From NCBI GenBank assembly GCA_029062045.1, contig JAIDQV010000032.1, positions 1-60,486 on the forward strand: 60,486 nucleotides of DNA. Reading direction: 5' to 3'. The notes below the pieces were generated by a model, which was not told where the DNA came from, ran no database searches, and saw only the letters and a list, made by a program, of their open reading frames with translations. The translations under genes were made by a program, and so were the position numbers. The DNA is from Clostridia bacterium (lineage in GTDB: Bacteria; Bacillota; Clostridia; Christensenellales; Borkfalkiaceae). Shown here in pieces: positions 1 through 60,486 of the stretch; the stretch's first letter is position 1, and every line of letters starts with the position of its first letter.

Positions 1-166
1 CGCTATTCTGCGCGTAAAATATTTCGTGATTTTTAGGGGCTTCTCGCCCCTCGTGCCGCAATCTCTTGGGGCACACAAATATATAATTGCGGCACTTCAC
101 CCGCGCTGAGGTGGCGTAGCCACAAATTGGGTGCGCGGGCGCAAAAGCGTGGTTTTGCTTGCGCCG

Positions 167-2212
167 TTAATTATCTTCGTCAAACTTATAATAGTACACC
201 GCGCCCGACTGCTCGGGTAAAGTTACAAATAACCTGCCGTGCTTGACTTCGCTTTGCTCTTCATGCTCGGTAAAGCCCCAGTCGCCGCACGCAAATTTAA
301 GTTTCATTTTAGCGCCGGCGTGCGGAACGCCCAATTCCCATACGGGAACGGTCAAAGAAATTTCCCCGTCGTTGGTATTGATAATAACAACACAGCACTC
401 GTTTTCGTCAAACCTGCCGTAAGCGATATAACCGTTGCCCGCGTCCAGCCTTTTAATACTGCCCATTTTAAGACAAGGCACGCGCTTTCTCAAAGAAATA
501 GCCTTTTTGTGGAATTCGATAAGCTCGTGGTCTTCACTGCCCCACGGGTAAGTTCTGCGGCTGTCGGGGTCGGTCCAACCTACTTGCCCCGCCTCGTCCG
601 CGTAATAGACACCGGGCGAGCCTACCCAGGTCATCTGTATAAGCACCGCAAGCTGCATAATGCGCTTATCTACATTGTAACCAGCCTCGTGCGGACCTTT
701 GGTGCGGGTAGTTCCCACAGTCATATTCGTGCGCGTTAAAAAGCGCGAATGGTCGTGGTTTGAAAGTTGGTTTAAAGCCGAGTCCAACCCGGGGCGCGGG
801 AACTTAGACATAGCTTTGAACATACTGTCAAAGAACAGCTTACCGTCCCTCAGCTTGCCACCGTCAAAAGCCTCGCTGTGCTTTTCCATACCCGTTAAAA
901 ACCAAGTAACGGGTTCCATAAAGGCGTCGTAGTTCATAACCGAGTCCCACTCGTTTCCGCCCAACCAGCTTTCGGGCGAGCCGTAATGCTCTGCCAAAAT
1001 AAACGCTTCGGGGTTTGCCTGCCGCACGCGGCTTCTGAACTTCTGCCAGAATTTATGATTGTAAGCAGGGCTGTGCCCTAAGTCCGCCGCAACGTCAAGG
1101 CGCCAGCCGTCCACGTTATAGGGCGCGGAAACCCACTTTGCGCCCAAATTCAGAATGTACTCTTCAAGCTCGGGGCTCTTCTCGTAGTTGAGTTTTGGAA
1201 GGGTCTGAAAGTCCCACCAACCCTCGTAATCACTGTGCGCGTAGTTGGGCTTTTTAAATTTGAAATAACTTCTGTACGGGCTATTCACGGACTGGAAAGC
1301 CCCTTCTTCGTAGCCCTCTTTATTTAAATAAATCCCCTCTCTGTCCAGCCATTTATTGAATGAACCGCAATGGTTGAACACTCCGTCTATAACAACCTTC
1401 ATTCCGCGCGAGTGAATTTCTTTGACCAAATCCGCAAAATAAGCGTTGCTTTTTTCAAGATTTTTCTTCGACGTGGTGCGCGTAATGTATTTGGGAGCAT
1501 AACCGTTGTGCTTTTCCCAGTGTTGCATAGCGTGTTCAACGTCGTCCTCGATAACGGCAATGTGCGGGTCGATATAGTCGTAATCCTGCGTGTCGTACTT
1601 GTGGTTGGAAGGCGAAACGAATATTGGGTTGAAATAAATGGCTTCAACGCCGAGTTCCTGCAAATAGTCCAGTTTTGACCTAACGCCCTGCAAGTCGCCG
1701 CCGTAAAAACAGTTTACGTCAAGACTGTCGGGGAATTTATACCATTCGCGTATTCTTCGCGAGTGCCCTCCCGTGTAAAAATACTCGTTGTCCTCGACGT
1801 CGTTGTCGGGGTTGCCGTTGCAAAAACGGTCGGTAAAAATCTGATAAAATACCGTGCCCTTCGCCCAGTCGGGAACTTTGAAGTTGGGCGCGAAAGAAAA
1901 GTCGTACTCGGCCTGGATATTTTCAACGCAGCCCAAGCGGTTAAAATAAATTATATCGTCCTCGTCCACGGCGCAAAAGTGATAGCTTACCTCCCGTTGC
2001 GTGCATTTAAAGGAAAATTTATAATAGTCGAAATGCTCGTCGCTTTTAAATTTGGTCATCTTGTGCCTAATGCCGTTGATGACTGCAGATACTTGAAGCG
2101 CGTCGTTTGCAAGCGTTCTGAATTTAAGTGTAACCGTATCGCCGGCGACAGGCTCGTAAGGCGTTTTAAATTGTGCCGTTTCGTCAGCGAACAATGCGTT
2201 TCTGTTAATCAT
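167..2212 (-). CDS. Glycoside hydrolase family 13 (neopullulanase / cyclomaltodextrinase / maltogenic amylase-like)
   Basis: 681-aa ORF. GH13 conserved regions are readable: VIDGVFNHCG, DGWRLDVAADL (nucleophile Asp), FILAEHYG (acid/base Glu), LSNHDHSRF. It has an N-terminal beta-domain as in the intracellular neopullulanase subfamily. Confidence 0.9.
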   Translation of the reverse strand: MINRNALFADETAQFKTPYEPVAGDTVTLKFRTLANDALQVSAVINGIRHKMTKFKSDEHFDYYKFSFKCTQREVSYHFCAVDEDDIIYFNRLGCVENIQAEYDFSFAPNFKVPDWAKGTVFYQIFTDRFCNGNPDNDVEDNEYFYTGGHSRRIREWYKFPDSLDVNCFYGGDLQGVRSKLDYLQELGVEAIYFNPIFVSPSNHKYDTQDYDYIDPHIAVIEDDVEHAMQHWEKHNGYAPKYITRTTSKKNLEKSNAYFADLVKEIHSRGMKVVIDGVFNHCGSFNKWLDREGIYLNKEGYEEGAFQSVNSPYRSYFKFKKPNYAHSDYEGWWDFQTLPKLNYEKSPELEEYILNLGAKWVSAPYNVDGWRLDVAADLGHSPAYNHKFWQKFRSRVRQANPEAFILAEHYGSPESWLGGNEWDSVMNYDAFMEPVTWFLTGMEKHSEAFDGGKLRDGKLFFDSMFKAMSKFPRPGLDSALNQLSNHDHSRFLTRTNMTVGTTRTKGPHEAGYNVDKRIMQLAVLIQMTWVGSPGVYYADEAGQVGWTDPDSRRTYPWGSEDHELIEFHKKAISLRKRVPCLKMGSIKRLDAGNGYIAYGRFDENECCVVIINTNDGEISLTVPVWELGVPHAGAKMKLKFACGDWGFTEHEEQSEVKHGRLFVTLPEQSGAVYYYKFDEDN

Positions 2213-2357
2213 ATAAAGTCCCTATAATAAGCCGATACTTCAAGGGAAATTATACCATACGCAACCGTTAAAGTCAATAGCCGTCTTTTGCAAAATGCGC
2301 GGATGGATTTATATAAAATTTCCAAACTTTGTATTGCCTTTAAATCTCGATTTGATA

Positions 2358-2386
2358 TTGACTTTAAATCCCGGTTATGTTATATT
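2358..2386 (+). promoter_or_regulatory. Sigma-70-type promoter upstream of first YitT gene
   Basis: TTGACT (2358-2363), 17-nt spacer, TATATT (2381-2386), about 30 nt before the ATG at 2419. Confidence 0.5.
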
Positions 2387-2418
2387 TGATTTGCGAATAT
2401 ACTATAAGAAGGAAATAT

Positions 2419-3582
2419 ATGAACTTCAATAAAAAAGCGAAAAGCGGGAACGAAGTTCCCGCAGATATCACCGAAGAAGGCGCACCCGCACCCGTAGAGA
2501 ATACGGAAGCCGCGGAAAATGCCGAGGTTGCCGAAAACGCCGAAATTGCCGCGGCTGCGGCGGCAGGCGTGCTTGAAAACGGCGAGGAAGTCCCCGCCCC
2601 TGCACCTCAGGCGGCGGACGGCAAGCCCCCTGTTTACGGCGACAAGGTTTTAACCAAAGCCCAGCAAAGAAAGCGCTCGGTAATCAGGTGGGTTATCCTC
2701 ATATTCGGAATAGTAATGATGTCTTGCAGCGTCTACTTTTTCCAGACGCCCAACGACATTACCTTGGGCGGCATCGCGGGCGTCGCTGTAATTATTAACA
2801 GCTTCTTGCCCGACGCGGTTAAAGTCGTCTTAACCCAAGGCGTTATCATGGCGATAATCAACATCCTGTTGCTGATTTTAGGGCTTATTATTCTCGGTAA
2901 GCAATGCACCGTAAGAACAATTTTCTGTTCCCTCTTCTACACTGCGTTTATCTGGCTTTTCGAGTACTTCCACGTAATAGAGCATATAAACCAAGCCGTT
3001 GGCAATTTTACCGAAGCGGGCGAAGTGGCAACAACACTTACCAACCAACCCCTTTTGGAACTTGTTTACGCAATTTTGCTGTTCGGTATAGGCGGTGCGC
3101 TTGTATTCAACTGCGGAGCGTCCTCTGGCGGTACGGATATTATCGCGCTTATTTTAAAGAAGTTTACAAACATCAACGTAGGTATGGCGCTTATGATTAT
3201 CGATATGATAGTCGTATGCATTTCCTTCTATACTTTCAGCAGCGTTTCGGCAGGGCTTTTCTCGGTGCTGGGCTTGTTCACTAAATCCTTCCTTTTGGAC
3301 GGCGTAATCGAAAGTATGGGCAAAACCAAGTACCTTACCATCATCACGGAAAACCCCGAAAAGATTGCCGAATACATATTGAAGGTTATAAACCACGGCT
3401 ACACGATGTACGATGCGGAAGGCGGCTACACCCACAAGAAAAAGAAGGTTTTGGTTACCGTTTGCAAGCGCAGTGAAGCGTTGAAAATCAAAATGAAAAT
3501 TCATAATGAAGACCCTACCTCTTTCGTTATCATAACCGATGCAAACGAAATTTTAGGCAAGGGCTTCGGCGGAACTATATAA
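2419..3582 (+). CDS. YitT-family membrane protein (DUF161 TM domain + DUF2179 C-terminal domain) with Ala/Glu-rich N-terminal extension
   Basis: Motif GGTDIIALILKKF and C-terminal VLVTVCKRSEALKIKMKI...FVIITDANEILGKGF are typical of YitT. Start refined to the ATG at 2419, preceded by AAGAAGGAAA. The N-terminus carries the repeats ENAEVAENAEIA. Confidence 0.85.
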   Translation: MNFNKKAKSGNEVPADITEEGAPAPVENTEAAENAEVAENAEIAAAAAAGVLENGEEVPAPAPQAADGKPPVYGDKVLTKAQQRKRSVIRWVILIFGIVMMSCSVYFFQTPNDITLGGIAGVAVIINSFLPDAVKVVLTQGVIMAIINILLLILGLIILGKQCTVRTIFCSLFYTAFIWLFEYFHVIEHINQAVGNFTEAGEVATTLTNQPLLELVYAILLFGIGGALVFNCGASSGGTDIIALILKKFTNINVGMALMIIDMIVVCISFYTFSSVSAGLFSVLGLFTKSFLLDGVIESMGKTKYLTIITENPEKIAEYILKVINHGYTMYDAEGGYTHKKKKVLVTVCKRSEALKIKMKIHNEDPTSFVIITDANEILGKGFGGTI

Positions 3583-3608
3583 TTTACTTTTAAGATAAGC
3601 GGGAAAAA

Positions 3609-4544
3609 ATGAAAAAGCAAAAAGACAAAAGTGAATTGAATACCGCCGAAAGAAAGCAGAAAATCAAGGGCACCGCCTTTGAATGGATTATGATTAACGT
3701 CGGCGTTTTAATGCTTGCGTTCGGTGTATTCCTCTTCAAAGGTCCCAACAACTTTGCAACGGGCGGGGTAAGCGGTATTACCATTATTATCAGTAAATAC
3801 GTAACACCCCTTGTGCCCTTCCTCACGCAGTCCGTTTTAAACTTTATACTAAACGGCGTACTGCTTATTATCGGCTTTATCTTTTTGGGCAAGGGCTGTA
3901 CCTTTAAAACGGCTTATTGCAGTTTAATGTACACACTTGAAATGTACGCAATGCAATGGATATTCCAGGCTTGCGGAATTGAAATTTCGTCGGGGCACAC
4001 TTTAACGGACGAGAAGTTCCTCGAATTCGTCTACGCAATGCTTTTGACGGGTATAGGCAGTGCAATTTTATTCAACTGCCGCGCGTCGTCTGGCGGAACA
4101 GACATTATCGCGCTCATAATTAAAAAGTACGCTAAACTCGACATAGGCAAAGCAATGGTCGCAACCGACTTGCTTATCGCCTGCTCAACATTCTTTGTTT
4201 TCGACGTAACCACGGGGCTTTTCTCTATACTCGGTTTGTTCTTCAAATCCTTCCTCGTGGACGGCGTAATCGAAAGCATAGGCAAAAGCAAATTCGTAAC
4301 CATAATAACTTCCCACCCCGAACTTATAACTCCGTTTATAATCGAAGGCTTGCACAGAAGCTACACCTCCCACAAGGCAACGGGCGGCTACACTGGCGAA
4401 GAAAAGACCGTGCTTTTAACCGTTTGCAAACGCCGTGAAGCGTTGAAACTTAAACTTAAAATCAACGCCGCCGACCCCACGGCTTTCGTAATTTTAACCG
4501 ACACTAACGAAATTTTAGGCAAGGGCTTCCGCTCAGCTCTTTAA
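3609..4544 (+). CDS. YitT-family membrane protein (tandem paralog)
   Basis: 311-aa ORF colinear with the preceding gene (GGTDIIALIIKKY; LLTVCKRREALKLKLKI...FVILTDTNEILGKGF). Confidence 0.85.
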   Translation: MKKQKDKSELNTAERKQKIKGTAFEWIMINVGVLMLAFGVFLFKGPNNFATGGVSGITIIISKYVTPLVPFLTQSVLNFILNGVLLIIGFIFLGKGCTFKTAYCSLMYTLEMYAMQWIFQACGIEISSGHTLTDEKFLEFVYAMLLTGIGSAILFNCRASSGGTDIIALIIKKYAKLDIGKAMVATDLLIACSTFFVFDVTTGLFSILGLFFKSFLVDGVIESIGKSKFVTIITSHPELITPFIIEGLHRSYTSHKATGGYTGEEKTVLLTVCKRREALKLKLKINAADPTAFVILTDTNEILGKGFRSAL

Positions 4545-4562
4545 ACACAAAGCAAAATAACA

Positions 4563-4594
4563 AATCCCCGCGCTGTTCGTCGCGGGGATTTTCT
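4563..4594. terminator. Rho-independent terminator between convergent YitT and eda genes
   Basis: AATCCCCGCG-ctgttcgt-CGCGGGGATT followed by a T-run. Confidence 0.7.
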
Positions 4595-4604
4595 AATTTA
4601 ATAA

Positions 4605-5225
4605 TTAAACGTTTTTAACCAAATCAACTGCGGCTTTGGTCTTTGCCTCGATTTCTTCGGGCGTGCCGCTCATCATCCAGCTGCCGCCGCAAGCGATAAT
4701 TTTATCGTAAGCAAGGTATTCGAGGATATTGTCCGCCGAGATGCCGCCCGTAGGCATAATGTGCAGGTAAGGGAATGCCGCGCAAATAGCCTTGATGGTT
4801 TTAAGTCCGCCGTAGTTTGACGCGGGGAAGAACTTCAAAGTGGTAAGCCCGCAAGCAATTGCCGCCATAGCCTCGGTAGGGGTTACGATACCGGGAAGGT
4901 AAAGCATATGGTGCTTTTTGCAGCACTTTGCAACCTCTTCGGAAAAGCCGGGGGATACGATAAATTTAGAACCCGCCTTTATAGCCTTTTCGCACTGTTC
5001 CTTGTTGATAACCGTGCCCGCGCCTACAAGCATATCGGGATAGGTTTTAACGGTAAGAGCGATAGCTTCCGCCGCGCAAGGGGTACGGAAGGTAATCTCA
5101 GCGCAAGGCAACCCGCCGTTTACAAGCGCCTGCATCTTAGGCAAAGTTTCTTCGATTGAATTGAGTACCACTACGGGCACGATTTTGGTCTGTTTGATTT
5201 TTTCAAGAAGTTCTTGTTCGGTCAT
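4605..5225 (-). CDS. eda: 2-dehydro-3-deoxyphosphogluconate (KDPG) / 4-hydroxy-2-oxoglutarate aldolase
   Basis: Eda-family motifs: AEITFRT, VGAGTV, LKFFPA, MPTGGI. Start refined to the ATG at 5225 (MTEQELL), preceded by GGAGAA. Confidence 0.85.
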   Translation of the reverse strand: MTEQELLEKIKQTKIVPVVVLNSIEETLPKMQALVNGGLPCAEITFRTPCAAEAIALTVKTYPDMLVGAGTVINKEQCEKAIKAGSKFIVSPGFSEEVAKCCKKHHMLYLPGIVTPTEAMAAIACGLTTLKFFPASNYGGLKTIKAICAAFPYLHIMPTGGISADNILEYLAYDKIIACGGSWMMSGTPEEIEAKTKAAVDLVKNV

Positions 5226-5318
5226 AGTTTTCTCCAAAATAAATATTTTAACTTGCAAGATTTACTTGCTAAATAATTATATCACGCAATTTTGCGAAAA
5301 TCAATAGCGCAAAACAAA

Positions 5319-5927
5319 TTATTCGCCCTCATCCGTCCCTTCGGGCTTAATATCGTCGTCGTCAAGGTCAATTACGTTCCTTTCCGCATTGTCCTTTAAG
5401 TTTTTCACCAATCCCAACGCGCATAAATCCAAAACGCCCGCAAATATAAGTGCAATTCCCGCAAAAATCATAATAGAGCTTCCGAACGGGTCGAATACTA
5501 TTAAAATTCCCAGAACCAGCAAAATCACTGCAAACGCAAGCACAGCCCAGCGCGACTTTATTTTCGCCCTGTTCATTGCAACGAACTGTTGAAGTTTAAC
5601 CGCACCGTCCACAATAAGCGCTATGCCGAAAAGCACGGTTATAATTCCCGTGATAACCCACGGCTTTATAAACAGAATTAACGCAACCAGCACAAGCGTA
5701 AGTCCCAGCGCAAGGTCACCCGCGTTGCCGCGCACAAAGCCAGTGATAAAGAAGGTTAAAAGACACAGTACGCCCCACACCATTATAAGCGCACCCGCAA
5801 CGTAGCAAATTACGTTAAGCGACGTGTCGCGGAAAATTATAAACATAAGTCCTATTATAATCAGCGCAACTGCCGCCACGCTTGCCTGAATTTTAAGTTT
5901 TTTCAATGCGTTTTTCAATTTGTCCAT
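5319..5927 (-). CDS. DUF308 / HdeD-like multi-pass membrane protein
   Basis: 202 aa with six hydrophobic helices in repeated pairs and an acidic C-terminal tail. The family call rests on architecture only. Confidence 0.55.
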   Translation of the reverse strand: MDKLKNALKKLKIQASVAAVALIIIGLMFIIFRDTSLNVICYVAGALIMVWGVLCLLTFFITGFVRGNAGDLALGLTLVLVALILFIKPWVITGIITVLFGIALIVDGAVKLQQFVAMNRAKIKSRWAVLAFAVILLVLGILIVFDPFGSSIMIFAGIALIFAGVLDLCALGLVKNLKDNAERNVIDLDDDDIKPEGTDEGE

Positions 5928-5965
5928 TATGCACCTCTATACTAAATATAACACCTTTGCAACCA

Positions 5966-6000
5966 AATTAAACAGCCCGCCTTTCAATGAAGCGGGCTGT
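5966..6000 (-). terminator. Rho-independent terminator after GH4 gene
   Basis: ACAGCCCGC / GCGGGCTGT stem, followed on the minus strand by TTTAATTTGG. Confidence 0.6.
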
Positions 6001-6008
6001 AATTATAT

Positions 6009-7412
6009 TTACTTTTTGAAATATCCGTCCAAATCGAAATACTCGTCAAGATATGCGCGGGTGTTATAACACATTTCTTTAAACAGCTCGAAAGACTGTT
6101 CCATTGTAAGCGTATTGCAAAGCGCCTGGTTTGCAAAAGCCAAATAGATTTTGCCTAAGTCGCGCTCTTTAATTCCCTCGTAAGTAGTGTCGATATTTAC
6201 ACAGCTCCTGTAAACGAGGTTTGCAACCGCCGTAGGCAACGGCTTTGAAACTACGGGTTTAACCTGGTCGTTTGAGAATACGCAGTTTGTTTCCACGATA
6301 CTTCCAAGCGGCATTTGCGGCATCTGTCCCCTGTTCGGCATATTGACGTTGGAAACGAAAACTTCAAAGCCCATAATGGCTTGCATAATTTCAACCGCAA
6401 CCTCGGCGGATTTTACTACGGGGAATTCCTTTCTTCCCTCCGCCATTTCGATTGATTCGGCAATTTTCTTTGCCTGGTCCGCCTCTCTGTAATCTACGGT
6501 AGTTAAATTGAACAGCCAGTCCTTTACCGTCTTTTTGTCCTTTAAATACCAGGTGTTAGGCATAAATTCGGCAAGGTGCCTGTCCCCCGCCGCGGCAAGC
6601 ACGCCGTACTTGTTGTACAAATCCATTTTAACCTTATTGCCGTAAGCGAACGGGTCGGTTTTAAACGCGAACCGCGATTGCCCTTCTTGCTCGAAATATC
6701 CTTCCTCGTAAAACTTTTCTTCGAATTCGGGAATAAGCGCAAGCAAATCGATGTCGCCGTATTTGGCTTCGGTTATCCAAGTAAAATGGTTTACACCGCA
6801 AGCGTCGGTATAAATTTTACTGCGGTGTACGTCTATGCCTCGCGTCTCTTTAAGTACGCAGGTCAAAAATTCCTGCGCGTGGAAAACCTCGTGACAGCAG
6901 CCAAAGGCTTTGATTTCAGGGAAAATATCGTAAAGCACTTTTGTGCAAACGCTCATAGGGTTGGTAAAGTTTATAACCCAGGCGTCGGGGCAAACCGCCT
7001 TTATCTTTCTTGCAAATTCTTCGTAAATGGGAACTGTGCGCATAGCGCGGAGAACTCCGCCAGGGCCCGCCGTATCGCCTACGGATTGATAAATACCGTA
7101 TTTTTCGGGGGTGTGAACGTCGCTTCTCATTTCCTTGAAAGTGCCGGGAAGAATGGAAAGCACAACGAAGGAAGCGCCCTTTAAAGCGTCCTCTAATTTA
7201 TCGTAAACTTTATAATCGAACTTAGATTTTGTTTTGGGGTTTTTATTTATATAACCGCCGATTTTTGCGTTGCGGACTGCGGCTTCTTTGTCAATATCGT
7301 AAAGCGCAATTTCGCCGCCCAAATTTTCGGCAACCGCCAAATCCGCCATGAACACTCTTGCCCAAAGTTTACTGCCGCCGCCTATATATGCAATCTTAAT
7401 TGTTTTTTGCAT
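6009..7412 (-). CDS. Glycoside hydrolase family 4 (NAD+/Mn2+-dependent; LplD/alpha-galacturonidase-like)
   Basis: N-terminal Rossmann motif KIAYIGGGS, plus NFTNPM and the GCCHEV motif typical of GH4. Confidence 0.85.
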   Translation of the reverse strand: MQKTIKIAYIGGGSKLWARVFMADLAVAENLGGEIALYDIDKEAAVRNAKIGGYINKNPKTKSKFDYKVYDKLEDALKGASFVVLSILPGTFKEMRSDVHTPEKYGIYQSVGDTAGPGGVLRAMRTVPIYEEFARKIKAVCPDAWVINFTNPMSVCTKVLYDIFPEIKAFGCCHEVFHAQEFLTCVLKETRGIDVHRSKIYTDACGVNHFTWITEAKYGDIDLLALIPEFEEKFYEEGYFEQEGQSRFAFKTDPFAYGNKVKMDLYNKYGVLAAAGDRHLAEFMPNTWYLKDKKTVKDWLFNLTTVDYREADQAKKIAESIEMAEGRKEFPVVKSAEVAVEIMQAIMGFEVFVSNVNMPNRGQMPQMPLGSIVETNCVFSNDQVKPVVSKPLPTAVANLVYRSCVNIDTTYEGIKERDLGKIYLAFANQALCNTLTMEQSFELFKEMCYNTRAYLDEYFDLDGYFKK

Positions 7413-7445
7413 TTCTATATTCCTCCATCACATTTCGATATTCGG

Positions 7446-10400
7446 TTATTTTAAAATATCTTTCAAAGTATTCATAAGTTTTGCAATGTCTATCGGTTTA
7501 GAAGCAAAACCGTCCATACCTGCGTCCATTGCCGCCTTCCTGTCCTCGTCAAAAGCGTTTGCCGTCATCGCCACGATGGGGGTCGCCGCCTTCGCCTTGT
7601 CGTCAAGCGCGCGAATGGCTTTGGTCGCTTCGTAGCCGTTCATAATAGGCATCTGCACGTCCATAAGTATCAAATCGTAGGTGCCTGCGGGCTTCTCCTT
7701 CATACGCTCAACGGCTATACTGCCGTCGTCCGCCGTATCGATTATAAAACCGACGTCCTCCAAAATGGACTGCGCAATCTCTTGGTTAAGCTCGTTATCT
7801 TCAACAAGAAGAATTTTCTTCCCGTCGAAGCGCATCTCGCCTTTGTCCTCGCCTTCCCTTTCCTTGCTATTTGCCGCGGCGTTTTCCGCAACGCGGAAAC
7901 AGAAGGTTACGGTAAACTCAGACCCCTTTCCTTGCTCGCTCTCCACGGTGATAGTGCCGCCCATCATATCCACTAAATTTTTAGTGATGGCAAGTCCAAG
8001 GCCCGTTCCCTGAATACCGCTTACGGTTGCAGTCTGCTCGCGCTCGAAGGGCTCGAAAACGTGTTGCAAAAATTGCGGGCTCATACCTATGCCGGTATCT
8101 TTGACCTTGAATTCATAGTAAGCATAGCCCTTGGGCGCATTCGCTTTCTGAATAACGCGCACGCCGACCGTGCCGCCCGCCTTGGTGTATTTCACCGCGT
8201 TGCTGATAATATTCAAAAGTACCTGGTTAAGACGCAGTTTATCGCAAATTATGGTCTCGTTCGTTACATCGGTATCAATACCGAATTTCAGCTGTTTGGC
8301 TTTAACGTCGGCTTGAACGATGGTATTCAAATCGTGCATTATTTCGGGAAGGCTGGTTTCCTTCTCTTCGATTTTTACCTTGCCGCTCTCTATTCGGCTC
8401 ATGTCCAGCACGTCGTTTATGAGGCTTAAAAGGTGATTGCCCGAAGTCATAATCTTGCCCAGATAGTCGTGTATCTGCTCTTTGTCGTCAAGATGTTTTT
8501 CCGCCAAAGAAGTAAAACCTATTATCGCGTTCATGGGCGTACGGATGTCGTGGGACATACTGTTCAAGAAAGTTGTCTTGGACTTGTTTGCGTACTGTGC
8601 CTGCGCCAACGCCTCGGATAAAGCGTCCTTCTGCTCTTGCTCTTTACGGATTACCTCGTCAATGTTGCGGAACCCCGCAAGGATAAAGCCGCCGTGTTCG
8701 TGTTCTTTATCGACAATCTTTAAATAGGTATATTGTAAGTGATGTATCTCCCCGTTATCCTCTATGCGGTAACTGCCCTGATACTCGTTATCTACGCTCA
8801 GTTTTTCTTTTACGGTATCGAGGGAAAGCGCCTTTAAAAGTTCCTCTCTGTCGTCGGGATAAACGCGGGCGCGGATATAATTTTCAAGAATAACGCCGTA
8901 GTTGTACTCTTCCGCCGAGCCCTTTTTAAGTCCCTCGGCAACGTAGCCTTCGAGTTTAAGAATTTGTGCGGTTGCCTTTTCCTCGTCCACGGAATACACG
9001 TTCGTATATTCACGGCTGAGCGCTTCTACTATGGAAAGCTGTTCGCCCATTTTCTTGTTGGACTGCTCGGTTGCAAGCAACAGTTTTCTGTTCCACCGTC
9101 CGCGAAGCAACAGCACAAGGATAACGAATACTACAACGGCAAGCACAACGACGATTGCAATTATAATTGCGGGATTAGCCTGTATATACTGCCAAAAACT
9201 TACGTCGCCTATGGAATACGAAGTGTACTTTGCGGCAAGCTGGTTTAGCGCGTCGTCGGACATTTGCTTGATACATTTGTTGAGTATGGTGACAAGCTCG
9301 TGGTCGGTGTTTTCACTGACGTGCATGCTGAAACTCGTACTCATACCGTTCACAGAGCTGTAATACAAAGAATTTGTGTGGTCGTGATTTATAAACCACT
9401 GTGCGGTATATGCGTAGACGTAAGCCGCGTCCGCCTCGCGGCTTAGCACCGCGCGCAAGGCTTCGTCGCCAGTGTTGTAGCTTTTTACAATGCAACCTTC
9501 CAAAGTCTTTTGGTCTATAATATCTTCGCCCTGCGACTTTGCCACGGCTACAACCTTTATATCGCCTTTATGGTCCTGCCTTGTAACCCTTGCCATTCGC
9601 GCCGTCATATAGCTGTTGGTTTTGAAACAGCCTTTTACGACGTCCTCTATAACGTCGTCTTCGCCCGTGCTGTCAAGCGTTACGTTTGCCGTATCGTCGT
9701 CGGAAGCAACAAACCTGTAATTTTCTTTAAGTCCCGCAAGTTTCATAAGCTCGGCAAAATAATCGGGCATAATGCCTTTCAGTTCGCCCCCCTCGGTGTA
9801 AGAATAGGGTGCGCGGTCGCCGCTTGCGGTTACGGTGATAATCTTGCCTTCATGAACTAATTTATCGATATACGCTTTCTCACGCGCGCTGAACGACAGC
9901 TCGGAAGAATAACCCGGGCCGTAGTATTTATAAAACAGCGTGTTCTGCCAGTCGCCCTCGTCTATATCCATCTGTCTTATGGCGTCGTCGATTTGGGGAA
10001 GCAATCCTTTCGGGTCGCCCTTTTTTACGATAGCGTAGAAGTCGGCTTCCTTAATGACTTCCAGCTCCTTTTCGTTGGTGGCTTTTCTCAAATTGCTGGA
10101 AAGGATTGCGTCTATCTCGCCCTTTTGAAGCATTACGGCAAGCTCGTCGGCTTTGGCGGTGATTTCTTCACAGTCGAAGCCCTTTTCTTCCTTGAACGCT
10201 TTGAAGTCATCGTTCTGGCTGCTGCCCTCTACAAGACCTACCTTCATTCCGTTATAGGTATCGTATTCGCCGCGGCGGTGAGCCGTGTCGCCAACGCGGA
10301 TAGACAGAACGGTTTTTCTTCTGCCGATAGGAAGGGAAAAGTCAAACTTCTCTTCCCTGTCTTCCGTCTTGCTGGCGGAAGTAACAACGTCGATTTTGCC

Positions 10401-10739
10401 GTTTTCGAGCATGGGAAGCATATCGTCCCATTCTTTATCGTAACCGGTGTATTCGAAATTAATATCCGAATATTTGGATACGAGATTTAAAAATTCTATG
10501 CCGTAGCCCGAAAGGTTGCCGTTATCCGCCCTGTCGTGATAGCCCTCGAATTTGAAAACGCCGGCTTTGACGGTATTGCCGTCCCGCTCGCTATCGGCGA
10601 ACGCCGATTTGTAATTTGTAAAAACAAAAGCCGATAAAAAAAATATCAGGCATATTGAAAATGCCGATATTATTTTTAAGCACGTTTTAAAACGCAATTT
10701 AAAATGTGAAACGTTCCGCATACCGCGTCTCCTTGTCAT
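7446..10739 (-). CDS. Hybrid sensor histidine kinase / response regulator with two periplasmic solute-binding (SBP_bac_3-like) domains
   Basis: Signal anchor, two SBP-like segments and a TM segment (AIIIAIVVVLAVVVFVILVLLL). H-box FLNSMSHDIRTPMNAIIG; HATPase motifs DTGIGM and GTGLGLAI; C-terminal REC (ILLVEDNELNQ...LILMDVQMPIMNG). Confidence 0.9.
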   Translation of the reverse strand: MTRRRGMRNVSHFKLRFKTCLKIISAFSICLIFFLSAFVFTNYKSAFADSERDGNTVKAGVFKFEGYHDRADNGNLSGYGIEFLNLVSKYSDINFEYTGYDKEWDDMLPMLENGKIDVVTSASKTEDREEKFDFSLPIGRRKTVLSIRVGDTAHRRGEYDTYNGMKVGLVEGSSQNDDFKAFKEEKGFDCEEITAKADELAVMLQKGEIDAILSSNLRKATNEKELEVIKEADFYAIVKKGDPKGLLPQIDDAIRQMDIDEGDWQNTLFYKYYGPGYSSELSFSAREKAYIDKLVHEGKIITVTASGDRAPYSYTEGGELKGIMPDYFAELMKLAGLKENYRFVASDDDTANVTLDSTGEDDVIEDVVKGCFKTNSYMTARMARVTRQDHKGDIKVVAVAKSQGEDIIDQKTLEGCIVKSYNTGDEALRAVLSREADAAYVYAYTAQWFINHDHTNSLYYSSVNGMSTSFSMHVSENTDHELVTILNKCIKQMSDDALNQLAAKYTSYSIGDVSFWQYIQANPAIIIAIVVVLAVVVFVILVLLLRGRWNRKLLLATEQSNKKMGEQLSIVEALSREYTNVYSVDEEKATAQILKLEGYVAEGLKKGSAEEYNYGVILENYIRARVYPDDREELLKALSLDTVKEKLSVDNEYQGSYRIEDNGEIHHLQYTYLKIVDKEHEHGGFILAGFRNIDEVIRKEQEQKDALSEALAQAQYANKSKTTFLNSMSHDIRTPMNAIIGFTSLAEKHLDDKEQIHDYLGKIMTSGNHLLSLINDVLDMSRIESGKVKIEEKETSLPEIMHDLNTIVQADVKAKQLKFGIDTDVTNETIICDKLRLNQVLLNIISNAVKYTKAGGTVGVRVIQKANAPKGYAYYEFKVKDTGIGMSPQFLQHVFEPFEREQTATVSGIQGTGLGLAITKNLVDMMGGTITVESEQGKGSEFTVTFCFRVAENAAANSKEREGEDKGEMRFDGKKILLVEDNELNQEIAQSILEDVGFIIDTADDGSIAVERMKEKPAGTYDLILMDVQMPIMNGYEATKAIRALDDKAKAATPIVAMTANAFDEDRKAAMDAGMDGFASKPIDIAKLMNTLKDILK

Positions 10740-10745
10740 ATGTGC

Positions 10746-11090
10746 TTAATCAAGTGCTGAAATGCTTTCCACCGTCAAGTTGTAAACGCTTTCAAGCCCG
10801 GGCATAAGTGCGGCTACGTCAAGACTTCCGCCTCTCAAAACTTCGGTAACGGCGGAGGCCTTTTCGTACAGCGTGGTAAACCCTAAATTTTGCGCAACCC
10901 CTTTAAGCGTATGCGCGGCACGGAAGGCCTCTTCCTGCGCACCGCGTGCAAGCGCGTCTTTTAATAAGCTGAAACTGCCGTCCGCAGGGAATTTGCGCAC
11001 GAACTTAAGCACGCGCTCTTCCGTCATCAAACGGCTCATTGTATCGGCGTAATTTCCGCCTATTTTTTCGTAAAACTGCTCTGTGTTCAT
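10746..11090 (-). CDS. Hpt (histidine phosphotransfer) domain protein
   Basis: 114 aa. The AHTLKGVAQNLG motif matches the Hpt consensus HxxKG, and the gene lies between the hybrid kinase and a response regulator. Confidence 0.8.
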   Translation of the reverse strand: MNTEQFYEKIGGNYADTMSRLMTEERVLKFVRKFPADGSFSLLKDALARGAQEEAFRAAHTLKGVAQNLGFTTLYEKASAVTEVLRGGSLDVAALMPGLESVYNLTVESISALD

Positions 11091-11117
11091 ATCTGTTTCC
11101 TTCTTTACCCGCGCTAC

Positions 11118-12629
11118 TTAATTCACGATGAAAATCTTACCTATGGCGCTTTCAAATTCACATTCGTCCGAAGACGGGCTTTGGCTGTACTGCGCCATAA
11201 TAACTATACGGCATTTGCAAAGTTTGCCTTGAATTTTTACGTTACAATCCAGTCTGGCTTTGGGGTTTTCGCTCGTTGCCGTGTCAATCAAACCGAATAG
11301 CTTTTTCAGCGTTTCTTCGCCGAAGCAGTCAATCATTTTACTGTCGTTTACAGGGTCAGTTACGGTAGCGCCCACGCCGAGCTTTTCGCCGCCGTCGCCG
11401 AAGAACGAAATCATCGAAGGGTCGCAGTAAACCTCGAAAAGAATTTCACGGGACAGGGACGCGATAAACTGATATTTCTCACGCTCGCGGTCCAACAAGT
11501 CAAGCGTGCGCCTTGAAACGCTTAGCCCGCTGTTGGAAATAGCTTCGCGTGTGATGCGTTCCAAGTCTTTACGGCTGTTCACGCTTAAAGACCGCTCGCG
11601 CAAAGCGTTACGGATTCTTTCTGCGGAAAACTGTAAAACTTTCAAAAGAAGGGGATTGAACGAGCCGCATTTACCGCTTACAATGCTCTCGATAGCAATA
11701 TCGTGATGCATTTCTTTACGGTATGTCAGTTCGTCGTAAACGTCGGCAATCGCAACGACCTGCGCCGAAATGGGTATATCGTCCCCTTTCAGTCCTTCGG
11801 GATAGCCGCTTCCGTCGTACCGTTCGTGGTGGAAACGGCAAACTTCCCGCGCTACGCGAAGCAGCGGTTCGTTCTGATGGAAAGGAATTTCTTTAAGCAT
11901 TTGCTCGCCGTACTCGACGTGCTTTTTCAGCATTGCAACTTCTTTGGGCGTGAGCTTTTCGGTCTTGTTCAAAATATTGACGTCAACGGCGATTTTACCG
12001 ATATCGTGCAACGAGGACGCCGTAACTATAAGCGAAATTTCCTGCGGCGTCAAAGGATACTTATCGGTCATCTTCATTAAGTTTTGCAGCAATATTTCCG
12101 TAACGGTATGAACGTGGAAAACGTGCAAACCGCTTTCACCGTTTCTGTATTCAAGAATATGGCTTAAAATATTTATTAAAAGTGACTGCTCTTTCTGCGT
12201 TTCGTAAATCTGTTCTTCCACAAGCCCAATAAGATTTTTCTGTTGGGAGTGAAGCATAATCGCATTCTGTACGCGGCGGTGTACGACGGCCACGTCGAAG
12301 GGGCGTTGGATATAGTCGGTTGCGCCCAGCTCGTATGCCCTGCCTATGTACGAAGACGAGCTTTCGGCGGAAATCATAATGACGGGGATATTCTGAATCC
12401 ACTTGTAGCTGTTCATAATAGCAAGAACTTGCAGTCCGTCCATTTTGGGCATAACGATATCGAGAAGCACGAGGGAAATTTCCACGCTGTAACTGCGAAG
12501 TGTGTTGACAGCCTCTATACCGTCGCGCGCTTCCATAATTTCAAACTCTTCGCCCAGCATATCGGAAAGAATTTCGCGGTTCATCTCCGAATCGTCTACG
12601 ATTAAAATTTTCTGCTTTCTTTTGCTCAT
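11118..12629 (-). CDS. Response regulator with HD-GYP domain (predicted c-di-GMP phosphodiesterase) and extra C-terminal domain
   Basis: REC (ILIVDDSEMNRE...LLDIVMPKMDG), HD motif (LHDIGK) and HHERYDGSGYPEGL (HD-GYP signature). About 150 aa at the C-terminus are uncharacterised. Confidence 0.85.
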   Translation of the reverse strand: MSKRKQKILIVDDSEMNREILSDMLGEEFEIMEARDGIEAVNTLRSYSVEISLVLLDIVMPKMDGLQVLAIMNSYKWIQNIPVIMISAESSSSYIGRAYELGATDYIQRPFDVAVVHRRVQNAIMLHSQQKNLIGLVEEQIYETQKEQSLLINILSHILEYRNGESGLHVFHVHTVTEILLQNLMKMTDKYPLTPQEISLIVTASSLHDIGKIAVDVNILNKTEKLTPKEVAMLKKHVEYGEQMLKEIPFHQNEPLLRVAREVCRFHHERYDGSGYPEGLKGDDIPISAQVVAIADVYDELTYRKEMHHDIAIESIVSGKCGSFNPLLLKVLQFSAERIRNALRERSLSVNSRKDLERITREAISNSGLSVSRRTLDLLDREREKYQFIASLSREILFEVYCDPSMISFFGDGGEKLGVGATVTDPVNDSKMIDCFGEETLKKLFGLIDTATSENPKARLDCNVKIQGKLCKCRIVIMAQYSQSPSSDECEFESAIGKIFIVN

Positions 12630-12789
12630 ATCTTACCCCGTCTTTTGTATAAACCGAATAACCGTATTTTCATTTACAATTATATAATATAACTAGTCAA
12701 ATATATCATATCACTTGACGGGCGAAAAATCTAGTAGGAACCCGAAAAAAGTTTTCGGAAATTTTAGGAAAAACAGAATATCGTTTAAA

Positions 12790-12823
12790 GGGCGCGGGGG
12801 TTTAAGCCCTCCGCGCCCTTTTT
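12790..12823 (-). terminator. Terminator closing the Ter/ESCRT-like cluster
   Basis: GGGCGCGG (12790-12797) / CCGCGCCC (12811-12818) stem flanked by T/A runs, immediately downstream of the last gene (stop at 12840). Confidence 0.6.
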
Positions 12824-12839
12824 AACAATTTTTATTTAG

Positions 12840-14000
12840 TTACTTCATATCTTTTGTCAAAGGAATATCACATTCTTCGATAGTAATCATCTCTTCTTCT
12901 GTAATATTTCCTTTATCCATAAGCCGCTGCGCCTGATGCGTAACAACCGCCTGGAAAGTGTTTCTTGCGGTACGGCCGTTACCGAAGTCTTTATCCCTCT
13001 TTTCATACAGTTCGGTAAATCTGTCCGTCATAAGTTTTTCGGCAGCCGCCGTAAGTTTATAATTATTCTTTTTGCACAAGCCGAAGAATATTTTATAAAG
13101 CTCGTCGGGCGTGTAATCCTCAAAGTCGATAACGGTATTGAACCTTGACTTTAAACCCGAGTTGGTGGCAATTAAGTCCGCCATAGGCTGAGAGTACCCA
13201 GCCATTATAACTACTAACTCGTTACGGTGGTCTTCCATTGCTTTAAGCACTGTATCTATAGCTTCCTGCCCGAAGTCGTTGCCGCTACTGTTGCCTTTGA
13301 GCATATACGCTTCGTCTATAAACAGAACGCCGCCAAGGGCCTTGTCTATGACTTCACGGGTTTTAGGTGCCGTCTGTCCGACGTAACCTGCAACCAAATC
13401 ATTGCGTGCGGTTTCTACAAGCTGACCCTTTTGCAAAATGCCGAGCGACCTGTAAATTTGCGCCATAAGTCTTGCAACGGTTGTTTTACCTGTACCGGGG
13501 TTGCCCGTAAATACCATATGATAAGAGAAGCCGTCGGGAACGGGCAAACCTTTTTCCTGCCTCAGCTTGAAAAACTTTACCTGGTCGACCCATGACGAAA
13601 CTTTGGCTTTAACGCCCGAAAGTCCTATAAGTCCGTTCAGTCTTGCCAAAGCCTCCTCAACGGAAAGCTGTTCAACTTCCTGTTCTTCCGCCTTGGCTTT
13701 GCTTTCAACCGCCTTTTGCGTGTTTGCCGCACCGCCTCTTGCGGGTTGACCGCCAGAAGTCACGCTAGTGCCGTTGCTCTTATTTGTTACCGGGCGCACG
13801 CCGTTCTCGGCTTTTTGCTCGCACTCTTCGGCCAAAGCAATATACTCGTTCTTTTTAGCCGGAAATGCCGCTGCCGCCTGCCTGTACTGCTTTGCCGCCG
13901 CCTTGTAAGACTGCACGGCGACAGACATCCCGCAGCTTGCCTGCTTTTCGGCTTTGTCGAGCATGGTTTTTGCTGCTAATAAGTAATAATCGGCATTCAT
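12840..14000 (-). CDS. AAA+ ATPase, CbbX/SpoVK/EccA-type, with N-terminal MIT/TPR-like helical domain
   Basis: Walker A FTGNPGTGKTTVAR; Walker B GGVLFIDEAY; sensor region VVIMAGY...LKSRF, characteristic of the CbbX/SpoVK clade. The N-terminal ~70 aa form a three-helix, Ala/Lys/Gln-rich segment. Confidence 0.8.
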   Translation of the reverse strand: MNADYYLLAAKTMLDKAEKQASCGMSVAVQSYKAAAKQYRQAAAAFPAKKNEYIALAEECEQKAENGVRPVTNKSNGTSVTSGGQPARGGAANTQKAVESKAKAEEQEVEQLSVEEALARLNGLIGLSGVKAKVSSWVDQVKFFKLRQEKGLPVPDGFSYHMVFTGNPGTGKTTVARLMAQIYRSLGILQKGQLVETARNDLVAGYVGQTAPKTREVIDKALGGVLFIDEAYMLKGNSSGNDFGQEAIDTVLKAMEDHRNELVVIMAGYSQPMADLIATNSGLKSRFNTVIDFEDYTPDELYKIFFGLCKKNNYKLTAAAEKLMTDRFTELYEKRDKDFGNGRTARNTFQAVVTHQAQRLMDKGNITEEEMITIEECDIPLTKDMK

Positions 14001-14007
14001 ATATCAC

Positions 14008-15513
14008 CTATTGCTGAATAAGTCCGAGGTCTTTTTCCAACGATTCGTATTTTGCCTCGTCCTTTTCTTCATTCATATCGGTATATGCCGCAGCCGCGCC
14101 CGCGAAAGTATTCATATTGATTTCCTCGCTGTCCGCTACTGCGCCCGCTACGCCTATCTCATCCAACTGCTCGTTGCTCTTTGCAACGGCTTCTTTAAGA
14201 TAGGTGGCAAGTCCCTGATAATCGGCAAACCGTCCGCCCGTCATCTGGTTTATCTTCATATTGGTAGCTTCGAGGTCTTGCTGAGTAGAGAGCTTGTCTA
14301 TAAGCAACAACTGCTCCTGCAAGGTAGATAACGCATTTCTGTAACGGCGGATAGAATACTGCACGCCGTTACGCTTTGCATTGAGCTGGTCAATCTGTCC
14401 GTCAAGTATAAGACAGTCGGAAGGTGAAGCCGTTTTACGTTTAATAAGTAAAGGCTTTAACTGTGCGTTCAAATCGTTGAGTTCGTCCTGAACGTCGTCT
14501 ATTTTATCATTGTAAGTATCGATGCTCTGCTGTAATGCCTGACGCGTTCTGTTAATGTCGTTAGCCATTTCCGCAGTGCCCATAACGCCGCCGAGTGCGG
14601 TTGCGCCGCCCATTGTCTGCGAAGTCGCCGCCGTTCCCGCCGTAGTAGTGGCAAACGGGTCGCCGAACGCGCCGAAAGCGTCACCCTCGGCAAACGGGTC
14701 ACCCAAAGCACCGAACGCACTGCCTGCGCCCAAAGCCGCCATATCCGCGGCAACCTGGCTCTGTTCTTCGGCTCTGCGCTGATTTGTTTCGGCAATATTT
14801 TCTCTGTAAACCTGCATCTGGTCGTCGCTTACGGTACGCCCGTTGACAAGCTCTGCATTTGTATTGTAGGTTTCCTCGAAAATGGTCGTAGTCTTTTCGC
14901 GTTCAAGCTCGGCCTGTAATCCGTTGAGCTTGTTGACGGTATTGGTTATCTCCATTTTGCATACGTTTGCCTGCGAAATGATAGACCTGTCGGTAGGGTT
15001 TGCGGCGTGTCTTTCACGGAGTTTTTCAAACGCCTTGTTCAAATCGGCGAGCTTTGCATTCTCCTCGTCGATTCTGTCCTGCAATTCTTCCGCACGGGAC
15101 TTTTCGTATGCGATGCCCTGCTTAGCCATTTTGCCAAGCGTTTTTTGTGCCTGTTGCTCGCGCTTTAAATCCGCTTTGGTTTTCTGTCCGCCCATTATGC
15201 AATAGCTCTGTCTTTCGGCAACCGCCTTTTTGATTTTTTCGAGCTTGTTTACAGCCGCCGTGGACTGCTGCTTGCTTAAACATACGCTTACTTCCTGTAA
15301 AAGCGAAAGAATAAGCGCGTCTAACTTCATTACCTCTTCCGAAGATGAATTGCCCTGATTTTGCATTTCAAGCTGAATATCTTTTAAGTATGAAGCAATT
15401 TCTCCGCCGAGACGGTTGCTCATAGTAAGCGCTGTTACGGTGGAAATAATTTGATTTTTATTGTATGTATTTGTTTCCTCTATCTTCTTTTTCTTATTAC
15501 CGAATAATCCCAT
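14008..15513 (-). CDS. Long coiled-coil protein, ESCRT-III/PspA-superfamily-like (two helical halves joined by a Gly/Ala-rich GDPFA-repeat linker)
   Basis: The N-terminus MGLFGNKKKK mirrors eukaryotic CHMP N-termini. Two heptad-rich halves flank the linker AFGALGDPFAEGDAFGAFGDPFA. The C-terminus is acidic and ends in an amphipathic helix, EAKYESLEKDLGLIQQ. Confidence 0.5.
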   Translation of the reverse strand: MGLFGNKKKKIEETNTYNKNQIISTVTALTMSNRLGGEIASYLKDIQLEMQNQGNSSSEEVMKLDALILSLLQEVSVCLSKQQSTAAVNKLEKIKKAVAERQSYCIMGGQKTKADLKREQQAQKTLGKMAKQGIAYEKSRAEELQDRIDEENAKLADLNKAFEKLRERHAANPTDRSIISQANVCKMEITNTVNKLNGLQAELEREKTTTIFEETYNTNAELVNGRTVSDDQMQVYRENIAETNQRRAEEQSQVAADMAALGAGSAFGALGDPFAEGDAFGAFGDPFATTTAGTAATSQTMGGATALGGVMGTAEMANDINRTRQALQQSIDTYNDKIDDVQDELNDLNAQLKPLLIKRKTASPSDCLILDGQIDQLNAKRNGVQYSIRRYRNALSTLQEQLLLIDKLSTQQDLEATNMKINQMTGGRFADYQGLATYLKEAVAKSNEQLDEIGVAGAVADSEEINMNTFAGAAAAYTDMNEEKDEAKYESLEKDLGLIQQ

Positions 15514-15527
15514 AATTCAACTCCTTA

Positions 15528-16424
15528 TTAAGATAATTTCTTGCCGCATCCGGGGCAGAACTGAACTTGACTACTTAACTTTGCACCGCATCTGGGGCAA
15601 TACTGCACGGGCTGGTTGATACCTGCATTACCCGCGTTTTGATTAGCGTTTTGCGCGGGGGCCTCGGTTGAAGGCGCCGTAGGCATACCGCCTATAAGCG
15701 AATTGAGCGCGTCTATTTCCGCACGCTGGGCACGTTCCTTTTCACGCCTGTCCAATTTTTCTTCTTTTCTACGGTTTTGGTTATCGAAGTACTCGGTGCG
15801 CTTATTCTTGTACTCTTCGTTAAAGAAAATTTGCTTTAACGAGAAATCCTCAACGCCGACGCCGTAGTTTGAAAAGGCTTCTGACAAAATTTTTGTAAGC
15901 GCGGTCGATATAAGCGATAACTGGGTATTTACCGTCTGATAGTCGTACTTTTGTAAAACCTCAGCAAGCCTTGTGGTCATTACCTCGCAAGTTTTACTTC
16001 TTATGTACTCGTCTATATCGTCAACGGTAATATCCGTTTTACCCAAATTGGTATAAAGCGCCCAGGGCTGGTTTATTCTTATTCTGAGGTGTCCGTTCAA
16101 GCCGACTGCCGTTTCGCAATTCAGTTCAAAATCCTTGAAAGGAATACCGCCTACTCCGCAGGGTATATCGTAAGTTTTGTCGGCGTTTACACCGATAAGC
16201 TGTAAGCTGTACCCGAACTTTTCTTCTTCCTTGGATTTTACTATCCAGCGTCCGGGAGTGTTTACGGATTTAAGCCCGCCGTTTACTATGTAAATTCCGA
16301 GACAGCCGGGTGCGACTTCCAACGTGGTATCGCGTACGGCAGATGTTAAGTCAATATTCCACATAACGTATTTGTCGCTTGCGGAGATGATGATGTTTCT
16401 TAATTTTTCGCTTTTTCCGAACAT
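15528..16424 (-). CDS. SPFH/Band-7-like protein with C-terminal double zinc ribbon (B. subtilis YdjI / COG4260-like)
   Basis: The N-terminal ~200 aa have the YdjI-like beta/alpha domain layout. This is followed by a charged coiled coil (RRKEEKLDRREKERAQRAE), a low-complexity Q/N/A linker, and YCPRCGAKL...FCPGCGKKLS. Confidence 0.65.
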   Translation of the reverse strand: MFGKSEKLRNIIISASDKYVMWNIDLTSAVRDTTLEVAPGCLGIYIVNGGLKSVNTPGRWIVKSKEEEKFGYSLQLIGVNADKTYDIPCGVGGIPFKDFELNCETAVGLNGHLRIRINQPWALYTNLGKTDITVDDIDEYIRSKTCEVMTTRLAEVLQKYDYQTVNTQLSLISTALTKILSEAFSNYGVGVEDFSLKQIFFNEEYKNKRTEYFDNQNRRKEEKLDRREKERAQRAEIDALNSLIGGMPTAPSTEAPAQNANQNAGNAGINQPVQYCPRCGAKLSSQVQFCPGCGKKLS

Positions 16425-16436
16425 ATTTAAGCTCCT

Positions 16437-17606
16437 TTAATTATTTATTCTTTCAAGTACGTTTTTAATATAAATTGCGGGAACACACATCGCTATGCCG
16501 CCCTCGCTTTTTCCGGGATAAAAAGTTATGACGCCTATCACGTTATTTGCCGCGTCTAAAAGCGCGCCGCCCGAATTTCCGTGGTTTACCGTCATATCCG
16601 TCTGAATTACGAAATCTACGTTTTTAGGATAATCGGTTTTACGGTTGGGACTTGACACGACGCCCTTGGATACGCTTAAACCTATTCCTAGGGGATTGCC
16701 CACGGTATAGACTTCTTCACCGAACGTAACCCCTTCCGTTCTCAGCGAAAGCAATTTGCGGGAAGAAAGCGCTTCGCCGATATTCCCTGTGAAGCACAGA
16801 ACGGCGATGTCAAGTTCGGGCAAGATTGCAAGCGGCATAAGATTATACGTCCGTTTGTCTATACTCGGCTCAAAATTTGCCTCTATGCACTCGGGGGATT
16901 CCCCTACGACGTGCGCATTTGTAATAACGTAACCACCCTGCACCAAAAAGCCCGAACCTTTGCTCAGCATTTTGTTGCGCCCCGACTTAAATACGGCGTT
17001 TATCGAAAGTATGGAAGGCAAAACCTCTTTTACCCTTTCAACGAAACTTCCGCCCTCTGCGGGAAGCTGGATATTACGGTTTTCGCTTACAAAGTCGTTA
17101 TTTCTCTCTGCGTCGCGGGTGTTTATTTTCAAACTGTTATAATCGTAACCCGTACCGCTTGCGCCCACAGACAAGTTTTGCGGCGCATCACCGCCCCAGT
17201 TCTCCGTCTGTAACTTTATACGGCTTGCGGCGTGCCCTGCGTCTGCGGCGATTTTTAACCATTTATGTGCCGTAAGACGGTCGGGCGGGTTGCTGTTTAA
17301 GCAAATTTCGGCATATTTGTACATGCCGTCGGGGTATCCGCGGAAAGCAAGCACCCTGTAAATTTCTTCGACTTCGCCGGGTGCGGAGCTTACCAAGCCC
17401 TGTTCTTTACCTAATGCCACACGGTACAAAACGGCATTGTCCAAAAAGGACGAGTATTTCAAAAATACCGAACATCCGCCGTTTTTCGTATCCCCTGCCT
17501 CGATTTCCGTGTTTTGCGCGGCAACGGAGGTCAACTTTTCACCGCAATAACGGCAAAAGTTGTCTTCGTCGGGGGATTGCTTGTTACACTTTACACAAAT
17601 TTTCAT
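16437..17606 (-). CDS. Zn-ribbon + Sel1-like repeat + trypsin-like (S1C/HtrA-type) serine protease, no PDZ
   Basis: N-terminal CVKCNKQ...FCRYCGEKL. Sel1-like segment YKYAEICLNSNPPDRLTAHKWLKIAADAGHAAS. Catalytic triad context ITNAHVV / LDIAVL / GNSGGALLD. Confidence 0.8.
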   Translation of the reverse strand: MKICVKCNKQSPDEDNFCRYCGEKLTSVAAQNTEIEAGDTKNGGCSVFLKYSSFLDNAVLYRVALGKEQGLVSSAPGEVEEIYRVLAFRGYPDGMYKYAEICLNSNPPDRLTAHKWLKIAADAGHAASRIKLQTENWGGDAPQNLSVGASGTGYDYNSLKINTRDAERNNDFVSENRNIQLPAEGGSFVERVKEVLPSILSINAVFKSGRNKMLSKGSGFLVQGGYVITNAHVVGESPECIEANFEPSIDKRTYNLMPLAILPELDIAVLCFTGNIGEALSSRKLLSLRTEGVTFGEEVYTVGNPLGIGLSVSKGVVSSPNRKTDYPKNVDFVIQTDMTVNHGNSGGALLDAANNVIGVITFYPGKSEGGIAMCVPAIYIKNVLERINN

Positions 17607-17618
17607 AATTTACCTGCC

Positions 17619-18755
17619 TCAACGGTCGTTCTTTTGTGATTTTAACCGTTCGGATACGTATGCGGTGACAACGGAATTTAAGTCCGAACCGTCTTTTATG
17701 CCCGCTTTTACTCCGGCTACGTAATATTTAAAGTCGTCGCAAATATAAGTTATAGACCTTCCGCTAAGCCCGTCCGACATATCGGCTAAGTACTCGAAAT
17801 CCAGCTTTTCCTTATATTCGTCTTCAAGCTCCGCAAGTTTGGATTTGAAAAAGCTCAACCTCATATTTTTATCGGGAAGGGGTATGTGAATACGCTTTCT
17901 GAACCTGTCCAAAATGCCGACGTCAAGAAGCTCCATACAGTTTGTGTTGGCAAGTATTAGAAAGGACTTGTTCTGTTTAATGCCGTCCATATTTCTTAAA
18001 AGTGCGGGAACCGCCGAAGCCGAGGCTTTGTCGTCACTGCCGCGCTGTTTTGCTATTTCGTCGAATTCGTCGAAAAATACGGTCAGCCCGCATTTGTTTT
18101 TTTCGGAATAGGAACGGAGCGCAGCAAACACTTTATCGATATTTTTTGCGGTTTCACCAACGTAACAGTTTACAAGCGCGGCTACGTTTACAAGCACGAA
18201 GGGCTGGTTTATTTCCTTTGCAACAGCCTTTGCAAACGTTGTTTTACCCGTGCCCGGAGGGCCCTCTAAAAGAATAGCCTTGTTATCGTTGAATTTATAG
18301 TTGTAATAATCGCCGTAGCGCAAAGGATTAATTACGTATTCCGTAACAGACTCTTTTGCGCTTTCAAGACCTATTACGCCTTCAAAGCCCTGTTCGAGTT
18401 CGTCGGCTTTATAAAACGTAAAGTATTCTTCCATACCTTCGGTATCAACGTCCTGGCTTTCGGTAGCGCAATCGTCGTCTTTATGCTGTACGGTTGGAAC
18501 GGCGCTCTGTCTTACCGGGGTTTGGTTATTAGCCGTAACCGTTATAGCCGCCGCGATAGCTTTAAGCCTTTGGGCGCGGCTGTTCAGTTCGGCCGCTTCC
18601 GCCCCGCTTTTACGCATAGAAAACTGTTCGAGATAGAACGCCGCCTGTTCAAACTTTTTCTTTGCCGTCGCAAGGTTGCCGTACTGCTTTGCCTTTAAGG
18701 CTTCGTCATAGTTTGTTTTAAAATTACCGTATAAGTATTCGTCGGATAAAGCCAT
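17619..18755 (-). CDS. MIT-like domain + classical AAA+ ATPase (Vps4-like architecture)
   Basis: N-terminus YDEALKAKQYGNLATAKKKFEQAAFYLEQF...AELNSRAQRLKAIAAAI resembles the Vps4 MIT three-helix pattern. Walker A LEGPPGTGKTTFAKA; Walker B VFFDEFDE; SRH-like ANTNCMELLDVGILDRFRKRIHIPLPD. Confidence 0.65.
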   Translation of the reverse strand: MALSDEYLYGNFKTNYDEALKAKQYGNLATAKKKFEQAAFYLEQFSMRKSGAEAAELNSRAQRLKAIAAAITVTANNQTPVRQSAVPTVQHKDDDCATESQDVDTEGMEEYFTFYKADELEQGFEGVIGLESAKESVTEYVINPLRYGDYYNYKFNDNKAILLEGPPGTGKTTFAKAVAKEINQPFVLVNVAALVNCYVGETAKNIDKVFAALRSYSEKNKCGLTVFFDEFDEIAKQRGSDDKASASAVPALLRNMDGIKQNKSFLILANTNCMELLDVGILDRFRKRIHIPLPDKNMRLSFFKSKLAELEDEYKEKLDFEYLADMSDGLSGRSITYICDDFKYYVAGVKAGIKDGSDLNSVVTAYVSERLKSQKNDR

Positions 18756-18770
18756 TTCAGCCTCACTTGA

Positions 18771-20369
18771 TTATTTGTCGTTTTCACTCTTCCATTCGTT
18801 GAGTTTTATAATATCTTCGGCCTGTACAGACGAGTGAATGACTTGAAGCGCTTCTTCAAAATCCTCACCCGATATGTATTTTTCCTGCGTTTTTATTCCG
18901 CGGATTATGGATATTTCCTCTATCCTGTCAAGAAGGTTGGTTATATCCGAGCCGTTAAATCCGTTTGTCTTTTCAACGATTTCGCCCAGGTTTATATCGT
19001 CCCTTACCGCAACCACGCCTTTTTCCGTAATTTTTACAAGGCGCTTATTTATCATATACTCTCTTGCGGGTGCGTCGGGAAGTCCGACGTAAATTTTGGT
19101 GCCGAAGCGTCCCGGTCTTAAAAACGCACTGTCTATATCCCAAGGTTTGTTAGTTGCGGCAATCAAGAAAAGAATGTTGCCCGTATCTTTTTTATAACTG
19201 TCTATACCTTGCAACTGCGCCAAAAATTCCGAACGCAACTGTTTTGCATACTGCGACTTAGTCGACTTGGGCGAAATAGAATCCATTTCGTCAAAATATA
19301 TTACGGCGCAGGGGAACTCTCTTGCCTGTGCAAACAGCGCGCGTACTGCCTTTTCGGTATTGCCAGCGCCCTGGTGCAGTAGGTCGGACGGCTTAACCGA
19401 ACAGAATTTTGCGCCTATTTCGTTTGCTATTGCCGCGGCAATCATGGTTTTGCCCGTTCCGGGAGGGCCGTAAAGGCACAAACCGCCGCCGTTCTTCTTT
19501 TCGTAGCCCTCGAATGCCTGAGGGTTTTTTAGGGGAAGCAATACCTTCACTTCCACTACTTCTTTGACTTGTTCGAGGCCTGCAATATCCTCAAACCTAA
19601 TTGAGGGAAGGCTGTCCCAGTTGAATTTAAACTCGGAAGACGCCCCCGCATCCCCGTTAACAAATTTGTCCTCGGGCGTTTCTGCGGGCGTGTTCGGCTT
19701 ATTCTCGGGTTTGGGACGCACAGTCGTAGCGGGCACAGGTGCAGGTGCGGGCGTAACCCCCTCTACTTGGGGTTGGCGGGTTGGCGTTTCCACCTGCGGC
19801 TGAGCTGCGGCAAACTCTTTTTCGAGTGCGGCAAGGGTGTCGTCCATTTGCAAGCTGTCACGGGAAATCTCGTCGTTTAAAAGCTCGCGGACGTCATCGT
19901 CGCTTATATCGGACACCGAATCCACACTGCTTGAAAACGCACTGTTGTTATTTTTTAACGCCTGTTGAAGCTGAGCCGAAGTGATACTCTGCTGATACAG
20001 CGCCTTCATAAACATCTTTTCGCTGTTGCTTACGTGTATAGCCTTGCAGGTCTTATATACGTTTTCCATAACGCTGTCAAGCGAGTTGACAAACTTCTTG
20101 TTAAGGTGCTGCATTTCGCACAAATCCTTTGCAATAGTAAAGTTTGCAACCATATCTTCCGCCTGTGCAAGGTTAAACATTGCGTTTTTAAGTAAAGCAA
20201 CCATAGCTTTATACTGCGATTCGTTGCCCTTCTTTAATGCCTCTTTGGCCTTTTGCGCGTACTCGTCCCTCTTCCTGGTCAAGGTCACGATAGCACCGTT
20301 CAAAGCGCGCATCGTTTCTTCCTGCTCGCGTTTCAATTTTAACTGTTTCTTAAAATCACGAAATCCCAC
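18771..20369 (-). CDS. ESCRT-III/Snf7-like N-terminal domain fused via Pro-rich linker to classical AAA+ ATPase
   Basis: Residues 1-190 are paralogous to the 189-aa ORF upstream (IVTLTRKRDEYAQKAKEALKKG vs VVTLTKKRDAAFAMVLEARQKG). Pro-rich linker TPAPAPVPATTVRPKPENKPNTPAETP. AAA: LYGPPGTGKTMIA, VIYFDEMDS, SRH ATNKPWDIDSAFLRPGRFGTKIYVGLPD. Confidence 0.65.
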   Translation of the reverse strand: MGFRDFKKQLKLKREQEETMRALNGAIVTLTRKRDEYAQKAKEALKKGNESQYKAMVALLKNAMFNLAQAEDMVANFTIAKDLCEMQHLNKKFVNSLDSVMENVYKTCKAIHVSNSEKMFMKALYQQSITSAQLQQALKNNNSAFSSSVDSVSDISDDDVRELLNDEISRDSLQMDDTLAALEKEFAAAQPQVETPTRQPQVEGVTPAPAPVPATTVRPKPENKPNTPAETPEDKFVNGDAGASSEFKFNWDSLPSIRFEDIAGLEQVKEVVEVKVLLPLKNPQAFEGYEKKNGGGLCLYGPPGTGKTMIAAAIANEIGAKFCSVKPSDLLHQGAGNTEKAVRALFAQAREFPCAVIYFDEMDSISPKSTKSQYAKQLRSEFLAQLQGIDSYKKDTGNILFLIAATNKPWDIDSAFLRPGRFGTKIYVGLPDAPAREYMINKRLVKITEKGVVAVRDDINLGEIVEKTNGFNGSDITNLLDRIEEISIIRGIKTQEKYISGEDFEEALQVIHSSVQAEDIIKLNEWKSENDK

Positions 20370-20382
20370 GGTATTTCTCCCT

Positions 20383-20952
20383 TTAATTTTTCAGTTTGGT
20401 TCTGTCGCCCGTAGCCGAAGCAAACAGCGCAGCCTCGTCCAGCATAGAATCTATCTCGCTATCGAATTCACTGTAATCGTCCTGGCCTATCGACGCCGCG
20501 GCACTATATTCGCCTACCGATAACATTCTGTCGATATTCTCTTTCTGACGCTCGGTTTCGTACATAGCGTGCATGTACTTGTTTTCAACCTGCTTTATGT
20601 TTGCGGTGTGTCTGCTCGCGCTGATAATATCCTCGGAGAGTATACCTATGCTGTTTAAGAAGTTTTGGTTGAGCTCTGCCAAATCGCGTGACTGAACGGC
20701 AAGTTCCATTGTCATAAGCATTCCTTCGGCACGTTTGCAAGCCGCCATAGTCTGCTTTAACAGTCCGCGCGCCTGCTTTTCCTGGGCTTCAAGTCCCTTT
20801 TGGCGCGCCTCCAAAACCATTGCAAAAGCCGCGTCCCTCTTTTTGGTGAGGGTTACCACTTGCAACTTCAAGTCCTTCGTAACCTTCTCAATCCTTGCGC
20901 GGCGCTCGGTTTCTATTTCTTCCTTCGTCTTCTTGTTTTTTTTGCCGAACAT
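20383..20952 (-). CDS. ESCRT-III/Snf7-like (PspA-superfamily) small coiled-coil protein
   Basis: 189 aa. MFGKKNKK N-terminus, a basic N-terminal helical hairpin and an acidic C-terminal tail (DDYSEFDSEIDSMLDEAALFA). The residue pattern is colinear with yeast Snf7 alpha1-alpha3, from my recollection of that sequence. Confidence 0.6.
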   Translation of the reverse strand: MFGKKNKKTKEEIETERRARIEKVTKDLKLQVVTLTKKRDAAFAMVLEARQKGLEAQEKQARGLLKQTMAACKRAEGMLMTMELAVQSRDLAELNQNFLNSIGILSEDIISASRHTANIKQVENKYMHAMYETERQKENIDRMLSVGEYSAAASIGQDDYSEFDSEIDSMLDEAALFASATGDRTKLKN

Positions 20953-20955
20953 ATC

Positions 20956-21459
20956 TCAGTCCCCTTTTAAAATGGTATTTTCTGTCTCGCACATAAGCGC
21001 GTAAATTTTCTGTGTTTCACGGATGATATCCACCGTAACGGAGATATCCGAGCCTAAACCGTGCGCTATACTGTTGCGCATAGAAACAATGTTTCTAATG
21101 GATTTAAGCTGCTGCCCGTCTATAATTCCAAGTTCAAGCGCCCGCTTCCCCCAGCAAACGGCGTTGCCGTCCACAAGCGCTTTCGATTTTTCGTTGAGCG
21201 CGCTGACGTTATCCAAAAATATCAGCACGAGTTTGTCGTTTTCGGGTTCAACCGTTTTAGGTGCCTCCGGAATTTCGTTCCGAACGGGCGGGCTGTCAAG
21301 AACGGGGGCTGAAAAATCCTCTTGTTCTTTAACAGGTTTTTCGGGTTGTTTTTTGACGTCCTCACTCTTCACCGTTCGGCAATAGCGGCATACGGTTACG
21401 CCGTTAAGAAGAATAAAATCTTCACCTCCGCAATTCGGACATACTGATGTATTTTTCAT
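20956..21459 (-). CDS. Zn-ribbon protein with C-terminal HEPN-like (DUF4145-like) domain
   Basis: N-terminal CPNCGG...CRYCRT, an acidic/Pro linker, and a C-terminal helical domain with an Rx4H motif (MRNSIAHG). Overlaps the upstream HAD gene by 4 nt (ATGA). Confidence 0.5.
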   Translation of the reverse strand: MKNTSVCPNCGGEDFILLNGVTVCRYCRTVKSEDVKKQPEKPVKEQEDFSAPVLDSPPVRNEIPEAPKTVEPENDKLVLIFLDNVSALNEKSKALVDGNAVCWGKRALELGIIDGQQLKSIRNIVSMRNSIAHGLGSDISVTVDIIRETQKIYALMCETENTILKGD

Positions 21460-22220
21460 AATTTAACTTGACCTAAAATTTCCCCCACGCTTTTTATTAC
21501 GAACTGCGGAAAGTTTCCGCACCCGTAAAATACGGTTTTTAAATCTTCGGGAAAGTATTTTTTTAATCTTTCGTGCGCCACGGCATAATCGGCTTTACTA
21601 AGCATATTCACGTCGGCGTCGCTATCGCCCGCGGCGATTGTAATTTTATTGTTAAGTCTTGCCTTTATAAGCCGCACCGCCTCTCCTTTGTCCGCAACCT
21701 GCGGATAAAAATAAACTTTCTTGCCGGAGGCAACGCACGCCAAACTACCGTTTTGCCCAAAGTCGCAAACAAATTTTTGCGCGCCTTCGGCGGTTTTACA
21801 ATTTACCTGTATATATCTTTTATCAACTATCTTAACACTGTACTCGGTTTGGCTTAATAAGCGACCGTATAAAGCTAAAATTTCTTCGTTAAACGGCTTG
21901 TATATCCTATCGTAAATTTTCTCCCACTCTCCGTCTGCGGTGCCGTTTACCAAAAGGCGCGCGCCGTTTGCCACAAGCGCATAATTTATCTCAACGCCTT
22001 CCGCCCATTTTATCCGTTTGAACTGCTCTTCCGAGCGGGTGGTCAGCGGAATAAATTCCACCTTTCGGGAAAGCCCGCAAAGTCCGTTATACACTTCGGG
22101 CGGCATATAGCCGTGCTGCTTTCCGTCAATTATTTCAACGCAAACATCTCCCTCGTTTTTATGACGGAAAGAGTATAACAGCGTATCGTCCAAGTCGCAC
22201 AAAAACAGAATATCTTTCAT
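21456..22220 (-). CDS. HAD-superfamily phosphatase (Ter-cluster associated type)
   Basis: Motif I FLCDLDDTLL (DxDxT); late motif AAGDSDADVNM (GDxxxD). Confidence 0.8.
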   Translation of the reverse strand: MKDILFLCDLDDTLLYSFRHKNEGDVCVEIIDGKQHGYMPPEVYNGLCGLSRKVEFIPLTTRSEEQFKRIKWAEGVEINYALVANGARLLVNGTADGEWEKIYDRIYKPFNEEILALYGRLLSQTEYSVKIVDKRYIQVNCKTAEGAQKFVCDFGQNGSLACVASGKKVYFYPQVADKGEAVRLIKARLNNKITIAAGDSDADVNMLSKADYAVAHERLKKYFPEDLKTVFYGCGNFPQFVIKSVGEILGQVKL

Positions 22221-23270
22221 CTAAATATCCGAAATTTTTTGTATTATTCCGCATGCTTTATAATTTTTGAGTGGATACTCTTCTACCGTTACGCCCTTCT
22301 CTTCGGCAAGAGTGTATATGTGTCCGAGATGCGGAAAGTCGTCTAAACTATGCACAAGCATTTTCCCGGGCACTCTTCTAAGTAACACGCGGGTTGCCTC
22401 GCCAATGCTAGGCTTTACCAGGTTTACGTCGTCTATGCCAAAGTCTTTGCAAATGCGGCTAACCTCTTCCAAACCCGAAACACATTCGCACTTTTCTTCT
22501 TCACAGGGGGCGCCGAAATCAAAATACTTTTCAACGGTATCTATAAACCCGTACGTCCTGTCCTTGTCTTTAAGGTGCGAATAAAAAGCCGCGCCGTGAA
22601 AATCCTTTTCACCTATCAAATCGCTGCGCAATACCGTTCGGCTCAAAAGTCCGGACACCGTGCAGTTTAACAGCGAGCTTGCAATTAAAAAATCTTCGTG
22701 CGTGCCGCAAATCTCTGCCGCAAAGGCAGGGTCGGACAACACCGCAAGCCCAGCGTTTAAACCTTTATAACCGTTTACCGCCTTTTTAACCTCGCGTGCG
22801 ATTACGCCCTTGCCCGTCCAGCCGTCTACAAATCTTACGTCTTTTGCGCTATGTCTTTCTAGAATATAATCCAATGCGTTTTTATCTATTCCCCTGTCGC
22901 GGATAATGGAAATAGTGTAATGGGGTACGCATAAATTATATTTTTTATCTAAGTATCTCTTTAATAAAATGCCTATCGGCGTTCCCGCTCTTGCAAGGGA
23001 CACGAGAACGACGTTGTTTCCGTGGAATTTTAATATTTTTTCGGCAGCCGTTCCTACGGCTTGCGCGGTTATCGGGGCGTAACGTTTCAACGCTTCTTCA
23101 TACACTTTTACATACTGTGCGCTAGGTTCGTACTCCAAAGGCAAAGTTTCGGAATAGTGCAGTCCGCCCTGTATAAGCCGCTCTCTTTCATCCGTGCTGA
23201 GCGGTTTTAATTGTCCCGTAATATCTTTTAATAAGATATTAACGTCGTCCTTTTTATAGCTCGAAAACAT
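22221..23270 (-). CDS. PRTase-like protein of the Ter-associated 'StiP' family
   Basis: VVLVSLARAGTPIG and RFVDGWTGKGVI resemble a PRPP-binding loop. The gene is adjacent to a second PRTase, HAD and CitE-like genes, as in ter-linked biosynthetic modules. Confidence 0.6.
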   Translation of the reverse strand: MFSSYKKDDVNILLKDITGQLKPLSTDERERLIQGGLHYSETLPLEYEPSAQYVKVYEEALKRYAPITAQAVGTAAEKILKFHGNNVVLVSLARAGTPIGILLKRYLDKKYNLCVPHYTISIIRDRGIDKNALDYILERHSAKDVRFVDGWTGKGVIAREVKKAVNGYKGLNAGLAVLSDPAFAAEICGTHEDFLIASSLLNCTVSGLLSRTVLRSDLIGEKDFHGAAFYSHLKDKDRTYGFIDTVEKYFDFGAPCEEEKCECVSGLEEVSRICKDFGIDDVNLVKPSIGEATRVLLRRVPGKMLVHSLDDFPHLGHIYTLAEEKGVTVEEYPLKNYKACGIIQKISDI

Positions 23271-23271
23271 A

Positions 23272-24399
23272 TTATCCTTTTACCAAAACAAAGCGTTTTG
23301 TGCCGCAACTGCCGAAAATTTTAATTATATCTTTAAGCGCCGACTCTACATCGCTTTCGGAATCGGTAACTATTACGGCAACATCGTAATATTCGGGATT
23401 GTAGATAAACGTCGCCCTATGTTTGTCGTAAAACCCCGAAAGTCCGTATCCGCCAAATATCGGATAATCTTCTTTTTCGGAAACTGCGATGGGGCTTCTC
23501 GTCGTCGAATGGCTCTTTACACTTTTTAGGGGATAATTGCGCTCAATCTCCGCACCGAAAATTATTGCAGGATACATACATTCCTCGGTACCCAAAACGA
23601 GAATTTTTTCAGCCGAATTTAACTCTTTTGCAAGTTCGTCCAAAAGTCCTTCAGATATGTTTTTAAGCGTTTTTTCGTACTCTGAAGCCTCAACGCCCAG
23701 TCTGGGGTCGGGCAAGGGCCGGGGTGTGTTTATAATTTTGACGTCGGCGGCACATTCGGGCAATTCTGCCGCAATTTTCGGCGCAGTGGCCGAAACGCTT
23801 TCGACTTCCGAAGAATAATCGGAAAAAGGAAGTTTTAAAAGGCTTACGCATTCTATTCCTTTTTCGGCAAGGCGCGCCTCGTTTTCAGCCGAAATCCTGT
23901 CAATTACGCTTGCGGCGATTATCCTTTTCTTCGCCGCCGTAGGGAATTCTTTGATAAGTTTATCAATTATATTGATAAGCGTTTTACCCGTCGTGAACTC
24001 GTCGTCGACGAATATCAATTTGTCCGCGTTATCTATATACTTTGCAATATCTCTTTTTAAAAGTTTTTGTTCCACCGCGTGGCTATGCTCTTCGGAAAAG
24101 TCTAAAAAAGGCTCGCCCTCTTCGCGCTCGCGCGTGGTATGAATATAATCGCAACCGCACAGTACAGCTACTGCCGCCCCTATTGCCGTTGCCGTTTCGG
24201 CAAAGCCTATTACTAAACCGCCCTGCCCGTATTTGCTCTTGATTATTGCGCCAAACGCGTTCATCATATCAAGCGCTTTTAAAGGGCTTACGGGTATATG
24301 CTTTGCCTGCAAGGTGTTCACCAACAGATAGGTGCGTTTTGCGTTGTTGTATCTCTTTGCTATTCTCAAAAGAGTTTTCGCGGAATATTCTTCGTTCAT
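23272..24399 (-). CDS. Phosphoribosyltransferase-family protein with C-terminal Ter-associated (TRSP-like) domain
   Basis: PRPP-binding motif KLIFVDDEFTTGKTL, with a ~200-aa C-terminal extension. Confidence 0.75.
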   Translation of the reverse strand: MNEEYSAKTLLRIAKRYNNAKRTYLLVNTLQAKHIPVSPLKALDMMNAFGAIIKSKYGQGGLVIGFAETATAIGAAVAVLCGCDYIHTTREREEGEPFLDFSEEHSHAVEQKLLKRDIAKYIDNADKLIFVDDEFTTGKTLINIIDKLIKEFPTAAKKRIIAASVIDRISAENEARLAEKGIECVSLLKLPFSDYSSEVESVSATAPKIAAELPECAADVKIINTPRPLPDPRLGVEASEYEKTLKNISEGLLDELAKELNSAEKILVLGTEECMYPAIIFGAEIERNYPLKSVKSHSTTRSPIAVSEKEDYPIFGGYGLSGFYDKHRATFIYNPEYYDVAVIVTDSESDVESALKDIIKIFGSCGTKRFVLVKG

Positions 24400-24400
24400 T

Positions 24401-25360
24401 TCAATCTTTTATGCCGTAAATCTCGGACAGAATAAGTATCCGCTCCGCCCACTTATAATGGCACTTAACTTCGTTCATTCTGTCACCGGAGCTGCTTTTT
24501 TCCACTCCGAATCCGCCGCGGTCCCAGTTTAATATGCTCTTTGCATCGTTGAAATCTTCACGGCGCACTTTAAGACTTTCATAAATATATCTGAGCTGAC
24601 AGGGATGTATAGCCGTTTTACCGATAAAGCCGTTAAGCCTGTCCAATTCCAGCTCCCTTTCAAGCCCCTTTGCCCACGCGCCGTCATCTGCCCCGAAATA
24701 TTCCCATACCGGTCCGGAAATTATATATTTATCCGAAAATACGTTTATAATGTCGGACAGCACGCCGCTTAAAACGCAAACGTCGTACACGGTTTTGTCA
24801 ATCGGCCGTCTCAATCCGAAAATATTGCTGAAATCGTTTACGCCTACGCGTACGTTGAGGATATATTCGGACACGTCCGCCAATACCTCTTTAATTTTTA
24901 AAAGGCGTTCCCTGCGCGTCACTATGCCGGCAACCCCGGGACTTTCGATAATTGGCATAAAATATACCCGCAAGTCGGAATTGCTGTTGATGCTTAAAAT
25001 AATATTTTTATACTCGTCAGCGTCGGGAAAATCGAATTTAGGTAAAATATACCCCGTCAATATATCCGAAACGCCGTTCAAAAACGCGTGAACGTGTTGC
25101 AAGTGCCTAGGGCTTCTCACCCGCACGAAAAGCAGCACGTCTTTGCGGTTTAACCCTGCATTTTTTAACTCTGTTAAAGTACTTAAAAGCTGCTTCTCCG
25201 CCTCTTCGACAGCATCGTCCGCAATCGAATCTTCAAGGCAAAAACAAACAGAAGTCAACGCCTGTATTTCTTTGTTTATTATTTTTTTAGCAACTCCCTT
25301 TCTTAGGGCAGGCACATATAAAAGTCCTCCGACCTTGTAGGCAAGATAATCTTTATCCAC
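24401..25360 (-). CDS. HpcH/HpaI aldolase / citrate-lyase beta (CitE)-like C-C lyase
   Basis: GGLLYVPA...VCFCLEDSI matches the CitE N-terminal pattern (LFVPG...DLED). Other motifs: IESPGV, GVNDFS, AIHPCQ. Confidence 0.7.
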   Translation of the reverse strand: MDKDYLAYKVGGLLYVPALRKGVAKKIINKEIQALTSVCFCLEDSIADDAVEEAEKQLLSTLTELKNAGLNRKDVLLFVRVRSPRHLQHVHAFLNGVSDILTGYILPKFDFPDADEYKNIILSINSNSDLRVYFMPIIESPGVAGIVTRRERLLKIKEVLADVSEYILNVRVGVNDFSNIFGLRRPIDKTVYDVCVLSGVLSDIINVFSDKYIISGPVWEYFGADDGAWAKGLERELELDRLNGFIGKTAIHPCQLRYIYESLKVRREDFNDAKSILNWDRGGFGVEKSSSGDRMNEVKCHYKWAERILILSEIYGIKD

Positions 25361-25375
25361 TAACCTTTTCCCCTG

Positions 25376-27196
25376 TCAATCTTCTACTTCTATGCCATAA
25401 CCGTTGCTGATTTTTTCTATTCCGTCGTTTACGCCGAGTATTGTGAAATTAATTTTCCAGCTTCCCTTGTAACGGTAGAACTCAAACAATAAATTGCTAA
25501 CCGTAACGTCATACGACGACGGGTCGAATACATACAGAACTTCGCCCACCTGTAGCGTAAACTTTGCACTGTCGATTTTGGGAACAGCCCTCTTGCGGGA
25601 ATTTTCCAAACTCAATGCCGCAACTATAAATTTAATTCTGTCGGTTTCAAAATCCGTTTTGCTTAAATTTACAGTTATGTCCGAGTAATTTTCAAACTCG
25701 CGCAACTCGATTGATTTATCCAAAGAAACGTTGTTGCCTGCAAATACCAAATCTTTTTCCGACAGTACCTTCCCTTTTGTTGTAACAGGGAATATATAAA
25801 CCCCCGCCAACGCATCGGCCATATTGGCGCTGTATTCGATATGAATATATATCTTTTCGTCTTCGTTGTCTATAGGCGCCCGCTGACCGCGTGTAACAAT
25901 AACTTCTTTGGTCGCCTTTTTACGTTTGTTTTTGTTCTTAGGCGCCGGCGCGGGTGCAGGCTCGGGCTCAGGCTCGTAAGAATAATCGGGGGTATCATCC
26001 CACACGATAGTCCTTCTGTTGGTAGAACGTCTGCGAACAGGTTCGGGCTCGGGCTCGTAATCGGGTTCGGGCTCGTAATCACTCTCGATATCCTCGTCCA
26101 CGTCGGGAACGTTCTCTTCGGCTTGAACGGGTGCCTCTTGCTGTTCTTCGGCAGGTTGCTCTTCCTCGGGTTCCGCCACTTCGGGCTGCGCAGGCGCAAC
26201 CTCAACGGGTGCAGGCGCAGGTGCGGGTTCAAGCTCTTCATCCGAAACCATAAGCCTGTCAAACACCGTTTCGGGGTCGTAGCAATATTCAAGCCCCTCG
26301 AAAAACTTTTTAAAAGTACGCTCTATAGCGGCTTTGCCCGTATAGTTTTCAATTAAATACTCAACTTTCTGCTTCTTCTTTCCCGTCTTGCGCTCCATAT
26401 CCAAAACATAGCGCACCTCTTCCTTGGTGTCGCAAGCAACGCTTCGGGAATTTGTGGAAGATATGAACACAAACGCTTTGCAATTATCTATTGCTTTTTT
26501 TATCGACGTCCAATAATTTTGCGCAGCGTTACGGCCGTGTTGCAGGTTTCTTATTGCAACAAAGCAAGCAAGTCCGTTTTCTTCAAGGTAGTCCACAAGT
26601 TTTTGAACTGTTTCCATATCCTTGCTGGAATAACATATAAACGCGTCGCGCGGAAGCTCGGGGTCGTATACGCAGTCGTTTACCTTTTGCGACTCTTCAT
26701 CGTATTTGGTACGGTATGTAGAGTAAAGCTCAAGGTCTGTGTTTTTATACGCCCGCTCTATAAGATTGCATACAGACATCATATTGCGGCCGTTCAAAGA
26801 TTTCAGCGAAAAATCAAGCACGGTACTAATATCGTCCATATTGCTTTTGACGTCTATAGAATCGAGAAAACTTATTAACGCAGCGTCGTTCTCCTCATTT
26901 GCCGCTTCAAAAAAAGACGCGAAAAAATCTTGCGGAAGATAACCTTTTATCTCTCGGCACAGTCTTAGTATTTGCGCGCTGTCGGTATATTCGTCGCTTA
27001 TTTTTTTCCAAAGCTGCGTGCGCAAATTGGCAACTTTTTCCTGCTTTTCTTTATCGAGAAGTTCGGAAAGCGCCTCGGCTTGTTTTACGAGGGTATCCTC
27101 TTTAAACTGTGTACGGCAAAACTTGCAACGACAGCCGCTTTCGGTTTCTATAATTTCTCCGCCGCATTTAGGACAGGTAAGTTCAGTCAAGTTCAT
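25376..27196 (-). CDS. Zn-ribbon + helical domain + TIR domain + disordered Pro/Glu linker + degenerate TerD-like domain
   Basis: CPKCGG...CKFCRT. The TIR signature DAFICYSSKD...AFVFISSTNSRSVACDTKEEV includes a candidate catalytic Glu. The linker carries EPEP/APAP repeats. The C-terminal 175 aa are colinear with TerD (DLVFAGNN...FEFYRYKGSWKINF...GYGIEV) but lack the GDxxTG/GDDE Ca2+ clusters. Start refined to the ATG at 27196 (RBS AAAGGAAAT). Confidence 0.7.
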   Translation of the reverse strand: MNLTELTCPKCGGEIIETESGCRCKFCRTQFKEDTLVKQAEALSELLDKEKQEKVANLRTQLWKKISDEYTDSAQILRLCREIKGYLPQDFFASFFEAANEENDAALISFLDSIDVKSNMDDISTVLDFSLKSLNGRNMMSVCNLIERAYKNTDLELYSTYRTKYDEESQKVNDCVYDPELPRDAFICYSSKDMETVQKLVDYLEENGLACFVAIRNLQHGRNAAQNYWTSIKKAIDNCKAFVFISSTNSRSVACDTKEEVRYVLDMERKTGKKKQKVEYLIENYTGKAAIERTFKKFFEGLEYCYDPETVFDRLMVSDEELEPAPAPAPVEVAPAQPEVAEPEEEQPAEEQQEAPVQAEENVPDVDEDIESDYEPEPDYEPEPEPVRRRSTNRRTIVWDDTPDYSYEPEPEPAPAPAPKNKNKRKKATKEVIVTRGQRAPIDNEDEKIYIHIEYSANMADALAGVYIFPVTTKGKVLSEKDLVFAGNNVSLDKSIELREFENYSDITVNLSKTDFETDRIKFIVAALSLENSRKRAVPKIDSAKFTLQVGEVLYVFDPSSYDVTVSNLLFEFYRYKGSWKINFTILGVNDGIEKISNGYGIEVED

Positions 27197-27242
27197 ATCA
27201 TATTTCCTTTTCAGAAGAAATAAAAAGCATTCTTTATAAAAT

Positions 27243-27278
27243 GACAAAAATATAGGCAGCTATAATATGCCTATATTT
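27243..27278 (-). terminator. Intra-cluster hairpin + T-run (possible attenuator/partial terminator after the terD pair)
   Basis: On the minus strand: AATATAGGCA-tattatagc-TGCCTATATT followed by TTTTGTCATTTT, in the only long (~100 nt) gap of the cluster. Confidence 0.45.
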
Positions 27279-27298
27279 TGTCTTAGGATATAACTAAA

Positions 27299-27889
27299 TT
27301 AAACGTTAACTCCGTAACGACGGCAAAGAGCTTCAAGTCCGCCCTGATAGCCCGAACCTACGGCGTTGAACTTCCAACCGTCAGCGCTTCTGTAAATTTC
27401 GCATACTACTACTGCGGTTTCGGTAGAGAATTCTTCTCCAAGGTCAAATCTTACGGCTTCGGTGCCGTTTTCGTCGTTTTCGCTGTTTATTTTACATACT
27501 CTTACGTATGCGTTTGAAACCTGACCGAAGTTTTGACGTCTTGCTTTTCCATCGTAAATAGTTACGGTTATAACAATTCTGTCAACGTGTGAAGGTATTC
27601 TCGAGAAATTAATAATAATCTGCTCGTCGTCGCCGTCATCACTGTTACCGCCGGTGGTATCATCGCCAAGCGACCTTACCGCACCCGTATAATGCGCCTG
27701 ATTTCCGTAGAAGATAAAATCTTCGTCCGACGCAACTTTGCCGTTTGCACCGATAAGAAATGCGGAAGCATCCAAATCGAAGTCATAGCCGCCCGAATAG
27801 CGGTTAGGGTCCCAACCGAGCCCTACGAGAGCCAGTCTCATTTTTTTGTCTAAGCTAACTCTTTCACCTTTTTTTAAATTAACACCCAT
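27299..27889 (-). CDS. terD: TerD-family stress protein (Ca2+-binding)
   Basis: MGVNLKKGERVSL...GLGWD...DLDASAFL...GDDTTGGNSDDGDDEQI...EIYRSADGWKFNAVGSGY. This is the canonical TerD pattern, including both acidic Ca2+ motifs. Confidence 0.92.
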   Translation of the reverse strand: MGVNLKKGERVSLDKKMRLALVGLGWDPNRYSGGYDFDLDASAFLIGANGKVASDEDFIFYGNQAHYTGAVRSLGDDTTGGNSDDGDDEQIIINFSRIPSHVDRIVITVTIYDGKARRQNFGQVSNAYVRVCKINSENDENGTEAVRFDLGEEFSTETAVVVCEIYRSADGWKFNAVGSGYQGGLEALCRRYGVNV

Positions 27890-27917
27890 TTTTCTATCTC
27901 CTTTAATTTTTTACTTA

Positions 27918-28520
27918 TTACTGAAAGCGTGCAGCCATATCGATGATACTGTTATCGTTAGTAGGCTGACCTATGGCGTTAAATTTCCACTCGCCCTGGC
28001 TGCGGTACAGTTCGCCGACAACCATAGCCGTCTTGCCATAGTAATTTTCGGAAAGATTAAATTTGCAAAGCTCTCTTCCGTTTCTGCCGTCGCATACGCG
28101 GATGAATGCGTTTCTGATAAGTCCGAAGTGCTGTTTACGCTCGTACGCCTGATAAATAGTTACGACGAAAACAATTCTGTCGTATATCTGGGGTAATGCG
28201 TCGAGATTTACGAAAATCTGCTCGTCGTCGCCTTCGCCGGCACCCGTTAAGTTGTCGCCCTGGTGAACTACCGTTCCCGTATAGTGGCGCAGGTTATTAT
28301 AGAATACAAGGTCCTTCTTATCAACAAGTTTACCGTTCTGGCAAAGTATCGCACTTGCATCGCAGTCTATATCTGCGGGAGGTGCGGAAAACAACGAAGA
28401 GAAGAAACCTCTCTTTTGTTCAACTTCGTCCCAACCGAGTCCGACCATTACGTTTGTTAACGAATCGCCGCCCTCTTTGCGCAAATTGATTTTTTGCCCT
28501 TTTACTAAATTAACGCTCAT
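27918..28520 (-). CDS. terD: TerD-family stress protein (paralog)
   Basis: MSVNLVKGQKINL...GLGWD...DIDCDASAIL...GDNLTGAGEGDDEQI...ELYRSQGEWKFNAIGQ. Confidence 0.92.
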   Translation of the reverse strand: MSVNLVKGQKINLRKEGGDSLTNVMVGLGWDEVEQKRGFFSSLFSAPPADIDCDASAILCQNGKLVDKKDLVFYNNLRHYTGTVVHQGDNLTGAGEGDDEQIFVNLDALPQIYDRIVFVVTIYQAYERKQHFGLIRNAFIRVCDGRNGRELCKFNLSENYYGKTAMVVGELYRSQGEWKFNAIGQPTNDNSIIDMAARFQ

Positions 28521-28576
28521 ATTTTTCTCCTTTGTTTTATTAATTTATACGGATAAGAAATCCAATTTAATTAGAT

Positions 28577-31327
28577 TTAAGCTGCCTTGGACTCGTAATC
28601 GTCTTTGGTTTCAGAGTCCTCGGTTACGTTTGACGAAGTTACTACTTCGGCTACTTTTACGGTCTTCTTTTTGCTTATCGCTTTTACTATTGCCTTTCTC
28701 AACAAATCTACGGGAATAATGCTTATAGACATAACAAGCACTACCGCCCACTCTACAAGGTTGAGTCCGTAGCAGTTGAAAATTACGTTTCCGAGATAGG
28801 TCATAATAATCTGTACTGCCGCAATGACGCCGATAACGATAAGGAAGCCTTTGTTTTTGCTTATATTCTTAAATAAGTTGAATTCCTCTGTTCTTGCGTT
28901 GAACGCATTGAACACCGATGTGAAAATGAAGAATGCGAAATAACCGGTAAGTAAATATTTATCTGCGGGGTCATCCCTGAAGAAGTCTCTTACGAAGGGA
29001 ACGAAAAGAAGCACCATACTAAGTCCGAACGTCCACAGACAGCCCGTTATAATAGAGCTCCACATGTAGGGGCTTACGATAGCCTCGTCCCTGCGCTTGG
29101 GCTTTTCGTGCATATACTTTTTAAGTGCAGGTTCGCCGCCGAACGCAAGCGCCGCAAGCGTATCCATTACGAGGTTTACCCAAAGTATCTGGGTAATCGT
29201 CAACGGTGTTTCCACACTGAGAAGAGGACAAATGAACGAAATAAGCACCGCCGCTATGTTTATGGTAAGCTGGAAAATTATGAATTTTCTTATGCTGTTG
29301 AAAATCGTTCTTCCGTATAAAATAGCCTTTTGGATAGAGCTGAAATTATCGTCGAGAACAACTACTTCGCTGGCTTCCTTTGCTACTTCGGTACCGCCGC
29401 CCATAGCAAAGCCTACGTCCGCACTCTTCAACGCGGGTGAATCGTTTACGCCGTCGCCCGTCATACCTACTACAAGGTTAAGCTCCTGCGCAAGTTTTAC
29501 AAGCCTGCTCTTATCGGAAGGCAACGCTCTTGCAACCACGCGAATTTTGGGGATAATTGCCTTGACCTCTTCGTCGCTGAGTTGCGCAAGTTCCGCAGAG
29601 GTAAGCACCATGTCGTCTTCGTTCTTTAAAAGCCCTACTTCTTTTGCAATGGCAACCGCGGTATTTTTACCGTCGCCGGTAATCATAACTACCTGCACGC
29701 CTGCCGCATGCACCTCGGCAATCGCGGCAACGGATTCGGGTCTTACGTCGTCCTTTATCTCCGCCACGCCTACCAGCGTATAATCGCCTTCGGGCAAACA
29801 ATCGTCTTTAATAACGCCGTCGCAAGTTGCAAACGCCAACACTCTTATGGATTTATCCGCAAGCTCGTTTATTTTATCGTAGATTGCGGGGAGTTTGTCC
29901 TTTAAGAGTTTTTTACTGCCCGTTACGTCGTAATAATACTTGCACTTTTCAAGTATTTTCTCGGGCGCGCCCTTTAATAAAGTTCCGTTGTAATCGCCCT
30001 TTACACTGCAAGCCGAATATTTATTCAAACTTGTAAAAGGTATATTGCCTTCAACGCTTTCGTTTAATTGAATGTCACTGTCAAGCACGTATTGAAGAAG
30101 GGCTCTTTCGGTCATGTTTCCGCCGATAACCTTCCTGTGCTCGCCGCTGCCCGAAATTTCAGCCAAGGTATTATAACTGATTCCTACGGCTACGTGTTTT
30201 CTCAAATTTTCGGGAATTTCCGCAAGTGTTTTGGTTTCGTTACATTCACCGTCTATAAAACCTATTGTTTCAAGCTGACCTTTGGTTATAGTACCCGTCT
30301 TATCACTGAAAAGGATGTTTAAGCTGCCTGCCGTTTCGATACCGGACACCTTTCTTACAAGGACGTTGTCTTTGAGCATCTTGCCCATATTCTGAGCAGA
30401 CACAATGGCTATCATAAGAGGCAATCCTTCGGGAACCGCCATTACTATGATTATTACGGCGAGCATAACAGCCTCAACGGCGTCGTTTGCTATGTTCATC
30501 CAATTCGAGAAGTACTCTTGCAGTTGTGCAGCATCAAACGCGTTGTGAATAAGCACACGCTGGAAAAGGAACGCAACCGCAATGGCAACGCCGCCGATAT
30601 ATCCGAACATGCTTATCTGTTTTGCAAGTTTACCGAGCTTTAACTTTAACGGGGTTTCCCTGTCGTCCTCTTCCTGCAATTCGCTGGCAATTTTACCGTA
30701 AACGGTGCTATCGCCAACCGTAGTTACCTGCATTACAGCATTGCCGCCGCAAACGGCCGAGCCTCTGAATATTTTATGTAAATCACTGAAATCGGTATTG
30801 CCGTCGTCGGTATAGCCTTCGGGCACGCAGGTTTTGGTAAATTCTTTAGCCTCGCCGTTTAAAACCGACTGGTCCACCTGCAACGTACCGTCAACGATAT
30901 AACCGTCGGCAGGAACTTTATCTCCGCCTTGAAGCAACACGCAGTCGCCTACAACTATATCGTCTATGCTTATTTCGACGATTTCGCCGTTACGGTAAAC
31001 CTTGCATTTTATTTGCGACGCTTCGTCCTGCAATTTTTTGAATGCGTTTTCGTTCTTATATTCAGAAAACGTGGATACTAACGTAGCCAATAAAACCGCG
31101 GCAGCTATGCCGACAGATTCGTACCAGGCTACCTGTCCCAAAATGGCGAATACTACGTTGATAATCAATGCAACGCACAGTATTTTAATCATGGGGTCGT
31201 TAAAATTGCCCAATAATTTACGCCAAAACCCTTCACGCTTTTGTTCGGTCAACTGGTTTTTACCAAACTTTTCGCGCGATTGCTCAACCTCAGAATCGTT
31301 CAAACCGAATTTTTTCATACTACTCAC
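28577..31327 (-). CDS. P-type (P2) Ca2+-transporting ATPase
   Basis: DKTGTIT phosphorylation site, TM4 VPEGLP, hinge MTGDGVNDSPAL, and TGD/KGAPE-type motifs. 916 aa with 10 predicted TM helices. Confidence 0.88.
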   Translation of the reverse strand: MSSMKKFGLNDSEVEQSREKFGKNQLTEQKREGFWRKLLGNFNDPMIKILCVALIINVVFAILGQVAWYESVGIAAAVLLATLVSTFSEYKNENAFKKLQDEASQIKCKVYRNGEIVEISIDDIVVGDCVLLQGGDKVPADGYIVDGTLQVDQSVLNGEAKEFTKTCVPEGYTDDGNTDFSDLHKIFRGSAVCGGNAVMQVTTVGDSTVYGKIASELQEEDDRETPLKLKLGKLAKQISMFGYIGGVAIAVAFLFQRVLIHNAFDAAQLQEYFSNWMNIANDAVEAVMLAVIIIVMAVPEGLPLMIAIVSAQNMGKMLKDNVLVRKVSGIETAGSLNILFSDKTGTITKGQLETIGFIDGECNETKTLAEIPENLRKHVAVGISYNTLAEISGSGEHRKVIGGNMTERALLQYVLDSDIQLNESVEGNIPFTSLNKYSACSVKGDYNGTLLKGAPEKILEKCKYYYDVTGSKKLLKDKLPAIYDKINELADKSIRVLAFATCDGVIKDDCLPEGDYTLVGVAEIKDDVRPESVAAIAEVHAAGVQVVMITGDGKNTAVAIAKEVGLLKNEDDMVLTSAELAQLSDEEVKAIIPKIRVVARALPSDKSRLVKLAQELNLVVGMTGDGVNDSPALKSADVGFAMGGGTEVAKEASEVVVLDDNFSSIQKAILYGRTIFNSIRKFIIFQLTINIAAVLISFICPLLSVETPLTITQILWVNLVMDTLAALAFGGEPALKKYMHEKPKRRDEAIVSPYMWSSIITGCLWTFGLSMVLLFVPFVRDFFRDDPADKYLLTGYFAFFIFTSVFNAFNARTEEFNLFKNISKNKGFLIVIGVIAAVQIIMTYLGNVIFNCYGLNLVEWAVVLVMSISIIPVDLLRKAIVKAISKKKTVKVAEVVTSSNVTEDSETKDDYESKAA

Positions 31328-31370
31328 TCTCTAAATTTCATCTGTTAAGCAGATTATTTATCAATGTTAT

Positions 31371-31399
31371 ATTATAATACCAAGGCGGGGGCTTGTCAA
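31371..31399 (-). promoter_or_regulatory. Consensus sigma-70-type promoter for the Ca2+-ATPase/Ter/ESCRT-like cluster
   Basis: The minus strand reads TTGACA-agcccccgccttggtat(17 nt)-TATAAT, about 45 nt upstream of the ATG at 31327. Confidence 0.65.
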
Positions 31400-31442
31400 C
31401 CCTATTATAAAATATTTCGACAAAAATCGTTGCGTACGTTCA

Positions 31443-31471
31443 ATAAAAACGAGGCAGTAAAATTACCTGCC
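31443..31471 (-). terminator. Rho-independent terminator after sugar ABC ATPase gene
   Basis: Minus strand GGCAGG-taatttta-CTGCC followed by TCGTTTTTATT. It insulates the fructan locus from the Ter cluster. Confidence 0.65.
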
Positions 31472-31493
31472 CCGTTCTTTTATAATCTGTTGT

Positions 31494-32795
31494 TTATTTT
31501 TCCTCGGAAGGCTGTTCGTTGCCGTTGTCCGTCTTTTCTTCGGACGGCTTTTCGGCCTTCTTTTTCTTATTAACCAATCCCTTTACCGCGCCTACCGCTT
31601 TTGCAAAAAGTCCCTGCGGTTCCTGTTTTACGATTACCACGTTGTCATCATCCAATGACTTCGTCACTTCCACTTCCTCGTACTCGCAGTACTCGGGCGT
31701 AATGGCTTTCGTCGTGGTTTCGTTGAAGAAGCGCTCGTAAGAATGTTCGATGGCAACTTTGATGACGTCGTTTTCTTTAATGACGTACTTGTTAGGCATC
31801 TTGACAACGACTTCCGTTTCGCCTACCTTGCCGTGTACGTTGAGAATATCGCCGAGCAACTCTATAATGCCGACCTTAATTTCAAACGACGTTGCCTTGA
31901 ATCTTTCAAAACGCTCGTCCTGTTCGAAAATAAGATTTTCGGGACGGATACCGTATACAAGACCGTGTCCCTCGTAATTTTTAATAAGTTTCATCTGGTC
32001 GGGAAGAATTTTGATTTTCTGGTCCGAGCCGTTAATCTTGAATACGCCGTTCTCTAACTTTCCGTAAAGGAAATTCATAGCAGGCGTACCTACGAATCCT
32101 GCAACGAACATATTTGCGGGATGCTGATATACTTCGTTGGGCGAGCCTATCTGCTGAATAAATCCGTCCTTCATTACGACTATACGGGAAGCCATGGTCA
32201 TAGCCTCGATTTGGTCGTGCGTAACGTAGATAGTCGTTGCGCCGACTTCCTCGTGAATACGCACGATTTCGCTTCTCATCGCAACGCGGAGTTTTGCGTC
32301 GAGGTTGGACAAAGGTTCGTCCATCAAGAAGACCTTAGGTCTTCTGACTATCGACCTGCCGAGCGCCACACGCTGTCTTTGACCGCCCGAAAGAGCGCGG
32401 GGCTTTCTGTCAAGGTAGGGCGTAAGTTTCAAAATTGCCGCCGCCTCGCGTACCCTTTTGTCTATTTCCTCTTTGGGCACTTTACGAAGTTTAAGCGCAT
32501 AAGCCATATTGTTATAAACGGTCATCTGCGGATAGAGCGCATAGCTTTGGAAAACCATTGCAATGTCCCTGTCCTTAGGCGCGGCGCTGTTCATAATTTT
32601 ACCGTCAATCAGAAAATCACCGTAGGAAATTTCTTCAAGTCCCGCAATCATTCTAAGCGTTGTCGATTTACCGCAACCCGAAGGACCGACGAATACGATG
32701 AATTCTTTATCCTTGATATCGATTGAGAAATCGTGAACGGCGTGCACACCGCCGTCGTAAACTTTATTTACGTTAATAAGTTGAACAGAAGCCAT
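31494..32795 (-). CDS. Sugar ABC transporter ATP-binding protein (MsmK/UgpC/MalK-like) with Lys/Glu-rich C-terminal tail
   Basis: Walker A GPSGCGKST, signature LSGGQRQRV, Walker B VFLMDEPLS. About 60 extra C-terminal residues (KKKKAEKPSEEKTDNGNEQPSEEK). Confidence 0.9.
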   Translation of the reverse strand: MASVQLINVNKVYDGGVHAVHDFSIDIKDKEFIVFVGPSGCGKSTTLRMIAGLEEISYGDFLIDGKIMNSAAPKDRDIAMVFQSYALYPQMTVYNNMAYALKLRKVPKEEIDKRVREAAAILKLTPYLDRKPRALSGGQRQRVALGRSIVRRPKVFLMDEPLSNLDAKLRVAMRSEIVRIHEEVGATTIYVTHDQIEAMTMASRIVVMKDGFIQQIGSPNEVYQHPANMFVAGFVGTPAMNFLYGKLENGVFKINGSDQKIKILPDQMKLIKNYEGHGLVYGIRPENLIFEQDERFERFKATSFEIKVGIIELLGDILNVHGKVGETEVVVKMPNKYVIKENDVIKVAIEHSYERFFNETTTKAITPEYCEYEEVEVTKSLDDDNVVIVKQEPQGLFAKAVGAVKGLVNKKKKAEKPSEEKTDNGNEQPSEEK

Positions 32796-32797
32796 TT

Positions 32798-33757
32798 TTA
32801 TTTTACCGCCTTATCTATATTTTTTCTGTTTCCCATTGCGGGAATTGCTCCGTAGCCTGTGGTTGTGTACGCGCCGCACTTGCACGCAAAGTCAAGTATT
32901 TTTGCGTAGTCGGTTTTATTGTTTATAAGTCCGTCTACCGAAAGCCCCTCTTCCATTATCTGAGCTATCGCCCCGCCGAAGAAGCTGTCGCCCGCGCCCG
33001 TTGTGTCAACGGTTTTTACGCTGTACCCCGCGCACTTATATTCTCTACCGTCCGCAAGATACAATTTTGCGCCGTGCCCGCCGTCGGTAACGAAAAGAAG
33101 TTTCAGCTTACCTGTAAACAGCTTTTTAACCGCCTCTTGTTCGGGCATATCCGTTATGAATTCGAGTTCGTCTTTCCCGACTTTCATTACGTCGGCATAT
33201 TTTGAAAACTCATTCACTACGGATTTAAGCTCTTCACTGCTTTCCCAAAGATTAAATCTCAGATTAGGGTCGAAGCAAATTACCGCTTTCGCACTTTCGG
33301 CGTTATTTATAAGCCAACTGTGTACGTCTCTTGCCTGTCGGGTTTTAAGCGCCACGCTGCCGAATTCCAGAACGTCGCCCTCGTTGAATTTGACGCCCTT
33401 GAAATCTTCTACCGTAAAATGCAAATCCGCCGCCGCTTTTCTGTAAAAGCTGAACTCTCTTTCACCGTTTTGCTGAAAGCTGACAAACGCAAGCGAGGTG
33501 TCGTATTCGTCGCTTTTAGAGATAAACTCTGTGTCAATCCCTTCGGCTTTAAGAGTGTCGATTAAAAATTCGCCGAAGCCGTCGTTGCCGACCTTTGTAA
33601 GATACGCGGCTTTCTGACCGAGTTTAACTGCCTGAACGCACACGTTCGCAGGCGCACCGCCCGCATTTTTCACGAACTGCTTGGTTTCTTTAAGTCCGCC
33701 GTAGCCGACGGATTGAAAGTCTATCAAAAGCTCGCCTATCGAAAACAACTTACTCAT
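32798..33757 (-). CDS. PfkB-family fructokinase
   Basis: GGAPANV near the N-terminus and DTTGAGDSF (PfkB signature 2). Located next to GH32 genes. Confidence 0.85.
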   Translation of the reverse strand: MSKLFSIGELLIDFQSVGYGGLKETKQFVKNAGGAPANVCVQAVKLGQKAAYLTKVGNDGFGEFLIDTLKAEGIDTEFISKSDEYDTSLAFVSFQQNGEREFSFYRKAAADLHFTVEDFKGVKFNEGDVLEFGSVALKTRQARDVHSWLINNAESAKAVICFDPNLRFNLWESSEELKSVVNEFSKYADVMKVGKDELEFITDMPEQEAVKKLFTGKLKLLFVTDGGHGAKLYLADGREYKCAGYSVKTVDTTGAGDSFFGGAIAQIMEEGLSVDGLINNKTDYAKILDFACKCGAYTTTGYGAIPAMGNRKNIDKAVK

Positions 33758-35270
33758 AAAAAGTTATCCCCTCAATATTAACTTCAACGCCGTTTGAATA
33801 GAAAGCAAAGTTCTTTCTGCGCATATCGGGGAATCTTGCCGTGAGGCAAACCGTGCCGTCAAGATATACCGTTAAAATTTCACTGTCGATAATAATATCA
33901 ACGTCGTACGCTCTGCCTGCCGCATAAGCGAACGCCACGCTTGCAAGAGGATTGCCGTAGCGGACCCTGCTTGATATATCATTATAACAAGCGAGCTTGC
34001 TTCCCGCAGTGTCGAAGGCAACCGCGCACGTTCCCAGGCGGTTATTGTACTTGCCTTCGAGTCCGAAAGTCATTCCGAAGTCCCCGCCGTAATTTCCCAC
34101 GGAGAAGGTGAAACTTATACGCGTTACGTTCGTGGCTAATTTTTCAGCGCACTTCGCCGCAAAGTTTCCGTCAAACGCCGCACTCTCTATCTTGCCGCCG
34201 TCTATAAATTCATACTGTACCTGGGATGAAAACGCATTCTTCACGTCGGAAACCATTACCGCGCAAAGCTCGCCGCTAGACAGCTGTTTAAGTTCGTGTA
34301 CTACAAGGTTTCCGCCCCAGTCGAAGTCGCCCGTGCTTCCGCCCGTAAGATTAGCGCACCAGGCAAAGGCGTACAGCTTATCACCCGCCTTTTCAAGTCT
34401 GCCCGCATAGAAGCCGCTTGCGTCTATGCTGTCGCGCTCGAACTTTTTCCAGTCGCCGTCCTTTTCGGTTTTGTATCTGTAATGGGTAACGCGGTTGTCG
34501 CCCTGCTCGCTGTATGCAAGATAGTAAACGCCGTTATATTCTATATACGACGGACATTCCATGTTGTAGCTTCCGTCGTCGTTGTAGAAGAACACGCCCC
34601 TGTCCTGCCATTCACTGCTTTGCGCGTTAAGCGAAGCCGCCGAGTATCTCTTTATTACTCCCCCGCCTATGCGAGTGGTAACAAGCATATTATAAAGATT
34701 TTCGTCGGCGTCATAGTAAAGATAGGGGTCGCGGAAATCGTCCGAATTACCGTAAAGTTTGAAATCCTCAACCTTAGTCCACGTTTCCTGGTCCGGGCTT
34801 GTGGCGTGACGCACACATTCCTTATGAGGCAAACCTATATCTTTATCCGTACCGTTGTCGTTATGTCCGGTGTAGAAGAAGTGATACGTTCCGTTGTTGT
34901 CTTTAATAACCGACCCCGTACCTATCGACGCGTCCACCGACTTCGTATCTTCCACAAAGTCTATGGATATTCCGCAATCGGTATAATTTACAAAGTCCGA
35001 AGTAGTAAGCCTGGAAATGGGGTGATAGAACATACTCAAAGACCCCTTGCTGTTCTGCAGGTGGTAAATGTTCATAACCTCGCCGTCGTAAAAAGGCATT
35101 ACGTCGCCCATTGAATACGACGCCGAATCATCCGTCGATGAAATGGGAAAAACGGTCTTCCCGTCCTGCTCGACAGAATTCTTCTTCTGCGCACTGCATC
35201 CTGTTGCGCACGCACAAGTTAAAACTGCCGCCATACTTAACAGGGCTATTGCTTTAAAACTTTTTTTCAT
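33750..35270 (-). CDS. Secreted/lipoprotein GH32 beta-fructosidase (levanase/inulinase-like)
   Basis: Lipobox-like ATGCSA, FRDPYLYY (RDP motif), MECPSY (EC motif), and a C-terminal beta-sandwich domain. Confidence 0.8.
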   Translation of the reverse strand: MKKSFKAIALLSMAAVLTCACATGCSAQKKNSVEQDGKTVFPISSTDDSASYSMGDVMPFYDGEVMNIYHLQNSKGSLSMFYHPISRLTTSDFVNYTDCGISIDFVEDTKSVDASIGTGSVIKDNNGTYHFFYTGHNDNGTDKDIGLPHKECVRHATSPDQETWTKVEDFKLYGNSDDFRDPYLYYDADENLYNMLVTTRIGGGVIKRYSAASLNAQSSEWQDRGVFFYNDDGSYNMECPSYIEYNGVYYLAYSEQGDNRVTHYRYKTEKDGDWKKFERDSIDASGFYAGRLEKAGDKLYAFAWCANLTGGSTGDFDWGGNLVVHELKQLSSGELCAVMVSDVKNAFSSQVQYEFIDGGKIESAAFDGNFAAKCAEKLATNVTRISFTFSVGNYGGDFGMTFGLEGKYNNRLGTCAVAFDTAGSKLACYNDISSRVRYGNPLASVAFAYAAGRAYDVDIIIDSEILTVYLDGTVCLTARFPDMRRKNFAFYSNGVEVNIEGITFYE

Positions 35271-36625
35271 TGTTCTCCCCCTACGCCTTTAACTTTTAAA
35301 CAGCTTACCCCGCCAGAGGTTTTTATGCGGTAATCGCCGTCAATGTATATTCTGCTTGAAATTACTTCCTTTCCGCCGTCAACGAACACCTCTATGCCCG
35401 AAACGTCCAAAAGAATTTTTACGTCGCATTTGCCGTAATTTGAATTAGTGCGGCGGATACTTCCGAAAGAATTGTTCGTCATTCGGGTATCCAGGTACAC
35501 CCCGCCGTCGTTACCTATAATAACCTTGCCGTCCGCGCCCTCTACCGTAACCGAACCCTCGCCCGAAAAGCTGAATTCTATTACACTGCACTTCGGCACT
35601 TCGCCGTTTTGGGCGTCATAAAGATATTTGTCTAATTCGTGTACGGGCGTTTGTAAAATATCGCCGTCTTTATACTGCAATTCCCTTGGAATTGTAAACG
35701 CGCCTACCCAACCGTGTTTCATATCTCTCGTAGGATAGGGTTTGTTCCACATCTCGAACCAACCTATCATTATGGGTCTGTCCGCGCCCCTCACAAACTG
35801 CGGAGCATAGAAAGCGTCGCCCTTGTCTATCTCTTTTATAAAATCGATATCCATTTGCCCGCGCTCGAAGTTTATATTACCTACGATAAACACGCTTGAA
35901 TTTATATTTTTAAAATCGTTGTTTCTGCTATGAACGTGGCAGCCCGATACTACGAAAACGTCCTTGCCGCCTATTTTGAAATACGAAGGGCATTCCCCCA
36001 TATCGCCTAACTCATAGTAAGGTCCGATGTAAAATTTGTATTCGAGTTTTTCGGGAGATTTCCCGCCTAAAACCACGATGACCCCTCTGTTTGCCGCCCT
36101 GTCCTTGCCGCCGACAAATACGTAGTACGTATCGCCTACCTTTATAGGGCAGGGGTCGCGGAAGTCTATCACGGAAAGATTTTTAGGAAGGTTTGAATTA
36201 TCGAAAGCCTTTACGGGGTCTTTAAACTCTTTACCGTCAGCGGAAGTCGAGGTATACACTTCCTCGATTTTGCTTTCGCCCTCTTCGGTATGCAAAGTGT
36301 AGTAAATAGTGATACCGCCGTCCGTTTGAATAGCCCCGCCCGAAAACGCTTTTTCGTTTTCGTCTTCGTGCATAAGCGCGACGCCGCAGTCGGTATAGGA
36401 TATGAGGTCGTCGGAAACTACGTGTCCCCAACACATCTTGCCCGTATCCGTATCGTAAGGATTAAACTGATAATACAGGTGATATTTATCCCCGAAGCGT
36501 ATAAGACCGTTCGGGTCGTTCATCCACCCTACGGGCGGCATAACGTGATATTTAAGCCTGTATTTTCCGTTTACCGACTTTTTTGCCCTTGCGATATAGG
36601 CGTTAGCTTTCAAAAGTTCGTCCAT
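35267..36625 (-). CDS. Intracellular GH32 beta-fructofuranosidase (sucrose-6-P hydrolase/exo-inulinase-like)
   Basis: GWMNDPNGL (nucleophile Asp), FRDPCP, GECPSYF. Confidence 0.88.
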   Translation of the reverse strand: MDELLKANAYIARAKKSVNGKYRLKYHVMPPVGWMNDPNGLIRFGDKYHLYYQFNPYDTDTGKMCWGHVVSDDLISYTDCGVALMHEDENEKAFSGGAIQTDGGITIYYTLHTEEGESKIEEVYTSTSADGKEFKDPVKAFDNSNLPKNLSVIDFRDPCPIKVGDTYYVFVGGKDRAANRGVIVVLGGKSPEKLEYKFYIGPYYELGDMGECPSYFKIGGKDVFVVSGCHVHSRNNDFKNINSSVFIVGNINFERGQMDIDFIKEIDKGDAFYAPQFVRGADRPIMIGWFEMWNKPYPTRDMKHGWVGAFTIPRELQYKDGDILQTPVHELDKYLYDAQNGEVPKCSVIEFSFSGEGSVTVEGADGKVIIGNDGGVYLDTRMTNNSFGSIRRTNSNYGKCDVKILLDVSGIEVFVDGGKEVISSRIYIDGDYRIKTSGGVSCLKVKGVGGEQ

Positions 36626-36629
36626 AAAT

Positions 36630-38741
36630 TTACCTTTCCAAATCGCTCAAACAACAAATTTGGATATCGCTTATTTCAATAGTAACGTTGTGATACGCCG
36701 TGTTTTCGCCATAACCGAAGCGCCAAAGCAAAACGTAGTCGTCGTTTACCCCGACGTCGTTGCACCTTATTGCAAACGTCTGCTCCTCGGTTGTGAATTT
36801 CATCTCTTTCCACACAAGCGTCGGGTCCCATCCGGCGTTTACGTGCGGAGCAAACAGCAATTTAACGTTTTGCGATGCTTTCGCTTTAAACGTTATGATA
36901 TAGTTGCCCATCGCGGCGGATAAGTTGAACGCAGGGGATTCTAATTCATTGTCCTTCTCGCCGCCGCCGAAGCTCTCTACGTTATAAGTTATTTTGCCGT
37001 ACTCGCATTTGACGCTTCCGGCGCCGTCGCCGTTATGGCTTGCCTGCACCGCACCTATTGCGTAATGCTGGTATAAATAACCACTCTCATCTGCCTGAAC
37101 TTTTAAATTTTTTATTGTGATTTTGTTCGCGTGTGCGCCCGAAGCTACGTATATCCACAAGTCGCCGCTCGTGTCTGCGTTAGCGGTAAATTTAACTTCA
37201 TTATGACCTGTTTCAAAGGTCTTACCGATTTCTACTTCGTCCCATTGATTTTTCTGTAACTTCACTTCAAAAGCTTCATCTTTTTCGGCTTCGACGTCGT
37301 ACGAAACGGTATAAGGAATTCCTTCAACAAGTTTAAATCCCGTTTCCACAAACATACCACCGCGCCAGTTGTCGCCGGCACCAATAGTGGTCTTGGTTAT
37401 TTCGAGATAAGCGCCCACGCCTTCTTCTACAACACCTATATTTCCTTCAAGTTCAAATTGTCCTTTATCGTCGTCAAATCTGGTTTTAATTTTTCCGTTA
37501 AAGTTGAAATCAGTCAGCTTATCAGTGAGTTTGACCGCGCACTCTACTACTTGCAGGTTTGAAATGGTTATATTATTGACAGCTGTGCCCGACCTGATAA
37601 ATAACCATAATCCCTGACTACTCCAGTCGCTTGTTGCGTTTATGATTTGACCGCATTTCCCGTTAAGCGGCGTTTTTAATACTATTTTGGAATCCCATTG
37701 TCCATAATTTATACAAACGTCATACTCGTTACCGAGTTCGCTGACAATATCGAATGAAACGTAATACGTTTTGCCGTCCTCGAGAGTCACTCCCGTATTT
37801 ACGAACATTCCGGTTTTCCAATCATCACCGGCAGGAGCAAATACGTCTATTGTTGCGGAATTTCCCTTTTCCGTCACAGTCGCTCCGGACGCTCCCTCGG
37901 TTCTGTTTATGGTTTTTCCGGTGAAATCAAAGTTTGTCACATTATTTGTGTTTTCTATAACTTCTATTTCGGGGGCGTTATAATATACCGATTCGGCTTT
38001 GGTGAATTCCACTTCCAAATCACCTTCAAGTCCGCCCATCCAAAGCTCTATTTCAACCGTTTCAACCGTATCATTTTCGGTTTCGCCTTTCGCGGTATAA
38101 TTGAATTTTACTACGTTTTCGCCCTCGGTTACGTTAATATTGCCTTCCAAAGCCTTGCCGTCCGCAGCCAATTTAATTCTGCCCGCAATGTTGCTTTTAA
38201 AGTAATATTCAAAAGTATACATAACGTCGGTATTCAGCGTATATGTGCGGGTCAAGCGCACGTCCTCGGCTATTTCCTGCCCCTGTGTTTTAAAGGCAAA
38301 AACGTCGCCGTTCAAGCCGCTGTTCAATACCTTTACGCTGCCGCCCGTCTTTAAAGCAAAACCGTTCGTAAGCATGGTATCCATATATACTTCGCGCTCT
38401 TGCACGGTTGCGGCAACGGTAGTTCTTGCAAACTTGCCCCCACTGTCTTTAACCTCGTAGCAAACCTCGTAATCGCCCGCTTCGGGGAAAACCGCATAAC
38501 CGTTTTGTACCGCAACTTCGGGGGTTACGGTAATCTTCAAATCGGGCGTTATGTCGCCGTCCTCTTTATCGAGTGCGGAAACGCCGCTTAAAAGGTCAAC
38601 TACGGTATTTGCAAGACAAGTAATGTCGCTTGCCCCGCTAACTTCGGGCCCTTGATTAATTTCGGGCGAGCAAGCGGCAAACGTCGATACAGCCATAACC
38701 GCGGCAAGCGGTAACATTATTATTTTAGCTTTCTTCATCAT
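36630..38741 (-). CDS. Large surface lipoprotein with Ig-like (DUF5011-like) and repeated carbohydrate-binding-module-like domains
   Basis: Lipobox TFAACS. DKEDGDITPDLKITV is Ig-like. Internally repeated segments (ATIDVFAPAGDDWKTGMFVNTGVTLEDGKTYYVSFDI vs AYLEITKTTIGAGDNWRGGMFVETGFKLVEGIPYTVSYDV). Function is inferred from context. Confidence 0.5.
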   Translation of the reverse strand: MMKKAKIIMLPLAAVMAVSTFAACSPEINQGPEVSGASDITCLANTVVDLLSGVSALDKEDGDITPDLKITVTPEVAVQNGYAVFPEAGDYEVCYEVKDSGGKFARTTVAATVQEREVYMDTMLTNGFALKTGGSVKVLNSGLNGDVFAFKTQGQEIAEDVRLTRTYTLNTDVMYTFEYYFKSNIAGRIKLAADGKALEGNINVTEGENVVKFNYTAKGETENDTVETVEIELWMGGLEGDLEVEFTKAESVYYNAPEIEVIENTNNVTNFDFTGKTINRTEGASGATVTEKGNSATIDVFAPAGDDWKTGMFVNTGVTLEDGKTYYVSFDIVSELGNEYDVCINYGQWDSKIVLKTPLNGKCGQIINATSDWSSQGLWLFIRSGTAVNNITISNLQVVECAVKLTDKLTDFNFNGKIKTRFDDDKGQFELEGNIGVVEEGVGAYLEITKTTIGAGDNWRGGMFVETGFKLVEGIPYTVSYDVEAEKDEAFEVKLQKNQWDEVEIGKTFETGHNEVKFTANADTSGDLWIYVASGAHANKITIKNLKVQADESGYLYQHYAIGAVQASHNGDGAGSVKCEYGKITYNVESFGGGEKDNELESPAFNLSAAMGNYIITFKAKASQNVKLLFAPHVNAGWDPTLVWKEMKFTTEEQTFAIRCNDVGVNDDYVLLWRFGYGENTAYHNVTIEISDIQICCLSDLER

Positions 38742-39408
38742 TCTTCTCCAATTCGGGACGGATTACTTTACCGTTTTCGTCAAGATAGTCATCCGCCTTT
38801 TCCATCTTTTTTAGTTCAAACACGCTGACGTTCAGCGCCTTTGCTTTAAGTTTTAAAATATTTTCTTTCATTAACTTAGAGGTTATAAGCGGAACCGCGT
38901 ACAACGTCAACGGTACAAAATAGGGATAGAAAATTATCAATGCTACAACGCCCGCGACACAGGCGATTGAAATTATACTGCGCAAAAGTCCGCCGAATAC
39001 AAGCATAATTCCGTTGTATAAAAGCTGTCTGAATTTTACGTCCATATTTACTATGACGGTAGGCGCAGTCGTTAAATAGATAACCCCTACGACCAAAGCG
39101 ATACAGCTTACAGCCAAAACGAAATAGCTTGTATTTTCGGGATGCGTATTGAAAAAGTAAATATTGAGTACGGGAAAAACTATTATCACTAACTGAAAAA
39201 TTGTATAGAAAATAAGTATTTTCCAGTTGTGCCCTATCGTGGTGAAAATGTCTTTAAAGCGGCGCGTGTTGATATCCTCTTTAAAATATCCCGTAACGCC
39301 CGTCAACATAGGCACGAAAGGAATTATCAGCACGGCAGAGAGCGCGATTAATATGGTAATGACTAAAAATTCAAAAGCATAATCGCCTATTAGCCTGAAA
39401 CCTTTCAT
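38725..39408 (-). CDS. DUF624/YesL-family integral membrane protein
   Basis: 227 aa with about 5 TM helices. It sits between the SBP and glycosidase genes, as YesL-type genes do in Firmicutes sugar loci. Confidence 0.55.
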   Translation of the reverse strand: MKGFRLIGDYAFEFLVITILIALSAVLIIPFVPMLTGVTGYFKEDINTRRFKDIFTTIGHNWKILIFYTIFQLVIIVFPVLNIYFFNTHPENTSYFVLAVSCIALVVGVIYLTTAPTVIVNMDVKFRQLLYNGIMLVFGGLLRSIISIACVAGVVALIIFYPYFVPLTLYAVPLITSKLMKENILKLKAKALNVSVFELKKMEKADDYLDENGKVIRPELEKNDEES

Positions 39409-39425
39409 CCTCTGCCCCCGTTATC

Positions 39426-41036
39426 TTATTTCTCCGATGCTTTAAGATACCTGTCGTACGCGTCCTGATTGACTCTTTTAATTTCCGATATTGAGGTCGC
39501 GTTGGTTTTCAAAAAACTTTGCCAATCGCTTACGGTCGGCGTCGATTTAGAAGTTACTCTTGTAGTGAACCAGGAATTTATGTTTTTGCCCAACGAGTTT
39601 TCGTATCTGAACAGAATATCCAATTCCTCTTTGCTGTAATTGAGGTTGGGTATGGGCTGAACGTTTGTAAATTCGTTGTGTTCAAGATATTTTTCCAACC
39701 TGTCAAGTCTGAGCTGAGCGCGCGGCTCCATCTGCACTTCCTTGCCCCATATGTTTTTATCCAGATATACTACCCCGTACGGTGCGTTCTTCATACGGAA
39801 GTCGTCCGCACTCTGCGCGCCGTGGTCGCTGTTGTGAACAAGCATTTCACCTTCAACGTATTTTTCAAACGCGCCCGAATCTATCGAACCGTAGTTAAGC
39901 TGCGCCGAATATATGGGCTCGAAAAATTTATCGAAGTAAGACAAAAGTCCTGGTATATCTTTGCAGGTGCTTATAATAACGCATGCGCCCTTTTCTATTT
40001 CAAGCTCGTTGCTCGCGCCGACGTACTGTTTGCCCGTCGCGTCGTCAACAAGGGGTTGAAGCATAATGTAGTCGTTCTGCAAGTCTTTGGAAACTACCGT
40101 TTCCTTTTCCCACCAATAGAAGGCGCCGTATCTTCCGTCCTGTCCCTTTGCAAGGAATTCGTCCTGGGTCTGCGTAAACGCCGTCGAACGGATAAGCGAA
40201 GTGTTGTACCAGTCGTTCAGTTCTTTAACCGCATTAAACCATTGCTCGTATTCGACCGTGAATTCTATCTTGCCGTTTACTATGGTCTTGTGCTGGGTGT
40301 TTTCGGGAACGCCGAACGAAGATACCAAATCGCTTATGTTTCCCTGCCAGTTCGTGCTTACGAAGGACAAAGGAATTTCGTTGTCGCTCTTGCCGTCGCC
40401 GTCCATGTCTTTGCTGTTGAACTTCTTTAAAATTTCTTTAAATTGGTTTCTTGTAAGCGTAAGTCCGTCGACAAGGTCTTCTTCGGTTAATTCCAAACCT
40501 TCGGGAAGGTCGTTGGGAATAAGTTTTTTAACCCACTCTTTATTTATAAACAAAAGGTTGGGATATGCTTTAAGCCCCATTTCTTCCACGCGCGGAAGGG
40601 AATATATATTCCCGTCGGGGGATTTAAGCGCTTCGGCAATTTCGGGACGGTTTTCCAGAATTTTGCTGAAGTTAGGCATATACTTCAGATATTTGTCTAT
40701 CGAAACAATTCTTCCGCTTCTGCCGTAATTATAAAGCTGCAAGTTGGAAAAACCCGAGTGATAAATTGCGTCTATGCCGCTTATTCCTACGGGGTCGGTA
40801 TTGTTCGAGTACTGCGTTGACGTATTGTAAGTCCAATAAACGTCCTTACCCGTCGTCTTTGCAAGTGCCTTAAATACCGGCATAGTGTTATAATCTTTAA
40901 CCGTCTCTTCCTTTACGGTCAAAATTGTAAATTCGTGTCCGTCTTCGTCTTTGGGCGAAGTTGCTATTACCGTATAAGTTATTACTACCGCAAACCAAAG
41001 TACTGCTACAATCACGCCTGCTATAATTTTTTTCAT
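39426..41036 (-). CDS. Extracellular solute-binding protein (LplA-like, family 1) of sugar ABC transporter, TM-anchored
   Basis: 536 aa with an N-terminal hydrophobic anchor. Size and position upstream of the LplB/LplC-type permeases fit the call. Confidence 0.75.
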   Translation of the reverse strand: MKKIIAGVIVAVLWFAVVITYTVIATSPKDEDGHEFTILTVKEETVKDYNTMPVFKALAKTTGKDVYWTYNTSTQYSNNTDPVGISGIDAIYHSGFSNLQLYNYGRSGRIVSIDKYLKYMPNFSKILENRPEIAEALKSPDGNIYSLPRVEEMGLKAYPNLLFINKEWVKKLIPNDLPEGLELTEEDLVDGLTLTRNQFKEILKKFNSKDMDGDGKSDNEIPLSFVSTNWQGNISDLVSSFGVPENTQHKTIVNGKIEFTVEYEQWFNAVKELNDWYNTSLIRSTAFTQTQDEFLAKGQDGRYGAFYWWEKETVVSKDLQNDYIMLQPLVDDATGKQYVGASNELEIEKGACVIISTCKDIPGLLSYFDKFFEPIYSAQLNYGSIDSGAFEKYVEGEMLVHNSDHGAQSADDFRMKNAPYGVVYLDKNIWGKEVQMEPRAQLRLDRLEKYLEHNEFTNVQPIPNLNYSKEELDILFRYENSLGKNINSWFTTRVTSKSTPTVSDWQSFLKTNATSISEIKRVNQDAYDRYLKASEK

Positions 41037-41048
41037 TTTAATCCCCGC

Positions 41049-41954
41049 TTATTTAAATGAACCTACAAGCACACCTTGACCGAAGTGCTTTTCTATCATA
41101 GGGTAAAGTATAAGAATGGGTACCGTCGCCACTATAATAGAAGTAAATTTAATCTGCGTTGCAACACGCATCTGTTCAAGAACAACGTCGCCTTCGCCGC
41201 CTGCGGTCGCGTCCAGAAGTCCGTTTATTACCGCTTGCAACGGGTAGAAATCTTTGTCAATACTGAAGATGTACGCGTCGATATAATTGTTCCAATGTCC
41301 TACCGCATAGAAGAGAACCATTACGCTTATTATTGACTTTGCAAGGGGAAGAACAAGGTCGAAGAATGTCCTAATCTCTCCCGCGCCGTCAATTTGCGCC
41401 GCTTCCAAAACTTCTTTCGGCACATTCACCTGGAAAAACGACTTGCACATAAACACGTTGTAAACGCTGACGCCGCCGCCGATAATAAGTATTAACGGAT
41501 TTTGGTAAAGTCCCAAAGAACGGCATAAAATTACGTACGGAACAAGTCCGCCTCCGAAGAACATCGTAATTATTAAAAGTACGTTTATAAGTTTTCTGAA
41601 CGGCAAGTAATCGCGTGAAAGCGCCCAGCCTGCCGGTATAGTCAAAGCTATATTGAACACAGTTCCGAATATCGTGTATATAAGCGTATTGAAATATCCG
41701 CGCCAAACGTCGTCACGGTTGAAAAGCTGCGCATAGCCCGAAAAAGTTACTTTAACGGGATACAGCCACACGTCGCCCGTCATTACCGCGTCCGGGTCGG
41801 ATATAGAAGCAACGATTATATAGTAAAGAGGATATATTACGATAACCGCCAACAAGAAGAGTATAAAACCGCAAATTGCGTAATAGACGTAGTCTACCTT
41901 ACTCTCTTTTATTTTGTTTTTCTTTTTTAATGCTTTCAGTTCCTTAGCGTCCAT
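41049..41954 (-). CDS. Carbohydrate ABC transporter permease (LplC-like)
   Basis: Six TM helices and an EAA-loop-like motif (EAAQIDGAGEIRTFFDLVLPL). Confidence 0.88.
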   Translation of the reverse strand: MDAKELKALKKKNKIKESKVDYVYYAICGFILFLLAVIVIYPLYYIIVASISDPDAVMTGDVWLYPVKVTFSGYAQLFNRDDVWRGYFNTLIYTIFGTVFNIALTIPAGWALSRDYLPFRKLINVLLIITMFFGGGLVPYVILCRSLGLYQNPLILIIGGGVSVYNVFMCKSFFQVNVPKEVLEAAQIDGAGEIRTFFDLVLPLAKSIISVMVLFYAVGHWNNYIDAYIFSIDKDFYPLQAVINGLLDATAGGEGDVVLEQMRVATQIKFTSIIVATVPILILYPMIEKHFGQGVLVGSFK

Positions 41955-41969
41955 ATTCTTAACCCTCGC

Positions 41970-43019
41970 TTACCACATGCTCTGGTTAGCCAATTTCTTT
42001 GAAGTAAAGTTGGCTATTACCAGCAACACCACGTTAATTACCGAATTGAATAGACCGGAAGCGGTACTCAGTCCGTACTGTCCGCTCATCAGTCCGCCGT
42101 AAACGTAAGTAGAAATAATTTCGCTGGTGGAAATATTTCCGTCCGTCTGCATCAGAAGAACTTTCTCGTATCCGCAGCTCATTAAGTTGCCGACGGAAAG
42201 TATCATAAGCATTACTATCGTGGGAAGAATTGCAGGCAGGTCAACGCTGAAAATTCTTCTGAACCTCGAAGCGCCGTCAACCTTAGCCGCCTCGTGCAAC
42301 GCAGGGTCTACGCCCGAAAGCGCCGCCAGATAGATAATTGCCGACCAGCCGAAATCCTGCCAGTTACCGGAGAATATAAACAGCGGTCTGAACGCTTCTG
42401 CCTTTAAAAAGAGTTGCAGTCCGTTCGCGTCCCCTCCCATCTTTATGCTTAGCTGGTCCAAAAGTCCGTCCGAGCCGAATATAAGTTTCAACATTCCCAC
42501 AAGTACTACAAGGGATATGAAGTGAGGCGCATAATAGAGAATCTGCAACCCCTTCTTCACCTTTTTGGGTTTTACCGAGTTCAGTAAAAGCGCAACTATA
42601 ATGGGAAGCGGGAAGCCTACGATAAACCCTAATATGCAAAGTAAAAAGGTGTTTAAAAAGTAATTTCCGAAGTTCGGGTCCGAAAAGAAAGTTTTGAAGT
42701 TATCGAAACCTACCCACAGGGTATCCTTTCCTATAATATCATTGCCGGGAAGATAGTCCTGGAAAGCAACTAAAATACCGTACATAGGACCGTAACAGAA
42801 AATCAGAACGTAGATAAGCGCAGGCAGGATAAATACCAATATCCAACCCTTGCGCTTAAAGTTTTCTTTCCATTTCTGCCATTTCGTCGGGCTTTGATTG
42901 TTCACAATACCGTTGCTGGCTTTGGCAGGTCCGCCGGCCAATGCTTCGTACGCCTGCTCGACAAGCAATTCGTTGTCGTCCGTCTTCTCAGCGGTCAACA
43001 CTTCTGCGTTCTCACTCAT
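41970..43019 (-). CDS. Carbohydrate ABC transporter permease (LplB-like)
   Basis: EAA loop EAAKVDGASRFRRIFSVDLPAI. Start refined to the ATG at 43019 (MSENAEV), preceded by AGGGGTGA. Confidence 0.88.
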   Translation of the reverse strand: MSENAEVLTAEKTDDNELLVEQAYEALAGGPAKASNGIVNNQSPTKWQKWKENFKRKGWILVFILPALIYVLIFCYGPMYGILVAFQDYLPGNDIIGKDTLWVGFDNFKTFFSDPNFGNYFLNTFLLCILGFIVGFPLPIIVALLLNSVKPKKVKKGLQILYYAPHFISLVVLVGMLKLIFGSDGLLDQLSIKMGGDANGLQLFLKAEAFRPLFIFSGNWQDFGWSAIIYLAALSGVDPALHEAAKVDGASRFRRIFSVDLPAILPTIVMLMILSVGNLMSCGYEKVLLMQTDGNISTSEIISTYVYGGLMSGQYGLSTASGLFNSVINVVLLVIANFTSKKLANQSMW

Positions 43020-43023
43020 ACAA

Positions 43024-43758
43024 TCACCCCTTTTTATTTGCACTTAATTTTTTAACTGCGGTAAATCCCGCGTATCCCAATATCAAAGCGCCGAACACCG
43101 CTAAGTCCACCCACAGGAAGGTACGGTTCGCCGGCTGCTCTTCATCATCGATGTAATCGGGCAACCCCGAATATTTAAAAGTCGCCGTCGGTCTTCCCAG
43201 CGACGTGTACGCCTTTACCGTGTGGGTTCCGCCCGTCATATTTTTAAGTGTGTCTGCGGAAAGAGTTATTACGTCGCCGTCAATGTTATAGGCGTATTCG
43301 ATACCGTTTATTTCGATTTTGAAGACTTGTACGGATTCGCTTACTTTAAAGGAAATATCTTCCCCCCTCGTAAACCCGCTGTTATCGGATAACACGGGGG
43401 TTATAGTTGCCGCCTCAAAGTTTGTCTCTACAACGAAGTCCTCGTCGGCGGAAGCCGTAACCGCCCTGAAAGTGTACTTCGTGTCCGCTTCCAAAGTTTT
43501 CAGATAGGCTTCGCTTATCGTTACCTCGCCGTTCTCCTCGCTGTATTCGCCGTCCTTTAATCTGTAACTTCCGTCGGTTACGTTGACAACCTTCAACACG
43601 TCGCCGCTTACACTGCGCGTTGAATTCACCGCACTTGAAACCCCGTGTTTGTTATCAAGCGCGGCTTCGTCAGCCGTACGGCCGCAGGCAGTAAAGCAAA
43701 AAGGCGCCGCTACCGCCGTCAATGCCAAAGCAATAAAGGTGACTAACTTTTTTCTCAT
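43024..43758 (-). CDS. Lipoprotein with Ig-like repeats and C-terminal TM anchor, unknown function
   Basis: Signal peptide with lipobox CFTAC after the refined start MRKKLVTF (ATG at 43758, RBS GGGGGAAA). C-terminal hydrophobic helix followed by KKLSANKKG. Confidence 0.55.
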   Translation of the reverse strand: MRKKLVTFIALALTAVAAPFCFTACGRTADEAALDNKHGVSSAVNSTRSVSGDVLKVVNVTDGSYRLKDGEYSEENGEVTISEAYLKTLEADTKYTFRAVTASADEDFVVETNFEAATITPVLSDNSGFTRGEDISFKVSESVQVFKIEINGIEYAYNIDGDVITLSADTLKNMTGGTHTVKAYTSLGRPTATFKYSGLPDYIDDEEQPANRTFLWVDLAVFGALILGYAGFTAVKKLSANKKG

Positions 43759-43857
43759 AATTTCCCCCATACTTGAAATTTGATATAAAATCACACTAAT
43801 TGTTTATTTGTTACATAATACATATTATAAAATATTCTGTCAACACTAATAAAATAC

Positions 43858-43875
43858 ATTGTGCATTTGCACAAT
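43858..43875. promoter_or_regulatory. Perfect 8+2+8 palindrome, candidate LacI-family operator
   Basis: ATTGTGCA-tt-TGCACAAT in the divergent intergenic region. A half-site copy, TTGTGCATTT, recurs ~20 nt downstream. Confidence 0.45.
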
Positions 43876-43908
43876 TACATTTAATTGATTTTTGTGCATT
43901 TGAAAAGA

Positions 43909-43937
43909 TTGACTAATTTCGCCGTAAGCCTTATATT
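43909..43937 (+). promoter_or_regulatory. Promoter of LacI regulator; geometry suggests a leaderless mRNA
   Basis: TTGACT-17 nt-TATATT, with only 6 nt between the -10 box and the ATG at 43944 and no Shine-Dalgarno. Confidence 0.45.
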
Positions 43938-43943
43938 ATAAAT

Positions 43944-44972
43944 ATGAAAAAGGCAGTAACCATAAAAGAGATTGCGGAACAACTTAACTTATCGCGGAAT
44001 ACCGTTGCAAAAGCGCTGAACGGTCAATACGTCCCCGAAAAGACGCGCGAGCTGGTTTTGAAGAAAGCGCAGGAAATGAAGTACAAATCGCTAAATCTTC
44101 ACCGCATAGAAACGGGAAGTAAAAAATACCGTATACTTCTCCTTTCGGGCAAGCCGCTCAACAATATGAATTATTTTGTTACGCTTATCGAAGGTATTGA
44201 AAATTACTGCTTTGAAAACAATTACGAACTCTTTCAATACACCTATAACGATAATAAAATTCCCTTTCAAGAAGTTTCCAACTATATAAGCAATTTAAAA
44301 ATCGACGGGATTGTTGCCATTGAGTGTTTCAATAAAGACTTTATTTGCAAACTTTTGAATTTGGGCAAGCCTGTTTGTTTTAACGATTTTTCCGCCTCTG
44401 AAATTAAAACGGAAAAAAGCTACGATATAATAAGCGCAAACGACGCGCAGGCTATTAGTAGTATGGTACAAATTTTACATACTAAATATAAAATTACGCG
44501 ATTTTCCTTTGTGGGCGACAACAGGCATTGCCGTAGCTTTCACGACAGATATTACGGTATGCTTACCGGCGTACTTACCGTGGGCGCAGCGCATTCCAAA
44601 AGCGAAGATATACTTTGCAGCGATTTATCCTTTAACTACGGCAATCCGGACGCAATAAAGACGGAAATTCTCAAATTAAAGTACAGACCGGAATGTTTCA
44701 TTTGCTGTAACGACTTCGTCGCGCGCAGGGTATGTAACGCGCTGAAAGACCTGAACGTCAAAGTACCCGAAAACGCTATGGTAGTGGGTTTCGATAACGT
44801 TTCCGACGCAGTTGCGATGTCGCCCGGTATTACTACCTTTTCTATCGATAAAGAATTTTTAGGGCAGGAAACCATGCGCTTGCTTATTCAAAGGATAAAA
44901 ACCCCCTCTATTCCGTCCCGTATGGTTACCGTAAATACAACGTGTATTCCGCGCGATTCCACAAACAGATAA
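43944..44972 (+). CDS. LacI-family transcriptional regulator
   Basis: N-terminal HTH VTIKEIAEQLNLSRNTVAKALNG and a periplasmic-binding-protein-like C-terminal domain. Divergent from the fructan locus. Confidence 0.9.
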   Translation: MKKAVTIKEIAEQLNLSRNTVAKALNGQYVPEKTRELVLKKAQEMKYKSLNLHRIETGSKKYRILLLSGKPLNNMNYFVTLIEGIENYCFENNYELFQYTYNDNKIPFQEVSNYISNLKIDGIVAIECFNKDFICKLLNLGKPVCFNDFSASEIKTEKSYDIISANDAQAISSMVQILHTKYKITRFSFVGDNRHCRSFHDRYYGMLTGVLTVGAAHSKSEDILCSDLSFNYGNPDAIKTEILKLKYRPECFICCNDFVARRVCNALKDLNVKVPENAMVVGFDNVSDAVAMSPGITTFSIDKEFLGQETMRLLIQRIKTPSIPSRMVTVNTTCIPRDSTNR

Positions 44973-45106
44973 ACATCGTCTACCATATGTAAATTTTTAA
45001 CAAAAGTATCAAAATTCACATAAATTCTCTTATTTTTATACAAACAATCAAGACCTTGTGTTAAAAAATAACAGAAATTAAATTTGTAAAAATTTTTTTC
45101 ATGTTA

Positions 45107-45135
45107 TTGACTAACAAATTTTCATATGCTATACT
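45107..45135 (+). promoter_or_regulatory. Near-consensus promoter for a 34-codon ORF
   Basis: TTGACT-17 nt-TATACT. Confidence 0.5.
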
Positions 45136-45193
45136 GCTTGCGAAATCAAGAAAAACGCTTGGTTAAAACCATTTTTGAAAGGAGAGAAGCAAT

Positions 45194-45298
45194 ATGTACG
45201 ATTTTGAAAATCTTGACAACATCGAAATGATGGAACAGCAGAAAAAGAACAACATTTTCCTTGCAAAAGCAATTTTTGCTTCAATGTTAATGTTCTAA
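45194..45298 (+). CDS. Small ORF (34 aa) with hydrophobic C-terminus
   Basis: MYDFENLDNIEMMEQQKKNNIFLAKAIFASMLMF. Strong RBS (AAAGGAGAG), its own promoter, and a downstream terminator. Not in the supplied ORF track because it is below the size cutoff. Confidence 0.4.
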   Translation: MYDFENLDNIEMMEQQKKNNIFLAKAIFASMLMF

Positions 45299-45333
45299 AA
45301 AACGGCATAAATATAATAAGTTAAATAAACGTA

Positions 45334-45370
45334 AAAAAAAGCCCTTTTCTTATCGAAAAAGGGCTTTTTT
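45334..45370. terminator. Bidirectional rho-independent terminator
   Basis: AAAAAAGCCCTTTT-cttatcg-AAAAGGGCTTTTTT, between the small ORF (+) and the nitroreductase gene (-). Confidence 0.75.
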
Positions 45371-45408
45371 AATTGTAGTTCGGCGAAATAGAAGTGTCTG
45401 AAAATTCT

Positions 45409-46071
45409 TTACGCCCATTCAAAGTTCTCTTTGCCCGCGCCTATCTCGAAGTGGCACTTTACGATACCCGAATCGATTGTTGCACACACACCCGAAGCCG
45501 CATCCATTTTAACCTTGTTGCCTTCAAGCGAAAAGAAGAATTTTTGCTTGTTCATAGCTGTCGGCGCAAGCAAAGCGGCTTCTATTCCTTTAAGATACCA
45601 TTCGGGCGGATTGACCGCAGCCGAAACGTCTTCAAGCGTCTTACTGTTACGGCTCTTCCCCTGCGTTTCGCCGTATCCTACGGTTATGACAAGTCCTAAC
45701 TTTTCACCTTTATTAAGCACGTAAGCGTTTTTAACTTTTTTATAAGTGAGATAGACCCAACAGGTATTCAGTCCGAGCGTCTGTGCATAAAGAACGAGTT
45801 TTTCTCCGTAATAACCTATTTTCTCGTAGAAATCTTTACTGTCCTTCCCCACAAGCGCAATATAATTACTTGCATCCTTAAACTTGCCGTAGTGGGCGAG
45901 AAAACAGTCGAAGGCTTTGGGCTCGTCCGTAACAAGTTGTATATGCAAATCGCCTTCCCTATTGCATTCCTCAATCATAGCGTTCAGCTTTTCAAGCGTT
46001 TCACCCTCGATAGGTTTATCAATGTAGGAGCGCACCGAATGGCGGCTTAATATCGCTTCTTTCAAATCCAT
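45409..46071 (-). CDS. Nitroreductase-family oxidoreductase
   Basis: N-terminal AILSRHSVRSY motif; size and fold pattern fit FMN nitroreductases. Confidence 0.8.
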   Translation of the reverse strand: MDLKEAILSRHSVRSYIDKPIEGETLEKLNAMIEECNREGDLHIQLVTDEPKAFDCFLAHYGKFKDASNYIALVGKDSKDFYEKIGYYGEKLVLYAQTLGLNTCWVYLTYKKVKNAYVLNKGEKLGLVITVGYGETQGKSRNSKTLEDVSAAVNPPEWYLKGIEAALLAPTAMNKQKFFFSLEGNKVKMDAASGVCATIDSGIVKCHFEIGAGKENFEWA

Positions 46072-46089
46072 TTTAATATCCCCTTTAAA

Positions 46090-46935
46090 TTATTTTTCAC
46101 GAACCAACTCGACAATGCCCAGGCTTTCGAGAAGTTGCATATCGTCTTGCGAAATATCGAAATTCAGTTTGCAATTTTCTTCCATATGCAAAACGTTTGT
46201 GGTTTTTGGCAACGGCTGAGTTCCCAGCTGCAAATCGTATTTTATAGCAAGTTGCGGAACCGTTACTCCGTATTTTTTTGCAAGCCTGTTTACCGTTTCG
46301 TCCGACAATAATCTTCCCGTCGCGTTGGGGGAATAAGCCTGAATGATAATCCCCTGTTCCTTTGCAAAATTAATTGCTTTGCGCGGCGTATGCCCTATGT
46401 AACAGCGCACCTGGTTTACGGCAGGTTTTACCGAAGTATTTTCAATTATATTCAAAATATCGTGAATTTCAAAATTAGACACCCCTATGGCGCGTAATTT
46501 TCCGCTTTCGAGATATTTCTCCATTACCTTCCAAACTGCTACGTTTTCCTTTTCGTATCTGTGTGCAGGGCGGGGCTTCCTATAACAGATTTCGTCCCAA
46601 GGCATAGGCGCATGAATGAGCATTAAATCGATATAATCTGTATCCAACAGTCTAAGTGAAGTTTCAATTGCCTCGGCTGCGCCTTCTGCGGTCTTTATTT
46701 CGGCCTTTATTTTTGTGGTTATAAATATCTCTTCCCTCTTTATGCCGCTTCTCTTTATTCCGCGCCCTACGCCTGCCTCGTTGCCGTACACTGCGGCTGT
46801 GTCTATTTGTCTGTATCCGAGTTTTAACGCATTAAGCGTTGCCTCCTCCGCTTCGGTTTCCGACATTTGCCACGTTCCCAATCCCAGCTTAGGAATTTTT
46901 ACACCGTTGTTCAAAACATAATCTTCTTTTATCAT
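46090..46935 (-). CDS. Aldo/keto reductase (2,5-diketo-D-gluconate reductase-like)
   Basis: LGLGTWQ, YRQIDTAAVYGNE, LIHAP (LIHxP-type), and catalytic D/Y/K/H context. Confidence 0.88.
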   Translation of the reverse strand: MIKEDYVLNNGVKIPKLGLGTWQMSETEAEEATLNALKLGYRQIDTAAVYGNEAGVGRGIKRSGIKREEIFITTKIKAEIKTAEGAAEAIETSLRLLDTDYIDLMLIHAPMPWDEICYRKPRPAHRYEKENVAVWKVMEKYLESGKLRAIGVSNFEIHDILNIIENTSVKPAVNQVRCYIGHTPRKAINFAKEQGIIIQAYSPNATGRLLSDETVNRLAKKYGVTVPQLAIKYDLQLGTQPLPKTTNVLHMEENCKLNFDISQDDMQLLESLGIVELVREK

Positions 46936-46969
46936 AAATGCTCCGTTAAATTGAATTTTATCTGTTTAT

Positions 46970-47305
46970 TTATGTGGCATAATCTATTGATATAACTTCA
47001 ATTCTATCCCACATTTGTTTTAATGTAAACGTGCCGCTTCGTCCCATCTTGAACAATTTGCATTTTTCATCAAATTTATCAAGAAAACCAAAATGTCCAA
47101 AAATATGACCATATTCTCCTATATAATAGCTTTTTGTCAATCTAACATCAATGCGAACCACAGAATTGCCACTCGGCAAAACATCTATTATTCTTTCTAT
47201 GGAACAACATCTGTAATGAGCGTAATCCTTAACTTTAAATACTACTTTAATAATTGTCCCATTATTTATTCCATCTATGAATTGCTGATAAGATAAAGAC
47301 GTCAA
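46970..47305 (-). CDS. Hypothetical protein (111 aa), TTG start
   Basis: Open frame with GGAG 7 nt upstream of the TTG, and an extended -10 (TGcTACAAT) upstream. I recognise no motif. Confidence 0.45.
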   Translation of the reverse strand: MTSLSYQQFIDGINNGTIIKVVFKVKDYAHYRCCSIERIIDVLPSGNSVVRIDVRLTKSYYIGEYGHIFGHFGFLDKFDEKCKLFKMGRSGTFTLKQMWDRIEVISIDYAT

Positions 47306-47410
47306 TGAGTTACTCCGCTAAATTACTGTTTTTATCTGATACTTAGATTGTAGCATAAAAACTTAACAAATGGAAGCGTAAATATAAAATGAATTCCAAT
47401 CTATCATTTT

Positions 47411-47453
47411 AAACACAAAGAAGCACCCACATAATGTGAGTGCTTCTTTTTTT
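47411..47453. terminator. Bidirectional terminator
   Basis: AGAAGCACCCAC-ataat-GTGAGTGCTTCT flanked by T-runs on both strands. Confidence 0.6.
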
Positions 47454-47495
47454 GAAATCCGGCAACTACCTTATCTTGCAGGACGAAGTCGAACT

Positions 47496-47524
47496 TCTCA
47501 AAACAGTGGACACCCACTGTTTTG
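47496..47524 (-). terminator. Hairpin + T-run downstream of the 5S gene
   Basis: Minus strand AAAACAGTGG-gtgt-CCACTGTTTT. Confidence 0.5.
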
Positions 47525-47561
47525 CCGCCTGAGATAAGCGTTGCACATTATTCCGTGCAAC

Positions 47562-47688
47562 GCGATGACCGAGTACGGCGTTGCCCTTGCGCCGTGCGAG
47601 AAAAAACCCAACTACTTCTGGCGCAAGTGAGCTTAACTTCTGTGTTCGGTATGGGAACAGGTGGATCCTCACCGCCATCGTCACCGGA
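47562..47688 (-). rRNA. rrf: 5S rRNA (orphan copy; 3' domain divergent)
   Basis: The minus strand reads CCGGUGACGAUGGCGGUGAGGAUCCACCUGUUCCCAUACCGAACACAGAAGUUAAGCUCACUUGCGCC..., colinear with Bacillus/Clostridium 5S helices I-III. Compensatory changes preserve pairing (GGUGAG/CUCACU; CCUGU/ACAG). Helix I closes as CGGUGAC/GUCAUCG. The helix IV/V region does not match the usual ...UGAGAGUAGGAC... sequence. Confidence 0.7.
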
Positions 47689-47856
47689 ATGGCTCCGCTT
47701 GTAGGACTTGAAGCCATACCCTATGTGCATAAACCCTAAAAATATTGAATATTTGCCTGCATCTTAGCCGTTTTATTCAAAAATTTTGTGATTTTATACG
47801 TTATGTGCCAATCGTGTGCCAAAATTAAATGCATAAAGATTTCGACCAACTTAAAA

Positions 47857-47899
47857 GGCGGGAAGGTTTCAACCCCTCCCCGCCCTTTATTTTTTATTT
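47857..47899. terminator. Bidirectional terminator after the Shedu-like gene
   Basis: GGCGGGAAGG-tttcaacc-CCTCCCCGCC followed by TTTATTTTTTATTT (plus strand) or TTTTAAG (minus strand). Confidence 0.6.
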
Positions 47900-48003
47900 C
47901 TAAATTCTTGAAATCAGCAACTCCCAATTCTTCCCAAAATATTCCACAATTAACTTTTTTACGTAGATGTGTCATCTTCAAATAATAATCTATCTTGTCT
48001 CAT

Positions 48004-49182
48004 TTATGACAGCATTAAATTAATGTTTTTTAATCGTTGCAAAAGATCATCATAAGTCATAATATCAACAATATTTTTATGTTGTCGTTTAATTACTTCA
48101 AAATCAAATAGTTGATCAGATGCCATTTTATCACTTCGTCCCATTAACAACATACCTTGCGGATTATTTACAGTAACTGTAATTTGCTCTGGGAGCAGTG
48201 CCCCCAATTTACTATTTAAATCTTTTTCAAGTTTTTCTCCGCCATGATTTAAACAATAGATGTATTTTTCTATTTGAACTATAGCTCCAGAAAACTCTCT
48301 ATCTGCTATATAATTGTACCGATATTCGGTAGGAGTCATAGTATGTTGGCTTCCTGGTTTCTTAATTTCTAAAACATCTACGAACCCTGAAGAATCAATT
48401 AAAAGAAAGTCTGGTTTCTTTTTATGCCTACCATCAGAACCGATAAAAACTTCACGTTTCGCTAATATGTATTTGGGATACAAAAGTAATATAATTTCAA
48501 GGATTTTTTCTTGCCAATTACTTTCTATATATGCTTCTGGATTTTTAAGCATTTCTTTTAATTCTTCATATGCTTTTTTAAAGAAATCTCGTTTTAACTC
48601 ATTAATAATAATCTGTCTTGGGACAATATTCTTACCTCTTTTATTTAAGTAATTTTCGTAGTCCTCTTTAATATTACCCAAACCATCACAAAAATCTTTT
48701 AGTATATTAGCAATACGTACATTTGCATATTTTGTGAGTTCTGTTGTGTTTGGGAAAGTGGAAATCAAGCTTTTATATATTTGCAAAGGTATATAATTTC
48801 TTGGATTATTAACCAATTCTGAAGTAATATAAATGTCTGTGCTGATATTCTTATCTATATGTTCGATGATTGAAATATTCCGATAAGCGACAAAAAGTTT
48901 TTCATCAAATTTGATATCTTTAGAAAAATAGATATTATGAGTAATAGAGAACACATCATTATTTAACTTGATAAATTCACCTACAACTTTCCCAATCTCA
49001 AAAATATATTGGTCACCGATAAAATCTTCGTCAGTAAAATCTTTATGATACTGTTGAACAACCGTAAAAGTATTCTTAATAGTAAACGGTTCCTTTTGCT
49101 CCAATTTTTCTTCTATCCATTCATTTGTAAGCGGATAATAAATTAACAATAAAACTTCGTTCTCTATTTTAAAATTTATCAT
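48004..49182 (-). CDS. Shedu-like (DUF4263) PD-(D/E)xK nuclease
   Basis: 392 aa. The C-terminal motif KKPDFLLIDSSGFVDVLEIKKPGSQ (D-x13-E-x-K...Q) matches the Shedu SduA nuclease core as I remember it. The N-terminal domain is variable and AT-rich. Confidence 0.5.
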   Translation of the reverse strand: MINFKIENEVLLLIYYPLTNEWIEEKLEQKEPFTIKNTFTVVQQYHKDFTDEDFIGDQYIFEIGKVVGEFIKLNNDVFSITHNIYFSKDIKFDEKLFVAYRNISIIEHIDKNISTDIYITSELVNNPRNYIPLQIYKSLISTFPNTTELTKYANVRIANILKDFCDGLGNIKEDYENYLNKRGKNIVPRQIIINELKRDFFKKAYEELKEMLKNPEAYIESNWQEKILEIILLLYPKYILAKREVFIGSDGRHKKKPDFLLIDSSGFVDVLEIKKPGSQHTMTPTEYRYNYIADREFSGAIVQIEKYIYCLNHGGEKLEKDLNSKLGALLPEQITVTVNNPQGMLLMGRSDKMASDQLFDFEVIKRQHKNIVDIMTYDDLLQRLKNINLMLS

Positions 49183-49299
49183 AGTTTGACCCTCGTCTCA
49201 CCTATAAAACCAACTTACAATTTTTATAGCAAAATTGTTGCTAGTCATTTTTTATTTTATATTTCAATTACAATTATCTATGCAAGCCGTAGAAATTTC

Positions 49300-50859
49300 T
49301 TATATTTTTTTAATATTTTTCAACTGAAACTTATATCCCAAATTTATAATTTGCTGATAGGCGTATTTTATAGATACTTTACTAAAAAATGGGATATGCG
49401 GTCTTTCATTATGATATTTGTTGATTATACCTAATACAATAGTATAATCGCTGGCAGTAAATTCATCATCTAAAATATCATTGATGCCGTCGGCAACTAA
49501 TTTTACTTTAAAGCGATTTCTAAAGGCTGTGTCTTTTAATGCACTACAAGAATTTGTGGCTTGATTAAATAGGTGGCTGAGATAAGCAGACCCACCATTA
49601 TTTTTTATATGAATTAATGTTTTTTCAATAGCAACATCACAAGGTTCAATATTATTACCTCTTCCACCACCAATCGATATTTTATATTTGTGTATAAGAT
49701 GCGCATTAGGAATACTATTTACTAGTATTTGGTTGTAAGCATCCTCATCATTGTCGTTTGGACAATCAATAAATTCTATGTCAGATAGTGGTATTTTGTC
49801 ATAAGCATTGTTTATTTCTGCTGCAAAGTCAGAATTAATTCGATACCAGTTACCACCATTAATCGCATAAACTTGATCGTCAATTTCTATACTTCCAACA
49901 ATACATTTTGAAGCACTCCATTTTGCAATTTCAATGTTTTCATCCTCAGTAGACTTTGCGTATATATTTTTTGATTTTATCTGGTCAAAATCTTTTATTG
50001 TCGAGTTTTTAAAGCTGTCAACAAACACCTCGTTATCTATATCAACATATTCGGCTCTTTTATTTTGCTGCCCTGCGATATAAATACACTTAACATTTTC
50101 CCAATTTATTACTTCGGGTATTGCTAACCATATTTTACTAAAATCTTTATTATTCAATAACTCAACAACTTTGCTGTTTAGCTTATTTATCAAATATTTA
50201 TCTCTAACTAATTTAATATTGTCAAGCCATTCGAAATTGTCCTTATATGTTGTAAGGCTATATTTTTCATAACAATACAATAATAACTCATCAATATTTG
50301 TTACATTTTTTTCAATTACAAGATTAAACAAATCACCACCAGAAATTATAGCTTTTCCAAATTGCTCGTCCTCGCTTTTACCTGTAACGTATTTGATGAG
50401 ATCTCTATCGATATCAAACCCGAATTCACCGATATCACTTTCTCTTGGCATTTGTTCTTGACTTTGTTTATAGTTTTTACCTATATCTATTTTGGAAATT
50501 TTTCTAATTTTATTTCGTGCTATTGTGTTTAAGACAATTTTTAGACCAAATTGTTCCTCACAGACATTGTCTTTAAGTAAAGTTTTCCCATACCCAAACG
50601 TAATAGCAAAAATTCTTTCAACATTATTGGCTATGCTAATCTTTTTCAAAAATAACACTCGCGCATTCGCTGTTTTTAAGTGATCGTTAGTTAAATTAAA
50701 AAAATTTCTTAGCCATTCCGGTTCTCTAACATACGATGTATTATAGTAAGCAATGCTGTTTTCATCATAACTGTGTAAAACAGTTGCTTTCTCCACTATA
50801 TCATCAAAGGATGCAATATTTTCCTTAATTAAGTAAATAGAAAGGTTTAATTTAGACAT
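49300..50859 (-). CDS. Large hypothetical protein (519 aa), possibly of the sporadically distributed TIGR04141/DUF6119-type family
   Basis: Start refined to the ATG at 50859 (MSKLNLSIYLIKE), preceded by GGAGGAG. The family assignment comes only from recalled N-terminal pattern and length. Confidence 0.3.
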   Translation of the reverse strand: MSKLNLSIYLIKENIASFDDIVEKATVLHSYDENSIAYYNTSYVREPEWLRNFFNLTNDHLKTANARVLFLKKISIANNVERIFAITFGYGKTLLKDNVCEEQFGLKIVLNTIARNKIRKISKIDIGKNYKQSQEQMPRESDIGEFGFDIDRDLIKYVTGKSEDEQFGKAIISGGDLFNLVIEKNVTNIDELLLYCYEKYSLTTYKDNFEWLDNIKLVRDKYLINKLNSKVVELLNNKDFSKIWLAIPEVINWENVKCIYIAGQQNKRAEYVDIDNEVFVDSFKNSTIKDFDQIKSKNIYAKSTEDENIEIAKWSASKCIVGSIEIDDQVYAINGGNWYRINSDFAAEINNAYDKIPLSDIEFIDCPNDNDEDAYNQILVNSIPNAHLIHKYKISIGGGRGNNIEPCDVAIEKTLIHIKNNGGSAYLSHLFNQATNSCSALKDTAFRNRFKVKLVADGINDILDDEFTASDYTIVLGIINKYHNERPHIPFFSKVSIKYAYQQIINLGYKFQLKNIKKI

Positions 50860-50959
50860 ACAATCTCCTCCATTGTTCATTTTTTTAACAAGATAGAATT
50901 ATTATCTATTACGTTTCATGCTAAATCTCATTTCATTAATTTATTTTTTGCATACCAAT

Positions 50960-51622
50960 TTAATCAAACAATGTTTCATGATTTCCCATAAACTCCTTTA
51001 AAGAAGGCTCTACTTTTTCTTCCAATATCAAATAGACCTTTTTATACTCTTCTAAAAAGTACAAAGTTTCGGAGGAAATGTTTTGTGCATAATGAACGTA
51101 ATTTTGCTCATTGATTAGACAATCCGCTATAAAATTTTTAATATTCTGCAAAGCACTCATATTTTTATGCCCTGTTGTTAAATCTGCTACATAAGTGTCC
51201 TTACACTTATTTAATCGTACATATAGTTCATCTGATTCAAAACATAAATTCTCAATTGTGTCTATAAAGTCTTTTTTAGCCGATGTAACTTTTAACATAG
51301 TCGATAGAACAGATAAATTTGTGGTCATTTCATCCAGTTTATTTATTACATCTTCTATATTCAAGCTCCCTAAGCTACCGTCATTCCAAGTTTTGCTGAA
51401 ATAATTATATAAATCCACACCATATGAATTTACAATTTCAAAAACTTTTAACTTTATAGGCAATTCAGCAGATAACCTATTGCTTACCGATATGCTTTTT
51501 TGAACTTTACCATTGGTTTTTGCAATAATTACTGTAACAGCAATTAAAACCGCACTCATTACAGTACTAAATACAATTGAAATTATATTTGTTATCACTT
51601 GCGCATCGGCCGCTAATATCAT
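50960..51622 (-). CDS. Hypothetical membrane-anchored protein
   Basis: N-terminal TM helix (ITNIISIVFSTVMSAVLIAVTVIIA) followed by a helical soluble part. The second ATG (51622) has a GGAGGAAA RBS; the first ATG (51637) has none. Confidence 0.5.
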   Translation of the reverse strand: MILAADAQVITNIISIVFSTVMSAVLIAVTVIIAKTNGKVQKSISVSNRLSAELPIKLKVFEIVNSYGVDLYNYFSKTWNDGSLGSLNIEDVINKLDEMTTNLSVLSTMLKVTSAKKDFIDTIENLCFESDELYVRLNKCKDTYVADLTTGHKNMSALQNIKNFIADCLINEQNYVHYAQNISSETLYFLEEYKKVYLILEEKVEPSLKEFMGNHETLFD

Positions 51623-51774
51623 CAGTATTTCCTCCATGAAACTAAATCTATCTATTAATTATGACTTTTTAAATTTTACATTTTTTCGCATAAAATATAA
51701 TTTTTTGTCAAATTATTTAAACTTTTTAATCTCCGCTGCGGCCATCTTTGTTAAAGTGTCAACAATTTTTTAAA

Positions 51775-51809
51775 TATCAAAAGCGAGCGGCTAACCGCTC
51801 GCTTTTTTC
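51775..51809. terminator. Bidirectional terminator after the Type III R-M operon
   Basis: AGCGAGCGG-ctaa-CCGCTCGCT with flanking T-runs. Confidence 0.75.
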
Positions 51810-51897
51810 AATCCTCGTCCATCAAGTCGTAAAAATCTAATTCTTCTACCCAATCCCCATCTTCGTCTTCAGGACCGTAACTACAAATTTTCAACAT
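51808..51897 (-). CDS. Small acidic ORF (29 aa) at the 3' end of the R-M operon
   Basis: MLKICSYGPEDEDGDWVEELDFYDLMDED. GAGGTGG RBS. It lies between the res stop codon and the operon terminator. Confidence 0.3.
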   Translation of the reverse strand: MLKICSYGPEDEDGDWVEELDFYDLMDED

Positions 51898-51922
51898 AAC
51901 CACCTCGTTCAAACGCCTCTTT

Positions 51923-54900
51923 CTATTTTGACATAATATCCATTAAATGCTGATAAGTGTCTGCAACATCGTAACGAACTGCACCGCTACCGATTTTTTC
52001 AAACAGCTTTCTTGCACAACTGATTTTAGCAGTTTCGATTTTCCTTAATTGCAGACTTTCCATACTTCCCTTTGTTTCGGCAATAAAGTAAACATATTTT
52101 ACCGCTCCTTCGTTAAAAGCTATCGCCCAATCTGGCGAATAATCACCTACAGGCGTAGGAATTTTAAATGACCTCGGTAGCTTGGCATATACGCACACAT
52201 CGTCTTTATTGCTGTCCAAATCTACTGCAAACCTTTTTTCGGTATCGCTATCTACAACAACATAAGGCGTAATATGATTGTCTGCTTTAACAGCACTGTT
52301 AAAATCGATAACACCCTTGCCAGCAGTAAAAATATCGCTTGAATATGGCTCTTCTTCCGTCACATTATAAGTTATTTCATCCACTATCATAGTGGCTTTC
52401 TGCTCATTAATAATCCTAATAGCTTTCAGTATGAAATCTTCGGGATTGCGTTTAAACATTTCAAACGCTTCGCGTTTTATTCCCTGCAGAATTTTTACAA
52501 CGGTCTTACGAGTTAGCGCAGTTCCTTTGCAAATCTTACCCACCAAATCATAAGTAACGCCGGATACCCCTCCACTTTTTAAAGTTGTGGTTTTTGTTTT
52601 GCCCTCAGTAAAATCAAGCGATTCCCCTTGCGCACCTATCGTGCGCACATAAGTAAGTTCTGCAACATACATTCCGTCATTTATAGCGTCGATTGCCTTT
52701 TCAATAAGCTCATCGCTATCAAACGACACGGAGTAAGCATATTTATGATTAATTAATTTCCACAGCCTTTGAAATTCTTTTTTTGCAAAATTTTCGTTCA
52801 GTTCGTTTTGGGTTATTTTCGGCTTATTGGCAGGCGCAATTATTTCTTCCATTATCTTTTCGTCAAAGATGCCCTGAATCAACTTATGTATGCTCTCGCC
52901 CATTGGCTCAAGCTCGGAAGGCAGCGCAGCAAAATTACCTTGTTCTTGTGCAGCTCTGTAAACATCGGTAACACTCCCGTTACGGCTTACATACCCGTTG
53001 GCACGCAGATATACAAATATGTCCGTTGCATCGTCTTCTGTAAGCTCGTAAGTGCCGTTTGCCGTTTTAATAACTTTGCCAGTAAAAAATTCAATTGTAG
53101 CTTTAGTGGGTCTATCGTAAAGCGTGGATTTAATTTCTGCTTGCAATTCGCCTACGAACGATTTATAGCTATCGCTTGCAATAACGGTTAATACGTTTAT
53201 ATCGTGAACCTTAACGCCGTAAATGCTTCCGTCTATTCTGTCCCCCTCACGGTTTACGCATAGGCGCATACCGCGTCCCACTTCCTGCCGCTTGTTAATT
53301 TCGCTGTTGCTTTGCTTAAGCGTGCAAATCTGAAAAACGTTGGGGTTATCCCACCCCTCCCTTAAAGCTGAGTGAGAGAAAATAAAACGAGTAGGCTCGT
53401 CAAAAGACAACAACCTCTCCTTGTTCTTTAAAATCAAATCGTATGCAGAAATATCGTCGCAAACGCCCTTTTTCTCAACCGAGTTCACAATGCGGTTCGT
53501 CTTTTTGTCAATCGAAAAATATCCCTTGTGCGTGTCTTGCACGGCTATACTCTTTAAATATTTAATATAAGGTGTATCGGCATAATCAGCGTAATCTTTT
53601 AAAACGTCGTTATATTCTTGCTCGAACATAACCCCGAAGTCGCCTAAAATTTCGTTGCCGTTTTCGTCATATTGTCTGTAATGTGCAACCTCGTCAATGA
53701 AAAAAAGCGACAAGCATTTAACACCCATATTGAAAAGTTTTTCTTCCTTTTCAAAATGGGATAAAATTGTTTCCCTTATCTGAATACGACGCATATCGCG
53801 TTCTGAAATGTCCCCTTGCACCTCGCCTACTGCAAGAGTTATTCCGTTAAGAAAAGTAACTGAGTTGTTTATAGGATCAATTTCCTTAACAATAAACCCG
53901 TTTTTATACTGTTCAAGTGGAGGCATATTTTTGCCCGCCGACATCTTGTACAAGTTATCGTTTACTTCTACGATACGCTGTTCACGGTTAATTCCCTTGC
54001 TGTAATTGACCTCAAAAGTTATTCTTGCCCTAGGCGGCTTTTTTGGATCAAGCAGAATTTGCGAAAGATAAACAAACCCGTCCGTTCCGCGCAAGTTCCG
54101 AAGTTCAAATCCCTTCACTTCTATCTTTTTTACAAGCTTCTTCTGGTAAGCATCCAAAGCGTCAAGAACGTAAACAAGGTTATGCGTTTCACGGTGAGTT
54201 GCCGAATAATTAAGTGAAAACAACGGTTTAAATAGTTTTATGCTTGCTTGCGTTGCATCTCCACCAAGCTTCTGCGGCTCATCCAGAATCACAATAGGAC
54301 GGTTTGCGGCAATTACGTCAATTGGGCGGCGGCTGCCGAAGCTATCCTGCTTGCTGTAAATAATACGCGCCGCTTCGTTCTTTGCCCCCTCTTTCAAGGA
54401 CGAGGCAAAAGCCTGCGCATTTATTATCATAACGTAAATATCTTTGCTTGCCGAAAAATTATCAAGTTGATTTAGGTTTTTACTGTTGTATATAAAATAG
54501 CGCGCCTTTTTGCCATATTGCTCGAAGAAGTGGTCTTCCATTACCTCGAACGACTTTTTAACGCCCTCGCGGATAGCGATAGACGGAACTACAACTATAA
54601 ACTTGCTCCAGCCGTATTTTTTATTCAATTCGAAAATAGTTTTTATGTAGCAATATGTTTTTCCCGTGCCTGTCTCCATTTCTATATCGAGCGCACATCG
54701 ACACCCCACACCAAACGGTTTAGAAAGAGTAGCCGACTGCTTAATATTGTTGTCAAGCTGTAAAGTGCGGATATTGCTAAGTAGCGTGCCGTCGGTTAAG
54801 TTTATGGGTGCATTACCAAAACCGCTTCCGTAATCTTCATCAATATTATCAAGCGTTTGCTGAACGTTTTCAGTTTGATTTCCTAAATCACGCAAATAGG

Positions 54901-54994
54901 AAACGTGGTCATTGAAGGCTTGTCCCTCAAAAACCTTAACCACAGCGTTCACCGCCTCCGTCTGATAATCTTGTATTTTAAATTTGAATTTCAT
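51923..54994 (-). CDS. res: Type III restriction endonuclease, Res subunit
   Basis: SF2 helicase motif I METGTGKTY and motif II ILDEPQK. C-terminal PD-ExK-like YSPDWAIAF...YFIAETKG. 1023 aa, downstream of mod. Confidence 0.9.
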   Translation of the reverse strand: MKFKFKIQDYQTEAVNAVVKVFEGQAFNDHVSYLRDLGNQTENVQQTLDNIDEDYGSGFGNAPINLTDGTLLSNIRTLQLDNNIKQSATLSKPFGVGCRCALDIEMETGTGKTYCYIKTIFELNKKYGWSKFIVVVPSIAIREGVKKSFEVMEDHFFEQYGKKARYFIYNSKNLNQLDNFSASKDIYVMIINAQAFASSLKEGAKNEAARIIYSKQDSFGSRRPIDVIAANRPIVILDEPQKLGGDATQASIKLFKPLFSLNYSATHRETHNLVYVLDALDAYQKKLVKKIEVKGFELRNLRGTDGFVYLSQILLDPKKPPRARITFEVNYSKGINREQRIVEVNDNLYKMSAGKNMPPLEQYKNGFIVKEIDPINNSVTFLNGITLAVGEVQGDISERDMRRIQIRETILSHFEKEEKLFNMGVKCLSLFFIDEVAHYRQYDENGNEILGDFGVMFEQEYNDVLKDYADYADTPYIKYLKSIAVQDTHKGYFSIDKKTNRIVNSVEKKGVCDDISAYDLILKNKERLLSFDEPTRFIFSHSALREGWDNPNVFQICTLKQSNSEINKRQEVGRGMRLCVNREGDRIDGSIYGVKVHDINVLTVIASDSYKSFVGELQAEIKSTLYDRPTKATIEFFTGKVIKTANGTYELTEDDATDIFVYLRANGYVSRNGSVTDVYRAAQEQGNFAALPSELEPMGESIHKLIQGIFDEKIMEEIIAPANKPKITQNELNENFAKKEFQRLWKLINHKYAYSVSFDSDELIEKAIDAINDGMYVAELTYVRTIGAQGESLDFTEGKTKTTTLKSGGVSGVTYDLVGKICKGTALTRKTVVKILQGIKREAFEMFKRNPEDFILKAIRIINEQKATMIVDEITYNVTEEEPYSSDIFTAGKGVIDFNSAVKADNHITPYVVVDSDTEKRFAVDLDSNKDDVCVYAKLPRSFKIPTPVGDYSPDWAIAFNEGAVKYVYFIAETKGSMESLQLRKIETAKISCARKLFEKIGSGAVRYDVADTYQHLMDIMSK

Positions 54995-55755
54995 AAATCA
55001 AGCCACTTTTCCGTGAGAATATTTTCATACATAATATAATTAATATTTTTGCGAGCATAAATAGATATTTTTTGATAAAACTTGACCCCAGTATTTGTTT
55101 CTATTTCAAAGTATAGACAGCAATCAAACATATCTTCAGTAGTATCATTGTTTAATCTAATATAAAACTCGCATTCATTGTTATTTATCATTATATCCCA
55201 ATTGACTTTATAACTTTTGCAAATTGGTTTTATTAAATCAACCTTTACTATTTTAAGACTAACAATTTTAGCCCTACTATCGTTTATCAACTTTATAAAC
55301 AATGACAAAATTTTACTCTGTTTATTCTGATAATTATAAGCAAGGCTATACACAACTTCTTTAATTTCATTTTCTTGGATCACTCTGCAAAAATTCTTAG
55401 TTTCAGGAGAAAATAAGCAAGAATCATGTTGTTCAACTAATGTTTTAGCAACTTGAATCATAGGATAATTTTCTTGGTTTGCAATCATAAACTGTTTGTC
55501 GTTTATCTTTTGCAATTCTTTATTCTGCTCTATCAAATCTTCATTTTGTTTGTTTGCTTTTTCTGTTTGCCAAACAGCAACAATTGCTAACGCCGTAGTA
55601 CCGATAAACGATAATATTGAACAGCTCGCCTCAAGCCAATCAGAAACTGTTAAAATTGGTTTACTGCAAAATTTATCAACCAATCCTAAGACTAAAAGTG
55701 TAGCTATTGTCAAAGTACCCAATATTATAGTAATAATAAGTAAGTTCTTCTTCAT
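54991..55755 (-). CDS. Hypothetical two-TM membrane protein inserted between mod and res
   Basis: 254 aa with TM helices LLIITIILGTLTIATLLVLGLV and ILSFIGTTALAIVAVW. Its start overlaps the mod stop (TAATG) and its stop overlaps the res start (ATGA). It is much more AT-rich than its neighbours. Confidence 0.6.
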   Translation of the reverse strand: MKKNLLIITIILGTLTIATLLVLGLVDKFCSKPILTVSDWLEASCSILSFIGTTALAIVAVWQTEKANKQNEDLIEQNKELQKINDKQFMIANQENYPMIQVAKTLVEQHDSCLFSPETKNFCRVIQENEIKEVVYSLAYNYQNKQSKILSLFIKLINDSRAKIVSLKIVKVDLIKPICKSYKVNWDIMINNNECEFYIRLNNDTTEDMFDCCLYFEIETNTGVKFYQKISIYARKNINYIMYENILTEKWLDL

Positions 55756-57623
55756 TATAAAACTTTCCTCTTTGTGCTTGGTGAATAGGTTGCAAAAATT
55801 TGCTCAAAGTTCGCAGCAACTGAGTCCGAGGATAACCCGCTGTCACGGAACACTGCGTAAAGCGGTTTTACTTTTGCAATTTCCGTAACTATTTCTGCGG
55901 TTATGTTATCCTCGAAACACGCAATTAAGTCGCCGTCATCCACGTTGACCACGCTTTTGCCCGCAATCACCTTTTGCGTTATTTTAGCCGATAACGGCTT
56001 ACCCAATTCTAACATAACCTGAAACAACAAATCAAGTTCAGTACGGTCAGACTTTATGTTATCTTGCATATCACCAATCATTATTTGGTCGTATTCTTCG
56101 GGCTTGTAATATACGTCTTTCATATTTGAAGAATCGAGTTTAAGCACACGGAATCCAATATCAAGGTATTGTGCCTTTTCACCGTTCTCCTCTTTAATTT
56201 TCTTGCCCGCTCTGCGAATGCGCTCCTTACCGATTTCACAAATATTTTTATATCCGGCTTTATATGCTTCGGACTTTTCATCGCAAAGTTCGGGAAGCTG
56301 TACCATAATAAATTTGCGATTGCCGCCGTCTTCTGCGTTTAACTGCATAACTGCGTGAGCGGTAGTCGCCGAACCAGAGAAAAAGTCAAGAACTACACAT
56401 TCTTTGGTTGAATACAATTGTACACATCTTTTTATAAGATCTACAGATTTGGGATAATCGAAAAACGCCTTCCCATCAAATATTGCCATTAGTTTTTTTG
56501 CAGCATCTTGAGAGTGGCCAACTTCAGTATATTTCCAAATTGTCATTGGCGTCATTCCGTCTTTAACTTCACTTAAAAAACGTTTTGTTGCTGGAACATT
56601 GTTACCATCAGTACCAAACCATATTCTGTTATCCGCTAATAGCTCTTTAAATTTTTCTTCAGAAACGCGCCAGCATCTACCGGAAGGAGGATAAATACTA
56701 CGCCCACTAGGAGCAATAATTTCATAAACATTTTTTTCTACACGAGGGCCTACGCTCATATCACTTGATTTCCAAACACCGCGAGGATCATTATCTGGAT
56801 TGCTATATCTTTCATTAGCTTCACCACTGCGCGGCAAACCATTACATACGAGATTTTCAATATTTTTTGCATAACACAAAATATAGTCATGACATTCTGA
56901 AAAATGTTTTTTAAGATTGACCGGCGAGTAAGCCCTTTCCCAAATTACCTGTGCTAAAAAATTACTTTCTCCAAGAATCTCATCGCAAATCTTTTTTAAG
57001 TTTTCTTGTTCATTATCATCTATACTGATAAAAATAATTCCGTCATCTGTAAGTAAATCTTTTGCAAGTCGGAGACGGGGATAAATCATATTCAGCCAAT
57101 CCGTATGGAAACGCCCGTTGCTTTCGGTATTCTGAGCAAGGCGATTACCGTAATCGTCATACTGCCCACTGTTCTCCATATACTCGTCCGACGACTGCGC
57201 AAAGTCATCGTTATACACAAAATCATTGCCCGTGTTATAAGGCGGGTCTATATAAATCATTTTAATTTTGCCAAGATACGTCTCCTGCAAAAGTTTTAAA
57301 ACTTCTAAATTGTCCCCCTCTATATAAAGGTTTTGCGTATTATCAAAATCAACGCTTTCTTCCTTACACGGGCGAAGCGTTTTGTTAATAGGCGTATTTG
57401 CAAGCAATATGGACTTTTGCTTATCGGGCCAAGTAAATTGATAGCGTTGTTCCTTATCATCAATAAGTTCATTTGCAAGCTCTTGTTTCAACACTTCAAA
57501 ATCGACTTTAAGTTCAACCTTTCCGTTCCTCACAACTTCGGTTACGGCATTAGGAAACAGTGCCTTTATCTTTTCCACATTGCTTTGTACCTTATCCATT
57601 GACGTCATTTTCAACTTATCCAT
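55755..57623 (-). CDS. mod: Type III R-M DNA methyltransferase, Mod subunit (N6-adenine, beta class)
   Basis: Motif IV IYIDPPYNTGNDF precedes motif I VLDFFSGSATTAHA, with a central variable (TRD) region. Confidence 0.9.
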   Translation of the reverse strand: MDKLKMTSMDKVQSNVEKIKALFPNAVTEVVRNGKVELKVDFEVLKQELANELIDDKEQRYQFTWPDKQKSILLANTPINKTLRPCKEESVDFDNTQNLYIEGDNLEVLKLLQETYLGKIKMIYIDPPYNTGNDFVYNDDFAQSSDEYMENSGQYDDYGNRLAQNTESNGRFHTDWLNMIYPRLRLAKDLLTDDGIIFISIDDNEQENLKKICDEILGESNFLAQVIWERAYSPVNLKKHFSECHDYILCYAKNIENLVCNGLPRSGEANERYSNPDNDPRGVWKSSDMSVGPRVEKNVYEIIAPSGRSIYPPSGRCWRVSEEKFKELLADNRIWFGTDGNNVPATKRFLSEVKDGMTPMTIWKYTEVGHSQDAAKKLMAIFDGKAFFDYPKSVDLIKRCVQLYSTKECVVLDFFSGSATTAHAVMQLNAEDGGNRKFIMVQLPELCDEKSEAYKAGYKNICEIGKERIRRAGKKIKEENGEKAQYLDIGFRVLKLDSSNMKDVYYKPEEYDQIMIGDMQDNIKSDRTELDLLFQVMLELGKPLSAKITQKVIAGKSVVNVDDGDLIACFEDNITAEIVTEIAKVKPLYAVFRDSGLSSDSVAANFEQIFATYSPSTKRKVL

Positions 57624-57647
57624 AGCTTAACTCCGTATTGTGAATAG

Positions 57648-57709
57648 TTAGTCTTATACATTTAACATTATATCATTATAAAACTAACAAATCAACATTA
57701 TAAGACTAA
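57648..57709. promoter_or_regulatory. Inverted repeats in the mod / HTH divergent intergenic region (candidate controller operator)
   Basis: TTAGTCTTATA (57648-57658) and its exact reverse complement TATAAGACTAA (57699-57709). A related GTTAGACTA lies nearer the HTH gene. Confidence 0.4.
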
Positions 57710-57764
57710 TATCGACATCAAAAAACCGTTAGACTATTTGTATAACACTAACGGAGAACAAGAT

Positions 57765-58046
57765 ATGGATGTTGGAAAAAGATTAAGACAGTTAAGAGAT
57801 CAATGTGGATATTCGCAGAATAATTTAGCGGAGCGTGCAGGCGTAGCACAAACACATTTACGAAACGTAGAGCTTGGAAAAGCTGACATAACGGTCAGTC
57901 ATTTACGTCTTATTTGCGATGCCCTTGCAATCTCGTTAAAAGATTTTTTTAACGTGGATGACGAACAAGAAGAACTGTCTGCGGCAATATCAAGGCTTTC
58001 ACCAAAGCAAAAAAGAATATTACTCGACTTTTTAAAAACAATATAG
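57765..58046 (+). CDS. XRE-family helix-turn-helix regulator (possible R-M controller protein)
   Basis: GKRLRQLRDQCGYSQNNLAERAGVAQTHLRNVELGK. Start refined to the ATG at 57765 (RBS GGAGAA). Divergent from mod. Confidence 0.8.
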   Translation: MDVGKRLRQLRDQCGYSQNNLAERAGVAQTHLRNVELGKADITVSHLRLICDALAISLKDFFNVDDEQEELSAAISRLSPKQKRILLDFLKTI

Positions 58047-58081
58047 AAACAGCGGAGAGCTCAAGCTCTCCGCTTATGTAT

Positions 58082-58708
58082 TTATTTCTCTATTTCCTTA
58101 TTTGTTTCTTTTACCCACTTTGTATTCTCGCTTTCAAACAGATTAAACCAAAACACCACATTAGTACTTGGAACTTTATCATACTCAACAGCAATCCCCT
58201 TCAAATTACTTTTCATATGCAAATAGTTCGCCGCATTAATATGTTTCATAATAGCTTTGCGTTGATTTTCTTCTGCAATATAATCGGCAACACCTGTCAG
58301 CTTTTTAATTAAAGGAGAGTTTTGGGTTTTGCTATTTGACATTAGTTTTACCTTATCAAAGTGAGACAATATAATTTGCATTGTACACGGGTTGGCAAAT
58401 ATAATAAGCTTGTCCGCGGCATTGTTGCCATGAAAGCTGTTTATCGCTTCTCGTAATTTACAAAATTGCTCATAGGGTAAAATTTCAGTATCACATAAAA
58501 TTATAACCAAGTCATAATTACTATTCTGATATTCATTTTGATAAATTGCAATTATATTATCGATTGATTTTGCATTTCTTGGTTTTATGTTATAAGCTGA
58601 TGACCACACGCCACATTCTTTTAACTTGGTAATGTAATCATATTCTTCAAACCCTTCGCAAATTATCAATATTTTGCAACCGGTTTTTATTGAAGGGAGT
58701 TTTCTCAT
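58082..58708 (-). CDS. RloB-like (Toprim-like) protein, AbiLii-like
   Basis: N-terminal KILIICEGFEEYDYI resembles the RloB signature (iliicEGekTE.nYf). Overlaps the upstream ATPase gene by 1 nt. Confidence 0.55.
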   Translation of the reverse strand: MRKLPSIKTGCKILIICEGFEEYDYITKLKECGVWSSAYNIKPRNAKSIDNIIAIYQNEYQNSNYDLVIILCDTEILPYEQFCKLREAINSFHGNNAADKLIIFANPCTMQIILSHFDKVKLMSNSKTQNSPLIKKLTGVADYIAEENQRKAIMKHINAANYLHMKSNLKGIAVEYDKVPSTNVVFWFNLFESENTKWVKETNKEIEK

Positions 58709-59976
58709 TAAGCATCTTCTCCCTTCAACAAAAGTGAAATCAAATCAGGTTCAGGGACAGCACCAAGCACTCCTGCACTGTATTTCTCTAAAATATCTGA
58801 TTCGGAACGTATACCGTCATTTTGCGCAGTATAATCAGCTAAAGAATATAAATAAACCCCATCGTAATCTTTTGCAGCAAAACATATTTGATCTTTCCTA
58901 AACAACTTCTTGCAATCTAATAATGTTACATCATGCGCAGTAAATATCAACTGTGCATTTTTATTTAAATCATTATTGAACAAAGCGACTATTGCTCTAG
59001 TAAGTTTAAAATGTAAACTGCTGTCAAGTTCGTCTACAACAAGTATTTTCCCATTTGTTAAAGCTTCGATTATATAACTTGCAATCGCAATTATTTTTTT
59101 TGTACCAGTCGAATCAAACGAAAAGCTAGGAACAGGTTTTCCTCTATGAACAGAAGTCAGCCTAAACATATCGGTTATTGAAACTGCCGTCCTTAAAACC
59201 AGTTCCTGAGGAAGCGGAGTATTATTAGGCTGGCTCTTTTTATTTTCATCTTTTAAATAAAGATAATCGTCTATATCTAAATCGGCAAGTTTTATCAACT
59301 CTATTGTTTTTTCTTTTATTTTTTCATTTTCTTTCAATACTTTTATCGTTTTCTCTAATGGAATATCATCCATAGATAAAACTTCTATCTTGCTTGCAAA
59401 TTCTCTTAATATCTGTTTATATCTCTCAACAATAGGGTATTTAATCGTATTAATTGTGTATATTAGAATATTATCGGATGAAACCAACCCCAATACTTTG
59501 CTTAGTTCTTCATTTCCACTAAATCTGTACACATCATTATAAACATCTCTAATGAACAATTCTTTTTCACTGAGATTGTTGTGTTTATCTAAACTTAACT
59601 CTGAAAATTTTTCATAAATAAACCCTTTCTTTAATGCATTCTTCAGTGTTAAATCAAATTTGAAATCATAACTATATGCTCTACCATTATGCAAGAATGA
59701 GATACCGAAAGAGCATACATTATTACCAGTAAAAATATTAACGGGTACTTCTGCAACCATTCCAAGTAGAATATTTCGAATAGAATTAATAGCTCTTACA
59801 ATACACGTTTTGCCGGCATTGTTTGCTCCATATACACAAGCCGACTTTAAAACATTAAATCTGTTTTCGCTATAAACATTACAATTAAATTTTTTAATCC
59901 GCATATCAGCTTTTAAAGATAGTTCAACATCATTTGAATAAACTAAAAAGTTATCAACTCTAACACTCAGTATCAT
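58708..59976 (-). CDS. AAA_15/AAA_21-type (ABC-like) ATPase, AbiLi/RloA-like
   Basis: Walker A VYGANNAGKTCIV; Walker B/D-loop KILVVDELDSSLH; H-loop-like FTAHD. Confidence 0.7.
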   Translation of the reverse strand: MILSVRVDNFLVYSNDVELSLKADMRIKKFNCNVYSENRFNVLKSACVYGANNAGKTCIVRAINSIRNILLGMVAEVPVNIFTGNNVCSFGISFLHNGRAYSYDFKFDLTLKNALKKGFIYEKFSELSLDKHNNLSEKELFIRDVYNDVYRFSGNEELSKVLGLVSSDNILIYTINTIKYPIVERYKQILREFASKIEVLSMDDIPLEKTIKVLKENEKIKEKTIELIKLADLDIDDYLYLKDENKKSQPNNTPLPQELVLRTAVSITDMFRLTSVHRGKPVPSFSFDSTGTKKIIAIASYIIEALTNGKILVVDELDSSLHFKLTRAIVALFNNDLNKNAQLIFTAHDVTLLDCKKLFRKDQICFAAKDYDGVYLYSLADYTAQNDGIRSESDILEKYSAGVLGAVPEPDLISLLLKGEDA

Positions 59977-60115
59977 ATTTACGAACTCCTTGATATATAT
60001 AATATACCATATAAATATTTTTTGTGCAATAATTTAGCATAAAAAATATTTATATTTATTATAAGCCAATTGGACTACTTTTAATCATTTTGCTTTAACT
60101 ACTTTAGATTGTTCA

Positions 60116-60370
60116 TCACTTTTTATTCACAAATCTTTTCAGCGCCATAGTGGAAGCATTATTCTTTATCGATGGTTTAGGCTTTCCTTCAAATTCGGGG
60201 TACTGTTTGAGAAATTGCTTAAACCTTGCAAGAATGCGTTCCTTCCCGTGGGGAAATAATATCTTATCTCTGTATCGGCAACCGTCATACATTTGGCAGT
60301 TGACGCTTTTTGTACAGCTTTTATAAATCTTTACCTGCTTGCTGTGTAGTCCATAGTGATAAAAAAACAA
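60116..60370 (-). CDS. Hypothetical small basic Cys-containing protein
   Basis: An 84-aa open frame only; I recognise no motif. Confidence 0.25.
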   Translation of the reverse strand: MFFYHYGLHSKQVKIYKSCTKSVNCQMYDGCRYRDKILFPHGKERILARFKQFLKQYPEFEGKPKPSIKNNASTMALKRFVNKK

Positions 60371-60377
60371 GGAATCG

Positions 60378-60406
60378 TTGCTTTTACTTTCTGATTTTGC
60401 TATAAT
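60378..60406 (+). promoter_or_regulatory. Promoter with extended -10 near the window end
   Basis: TTGCTT-17 nt-TATAAT preceded by TGc. The downstream leader shares GATAAACAGTAATTTAGCGGAG with the leader of the 46970..47305 gene. Confidence 0.45.
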
Positions 60407-60446
60407 GACTGTGCGATAAACAGTAATTTAGCGGAGATAAAGAAAA

Positions 60447-60486
60447 ATGCTTGTTTTATGCTCAAATGGATTATCAAGTGAAAAAC
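60447..60486 (+). CDS. 5' end of a truncated ORF (MLVLCSNGLSSEK...)
   Basis: An ATG 10 nt after GGAG; only 13 codons fall within the window. Confidence 0.3.
   Translation, partial: MLVLCSNGLSSEK

Follow-up and report, generated by a model that had tools for sequence, protein, structure and literature searches.

The 189-aa protein encoded at positions 20383 to 20952 of the window (the whole stretch of 60,486 nucleotides that was analysed, from a Clostridia bacterium of the gut) is most probably a bacterial ESCRT-III protein of the Snf7/CHMP/CdvB branch and not of the PspA/Vipp1 branch, and would be the polymerising, stand-alone subunit in a conserved module of seven genes. The ESCRT-III reading of this protein is supported, through iterated evidence only. 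The six other module genes specify a fusion of a paralogous ESCRT-III-like domain with an AAA ATPase, two ATPases of 378 and 386 aa, a protease, an SPFH protein with a zinc ribbon (ZnR) and a coiled-coil protein. They are listed here together with the region upstream:

12840..14000, minus strand: 386-aa AAA+ protein of the SpoVK/CbbX/EccA clade with a MIT-like N-terminal domain (NCBIfam, hhalign)
14008..15513, minus strand: 501-aa coiled-coil protein of no known family, N-terminus MGLFGNKKKK (sequence features)
15528..16424, minus strand: SPFH/Band-7 protein of 298 aa, with an MFGK motif at the N-terminus and a zinc ribbon at the C-terminus (Pfam)
16437..17606, minus strand: 389-aa protein combining a trypsin/HtrA-like serine protease domain with a Sel1 repeat and, at the N-terminus, a zinc ribbon (Pfam)
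17619..18755, minus strand: 378-aa Vps4-like ATPase (AF2, Foldseek, Pfam/NCBIfam, motifs)
18771..20369, minus strand: 532-aa ESCRT-III-like/AAA fusion (BLASTP, HMM matches, Pfam)
20383..20952, minus strand: stand-alone 189-aa Snf7-type ESCRT-III-like protein (ATG-to-stop ORF)
20956..21459, minus strand: 167-aa protein directly upstream of the 189-aa gene, with a zinc ribbon and a C-terminus that is weakly HEPN-like
21456..31327, minus strand: co-directional Ter-type stress cluster, further upstream
31399-31371: sigma-70-like promoter (12/12) ahead of the Ter-type cluster

The 189-aa ORF of the original prediction is real; no strand had been given for it, and it was found on the minus strand. 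The ATG is preceded at a distance of 8 nt by a Shine-Dalgarno-like AAGGGGA, and 3 nt separate the ORF from the gene upstream. The strings MFGKKNKK, TKDLKLQVV...GLLKQ and DDYSEFDSEIDSMLDEAALFA were all present in the translation, and with them the N-terminal motif, the basic stretch in the N-terminal half and the acidic tail that had been described, the tail as a candidate MIT-interacting motif. The protein can be divided into the MFGKKNKK motif, a basic alpha1-alpha2 hairpin and an acidic alpha5 (EFDSEIDSML). The asymmetry between a basic N-terminal and an acidic C-terminal half, also claimed beforehand, amounts to a net charge of +8 (pI 9.9) for residues 1-95 and of -8 (pI 4.5) for residues 96-189. 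In this single sequence it was reached by 290 of 10,000 shuffles; it is kept family-wide, with means of +8.0/-6.9 in the close-family profile (A1) and of +8.1/-9.1 in the second-iteration family profile (A2).

Close homologues numbered 47 at E ≤ 1e-3, and an exhaustive profile search led to 225 representative clusters of the family, the C-terminus of which is basic/aromatic throughout. In the subgroup to which the 189-aa protein belongs, alpha5 is conserved as EFDxEIDxM/L and the C-terminus as [KR]x[KR][FYI], without a canonical MIM1 or MIM2; in a distant subgroup the tail ends in a MIM1-like D-E-I-E-x-x-L-x-x-L-K-K-K-L helix. No relative was found in searches of IMG/VR and plasmids.

When the 189-aa sequence was used on its own, Pfam and NCBIfam scans gave no Snf7 or PspA match at E ≤ 1 and phmmer against the PDB gave nothing significant. 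Sub-threshold matches to Phage_TAC_5 (E 0.011) and YrzI in these scans were judged to be chance because of the lack of a phage context and of any IMG/VR or plasmid relative. The close-family profile A1 and the profile A5, built from the target-like subset, had only CdvB/CdvB2 as their best PDB matches (E 0.17-0.44), CdvB2 being the sole match of A1 (E 0.18). The A2 profile matched human CHMP2A with an E-value of 8.2e-5 over nearly the full length (query 5-152 on 2-145), and furthermore CdvB2 (E 0.016), CdvB (E 0.078) and CHMP3; its 12 matches among the 177,635 PDB sequences included four different ESCRT-III proteins in a single register. Designed helical proteins were also matched by A2 (E 0.01-0.06) and the HMMER bias term was large; the Snf7 link depends on a profile from the second iteration, built from helical proteins rich in Lys and Glu. 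As a calibration, human CHMP2A used as the query reaches CdvB at an E-value of only 0.15.

The Pfam family Snf7 (PF03357) was matched by 23 of 101 family members (best E 9.6e-7) and any other Pfam family by at most 2; P0106, the only one of the Snf7 matches examined individually, scored 20.4 bits, which is under the gathering cut-off of 27.3. The refuting outcome of the Snf7/PspA profile test named in the original prediction did not occur: Pfam was negative for the protein alone, but Snf7 matches came after iteration, both with A2 and among the family members. Comparison by hhalign with an alignment of CHMP2A, CHMP1B and CHMP3 gave 86.7% for A2 (P 4.4e-6) and 67.9% for A5 (P 4.9e-5), as against 0.6% and 1.2% with E. 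coli PspA plus Synechocystis Vipp1. The narrow A1 profile compared with single CHMP2A or PspA sequences was uninformative.

The AF2 model of the protein (pLDDT 76) has helices at residues 10-51, 55-112, 119-146 and 162-182, which correspond to the alpha1 / alpha2+3 / alpha4 / alpha5 layout of ESCRT-III. Upon a Foldseek search, CdvB came first in the PDB (prob 0.98) and a Megaviridae Snf7 protein came first in the viral library BFVD (prob 1.00, TM 0.56), every E-value being at least 0.06 and BAR domains being interspersed among the ESCRT-III matches. The long helical hairpin, on which the original prediction had staked its structural test, is present in the model, with CdvB and Snf7 as the top matches. 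Taken from profiles, hhalign and structure, the evidence therefore bears out the earlier claim that the protein fits Snf7 better than PspA.

In the neighbouring 532-aa protein, residues ~7-181 form a paralogous ESCRT-III-like domain. A linker rich in Pro joins it to a classic AAA domain, which is followed by an AAA lid and, at the C-terminus, by a helix like Vps4_C. The N-terminus of the 532-aa protein is 32% identical to the 189-aa protein in BLASTP (E 4e-12) and is linked to it by HMM matches as well, while Pfam recognised AAA, AAA_lid_3 and Vps4_C (22.6-23.6 bits against a GA of 21.3). Pore loop 1 of this ATPase, LLHQGAG, is devoid of the usual aromatic residue. In related loci the paralogous domain is fused instead to a RuvB-like motor, also with a NERD nuclease, or to FtsK.

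In the 378-aa ATPase, a MIT-like three-helix N-terminal domain (residues 5-70) is followed by a linker and a classic AAA domain. The N-terminal 78 aa were modelled by AF2 as a three-helix bundle (pLDDT 89.4), for which the top three Foldseek matches were MIT domains of Sulfolobus Vps4/CdvC (prob 1.00, TM 0.66-0.69), with many more MIT domains after these; the E-values were at least 0.15 because the domain is short. Sequence profiles of the N-termini of both the 378-aa and the 386-aa ATPase gave no MIT match in the PDB, only weak TPR-like noise, and a homologue search with the N-terminal 147 aa of the former returned nothing at E ≤ 1e-3. Its AAA domain (Pfam 8.6e-31) has an intact Walker A (GPPGTGKT) and an intact Walker B (VFFDE), and its pore loop (Y-V-G) reads NCY(V/I)GET in most orthologues and NCLVGET in one locus (L010). 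No Vps4_C was detected in the C-terminal 86 aa at E ≤ 10. The 386-aa protein scored 276 bits with NCBIfam spore_V_K, which is under the cut-off, and was also matched by EccA and CbbX; its N-domain is homologous to that of the 378-aa ATPase according to hhalign (88.9%). The original prediction of two directly following AAA+ genes whose products are ESCRT-III-like or MIT-like at the N-terminus thus held up by BLASTP for the 532-aa protein and by MIT-type Foldseek matches for the 378-aa one, together with hhalign.

The score of the 378-aa ATPase with NCBIfam CdvC was 132 bits at a cut-off of 650, comparable to its scores for PAN (130) and IteA (138). The module ATPases together reached 132-163 bits with CdvC, far under the cut-off and akin to their Cdc48 and PAN scores, and p97/VAT came first among their PDB sequence matches. 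Judged from such sequence comparisons, these ATPases do not clearly belong to the Vps4 clade.

The protease (Pfam Trypsin_2 5e-24, Zn_Ribbon_1 and Sel1) and the SPFH protein (Band_7 6e-11, Zn_ribbon_3) are conserved in the module. A Gly/Ala-rich stretch with DPF/FG motifs lies at the centre of the coiled-coil protein; tested by sequence comparison as a possible third paralogue of the ESCRT-III type, this protein gave no match. N-terminal FGK motifs are common to the 189-aa, SPFH and coiled-coil proteins. Of 16 loci from Clostridia/Bacilli MAGs, at least 10 contain the full module, and operons of more distant relatives contain SPFH-ZnR, ESCRT-III-like and AAA genes, often with a trypsin gene and with TIR nearby. 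An association of the module proteins with the membrane is put forward wholly as an inferred, predicted property, because no transmembrane helix is predicted in any of the seven.

Whether the 167-aa protein directly upstream is part of the module is uncertain because it is conserved only in the two closest loci, L001 and L002. The Ter-type cluster ahead of it encodes a HAD protein, StiP+PELOTA, PRTase_2+TRSP, a C-C bond lyase, a ZnR-TIR-TerD fusion, two TerD proteins and a P-type (Ca-type) cation ATPase, and is joined to the module only in the window and in L003. Genes that recur in the vicinity are those of TIR proteins and TerD, of an ATPase resembling BrxL and of a set with FHA, PP2C and kinase. 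PADLOC detected no known defence system covering the module and no match for the 189-aa protein. The IetAS system was considered and rejected: the IetA model fits the generic AAA core only (148 bits), and the protease is trypsin-like and not an IetS subtilase. A defence island was observed in the same window.

Descent from ESCRT-III need not imply membrane remodelling. The protein might form a cytoplasmic filament or scaffold on which AAA+ and DNA motors, a protease and TIR proteins are assembled and regulated as an immune or stress complex; the filament or DNA, in place of lipid, would then be what the ATPases and the protease act on. The lack of transmembrane segments in the module, the fusions of the paralogous domain to RuvB-like (+NERD) and FtsK DNA motors in related loci, the recurrence of TIR, BrxL-like ATPase, FHA/PP2C/kinase and TerD genes nearby and the defence island in the window would all fit such a scaffold. 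A location at the membrane, where FtsK-type motors operate likewise, is favoured, however, by the SPFH/Band-7 partner and by an FGK motif at the N-terminus as in ESCRT-III, and the characterised members of the ESCRT-III superfamily all act on membranes (PMC7619361, PMC8281802), so that a purely cytoplasmic role is considered rather unlikely.

Far less probable still is a divergent PspA/Vipp1-type protein of the bacterial branch, acting as an ordinary phage-shock-like effector. Such a protein would be at home in a bacterial host, next to stress genes and with an SPFH+ZnR partner as in the ydj operon of B. subtilis; yet PspA_IM30 was not matched by the 189-aa protein and is not among the families matched by more than 2 of the 101 relatives, the hhalign values are 0.6-1.2% for PspA and Vipp1 versus 68-87% for CHMP proteins, and a length of 189 aa and an MFGKK N-terminus are a misfit. 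That the similarity is compositional, the protein being a generic coiled-coil or BAR-like helical protein without ESCRT-III ancestry, is the least credible explanation. The non-significant Foldseek E-values with BAR domains scoring alike, the helical Lys/Glu-rich composition and the designed helical proteins in the profile search are what could be expected from it. A chance resemblance would not readily produce four different ESCRT-III proteins in one register among 12 PDB matches out of 177,635, Pfam matches specific to Snf7 (23 members versus at most 2 for other families), a negative PspA control, Snf7/CdvB as the top structural match in two independent libraries and a MIT-AAA as the genomic partner.

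With the protein read as a Snf7-type ESCRT-III subunit, the likely function inferred for the module is to remodel a polymer associated with the membrane by means of ATP, in connection with stress or immunity. The 189-aa protein would polymerise on the cytoplasmic face of the membrane, making contact through its alpha1-alpha2 hairpin, which is basic, and through the short motif M(G)(L)FGKK at the N-terminus, with the SPFH-ZnR protein as a membrane platform comparable to YdjI for PspA in B. subtilis. The fused paralogue may co-polymerise and thereby tether its hexameric motor to the filament, a task that the RuvB-like or FtsK motor would fulfil in sister loci. The acidic alpha5 and the tail at the C-terminus could be bound by the MIT-AAA ATPases, which would use ATP to remodel or disassemble the polymer, as Vps4/CdvC do. 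An envelope-stress or anti-phage context may be proposed because the module is in an apparent single operon with Ter genes and TIR-TerD and because its distant relatives are found near TIR and BrxL-like genes. The paralogue fusions to RuvB-like, FtsK and NERD domains point to a DNA-related activity for which classical ESCRT models give no explanation.

The archaeal Cdv/ESCRT system of CdvB and CdvC/Vps4 resembles the module in that the 189-aa protein has CdvB as its best structural match and the 378-aa ATPase has the MIT domain of CdvC. A protein that combines SPFH, coiled coil and zinc ribbon is likewise found in archaeal Meth_adaptin ESCRT loci (Makarova et al. 2024; PMC10936438). The host is here bacterial (Clostridia MAGs), and CdvA, wH/ESCRT-II-like and adaptin-like proteins were not detected. 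In contrast to archaeal Cdv, the Vps4 features are divided, with MIT on the 378-aa and Vps4_C on the 532-aa ATPase, the latter having an ESCRT-III-like domain where MIT would sit; the module adds a MIT-SpoVK-clade AAA, a trypsin-like protease, RuvB-like/FtsK fusions and the Ter/TIR linkage.

As to the eukaryotic ESCRT-III and Vps4 proteins, CHMP2A is the best sequence-profile match of the family, the shared register begins at the 'K-T-P-E-E-L' start of alpha1, and the basic-N/acidic-C asymmetry and the alpha1-alpha5 layout are common to both. CHMP N-termini carry an LFGK-type motif, as does the 189-aa protein. It differs from the eukaryotic proteins in an identity of only ~10-15% and in a subgroup without canonical MIM1/MIM2, and no ESCRT-0, -I or -II is present. 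Bacterial PspA/Vipp1 systems, especially PspA-YdjGHI of B. subtilis, share the superfamily, a Band-7 partner with a C-terminal zinc ribbon and the stress context; the partnership of SPFH+ZnR with PspA is known in Firmicutes, and the 298-aa protein has the architecture of YdjI, the membrane recruiter of PspA (PMC11237479). The module departs from these systems by a sequence on the Snf7 side and by the accompanying MIT-AAA ATPases.

According to a 2025 review, bacteria have the PspA/Vipp1 branch only and a Vps4-like ATPase 'appears absent in bacteria' (PMC7619361); ESCRT components besides PspA were not identifiable in bacteria in another study (PMC10936438). Ravi et al. (2024) reported that some bacteria have Snf7-clade proteins and that genes of Vps4-like AAA+ proteins were transferred from archaea, with cases such as a Vps4-like ATPase with a TPR-6TM protein replacing Snf7, an actinobacterial Snf7-RND fusion, PspA+Snf7 pairs in Deltaproteobacteria and Bacteroidetes, and ABC-transporter operons (PMC11237479). 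None of these equals the clostridial module of SPFH, trypsin-like protease, three ATPases and fusions, and no description of this system was found in the papers that were searched for ESCRT-III/Snf7 with TerD, SPFH, TIR or anti-phage functions.

A conserved bacterial operon in which Snf7-type subunits are paired with MIT-AAA ATPases would qualify the picture of a bacterial domain with PspA/Vipp1 only. It would bear on the time at which the ESCRT-III/Vps4 partnership arose, or else show a transfer from archaea to bacteria in the gut. On a more far-reaching and rather improbable reading, the module may be a true bacterial ESCRT-III/Vps4-type machine that serves stress or immune systems as their effector: the assembly of a Snf7-like copolymer on an SPFH platform at the membrane would be set off by sensors, namely Ca-binding TerD, TIR or both; the copolymer would recruit hexameric motors (AAA, RuvB-like, FtsK, with or without NERD nuclease) that repair, pinch off or clear DNA from damaged or phage-attacked membrane sites, and the MIT-AAA would recycle the polymer. 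If that were true, the partnership of ESCRT-III and MIT-AAA would not be limited to archaea and eukaryotes, and would either predate the split or have been taken from archaea by gut Firmicutes and rebuilt. The DNA-motor fusions and the TIR/TerD neighbours hint at a so far unexplored connection of ESCRT-like membrane machinery with bacterial stress or immunity, which would parallel the ESCRT-mediated membrane repair in eukaryotic cell-death pathways. The module would also offer a compact bacterial system in which the ATP-driven remodelling of ESCRT-III can be dissected.

The 189-aa protein is encoded on the minus strand by the ORF of the original prediction (20383-20952), which starts with ATG, is preceded 8 nt upstream by the Shine-Dalgarno-like sequence AAGGGGA and lies 3 nt from the preceding gene. 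All three sequence strings that had been quoted from it were found in the translation. Its asymmetry between a basic N-terminal and an acidic C-terminal half was confirmed, with a net charge of +8 for residues 1-95 and -8 for residues 96-189; in a shuffle test using the target sequence alone, 290 of 10,000 shuffles equalled this value. Family-wide, mean charges of +8.0/-6.9 and +8.1/-9.1 were obtained in A1, an alignment of close relatives, and in A2, a second-iteration profile of 101 diverse members, each aligned over its full length at E<=2.4e-7 on recruitment. Proteins of the target subgroup carry a conserved C-terminal [KR]x[KR][FYI], and those of a larger, more distant subgroup (~195 aa) start with MGLFKSK and end in a MIM1-like amphipathic helix.

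A scan of the target alone against Pfam and NCBIfam at E<=1 gave neither a Snf7 nor a PspA model, only noise, and a phmmer search of the PDB gave no match. The protein belongs to a family of unnamed conserved proteins with 47 close homologues, of which the few with a named source come from Clostridia. Searching 1.8 billion representatives exhaustively with a profile yielded 225 clusters at E<=1e-3, and no relatives were found in IMG/VR or PLSDB. With profiles of close relatives (A1 and the target-like subset A5), only two to three PDB matches were obtained, including archaeal CdvB2 and CdvB (E 0.17-0.44). The A2 profile matched human CHMP2A over almost the whole protein (E 8.2e-5), and further CdvB2 (E 0.016), CdvB (E 0.078) and CHMP3 (E 1.2). 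When the A2 members were scanned individually against Pfam, 23 of the 101 matched Snf7 (best 9.6e-7), while every other family was matched by at most two. Using an alignment of the PDB sequences of CHMP2A, CHMP1B and CHMP3 as the ESCRT-III reference, hhalign gave 86.7% (P 4.4e-6, 123 columns) for A2 and 67.9% (P 4.9e-5) for A5; the same profiles gave 0.6% and 1.2%, respectively, against E. coli PspA plus Synechocystis Vipp1. As a calibration, human CHMP2A reaches archaeal CdvB at an E of 0.15 only, and the CHMP and PspA alignments did not detect each other. Because of the CHMP, CdvB and Snf7 matches, the negative results with PspA/Vipp1 and this calibration, we assign the family, by its sequence profiles, to the Snf7 side of the superfamily, about as remote as recognised ESCRT-III proteins from different domains of life are from one another. 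The predicted Snf7 relationship is thus borne out for Snf7, and not for PspA, by the iterated family profile, and not by the target on its own, which falls below the Pfam Snf7 threshold.

An AlphaFold2 model of the target, made with the family alignment (pLDDT 76), contains helices at residues 10-51, 55-112, 119-146 and 162-182, which in the model correspond to alpha1, a continuous alpha2/3, alpha4 and, after a disordered linker, alpha5. Foldseek ranked S. islandicus CdvB first in the PDB (E 0.06, prob 0.98), with CdvB2, CHMP1B, CHMP2A/3, Vipp1 and Asgard ESCRT-IIIB interleaved with BAR domains, and a Megaviridae Snf7-family protein first in a viral library (prob 1.00, TM 0.56). As none of the E-values from either library is significant, the structural evidence is supportive, not decisive.

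The target lies within a tight co-directional array on the minus strand, from ~31.3 kb to 12.8 kb, and is part of a seven-gene module with gaps of 7-15 nt between the genes:

20383-20952, minus strand: the target
18771-20369, minus strand: 532-aa ESCRT-III-like/AAA fusion, the gene next after the target
17619-18755, minus strand: 378-aa classic AAA ATPase with an intact Y-V-G pore loop, following the fusion gene
Between the 378-aa ATPase and the SpoVK-type AAA+: protease with zinc ribbon, Sel1 and trypsin-like domains
Same interval, N-terminus at 16424: SPFH/Band-7 protein with a C-terminal zinc ribbon (SPFH-ZnR)
14008-15513, minus strand, same interval: 501-aa coiled-coil protein
12840-14000, minus strand: SpoVK/CbbX/EccA-clade AAA+, the last module gene

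The N-terminus of the 532-aa fusion is a paralogue of the target (BLASTP 32% identity, E 4e-12; HMM match over residues 7-181) and is followed by a Pro-rich linker, a classic AAA domain, a lid and a Vps4_C-type helix, the latter scoring 22.6-23.6 bits vs a gathering cut-off of 21.3. Its pore loop 1 (residues ~330-340, LLHQGAGNTEK) lacks an aromatic residue, a property kept in all AAA-type orthologues as LL[HMQR]QG[AL]G; substrate threading by this ATPase may therefore depart from the usual mode. The N-terminal 78 aa of the 378-aa ATPase, modelled with 50 orthologues, form three helices (pLDDT 89). The top three Foldseek matches of this domain were to the MIT domain of the Sulfolobus Vps4-like ATPase, including its complex with archaeal ESCRT-III, followed by those of spartin, Vps4p, VPS4A/B, MITD1 and NRBF2. 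A homologous N-domain is present in the SpoVK-type AAA+ (hhalign 88.9%). The proposal that two AAA+ genes with ESCRT-III-like or MIT-like N-termini follow the target was therefore correct.

Transmembrane helices were predicted in none of the seven module proteins. The target, SPFH-ZnR and the coiled-coil protein, which are unrelated, have in common an N-terminal M(G)(L)FGK(K) motif (N-termini at 20952, 16424 and 15513) that is kept in their orthologues in other genomes (L001-L016) and that we take to resemble CHMP N-termini. The motif might anchor all three proteins to the membrane, or mark them for recognition by the ATPases or the protease. The coiled-coil protein also has a central Gly/Ala-rich low-complexity stretch (residues ~255-315) with DPF/DAF/FG motifs (GDPFAEGDAFGAFGDPFA); DPF motifs, which are adaptin-appendage ligands in eukaryotes, occur in several of its orthologues as well (L001, L003, L005 and L007).

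Scanning one genome per species revealed 16 loci, each from a gut MAG assigned to Clostridia, Eubacteriales, Christensenellaceae, Subdoligranulum or, in one case, 'Bacilli'. At least 10 of these loci retain the seven-gene order, and three further ones lack only a detectable coiled-coil protein or SpoVK-type AAA homologue. The second ESCRT-III paralogue is fused to a classic AAA domain in the window, L001-3, L005 and L007, to a RuvB-like ATPase (RuvB_N + RuvB_C; ~850-900 aa) in L006, L008, L010 and L011, and to an FtsK/SpoIIIE motor (~625 aa) in L009 and L012. It stands alone (191 aa) in L013-L016; in L013, L014 and L016 the FtsK motor is instead found on the MIT-SpoVK ATPase (~905 aa), while L015 ends ahead of that gene. 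DNA translocases are therefore a recurrent, swappable component of the module. Elsewhere, longer proteins of the family also include a NERD nuclease, in some cases with the RuvB-like ATPase; P0102 and P0152 are among the proteins with DNA-motor fusions. Three members of the distant subgroup lie in operons resembling the module: two comprise SPFH+ZnR, two small proteins, ESCRT-III-like, AAA, trypsin and BrxL-like proteins, adjoined by a large TPR-TIR protein, and the other Band_7_1, a 237-aa protein, ESCRT-III-like, AAA, TIR-FHA, PP2C and kinase.

Further features surround the module in the window, the GC content of which is the same in the module and its flanks:

31399-31371, minus strand: perfect (12/12) sigma-70-like promoter, TTGACA, 17 nt, TATAAT, opening the array shortly before the P-type cation ATPase gene
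Upstream of the module, co-directional: HAD, StiP-PELOTA, PRTase_2-TRSP, C-C bond lyase, ZnR-TIR-TerD, two TerD, P-type cation ATPase
25376-27247, minus strand: 623-aa TIR-TerD fusion with an N-terminal zinc ribbon, TIR, a long acidic Pro/Glu-rich linker and C-terminal TerD
20956-21459, minus strand: 167-aa zinc-ribbon protein directly upstream of the target, weakly HEPN-like at its C-terminus
7446-12629, minus strand, immediately downstream: response regulator (REC + HD-GYP-type, HD_5) and hybrid histidine kinase (1097 aa) whose sensor domain, SBP_bac_3, is periplasmic
48004-59976, minus strand: defence island of low GC (0.29-0.37 vs ~0.45-0.48 elsewhere) with Shedu SduA_C, DUF6119, type III restriction Res helicase-endonuclease, N6/N4 DNA methylase and AAA_21 (AbiEii/OLD-like) ATPase

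The upstream genes correspond to the Ter-linked set that Anantharaman, Iyer and Aravind reportedly described in 2012; the TIR-TerD fusion among them is unusual. As the Ter cluster is linked to the module only in the window and L003 among the 16 loci, with TIR-TerD-like genes also flanking it in L009 and L012, the link is facultative. The predicted promoter suggests that the P-type ATPase, Ter genes and ESCRT-like module could form one ~18.5 kb transcription unit. The gene of the 167-aa protein, whose HEPN_MAE_28990 match (E 7e-5) is below cut-off, shares 4 nt with the HAD gene and has counterparts in no loci other than the closest ones, L001 and L002. The downstream two-component genes may encode a pair that regulates the cluster, or they may be unrelated to it.

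According to the recent literature, a Vps4-like ATPase 'appears absent in bacteria' (PMC7619361), and ESCRT components beyond PspA have been placed in archaea 'but not in bacteria' (PMC10936438). Ravi et al. (2024) mention Snf7-clade proteins that occur sporadically in bacteria and Vps4-like genes that were transferred there from archaea, in architectures unlike that of the Clostridial module (PMC11237479). No description of this module was found in the literature searched. A notable parallel is formed by archaeal Meth_adaptin ESCRT loci, which encode a protein that combines SPFH, coiled-coil and zinc-ribbon parts. We classify the module as a bacterial ESCRT-III/Vps4-like system of rearranged architecture, with a putative function, because the target misses the Snf7 threshold, the ATPases miss the CdvC equivalog cut-off (their AAA cores score equally well against Cdc48 and PAN), and MIT and Vps4_C reside on different proteins, the 378-aa ATPase and the 532-aa fusion. 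The ESCRT-III reading of the target has held at the level of homology and architecture.

Homology to the Snf7 type has been established for the module, as have the fused paralogue, the AAA partners with MIT-like domains and a conserved operon with SPFH-ZnR and protease. In the mechanism that we propose, the target would polymerise peripherally on the membrane via its basic hairpin and FGK motif, recruited by SPFH-ZnR much as YdjI, with its Band-7+ZnR architecture (PMC11237479), recruits PspA in B. subtilis. The fused paralogue would enter the polymer and thereby attach a motor to the filament, and the MIT-AAA ATPases would act on the acidic tail, resulting in ATP-dependent remodelling. The fusions to DNA motors and nucleases lack an explanation in classical ESCRT models; the role may also be a non-membrane or a membrane-plus-DNA one. 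With TerD, TIR and BrxL as neighbours, the ESCRT-III/Vps4-like system would be deployed in envelope stress or immunity.

Follow-up and report, generated by a model that had tools for sequence, protein, structure and literature searches.

A PMCA-type pump gene and two TerD genes as the putative ion-handling core of a Ter-type island in a Clostridia bacterium

Why does a gene for a Ca2+-type ATPase head a cluster of TerD genes, and is it tied to the ESCRT-III-like genes found farther along the same strand? The question is raised by a 60,486-nt stretch of a Clostridia bacterium genome (contig JAIDQV010000032.1; here, the window), in which the ATPase gene, terD1, and terD2 all lie on the minus strand where a first, sequence-only reading had placed them. 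The pump-TerD region comprises the following features.

31440..31495, minus strand: intrinsic terminator at the 3′ end of the upstream MalK-like ABC ATPase gene; hairpin, then UUUUUAUU.
31371..31399, minus strand: sigma-70/sigma-A type consensus promoter; TTGACA, 17 nt, TATAAT; 12/12 matches.
28577..31318, minus strand: predicted PMCA-type (P2B-like) Ca2+-exporting P-type ATPase; 913 aa from ATG.
28521..28576, minus strand: ATPase-terD1 spacer, 56 nt, with a GGAG ribosome-binding site and without a terminator.
27918..28520, minus strand: TerD1; PF02342, E = 4.3e-68; contains GDNLTGAGEGDDEQI; canonical acidic Ca2+ loop GDNLTGAGEGDDE.
27299..27889, minus strand: TerD2; PF02342, E = 4.4e-70; contains GDDTTGGNSDDGDDEQI; variant acidic loop GDDTTGGNSDDGDDE.
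27243..27282, minus strand: hairpin with a trailing U-tract in the terD2/TIR-TerD intergenic stretch; terminator or attenuator candidate.

The three genes have an operon-like layout, with a terminator and a promoter ahead of them, short hairpin-free gaps between them, and a closing hairpin behind. The terminator of the MalK-like gene, itself part of a fructan-utilisation locus, folds at −19.4 kcal/mol (z = −5.95; 0/200 shuffles equally good) and insulates the island from that gene. The promoter follows this terminator, about 50 nt upstream of the pump ATG at 31318, and is the only 12/12 match in the 16 kb from 16000 to 32000 (both strands scanned). The sequence-only reading, which had the ATPase heading the cluster under a consensus promoter with terD1 and terD2 next, is thereby borne out, as is its claim that the 56-nt gap contains no terminator hairpin: the best fold there (−5.6 kcal/mol; z = −0.66) is equalled by 45 of 200 shuffles, and a terminator scan gave no entry in 28521-28576. 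The 28-nt gap between terD1 and terD2 is also free of hairpins, and an Rfam search covering 27000-31700 in full, 5′ UTR included, found no match at E ≤ 1. The hairpin after terD2 (−16.7 kcal/mol; z = −2.83; 2/200 shuffles as good), which the first reading did not mention and a simple terminator scan missed because its loop is 9 nt, may mark off the pump and terD genes from the remaining cluster.

The pump ORF extends at most over 28577-31327 (GTG start, 916 aa), the ATG at 31318 being the likely start because relatives align from residue 4. The hallmarks listed by the first reading (VPEGLP, DKTGTIT, and TGDGVND) were all found, the motifs present being AVPEGLPL, SDKTGTIT, MTGDGVNDSPAL, and NLVMD in M6, and the Pfam domains are Cation_ATPase_N, E1-E2_ATPase, Hydrolase, and Cation_ATPase_C. 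Its call of a P2-type Ca2+-ATPase can be narrowed to the PMCA type, as the protein scores 615.4 bits against the NCBIfam PMCA-type model TIGR01517 (curated cut-off, 507), compared to 443 bits against the PMR1-type model (Ca2+/Mn2+ class), far under that model's cut-off of 798. Among solved structures the top match is Arabidopsis ACA8 (8qmp; E = 4.9e-135), with human PMCA1 (6a69) and Listeria LMCA1 (6zhf) also among the best; all three share with the window pump the full P2 architecture, DKTGT, TGDGVND, PEGLP, and the Asn and Asp in M6. Unlike these solved Ca2+ pumps, the window protein lacks an autoinhibitory (calmodulin-binding) extension at either terminus, its alignment beginning at ACA8 residue 137 and stopping near PMCA1 residue 1050, and it has a dedicated genomic linkage to TerD. 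In a 75-row alignment of the pump clade, made up of the window and 74 of 80 related loci (pumps 60-73% identical to the window's), M4 PEGLP is conserved in 75/75 rows and M6 NLVMD in 72/75, and the position three residues after the M5 Asn holds a small residue, not Glu (Ala in the window pump). The ion-site residues fit a single-site Ca2+ pump and do not point to another specificity; Ca2+ is the presumed transported ion. A second Ca2+-type P2 ATPase is encoded elsewhere in the genome, on contig C124.

Both TerD proteins had been credited with intact Ca2+ sites. This stands for TerD1, which matches Klebsiella TerD (2kxt; E = 1.2e-45) with the acidic loops aligned and whose loop is invariant across 19 relatives. 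The TerD2 loop GDDTTGGNSDDGDDE, in contrast, is a variant with a two-residue insertion, most relatives having GDNRTGEGDGDDE (alignment A3). Across the 80 related loci, the acidic loop is kept in 122 of 136 solo TerD ORFs and in only 5 of 52 fused or long ones, and the same loci include fusions of TerD to effector domains of the TIR, HEPN, and AAA kinds. PMC8123226 cites both Ca2+ binding by Klebsiella TerD and an effect of a Streptomyces TerD gene on Ca2+ homeostasis. The window's TerD may be a Ca2+ sensor.

The synteny of pump and TerD is conserved and arose more than once. Strong TerD matches, on the pump's strand every time, occur in 61 of the 80 loci, so that the linkage noted by the sequence-only reading does recur among relatives; TerD is present in 53/57 of those flanked by 3 kb or more on each side. 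It lies within 300 nt downstream of the pump in 43 loci, with a median gap of about 60 nt (49 downstream cases). Eight pump-clade loci with usable flanks have no strong TerD match (L015, L021, L028, L044, L065, L040, L047, and L049), the last three having weak TerD-like matches only. On the pump tree, TerD-adjacent pumps fall on at least four separated branches, and well-supported branches require at least six changes of the adjacency label. In many lineages the pump sits inside Ter clusters, amid TerD genes or beside vWA-PP2C-kinase, YceG-TelA, or biosynthetic genes; in one locus, L014, a tyrosine recombinase flanks vWA-PP2C-kinase-pump-TerD-TerD. Pumps 45-57% identical to that of the window in five same-order genomes have TerD neither nearby nor anywhere in the genome. 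Across 36 same-genus genomes no pump exceeds 38% identity, and TerD is present in 2 of 60 relatives, indicating that pump and TerD arrived together.

The pump occupies the position where TerC normally stands. TerC was not found in the window or its genome (82% complete), nor in any of five genomes with pump-linked Ter loci, one of them complete. Among 19 other TerD-bearing genomes in a 400-genome sample of the phylum, some of them congeneric, TerC adjoins the TerD cluster in 9; in 6, TerC is not adjacent and a pump lies beside or within the cluster, the PMCA-type model scoring best and above cut-off for all six pumps; and 4 have neither adjacent. The alternation is not strict, because two genomes (G134 and G175) have an adjacent TerC plus a P2A-like pump 3 kb away. 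In this bacterial group the pump seems to stand in for TerC, the transporter usually found in the membrane, and the long-suspected tie between calcium and Ter systems thereby becomes open to testing.

Dual transport of Ca2+ and Mn2+ occurs in some P2 pumps. The ion transported and sensed could hence be Mn2+ or another divalent cation, the pump doing TerC's job in, e.g., membrane metal delivery or detoxification. The alternation of pump and TerC beside TerD is consistent with this, the TerC-family protein Alx being a Mn2+ exporter according to PMC10197570, but we consider it quite improbable: the pump passes the PMCA-type equivalog model and falls far below the PMR1-type cut-off, the TerD loop corresponds to the Ca2+-binding loop of the solved Klebsiella protein, and the search upstream yielded no Mn2+ riboswitch or other Rfam element.

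A related arrangement is found in phages. Among viral contigs (IMG/VR; 60-260 kb), ATPase-TerDx3 is present in 67 of 79 TerD loci and a PspA-like gene follows directly in 69 of 79, counts drawn from highly redundant loci (DNA identity of 96% or more in 29 of 43 long matches). Phage cases of pump-TerD have been published (PMC12880540; bioRxiv 10.64898/2026.10.24.761521); the latter, a 2026 preprint, describes a phage version centred on PspA, its available portion reporting neither TerC alternation nor a bacterial pump clade. The phage system and the window have in common a Ca2+-type P2 ATPase, TerD genes, and an ESCRT-III-superfamily protein, with SPFH proteins recurring nearby. They differ in that the window is bacterial chromosome, that its ESCRT-III-superfamily member is probably Snf7-like and accompanied by a Vps4-like AAA ATPase rather than being PspA, and that Ter biosynthetic enzymes and a TIR-TerD gene intervene. 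The unit might thus be a phage-origin "moron" managing the host's membrane or ion state during infection or lysogeny (e.g., delaying collapse or excluding other phages), with bacterial copies captured or prophage-borne. Such an origin, with which the viral loci and the integrase adjoining the unit in L014 are consistent, is very doubtful here, as the window shows neither phage structural genes nor an integrase close to the unit, querying viral sequences with the window pump gave no match, the phage pumps are 36% identical to it and on another tree branch (exception, L123 at 63%), and the viral evidence is redundant.

Beyond terD2, the island continues on the minus strand with the following features.

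25376..27196, minus strand: Zn-ribbon-TIR-linker-TerD fusion; TIR_2 E = 6e-12, TerD E = 1e-11.
21456..25360, minus strand: Ter biosynthetic module of four genes (Pfam), as in the next four lines.
24401-25360, minus strand: TIM-barrel C-C lyase; Pfam E = 6e-99.
23272-24399, minus strand: PRTase_2-TRSP; Pfam E = 4e-43.
22221-23270, minus strand: StiP-PELOTA; Pfam E = 9e-103.
21456-22220, minus strand: HAD phosphatase; Pfam E = 4e-6.
20956..21459, minus strand: 167-aa protein; N-terminal Zn-ribbon, weak HEPN-like C-terminus.
20383..20952, minus strand: probable ESCRT-III (Snf7)-like protein, 189 aa (predicted structure).
18771..20369, minus strand: AAA+ ATPase of Vps4/CdvC/Cdc48 kind, 532 aa; AAA E = 6.5e-33, Vps4_C 22.6 bits.
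12840..18755, minus strand: rest of the AAA module, five genes with gaps of 7-15 nt, as in the next five lines.
17619-18755, minus strand: IetA-like AAA.
16437-17606, minus strand: Zn-ribbon-trypsin-like protease.
15528-16424, minus strand: SPFH-Zn-ribbon protein.
14008-15513, minus strand: coiled-coil protein, 501 aa.
12840-14000, minus strand: CbbX/SpoVK-like AAA.

The island is a Ter-type system, in which TIR-TerD, C-C lyase, PRTase, StiP, and HAD genes are followed by the Snf7-like/Vps4-like/SPFH/protease module. The first reading had not recognised this Ter-type identity. The biosynthetic genes, which overlap or sit 0-15 nt apart, form a nucleoside-like metabolite module separating the TerD genes from the ESCRT-like genes. 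The TIR-TerD fusion has a weak ThsB-like TIR match in PADLOC, and its TerD domain lacks the acidic loop, the motif regex giving no match; the 167-aa protein matches HEPN_MAE_28990 under cut-off (E = 7e-5). Ter systems include terZABCDEF of enterobacterial plasmids and yceCDEFGH of Bacillus. Ter stress-response systems were reportedly the subject of a comparative analysis by Anantharaman, Iyer and Aravind in 2012 (Mol Biosyst 8:3142). The window resembles them in its several TerD paralogs, some carrying the acidic metal loop and others not, and in the associated enzymes (C-C lyase, PRTase/TRSP, StiP-PELOTA, and HAD); TerB, TelA, and TerY were not found in the window, its relatives carrying vWA (TerY)-PP2C-kinase, TelA, YceG, AIM24, and Ter ATP-grasp. 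Unlike classical Ter systems, the cluster is headed by a PMCA-type pump, with no TerC found, and adds a TIR-TerD fusion and the Snf7-like/AAA/SPFH/protease module.

Plain Ca2+ housekeeping, in which pump and TerD buffer and extrude Ca2+ with no signalling and the neighbours are accessory genes gathered in an island, would accommodate a transcript ending at the hairpin after terD2, the pump-TerD-TerD of L014 standing without biosynthetic or AAA modules, the 14 of 14 metagenome loci whose AAA module comes with neither TerD nor pump, and the Streptomyces homeostasis role cited in PMC8123226. We nonetheless think it unlikely. The genome already has the second ATPase on contig C124; the pump-TerD unit is absent from all 36 congeners and hence does not belong to the core functions; many lineages have the pump embedded in Ter clusters; and TerD is fused to effector domains in the same loci.

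We give somewhat better than even chances to the reading that pump, terD1, and terD2 are one transcription unit that handles ions at the core of a Ter-type envelope-stress/defence island, acquired horizontally, with a Ca2+ mechanism. The pump, a single-site PMCA-type P2 ATPase, would export Ca2+ from the cytoplasm, in this lineage taking the place of the TerC divalent-cation exporter of classical ter/yceCDEFGH operons, and TerD1 and TerD2, predicted beta-sandwich proteins, would bind Ca2+ through a GDxxTGxGxGDDE loop. On breach of the membrane by a phage, bacteriocin, or pore-former, Ca2+ would flow in down its steep gradient; Ca2+-loaded TerD would act as buffer and signal, and the pump would restore the resting level and reset the system. 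Probably reached by transcripts that partly read through the hairpin after terD2, the candidate outputs are the TIR on its Ca-blind TerD domain, the enzymes for a nucleoside-like metabolite, and the Snf7-like/Vps4-like/SPFH/protease module. From its sequence, this hairpin could be a full terminator, and a scan found no promoter-like site for the 13 tightly packed genes downstream of terD2; the link from the unit to the outputs is therefore one that we infer.

From a Ca2+ sensor (TerD) beside ESCRT-III-like genes, the first reading had further ventured a convergent or ancestral logic shared with Ca2+-triggered ESCRT-III membrane repair in eukaryotes. The 189-aa protein had no Pfam match and probably has a Snf7-like fold, according to its AlphaFold model (pLDDT 76.6; four helices): the top Foldseek ranks are mostly ESCRT-III entries, none at E ≤ 0.001, the model superposes on Snf7 8wb6 with Z = 8.2 and an rmsd of 1.6 over 102 residues, and rows 1-2 of an atlas structure search are Snf7 clusters (TM 0.59-0.61). 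The N-terminal domain of the 532-aa ATPase is homologous to this protein (hhalign probability 97.4%; E = 9e-12), the ATPase itself scoring 163 bits against the CdvC model, under its cut-off of 650. The probable Snf7 likeness and the ATPase-TerDx3-PspA-like operons of large phages speak for the proposed logic. Against it, the Snf7-like/AAA module and the pump-TerD unit occur jointly in only two bacterial loci out of 81, namely the window and L016, and the module lacks TerD and pump in the 14 metagenome loci, such that a Ca2+-to-ESCRT-III logic might at most be suggested. In eukaryotic membrane repair, Ca2+ influx leads ALG-2 to recruit ESCRT-III, and PspA-YdjGHI of Bacillus combines PspA, an SPFH protein, and a Zn-ribbon protein. 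The window resembles both in encoding together a protein that binds Ca2+, a member of the ESCRT-III superfamily, an ATPase of Vps4-like kind, and SPFH, a likeness of gene content that, as a joint arrangement, is seen in those two bacterial loci only. ALG-2, an EF-hand protein, is no relative of TerD. Zn-ribbons, another point of comparison with these systems, occur on several proteins of the window's island.

The row of genes noticed from the sequence, a Ca2+-pump gene followed by terD1 and terD2, was confirmed, and every motif quoted for it was found as written. We lean, by a little, towards the view that these three genes form a Ca2+ export/binding unit, the ion-handling core of a Ter-type envelope-stress/defence island in which the pump stands in TerC's place. 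Ter systems are widespread and tied to tellurite, colicin, and phage resistance, with a mechanism that has been obscure for decades (PMC8123226). The genes concerned are all on the minus strand:

31494-32795, minus strand: MalK-like ABC ATPase gene, upstream neighbour of the pump gene
28577-31327, minus strand: pump ORF, read from its GTG
27918-28520, minus strand: terD1, beginning 56 nt past the ATPase stop
27299-27889, minus strand: terD2, following terD1 after 28 unstructured nt

The MalK-like gene ends in a strong hairpin followed by a U run (-19.4 kcal/mol, z -5.95, 0 of 200 shuffles as good), and the TTGACA-17-TATAAT sequence at 31399..31371 is the only 12/12 promoter match in the 16 kb scanned on both strands. 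The pump is likely to start at the ATG at 31318, given the purine-rich stretch ahead of it and the relatives that align from residue 4. The absence of a terminator hairpin from the 56-nt spacer between pump and terD1 also held, the spacer folding like its shuffles (-5.6 kcal/mol, z -0.66). Past terD2, at 27243-27282, there is a 15-pair hairpin followed by AUUUUAU (-16.7 kcal/mol, z -2.83, 2 of 200 shuffles as good), which a simple terminator scan missed because of its 9-nt loop. No promoter-like site of at least 10/12 was found on the minus strand between terD2 and the TIR-TerD gene, and Rfam gave zero matches at E <= 1 in 27000-31700, hence no riboswitch or known leader. An 11/12 promoter-like sequence, TTGATA-17-TATAAT, lies on the minus strand at 28296-28324 within the terD1 coding sequence; it could be fortuitous, or it could drive terD2 from within the unit.

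The pump has the four Pfam domains of P2 ATPases and scores 615.4 bits on the NCBIfam model TIGR01517 (calcium-translocating P-type ATPase, PMCA-type; equivalog cut-off 507.05), while remaining below the cut-offs of the PMR1-type (443 versus 798) and SERCA-type (399 versus 703) models. It carries the catalytic P-type motifs SDKTGTIT (phosphorylation site) and MTGDGVNDSPAL (TGDGVND hinge), and among solved structures it comes closest to Arabidopsis ACA8 (E 4.9e-135), human PMCA1, and Listeria LMCA1. In the ACA8 and PMCA1 alignments, its M4 AVPEGLPL and M6 LWVNLVMDTL match; M5 reads TINIAA, with an Ala three residues past the Asn and thus no acidic residue at the site-I position. Once the M4, M5, and M6 positions are mapped onto SERCA site numbering, a correspondence that we take to hold, the Ca2+ site II ligands are present, i.e., the Glu of the M4 PEGLP and the Asn and Asp of M6. 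As far as sequence can tell, the M5 Ala together with the M4 and M6 motifs is the pattern of single-site PMCA-like pumps, and the protein is predicted to transport Ca2+ at the expense of ATP. The calmodulin-binding autoinhibitory extension belongs to the eukaryotic PMCA/ACA pumps only, whereas the window's pump has no long N- or C-terminal extension: the alignment begins at ACA8 residue 137 and only about 35 residues of C-terminal tail follow the last helix. We therefore file it as a PMCA-type prokaryotic pump and not as a PMCA regulated in the eukaryotic style. Clade-specific insertions that could serve as a docking site in TerD-linked pumps were sought and none was found, the clade having only 16 specific residues; nor did any PADLOC model match the pump or the TerD proteins. 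The genome has a second Ca2+-type pump on another contig (C124), which has Glu at that M5 position and scores best on the PMR1 and SERCA models. With this second pump, and with congeners that do without the window's pump, the idea that the latter is the cell's main Ca2+ pump was rejected.

TerD1 and TerD2 are full-length TerD domains (PF02342; 228.9 and 235.4 bits, profile positions 1-186/187); TerD1 matches 2kxt at E 1.2e-45 and 3ibz at E 9.4e-45. The acidic Ca2+-binding loop of the family reads GDN(R/L)TG(E/A)G(D/E)GDDE. Against the Ca2+-binding Klebsiella TerD (2kxt/2kxv), the TerD1 loop GDNLTGAGEGDDE aligns with GDNRTGEGDGDDE; it does so column for column with both the 2kxt and 3ibz loops and is invariant across 19 relatives. 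TerD2 has the variant GDDTTGGNSDDGDDE, in which two residues are inserted and every acidic position is kept. Both proteins are candidate Ca2+ binders. Klebsiella TerD binds Ca2+ and a Streptomyces TerD gene takes part in Ca2+ homeostasis, both as cited in the available text of PMC8123226.

The relatives of the pump were collected by scanning one genome per species; 260 were found and the best 80, which are 60 to 73% identical to the window's pump, were kept. These 80 come from Oscillospiraceae, Lachnospiraceae, Selenomonadaceae, and other Bacillota. With a strong TerD match defined by tblastn with the window proteins (at least 35% identity and at least 70% coverage), the synteny of pump and terD proved to be strongly conserved in this set: such a match was present at 61 of the best 80 of 260 loci, invariably on the pump's strand, and at 53 of the 57 having at least 3 kb on both sides. 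TerD lies within 300 nt downstream of the pump in 43 loci (median gap about 60 nt over 49 downstream cases) and upstream in 14, mostly from Selenomonadaceae. Among the 19 loci without a strong match, 11 are flanked, on one side or both, by no more than 2 kb, and 7 of these were treated in the tree as too short for a verdict; three loci (L040, L047, and L049) gave weak TerD-like matches only and five (L015, L021, L028, L044, and L065) none. The unit is also carried by Clostridium sp. ASF356 (locus L043), which is in culture and non-pathogenic.

Pfam annotation of 105 ORFs from 11 related loci placed the pump inside Ter operons, with vWA-PP2C-kinase or YceG-TelA upstream and, downstream, TerD, AIM24, more TerD, fusions of an N-terminal domain to TerD, and the enzyme module; TerC was absent from all 11. 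In FastTree phylogenies, for which supports are SH-like only, the TerD-linked pumps of the best-80 set all fall within one clade (75 rows, support 98). The closest outgroup pumps, 45 to 57% identical, come from five genomes of the window's order, in which TerD was found neither within 6 kb of the pump nor elsewhere in the genome. In a second tree, TerD-adjacent pumps fell on at least four separated branches, and the well-supported branches forced at least six label changes. The linkage has therefore been gained or lost several times, a pattern that speaks for function over inheritance alone. At the locus of the pump's second-closest relative (L014:517-16967), a tyrosine recombinase adjoins a vWA-PP2C-kinase-pump-TerD-TerD unit, followed by a transglutaminase-like protein and a 1561-aa FtsK/SpoIIIE-like ATPase; both trailing genes also occur in locus L018.

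The same best 80 of 260 loci contain 188 TerD-domain ORFs on the pump's strand. The acidic loop was present in 122 of 136 solo TerD ORFs (up to 235 aa) and in 5 of 52 longer or fused ones, the latter five comprising two HEPN_Swt1-TerD fusions and three ORFs that are probably solo genes whose start was predicted too far upstream. Partners fused to TerD include TIR, HEPN_Swt1, and a P-loop domain. This split fits a design in which the loop-bearing TerD proteins would sense the ion and the loop-less TerD domains would tether effectors. The two HEPN_Swt1 fusions (L082:15051-16208 and L080:18122-19273) retain the acidic loop, which 47 of the 52 fused or long ORFs lack. A complex prediction pairing TerD1, TerD2, and four Ca with the TerD domain at the C terminus of the TIR protein yielded no answer (score 0.01), which is evidence neither way.

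Downstream of terD2, 13 genes with gaps of at most 15 nt run from the TIR-TerD gene (ATG at 27196) down to 12840. The island reads, in order:

First downstream of terD2: Zn-ribbon-TIR-TerD fusion, its TerD domain without the acidic loop
After TIR-TerD: Ter enzymes C-C lyase, PRTase_2-TRSP, StiP-PELOTA, and HAD (Pfam)
After the Ter enzymes: Zn-ribbon protein with a weak HEPN-like end
Then: 189-aa helical protein (20383-20952), 532-aa AAA ATPase (18771-20369), and a second AAA ATPase resembling IetA
Last genes: Zn-ribbon-trypsin-like protease, SPFH-Zn-ribbon protein, 501-aa coiled-coil protein, and CbbX/SpoVK-like AAA ATPase

Several TerD paralogs stand with linked C-C lyase, PRTase-TRSP, StiP-PELOTA, and HAD enzymes, as in Ter stress-response systems, and the enzyme order of the window recurs in 16 of the best 80 of 260 loci. 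With this gene content the island is a Ter-type system, and so more than the Ca2+ sensor next to ESCRT-III-like genes that the sequence-only reading had described. Pfam found no TerB, TelA, or TerY (vWA) in the window; these occur in related pump-linked loci. TerD was found in only 2 of 60 relatives, and across 36 genomes of the same genus no pump exceeds 38% identity to the window's, which marks the island as accessory and as acquired together with its pump. Plain Ca2+ housekeeping, with the pump and TerD proteins serving the cell's own Ca2+ balance, would fit the reported Streptomyces role; against it stand the second Ca2+-type pump, the accessory nature of the island, and the Ter operons around related pumps, and we regard it as improbable. 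A short Zn-ribbon is shared by four island proteins in 15528-27196 (N-terminal in TIR-TerD, a 167-aa protein, and the trypsin-like protease; C-terminal in the SPFH protein) and may be a common docking module.

TerC (PF03741) was found neither in the window nor in its genome, which at 82% completeness leaves absence unproven. Five genomes that carry pump-linked Ter loci, including the complete one of Clostridium sp. ASF356, likewise gave no TerC match (0 of 5); the same search found it in 9 of 14 control genomes. On these grounds the island is a variant Ter system rather than a classical ter operon. In a sample of 400 genomes drawn evenly from the phylum, 19 besides the window's own had TerD, and adjacency was judged by comparing coordinates and by Pfam on seven regions (400 genomes plus 80 loci sampled in total). 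TerC adjoins the TerD cluster in nine of the 19 (G069, G087, G134, G175, G283, G324, G355, G365, and G428); in six, a P2 ATPase lies beside or inside the cluster without adjacent TerC (G287, G111, G128, G145, G238, and G376, the last with rhomboid, YceG, and TelA between pump and TerD genes); and in four neither is adjacent (G215, G251, G417, and G457). Each of the six pumps has its highest score on the PMCA-type model, above that model's cut-off (535 to 759 bits), and TerC is missing genome-wide from 4 of these 6 genomes. The alternation has exceptions: in G134 and G175, a yceCDEFGH-like TerDx3-TerC-YceG-TelA operon is accompanied, 3 kb off, by a convergent P2A-like pump.

TerC-family proteins are divalent-cation transporters, and Alx exports Mn2+ (according to the available text of PMC10197570). 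From the adjacency pattern we infer that TerD clusters may need a divalent-cation exporter, be it TerC or a PMCA-type pump. The ion handled could then be Mn2+ rather than Ca2+, as the Alx precedent would allow; given the PMCA-type score, the PMR1-type score far short of its cut-off, the Klebsiella-like TerD loop, and the lack of any Rfam match upstream, we consider this quite unlikely. For the Ca2+ unit at the core of a Ter-type island, the significance is that a repeatedly assembled operon of a pump and loop-keeping TerD, and the alternation of pump and TerC, would put a divalent cation, most likely Ca2+, at the centre of Ter.

Similar gene sets are present in phages. A scan of viral contigs with the TerD2 family returned 79 loci, 67 of them with three TerD genes immediately preceded by a P-type ATPase and 69 with a PspA-like gene immediately after the TerD genes; scans with the window's pump and with the Snf7-like family returned nothing. 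The viral loci are highly redundant (29 of 43 long DNA matches at least 96% identical) and so stand for few lineages. Most phage pumps are 36% identical to the window's (63% in viral locus L123) and narrowly pass the PMCA-type cut-off, at 510 to 512 bits. By Pfam at two loci, the PspA-like gene, which starts with a hydrophobic helix, gave 25 to 31 bits on PspA_IM30, under the cut-off of 33.9. The five-gene operon, PMCA-type ATPase-TerDx3-PspA-like (N-terminal hydrophobic helix), is exemplified by two viral contigs:

L125:4005-9341, viral contig
L152:4144-9347, viral contig

Beside the operon lie RNA-repair genes (Tpt1, RlaP, and a CCA-adding-like enzyme) and a Sir2 gene.

Among the neighbours of 189 huge-phage pspA genes, the available part of one preprint gives a Ca2+ P-type ATPase as the commonest membrane protein (42 cases), with TerD and vWA genes between ATPase and pspA and SPFH second (36 cases) (bioRxiv 10.64898/2026.10.24.761521, October 2026). 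For Jug phages, strong transcription of terD genes, one of which neighbours a pspA-like gene, is reported together with a Ca2+ ATPase (available text of PMC12880540). The window shares pump and TerD with this huge-phage module but has no match to PspA_IM30 (PF04012), and tblastn with the phage PspA-like proteins found nothing in the window or in the best 80 of 260 bacterial loci. That the window's unit is a phage-derived module for managing the host, as the shared pump-TerD arrangement might suggest, is in our estimate the least probable of the readings weighed here.

For the ESCRT question the 189-aa protein is central. It has no Pfam match (neither Snf7 nor PspA) and 46 relatives, all without names. 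In its model (pLDDT 76.6), two helices accompany a long helical hairpin. Foldseek returned nothing at E <= 0.001, with ESCRT-III entries at 8 of the first 12 ranks (ranks 2 to 12 mostly ESCRT-III: CdvB, CHMP2A-CHMP3, CHMP1B, and Asgard ESCRT-IIIB). VIA-align superposed it on Snf7 in the same register (Z 8.2, rmsd 1.6 over 102 residues), BAR/bMERB domains reaching Z 8 to 9.3. The two structures nearest to its ESM Atlas model were Snf7 clusters (TM 0.59 to 0.61), and a Vipp1/PspA cluster gave TM 0.57; the family profile against PDB sequences drew CdvB2 alone, at a non-significant E of 0.35. The 532-aa ATPase has its domain nearest to CdvC, Cdc48, and proteasomal ATPases (AAA E 6.5e-33), a Vps4_C score of 22.6 bits against a cut-off of 21.3, yet with no single stretch passing, and 163 bits on the CdvC model against 650. 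No MIT domain was found at its N terminus; its N-terminal 250 residues are instead homologous to the 189-aa protein (hhalign probability 97.4%, E 9e-12). Within 18771-20952, an ESCRT-III-like domain thus seems to have been joined to a Vps4-like motor of its own, and on these models the pair is probably Snf7-like plus Vps4-like.

The tie of this module to the Ca2+ unit is weaker than its fold assignment. In only one of the best 80 of 260 loci (L016) is a pump-TerDx3 unit followed by TIR, Snf7-like, both AAA, protease, and SPFH genes, with the enzyme module missing, and where the AAA ATPase has relatives in metagenomes, further AAA genes, SPFH, or protease stood nearby at 14 of 14 loci, TerD and pump at none. 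Two unrelated ESCRT-III-superfamily forms, PspA-like in phages and Snf7-like here, do nonetheless occur beside pump-TerD, which raises the earlier guess of a Ca2+/ESCRT-III logic to a testable hypothesis, and no further.

A wider reading joining these strands is tentative and, in our judgement, unlikely. Ca2+ influx through a damaged membrane would be the danger signal of Ter; TerD would be a prokaryotic Ca2+ sensor coupling influx to ESCRT-III-superfamily remodelling (Snf7-like plus Vps4-like here, PspA-like in large phages) and to suicide effectors (TIR, HEPN, and protease domains); and the PMCA-type pump, or TerC elsewhere, would reset the signal. If true, bacteria and phages would have their own counterpart, whether ancestral or convergent, of eukaryotic Ca2+-triggered ESCRT-III membrane repair. 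With ESCRT-III-superfamily genes next to the unit at two bacterial loci and on many phage contigs, prokaryotic Ca2+-triggered membrane repair becomes directly testable. The Ter system, Ca2+ binding by TerD, and the phage module are already known. Literature searches on a bacterial TerD-Ca2+-ATPase linkage surfaced only two phage studies, and those on TerD with ESCRT-III and on ESCRT-III/Vps4 in anti-phage defence nothing relevant. The TerD-tied bacterial PMCA-type clade, its repeated recruitment, the TerC alternation, and the Snf7-like/Vps4-like junction were not found in the literature searched, although some may already be in print (Anantharaman et al. 2012 was not covered).

After a 210-nt gap downstream of the island, on the same strand, lies a phosphorelay at 7446-12629:

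11118-12629: response regulator with HD_5 domain
10746-11090: Hpt protein
7446-10739: hybrid histidine kinase with two solute-binding domains

A low-GC (29 to 40%) defence island occupies 48004-59976 on the minus strand:

48004-49182, minus strand: Shedu-like gene (SduA_C)
49300-50880, minus strand: DUF6119
51923-54994, minus strand: type III restriction helicase-endonuclease; with DNA methylase at 55755-57623
58708-59976, minus strand: AAA_21 ATPase

Upstream of the pump, 31494-44972 is a fructan-utilisation locus with two GH32 enzymes, a PfkB kinase, ABC transporter parts, and a LacI regulator.
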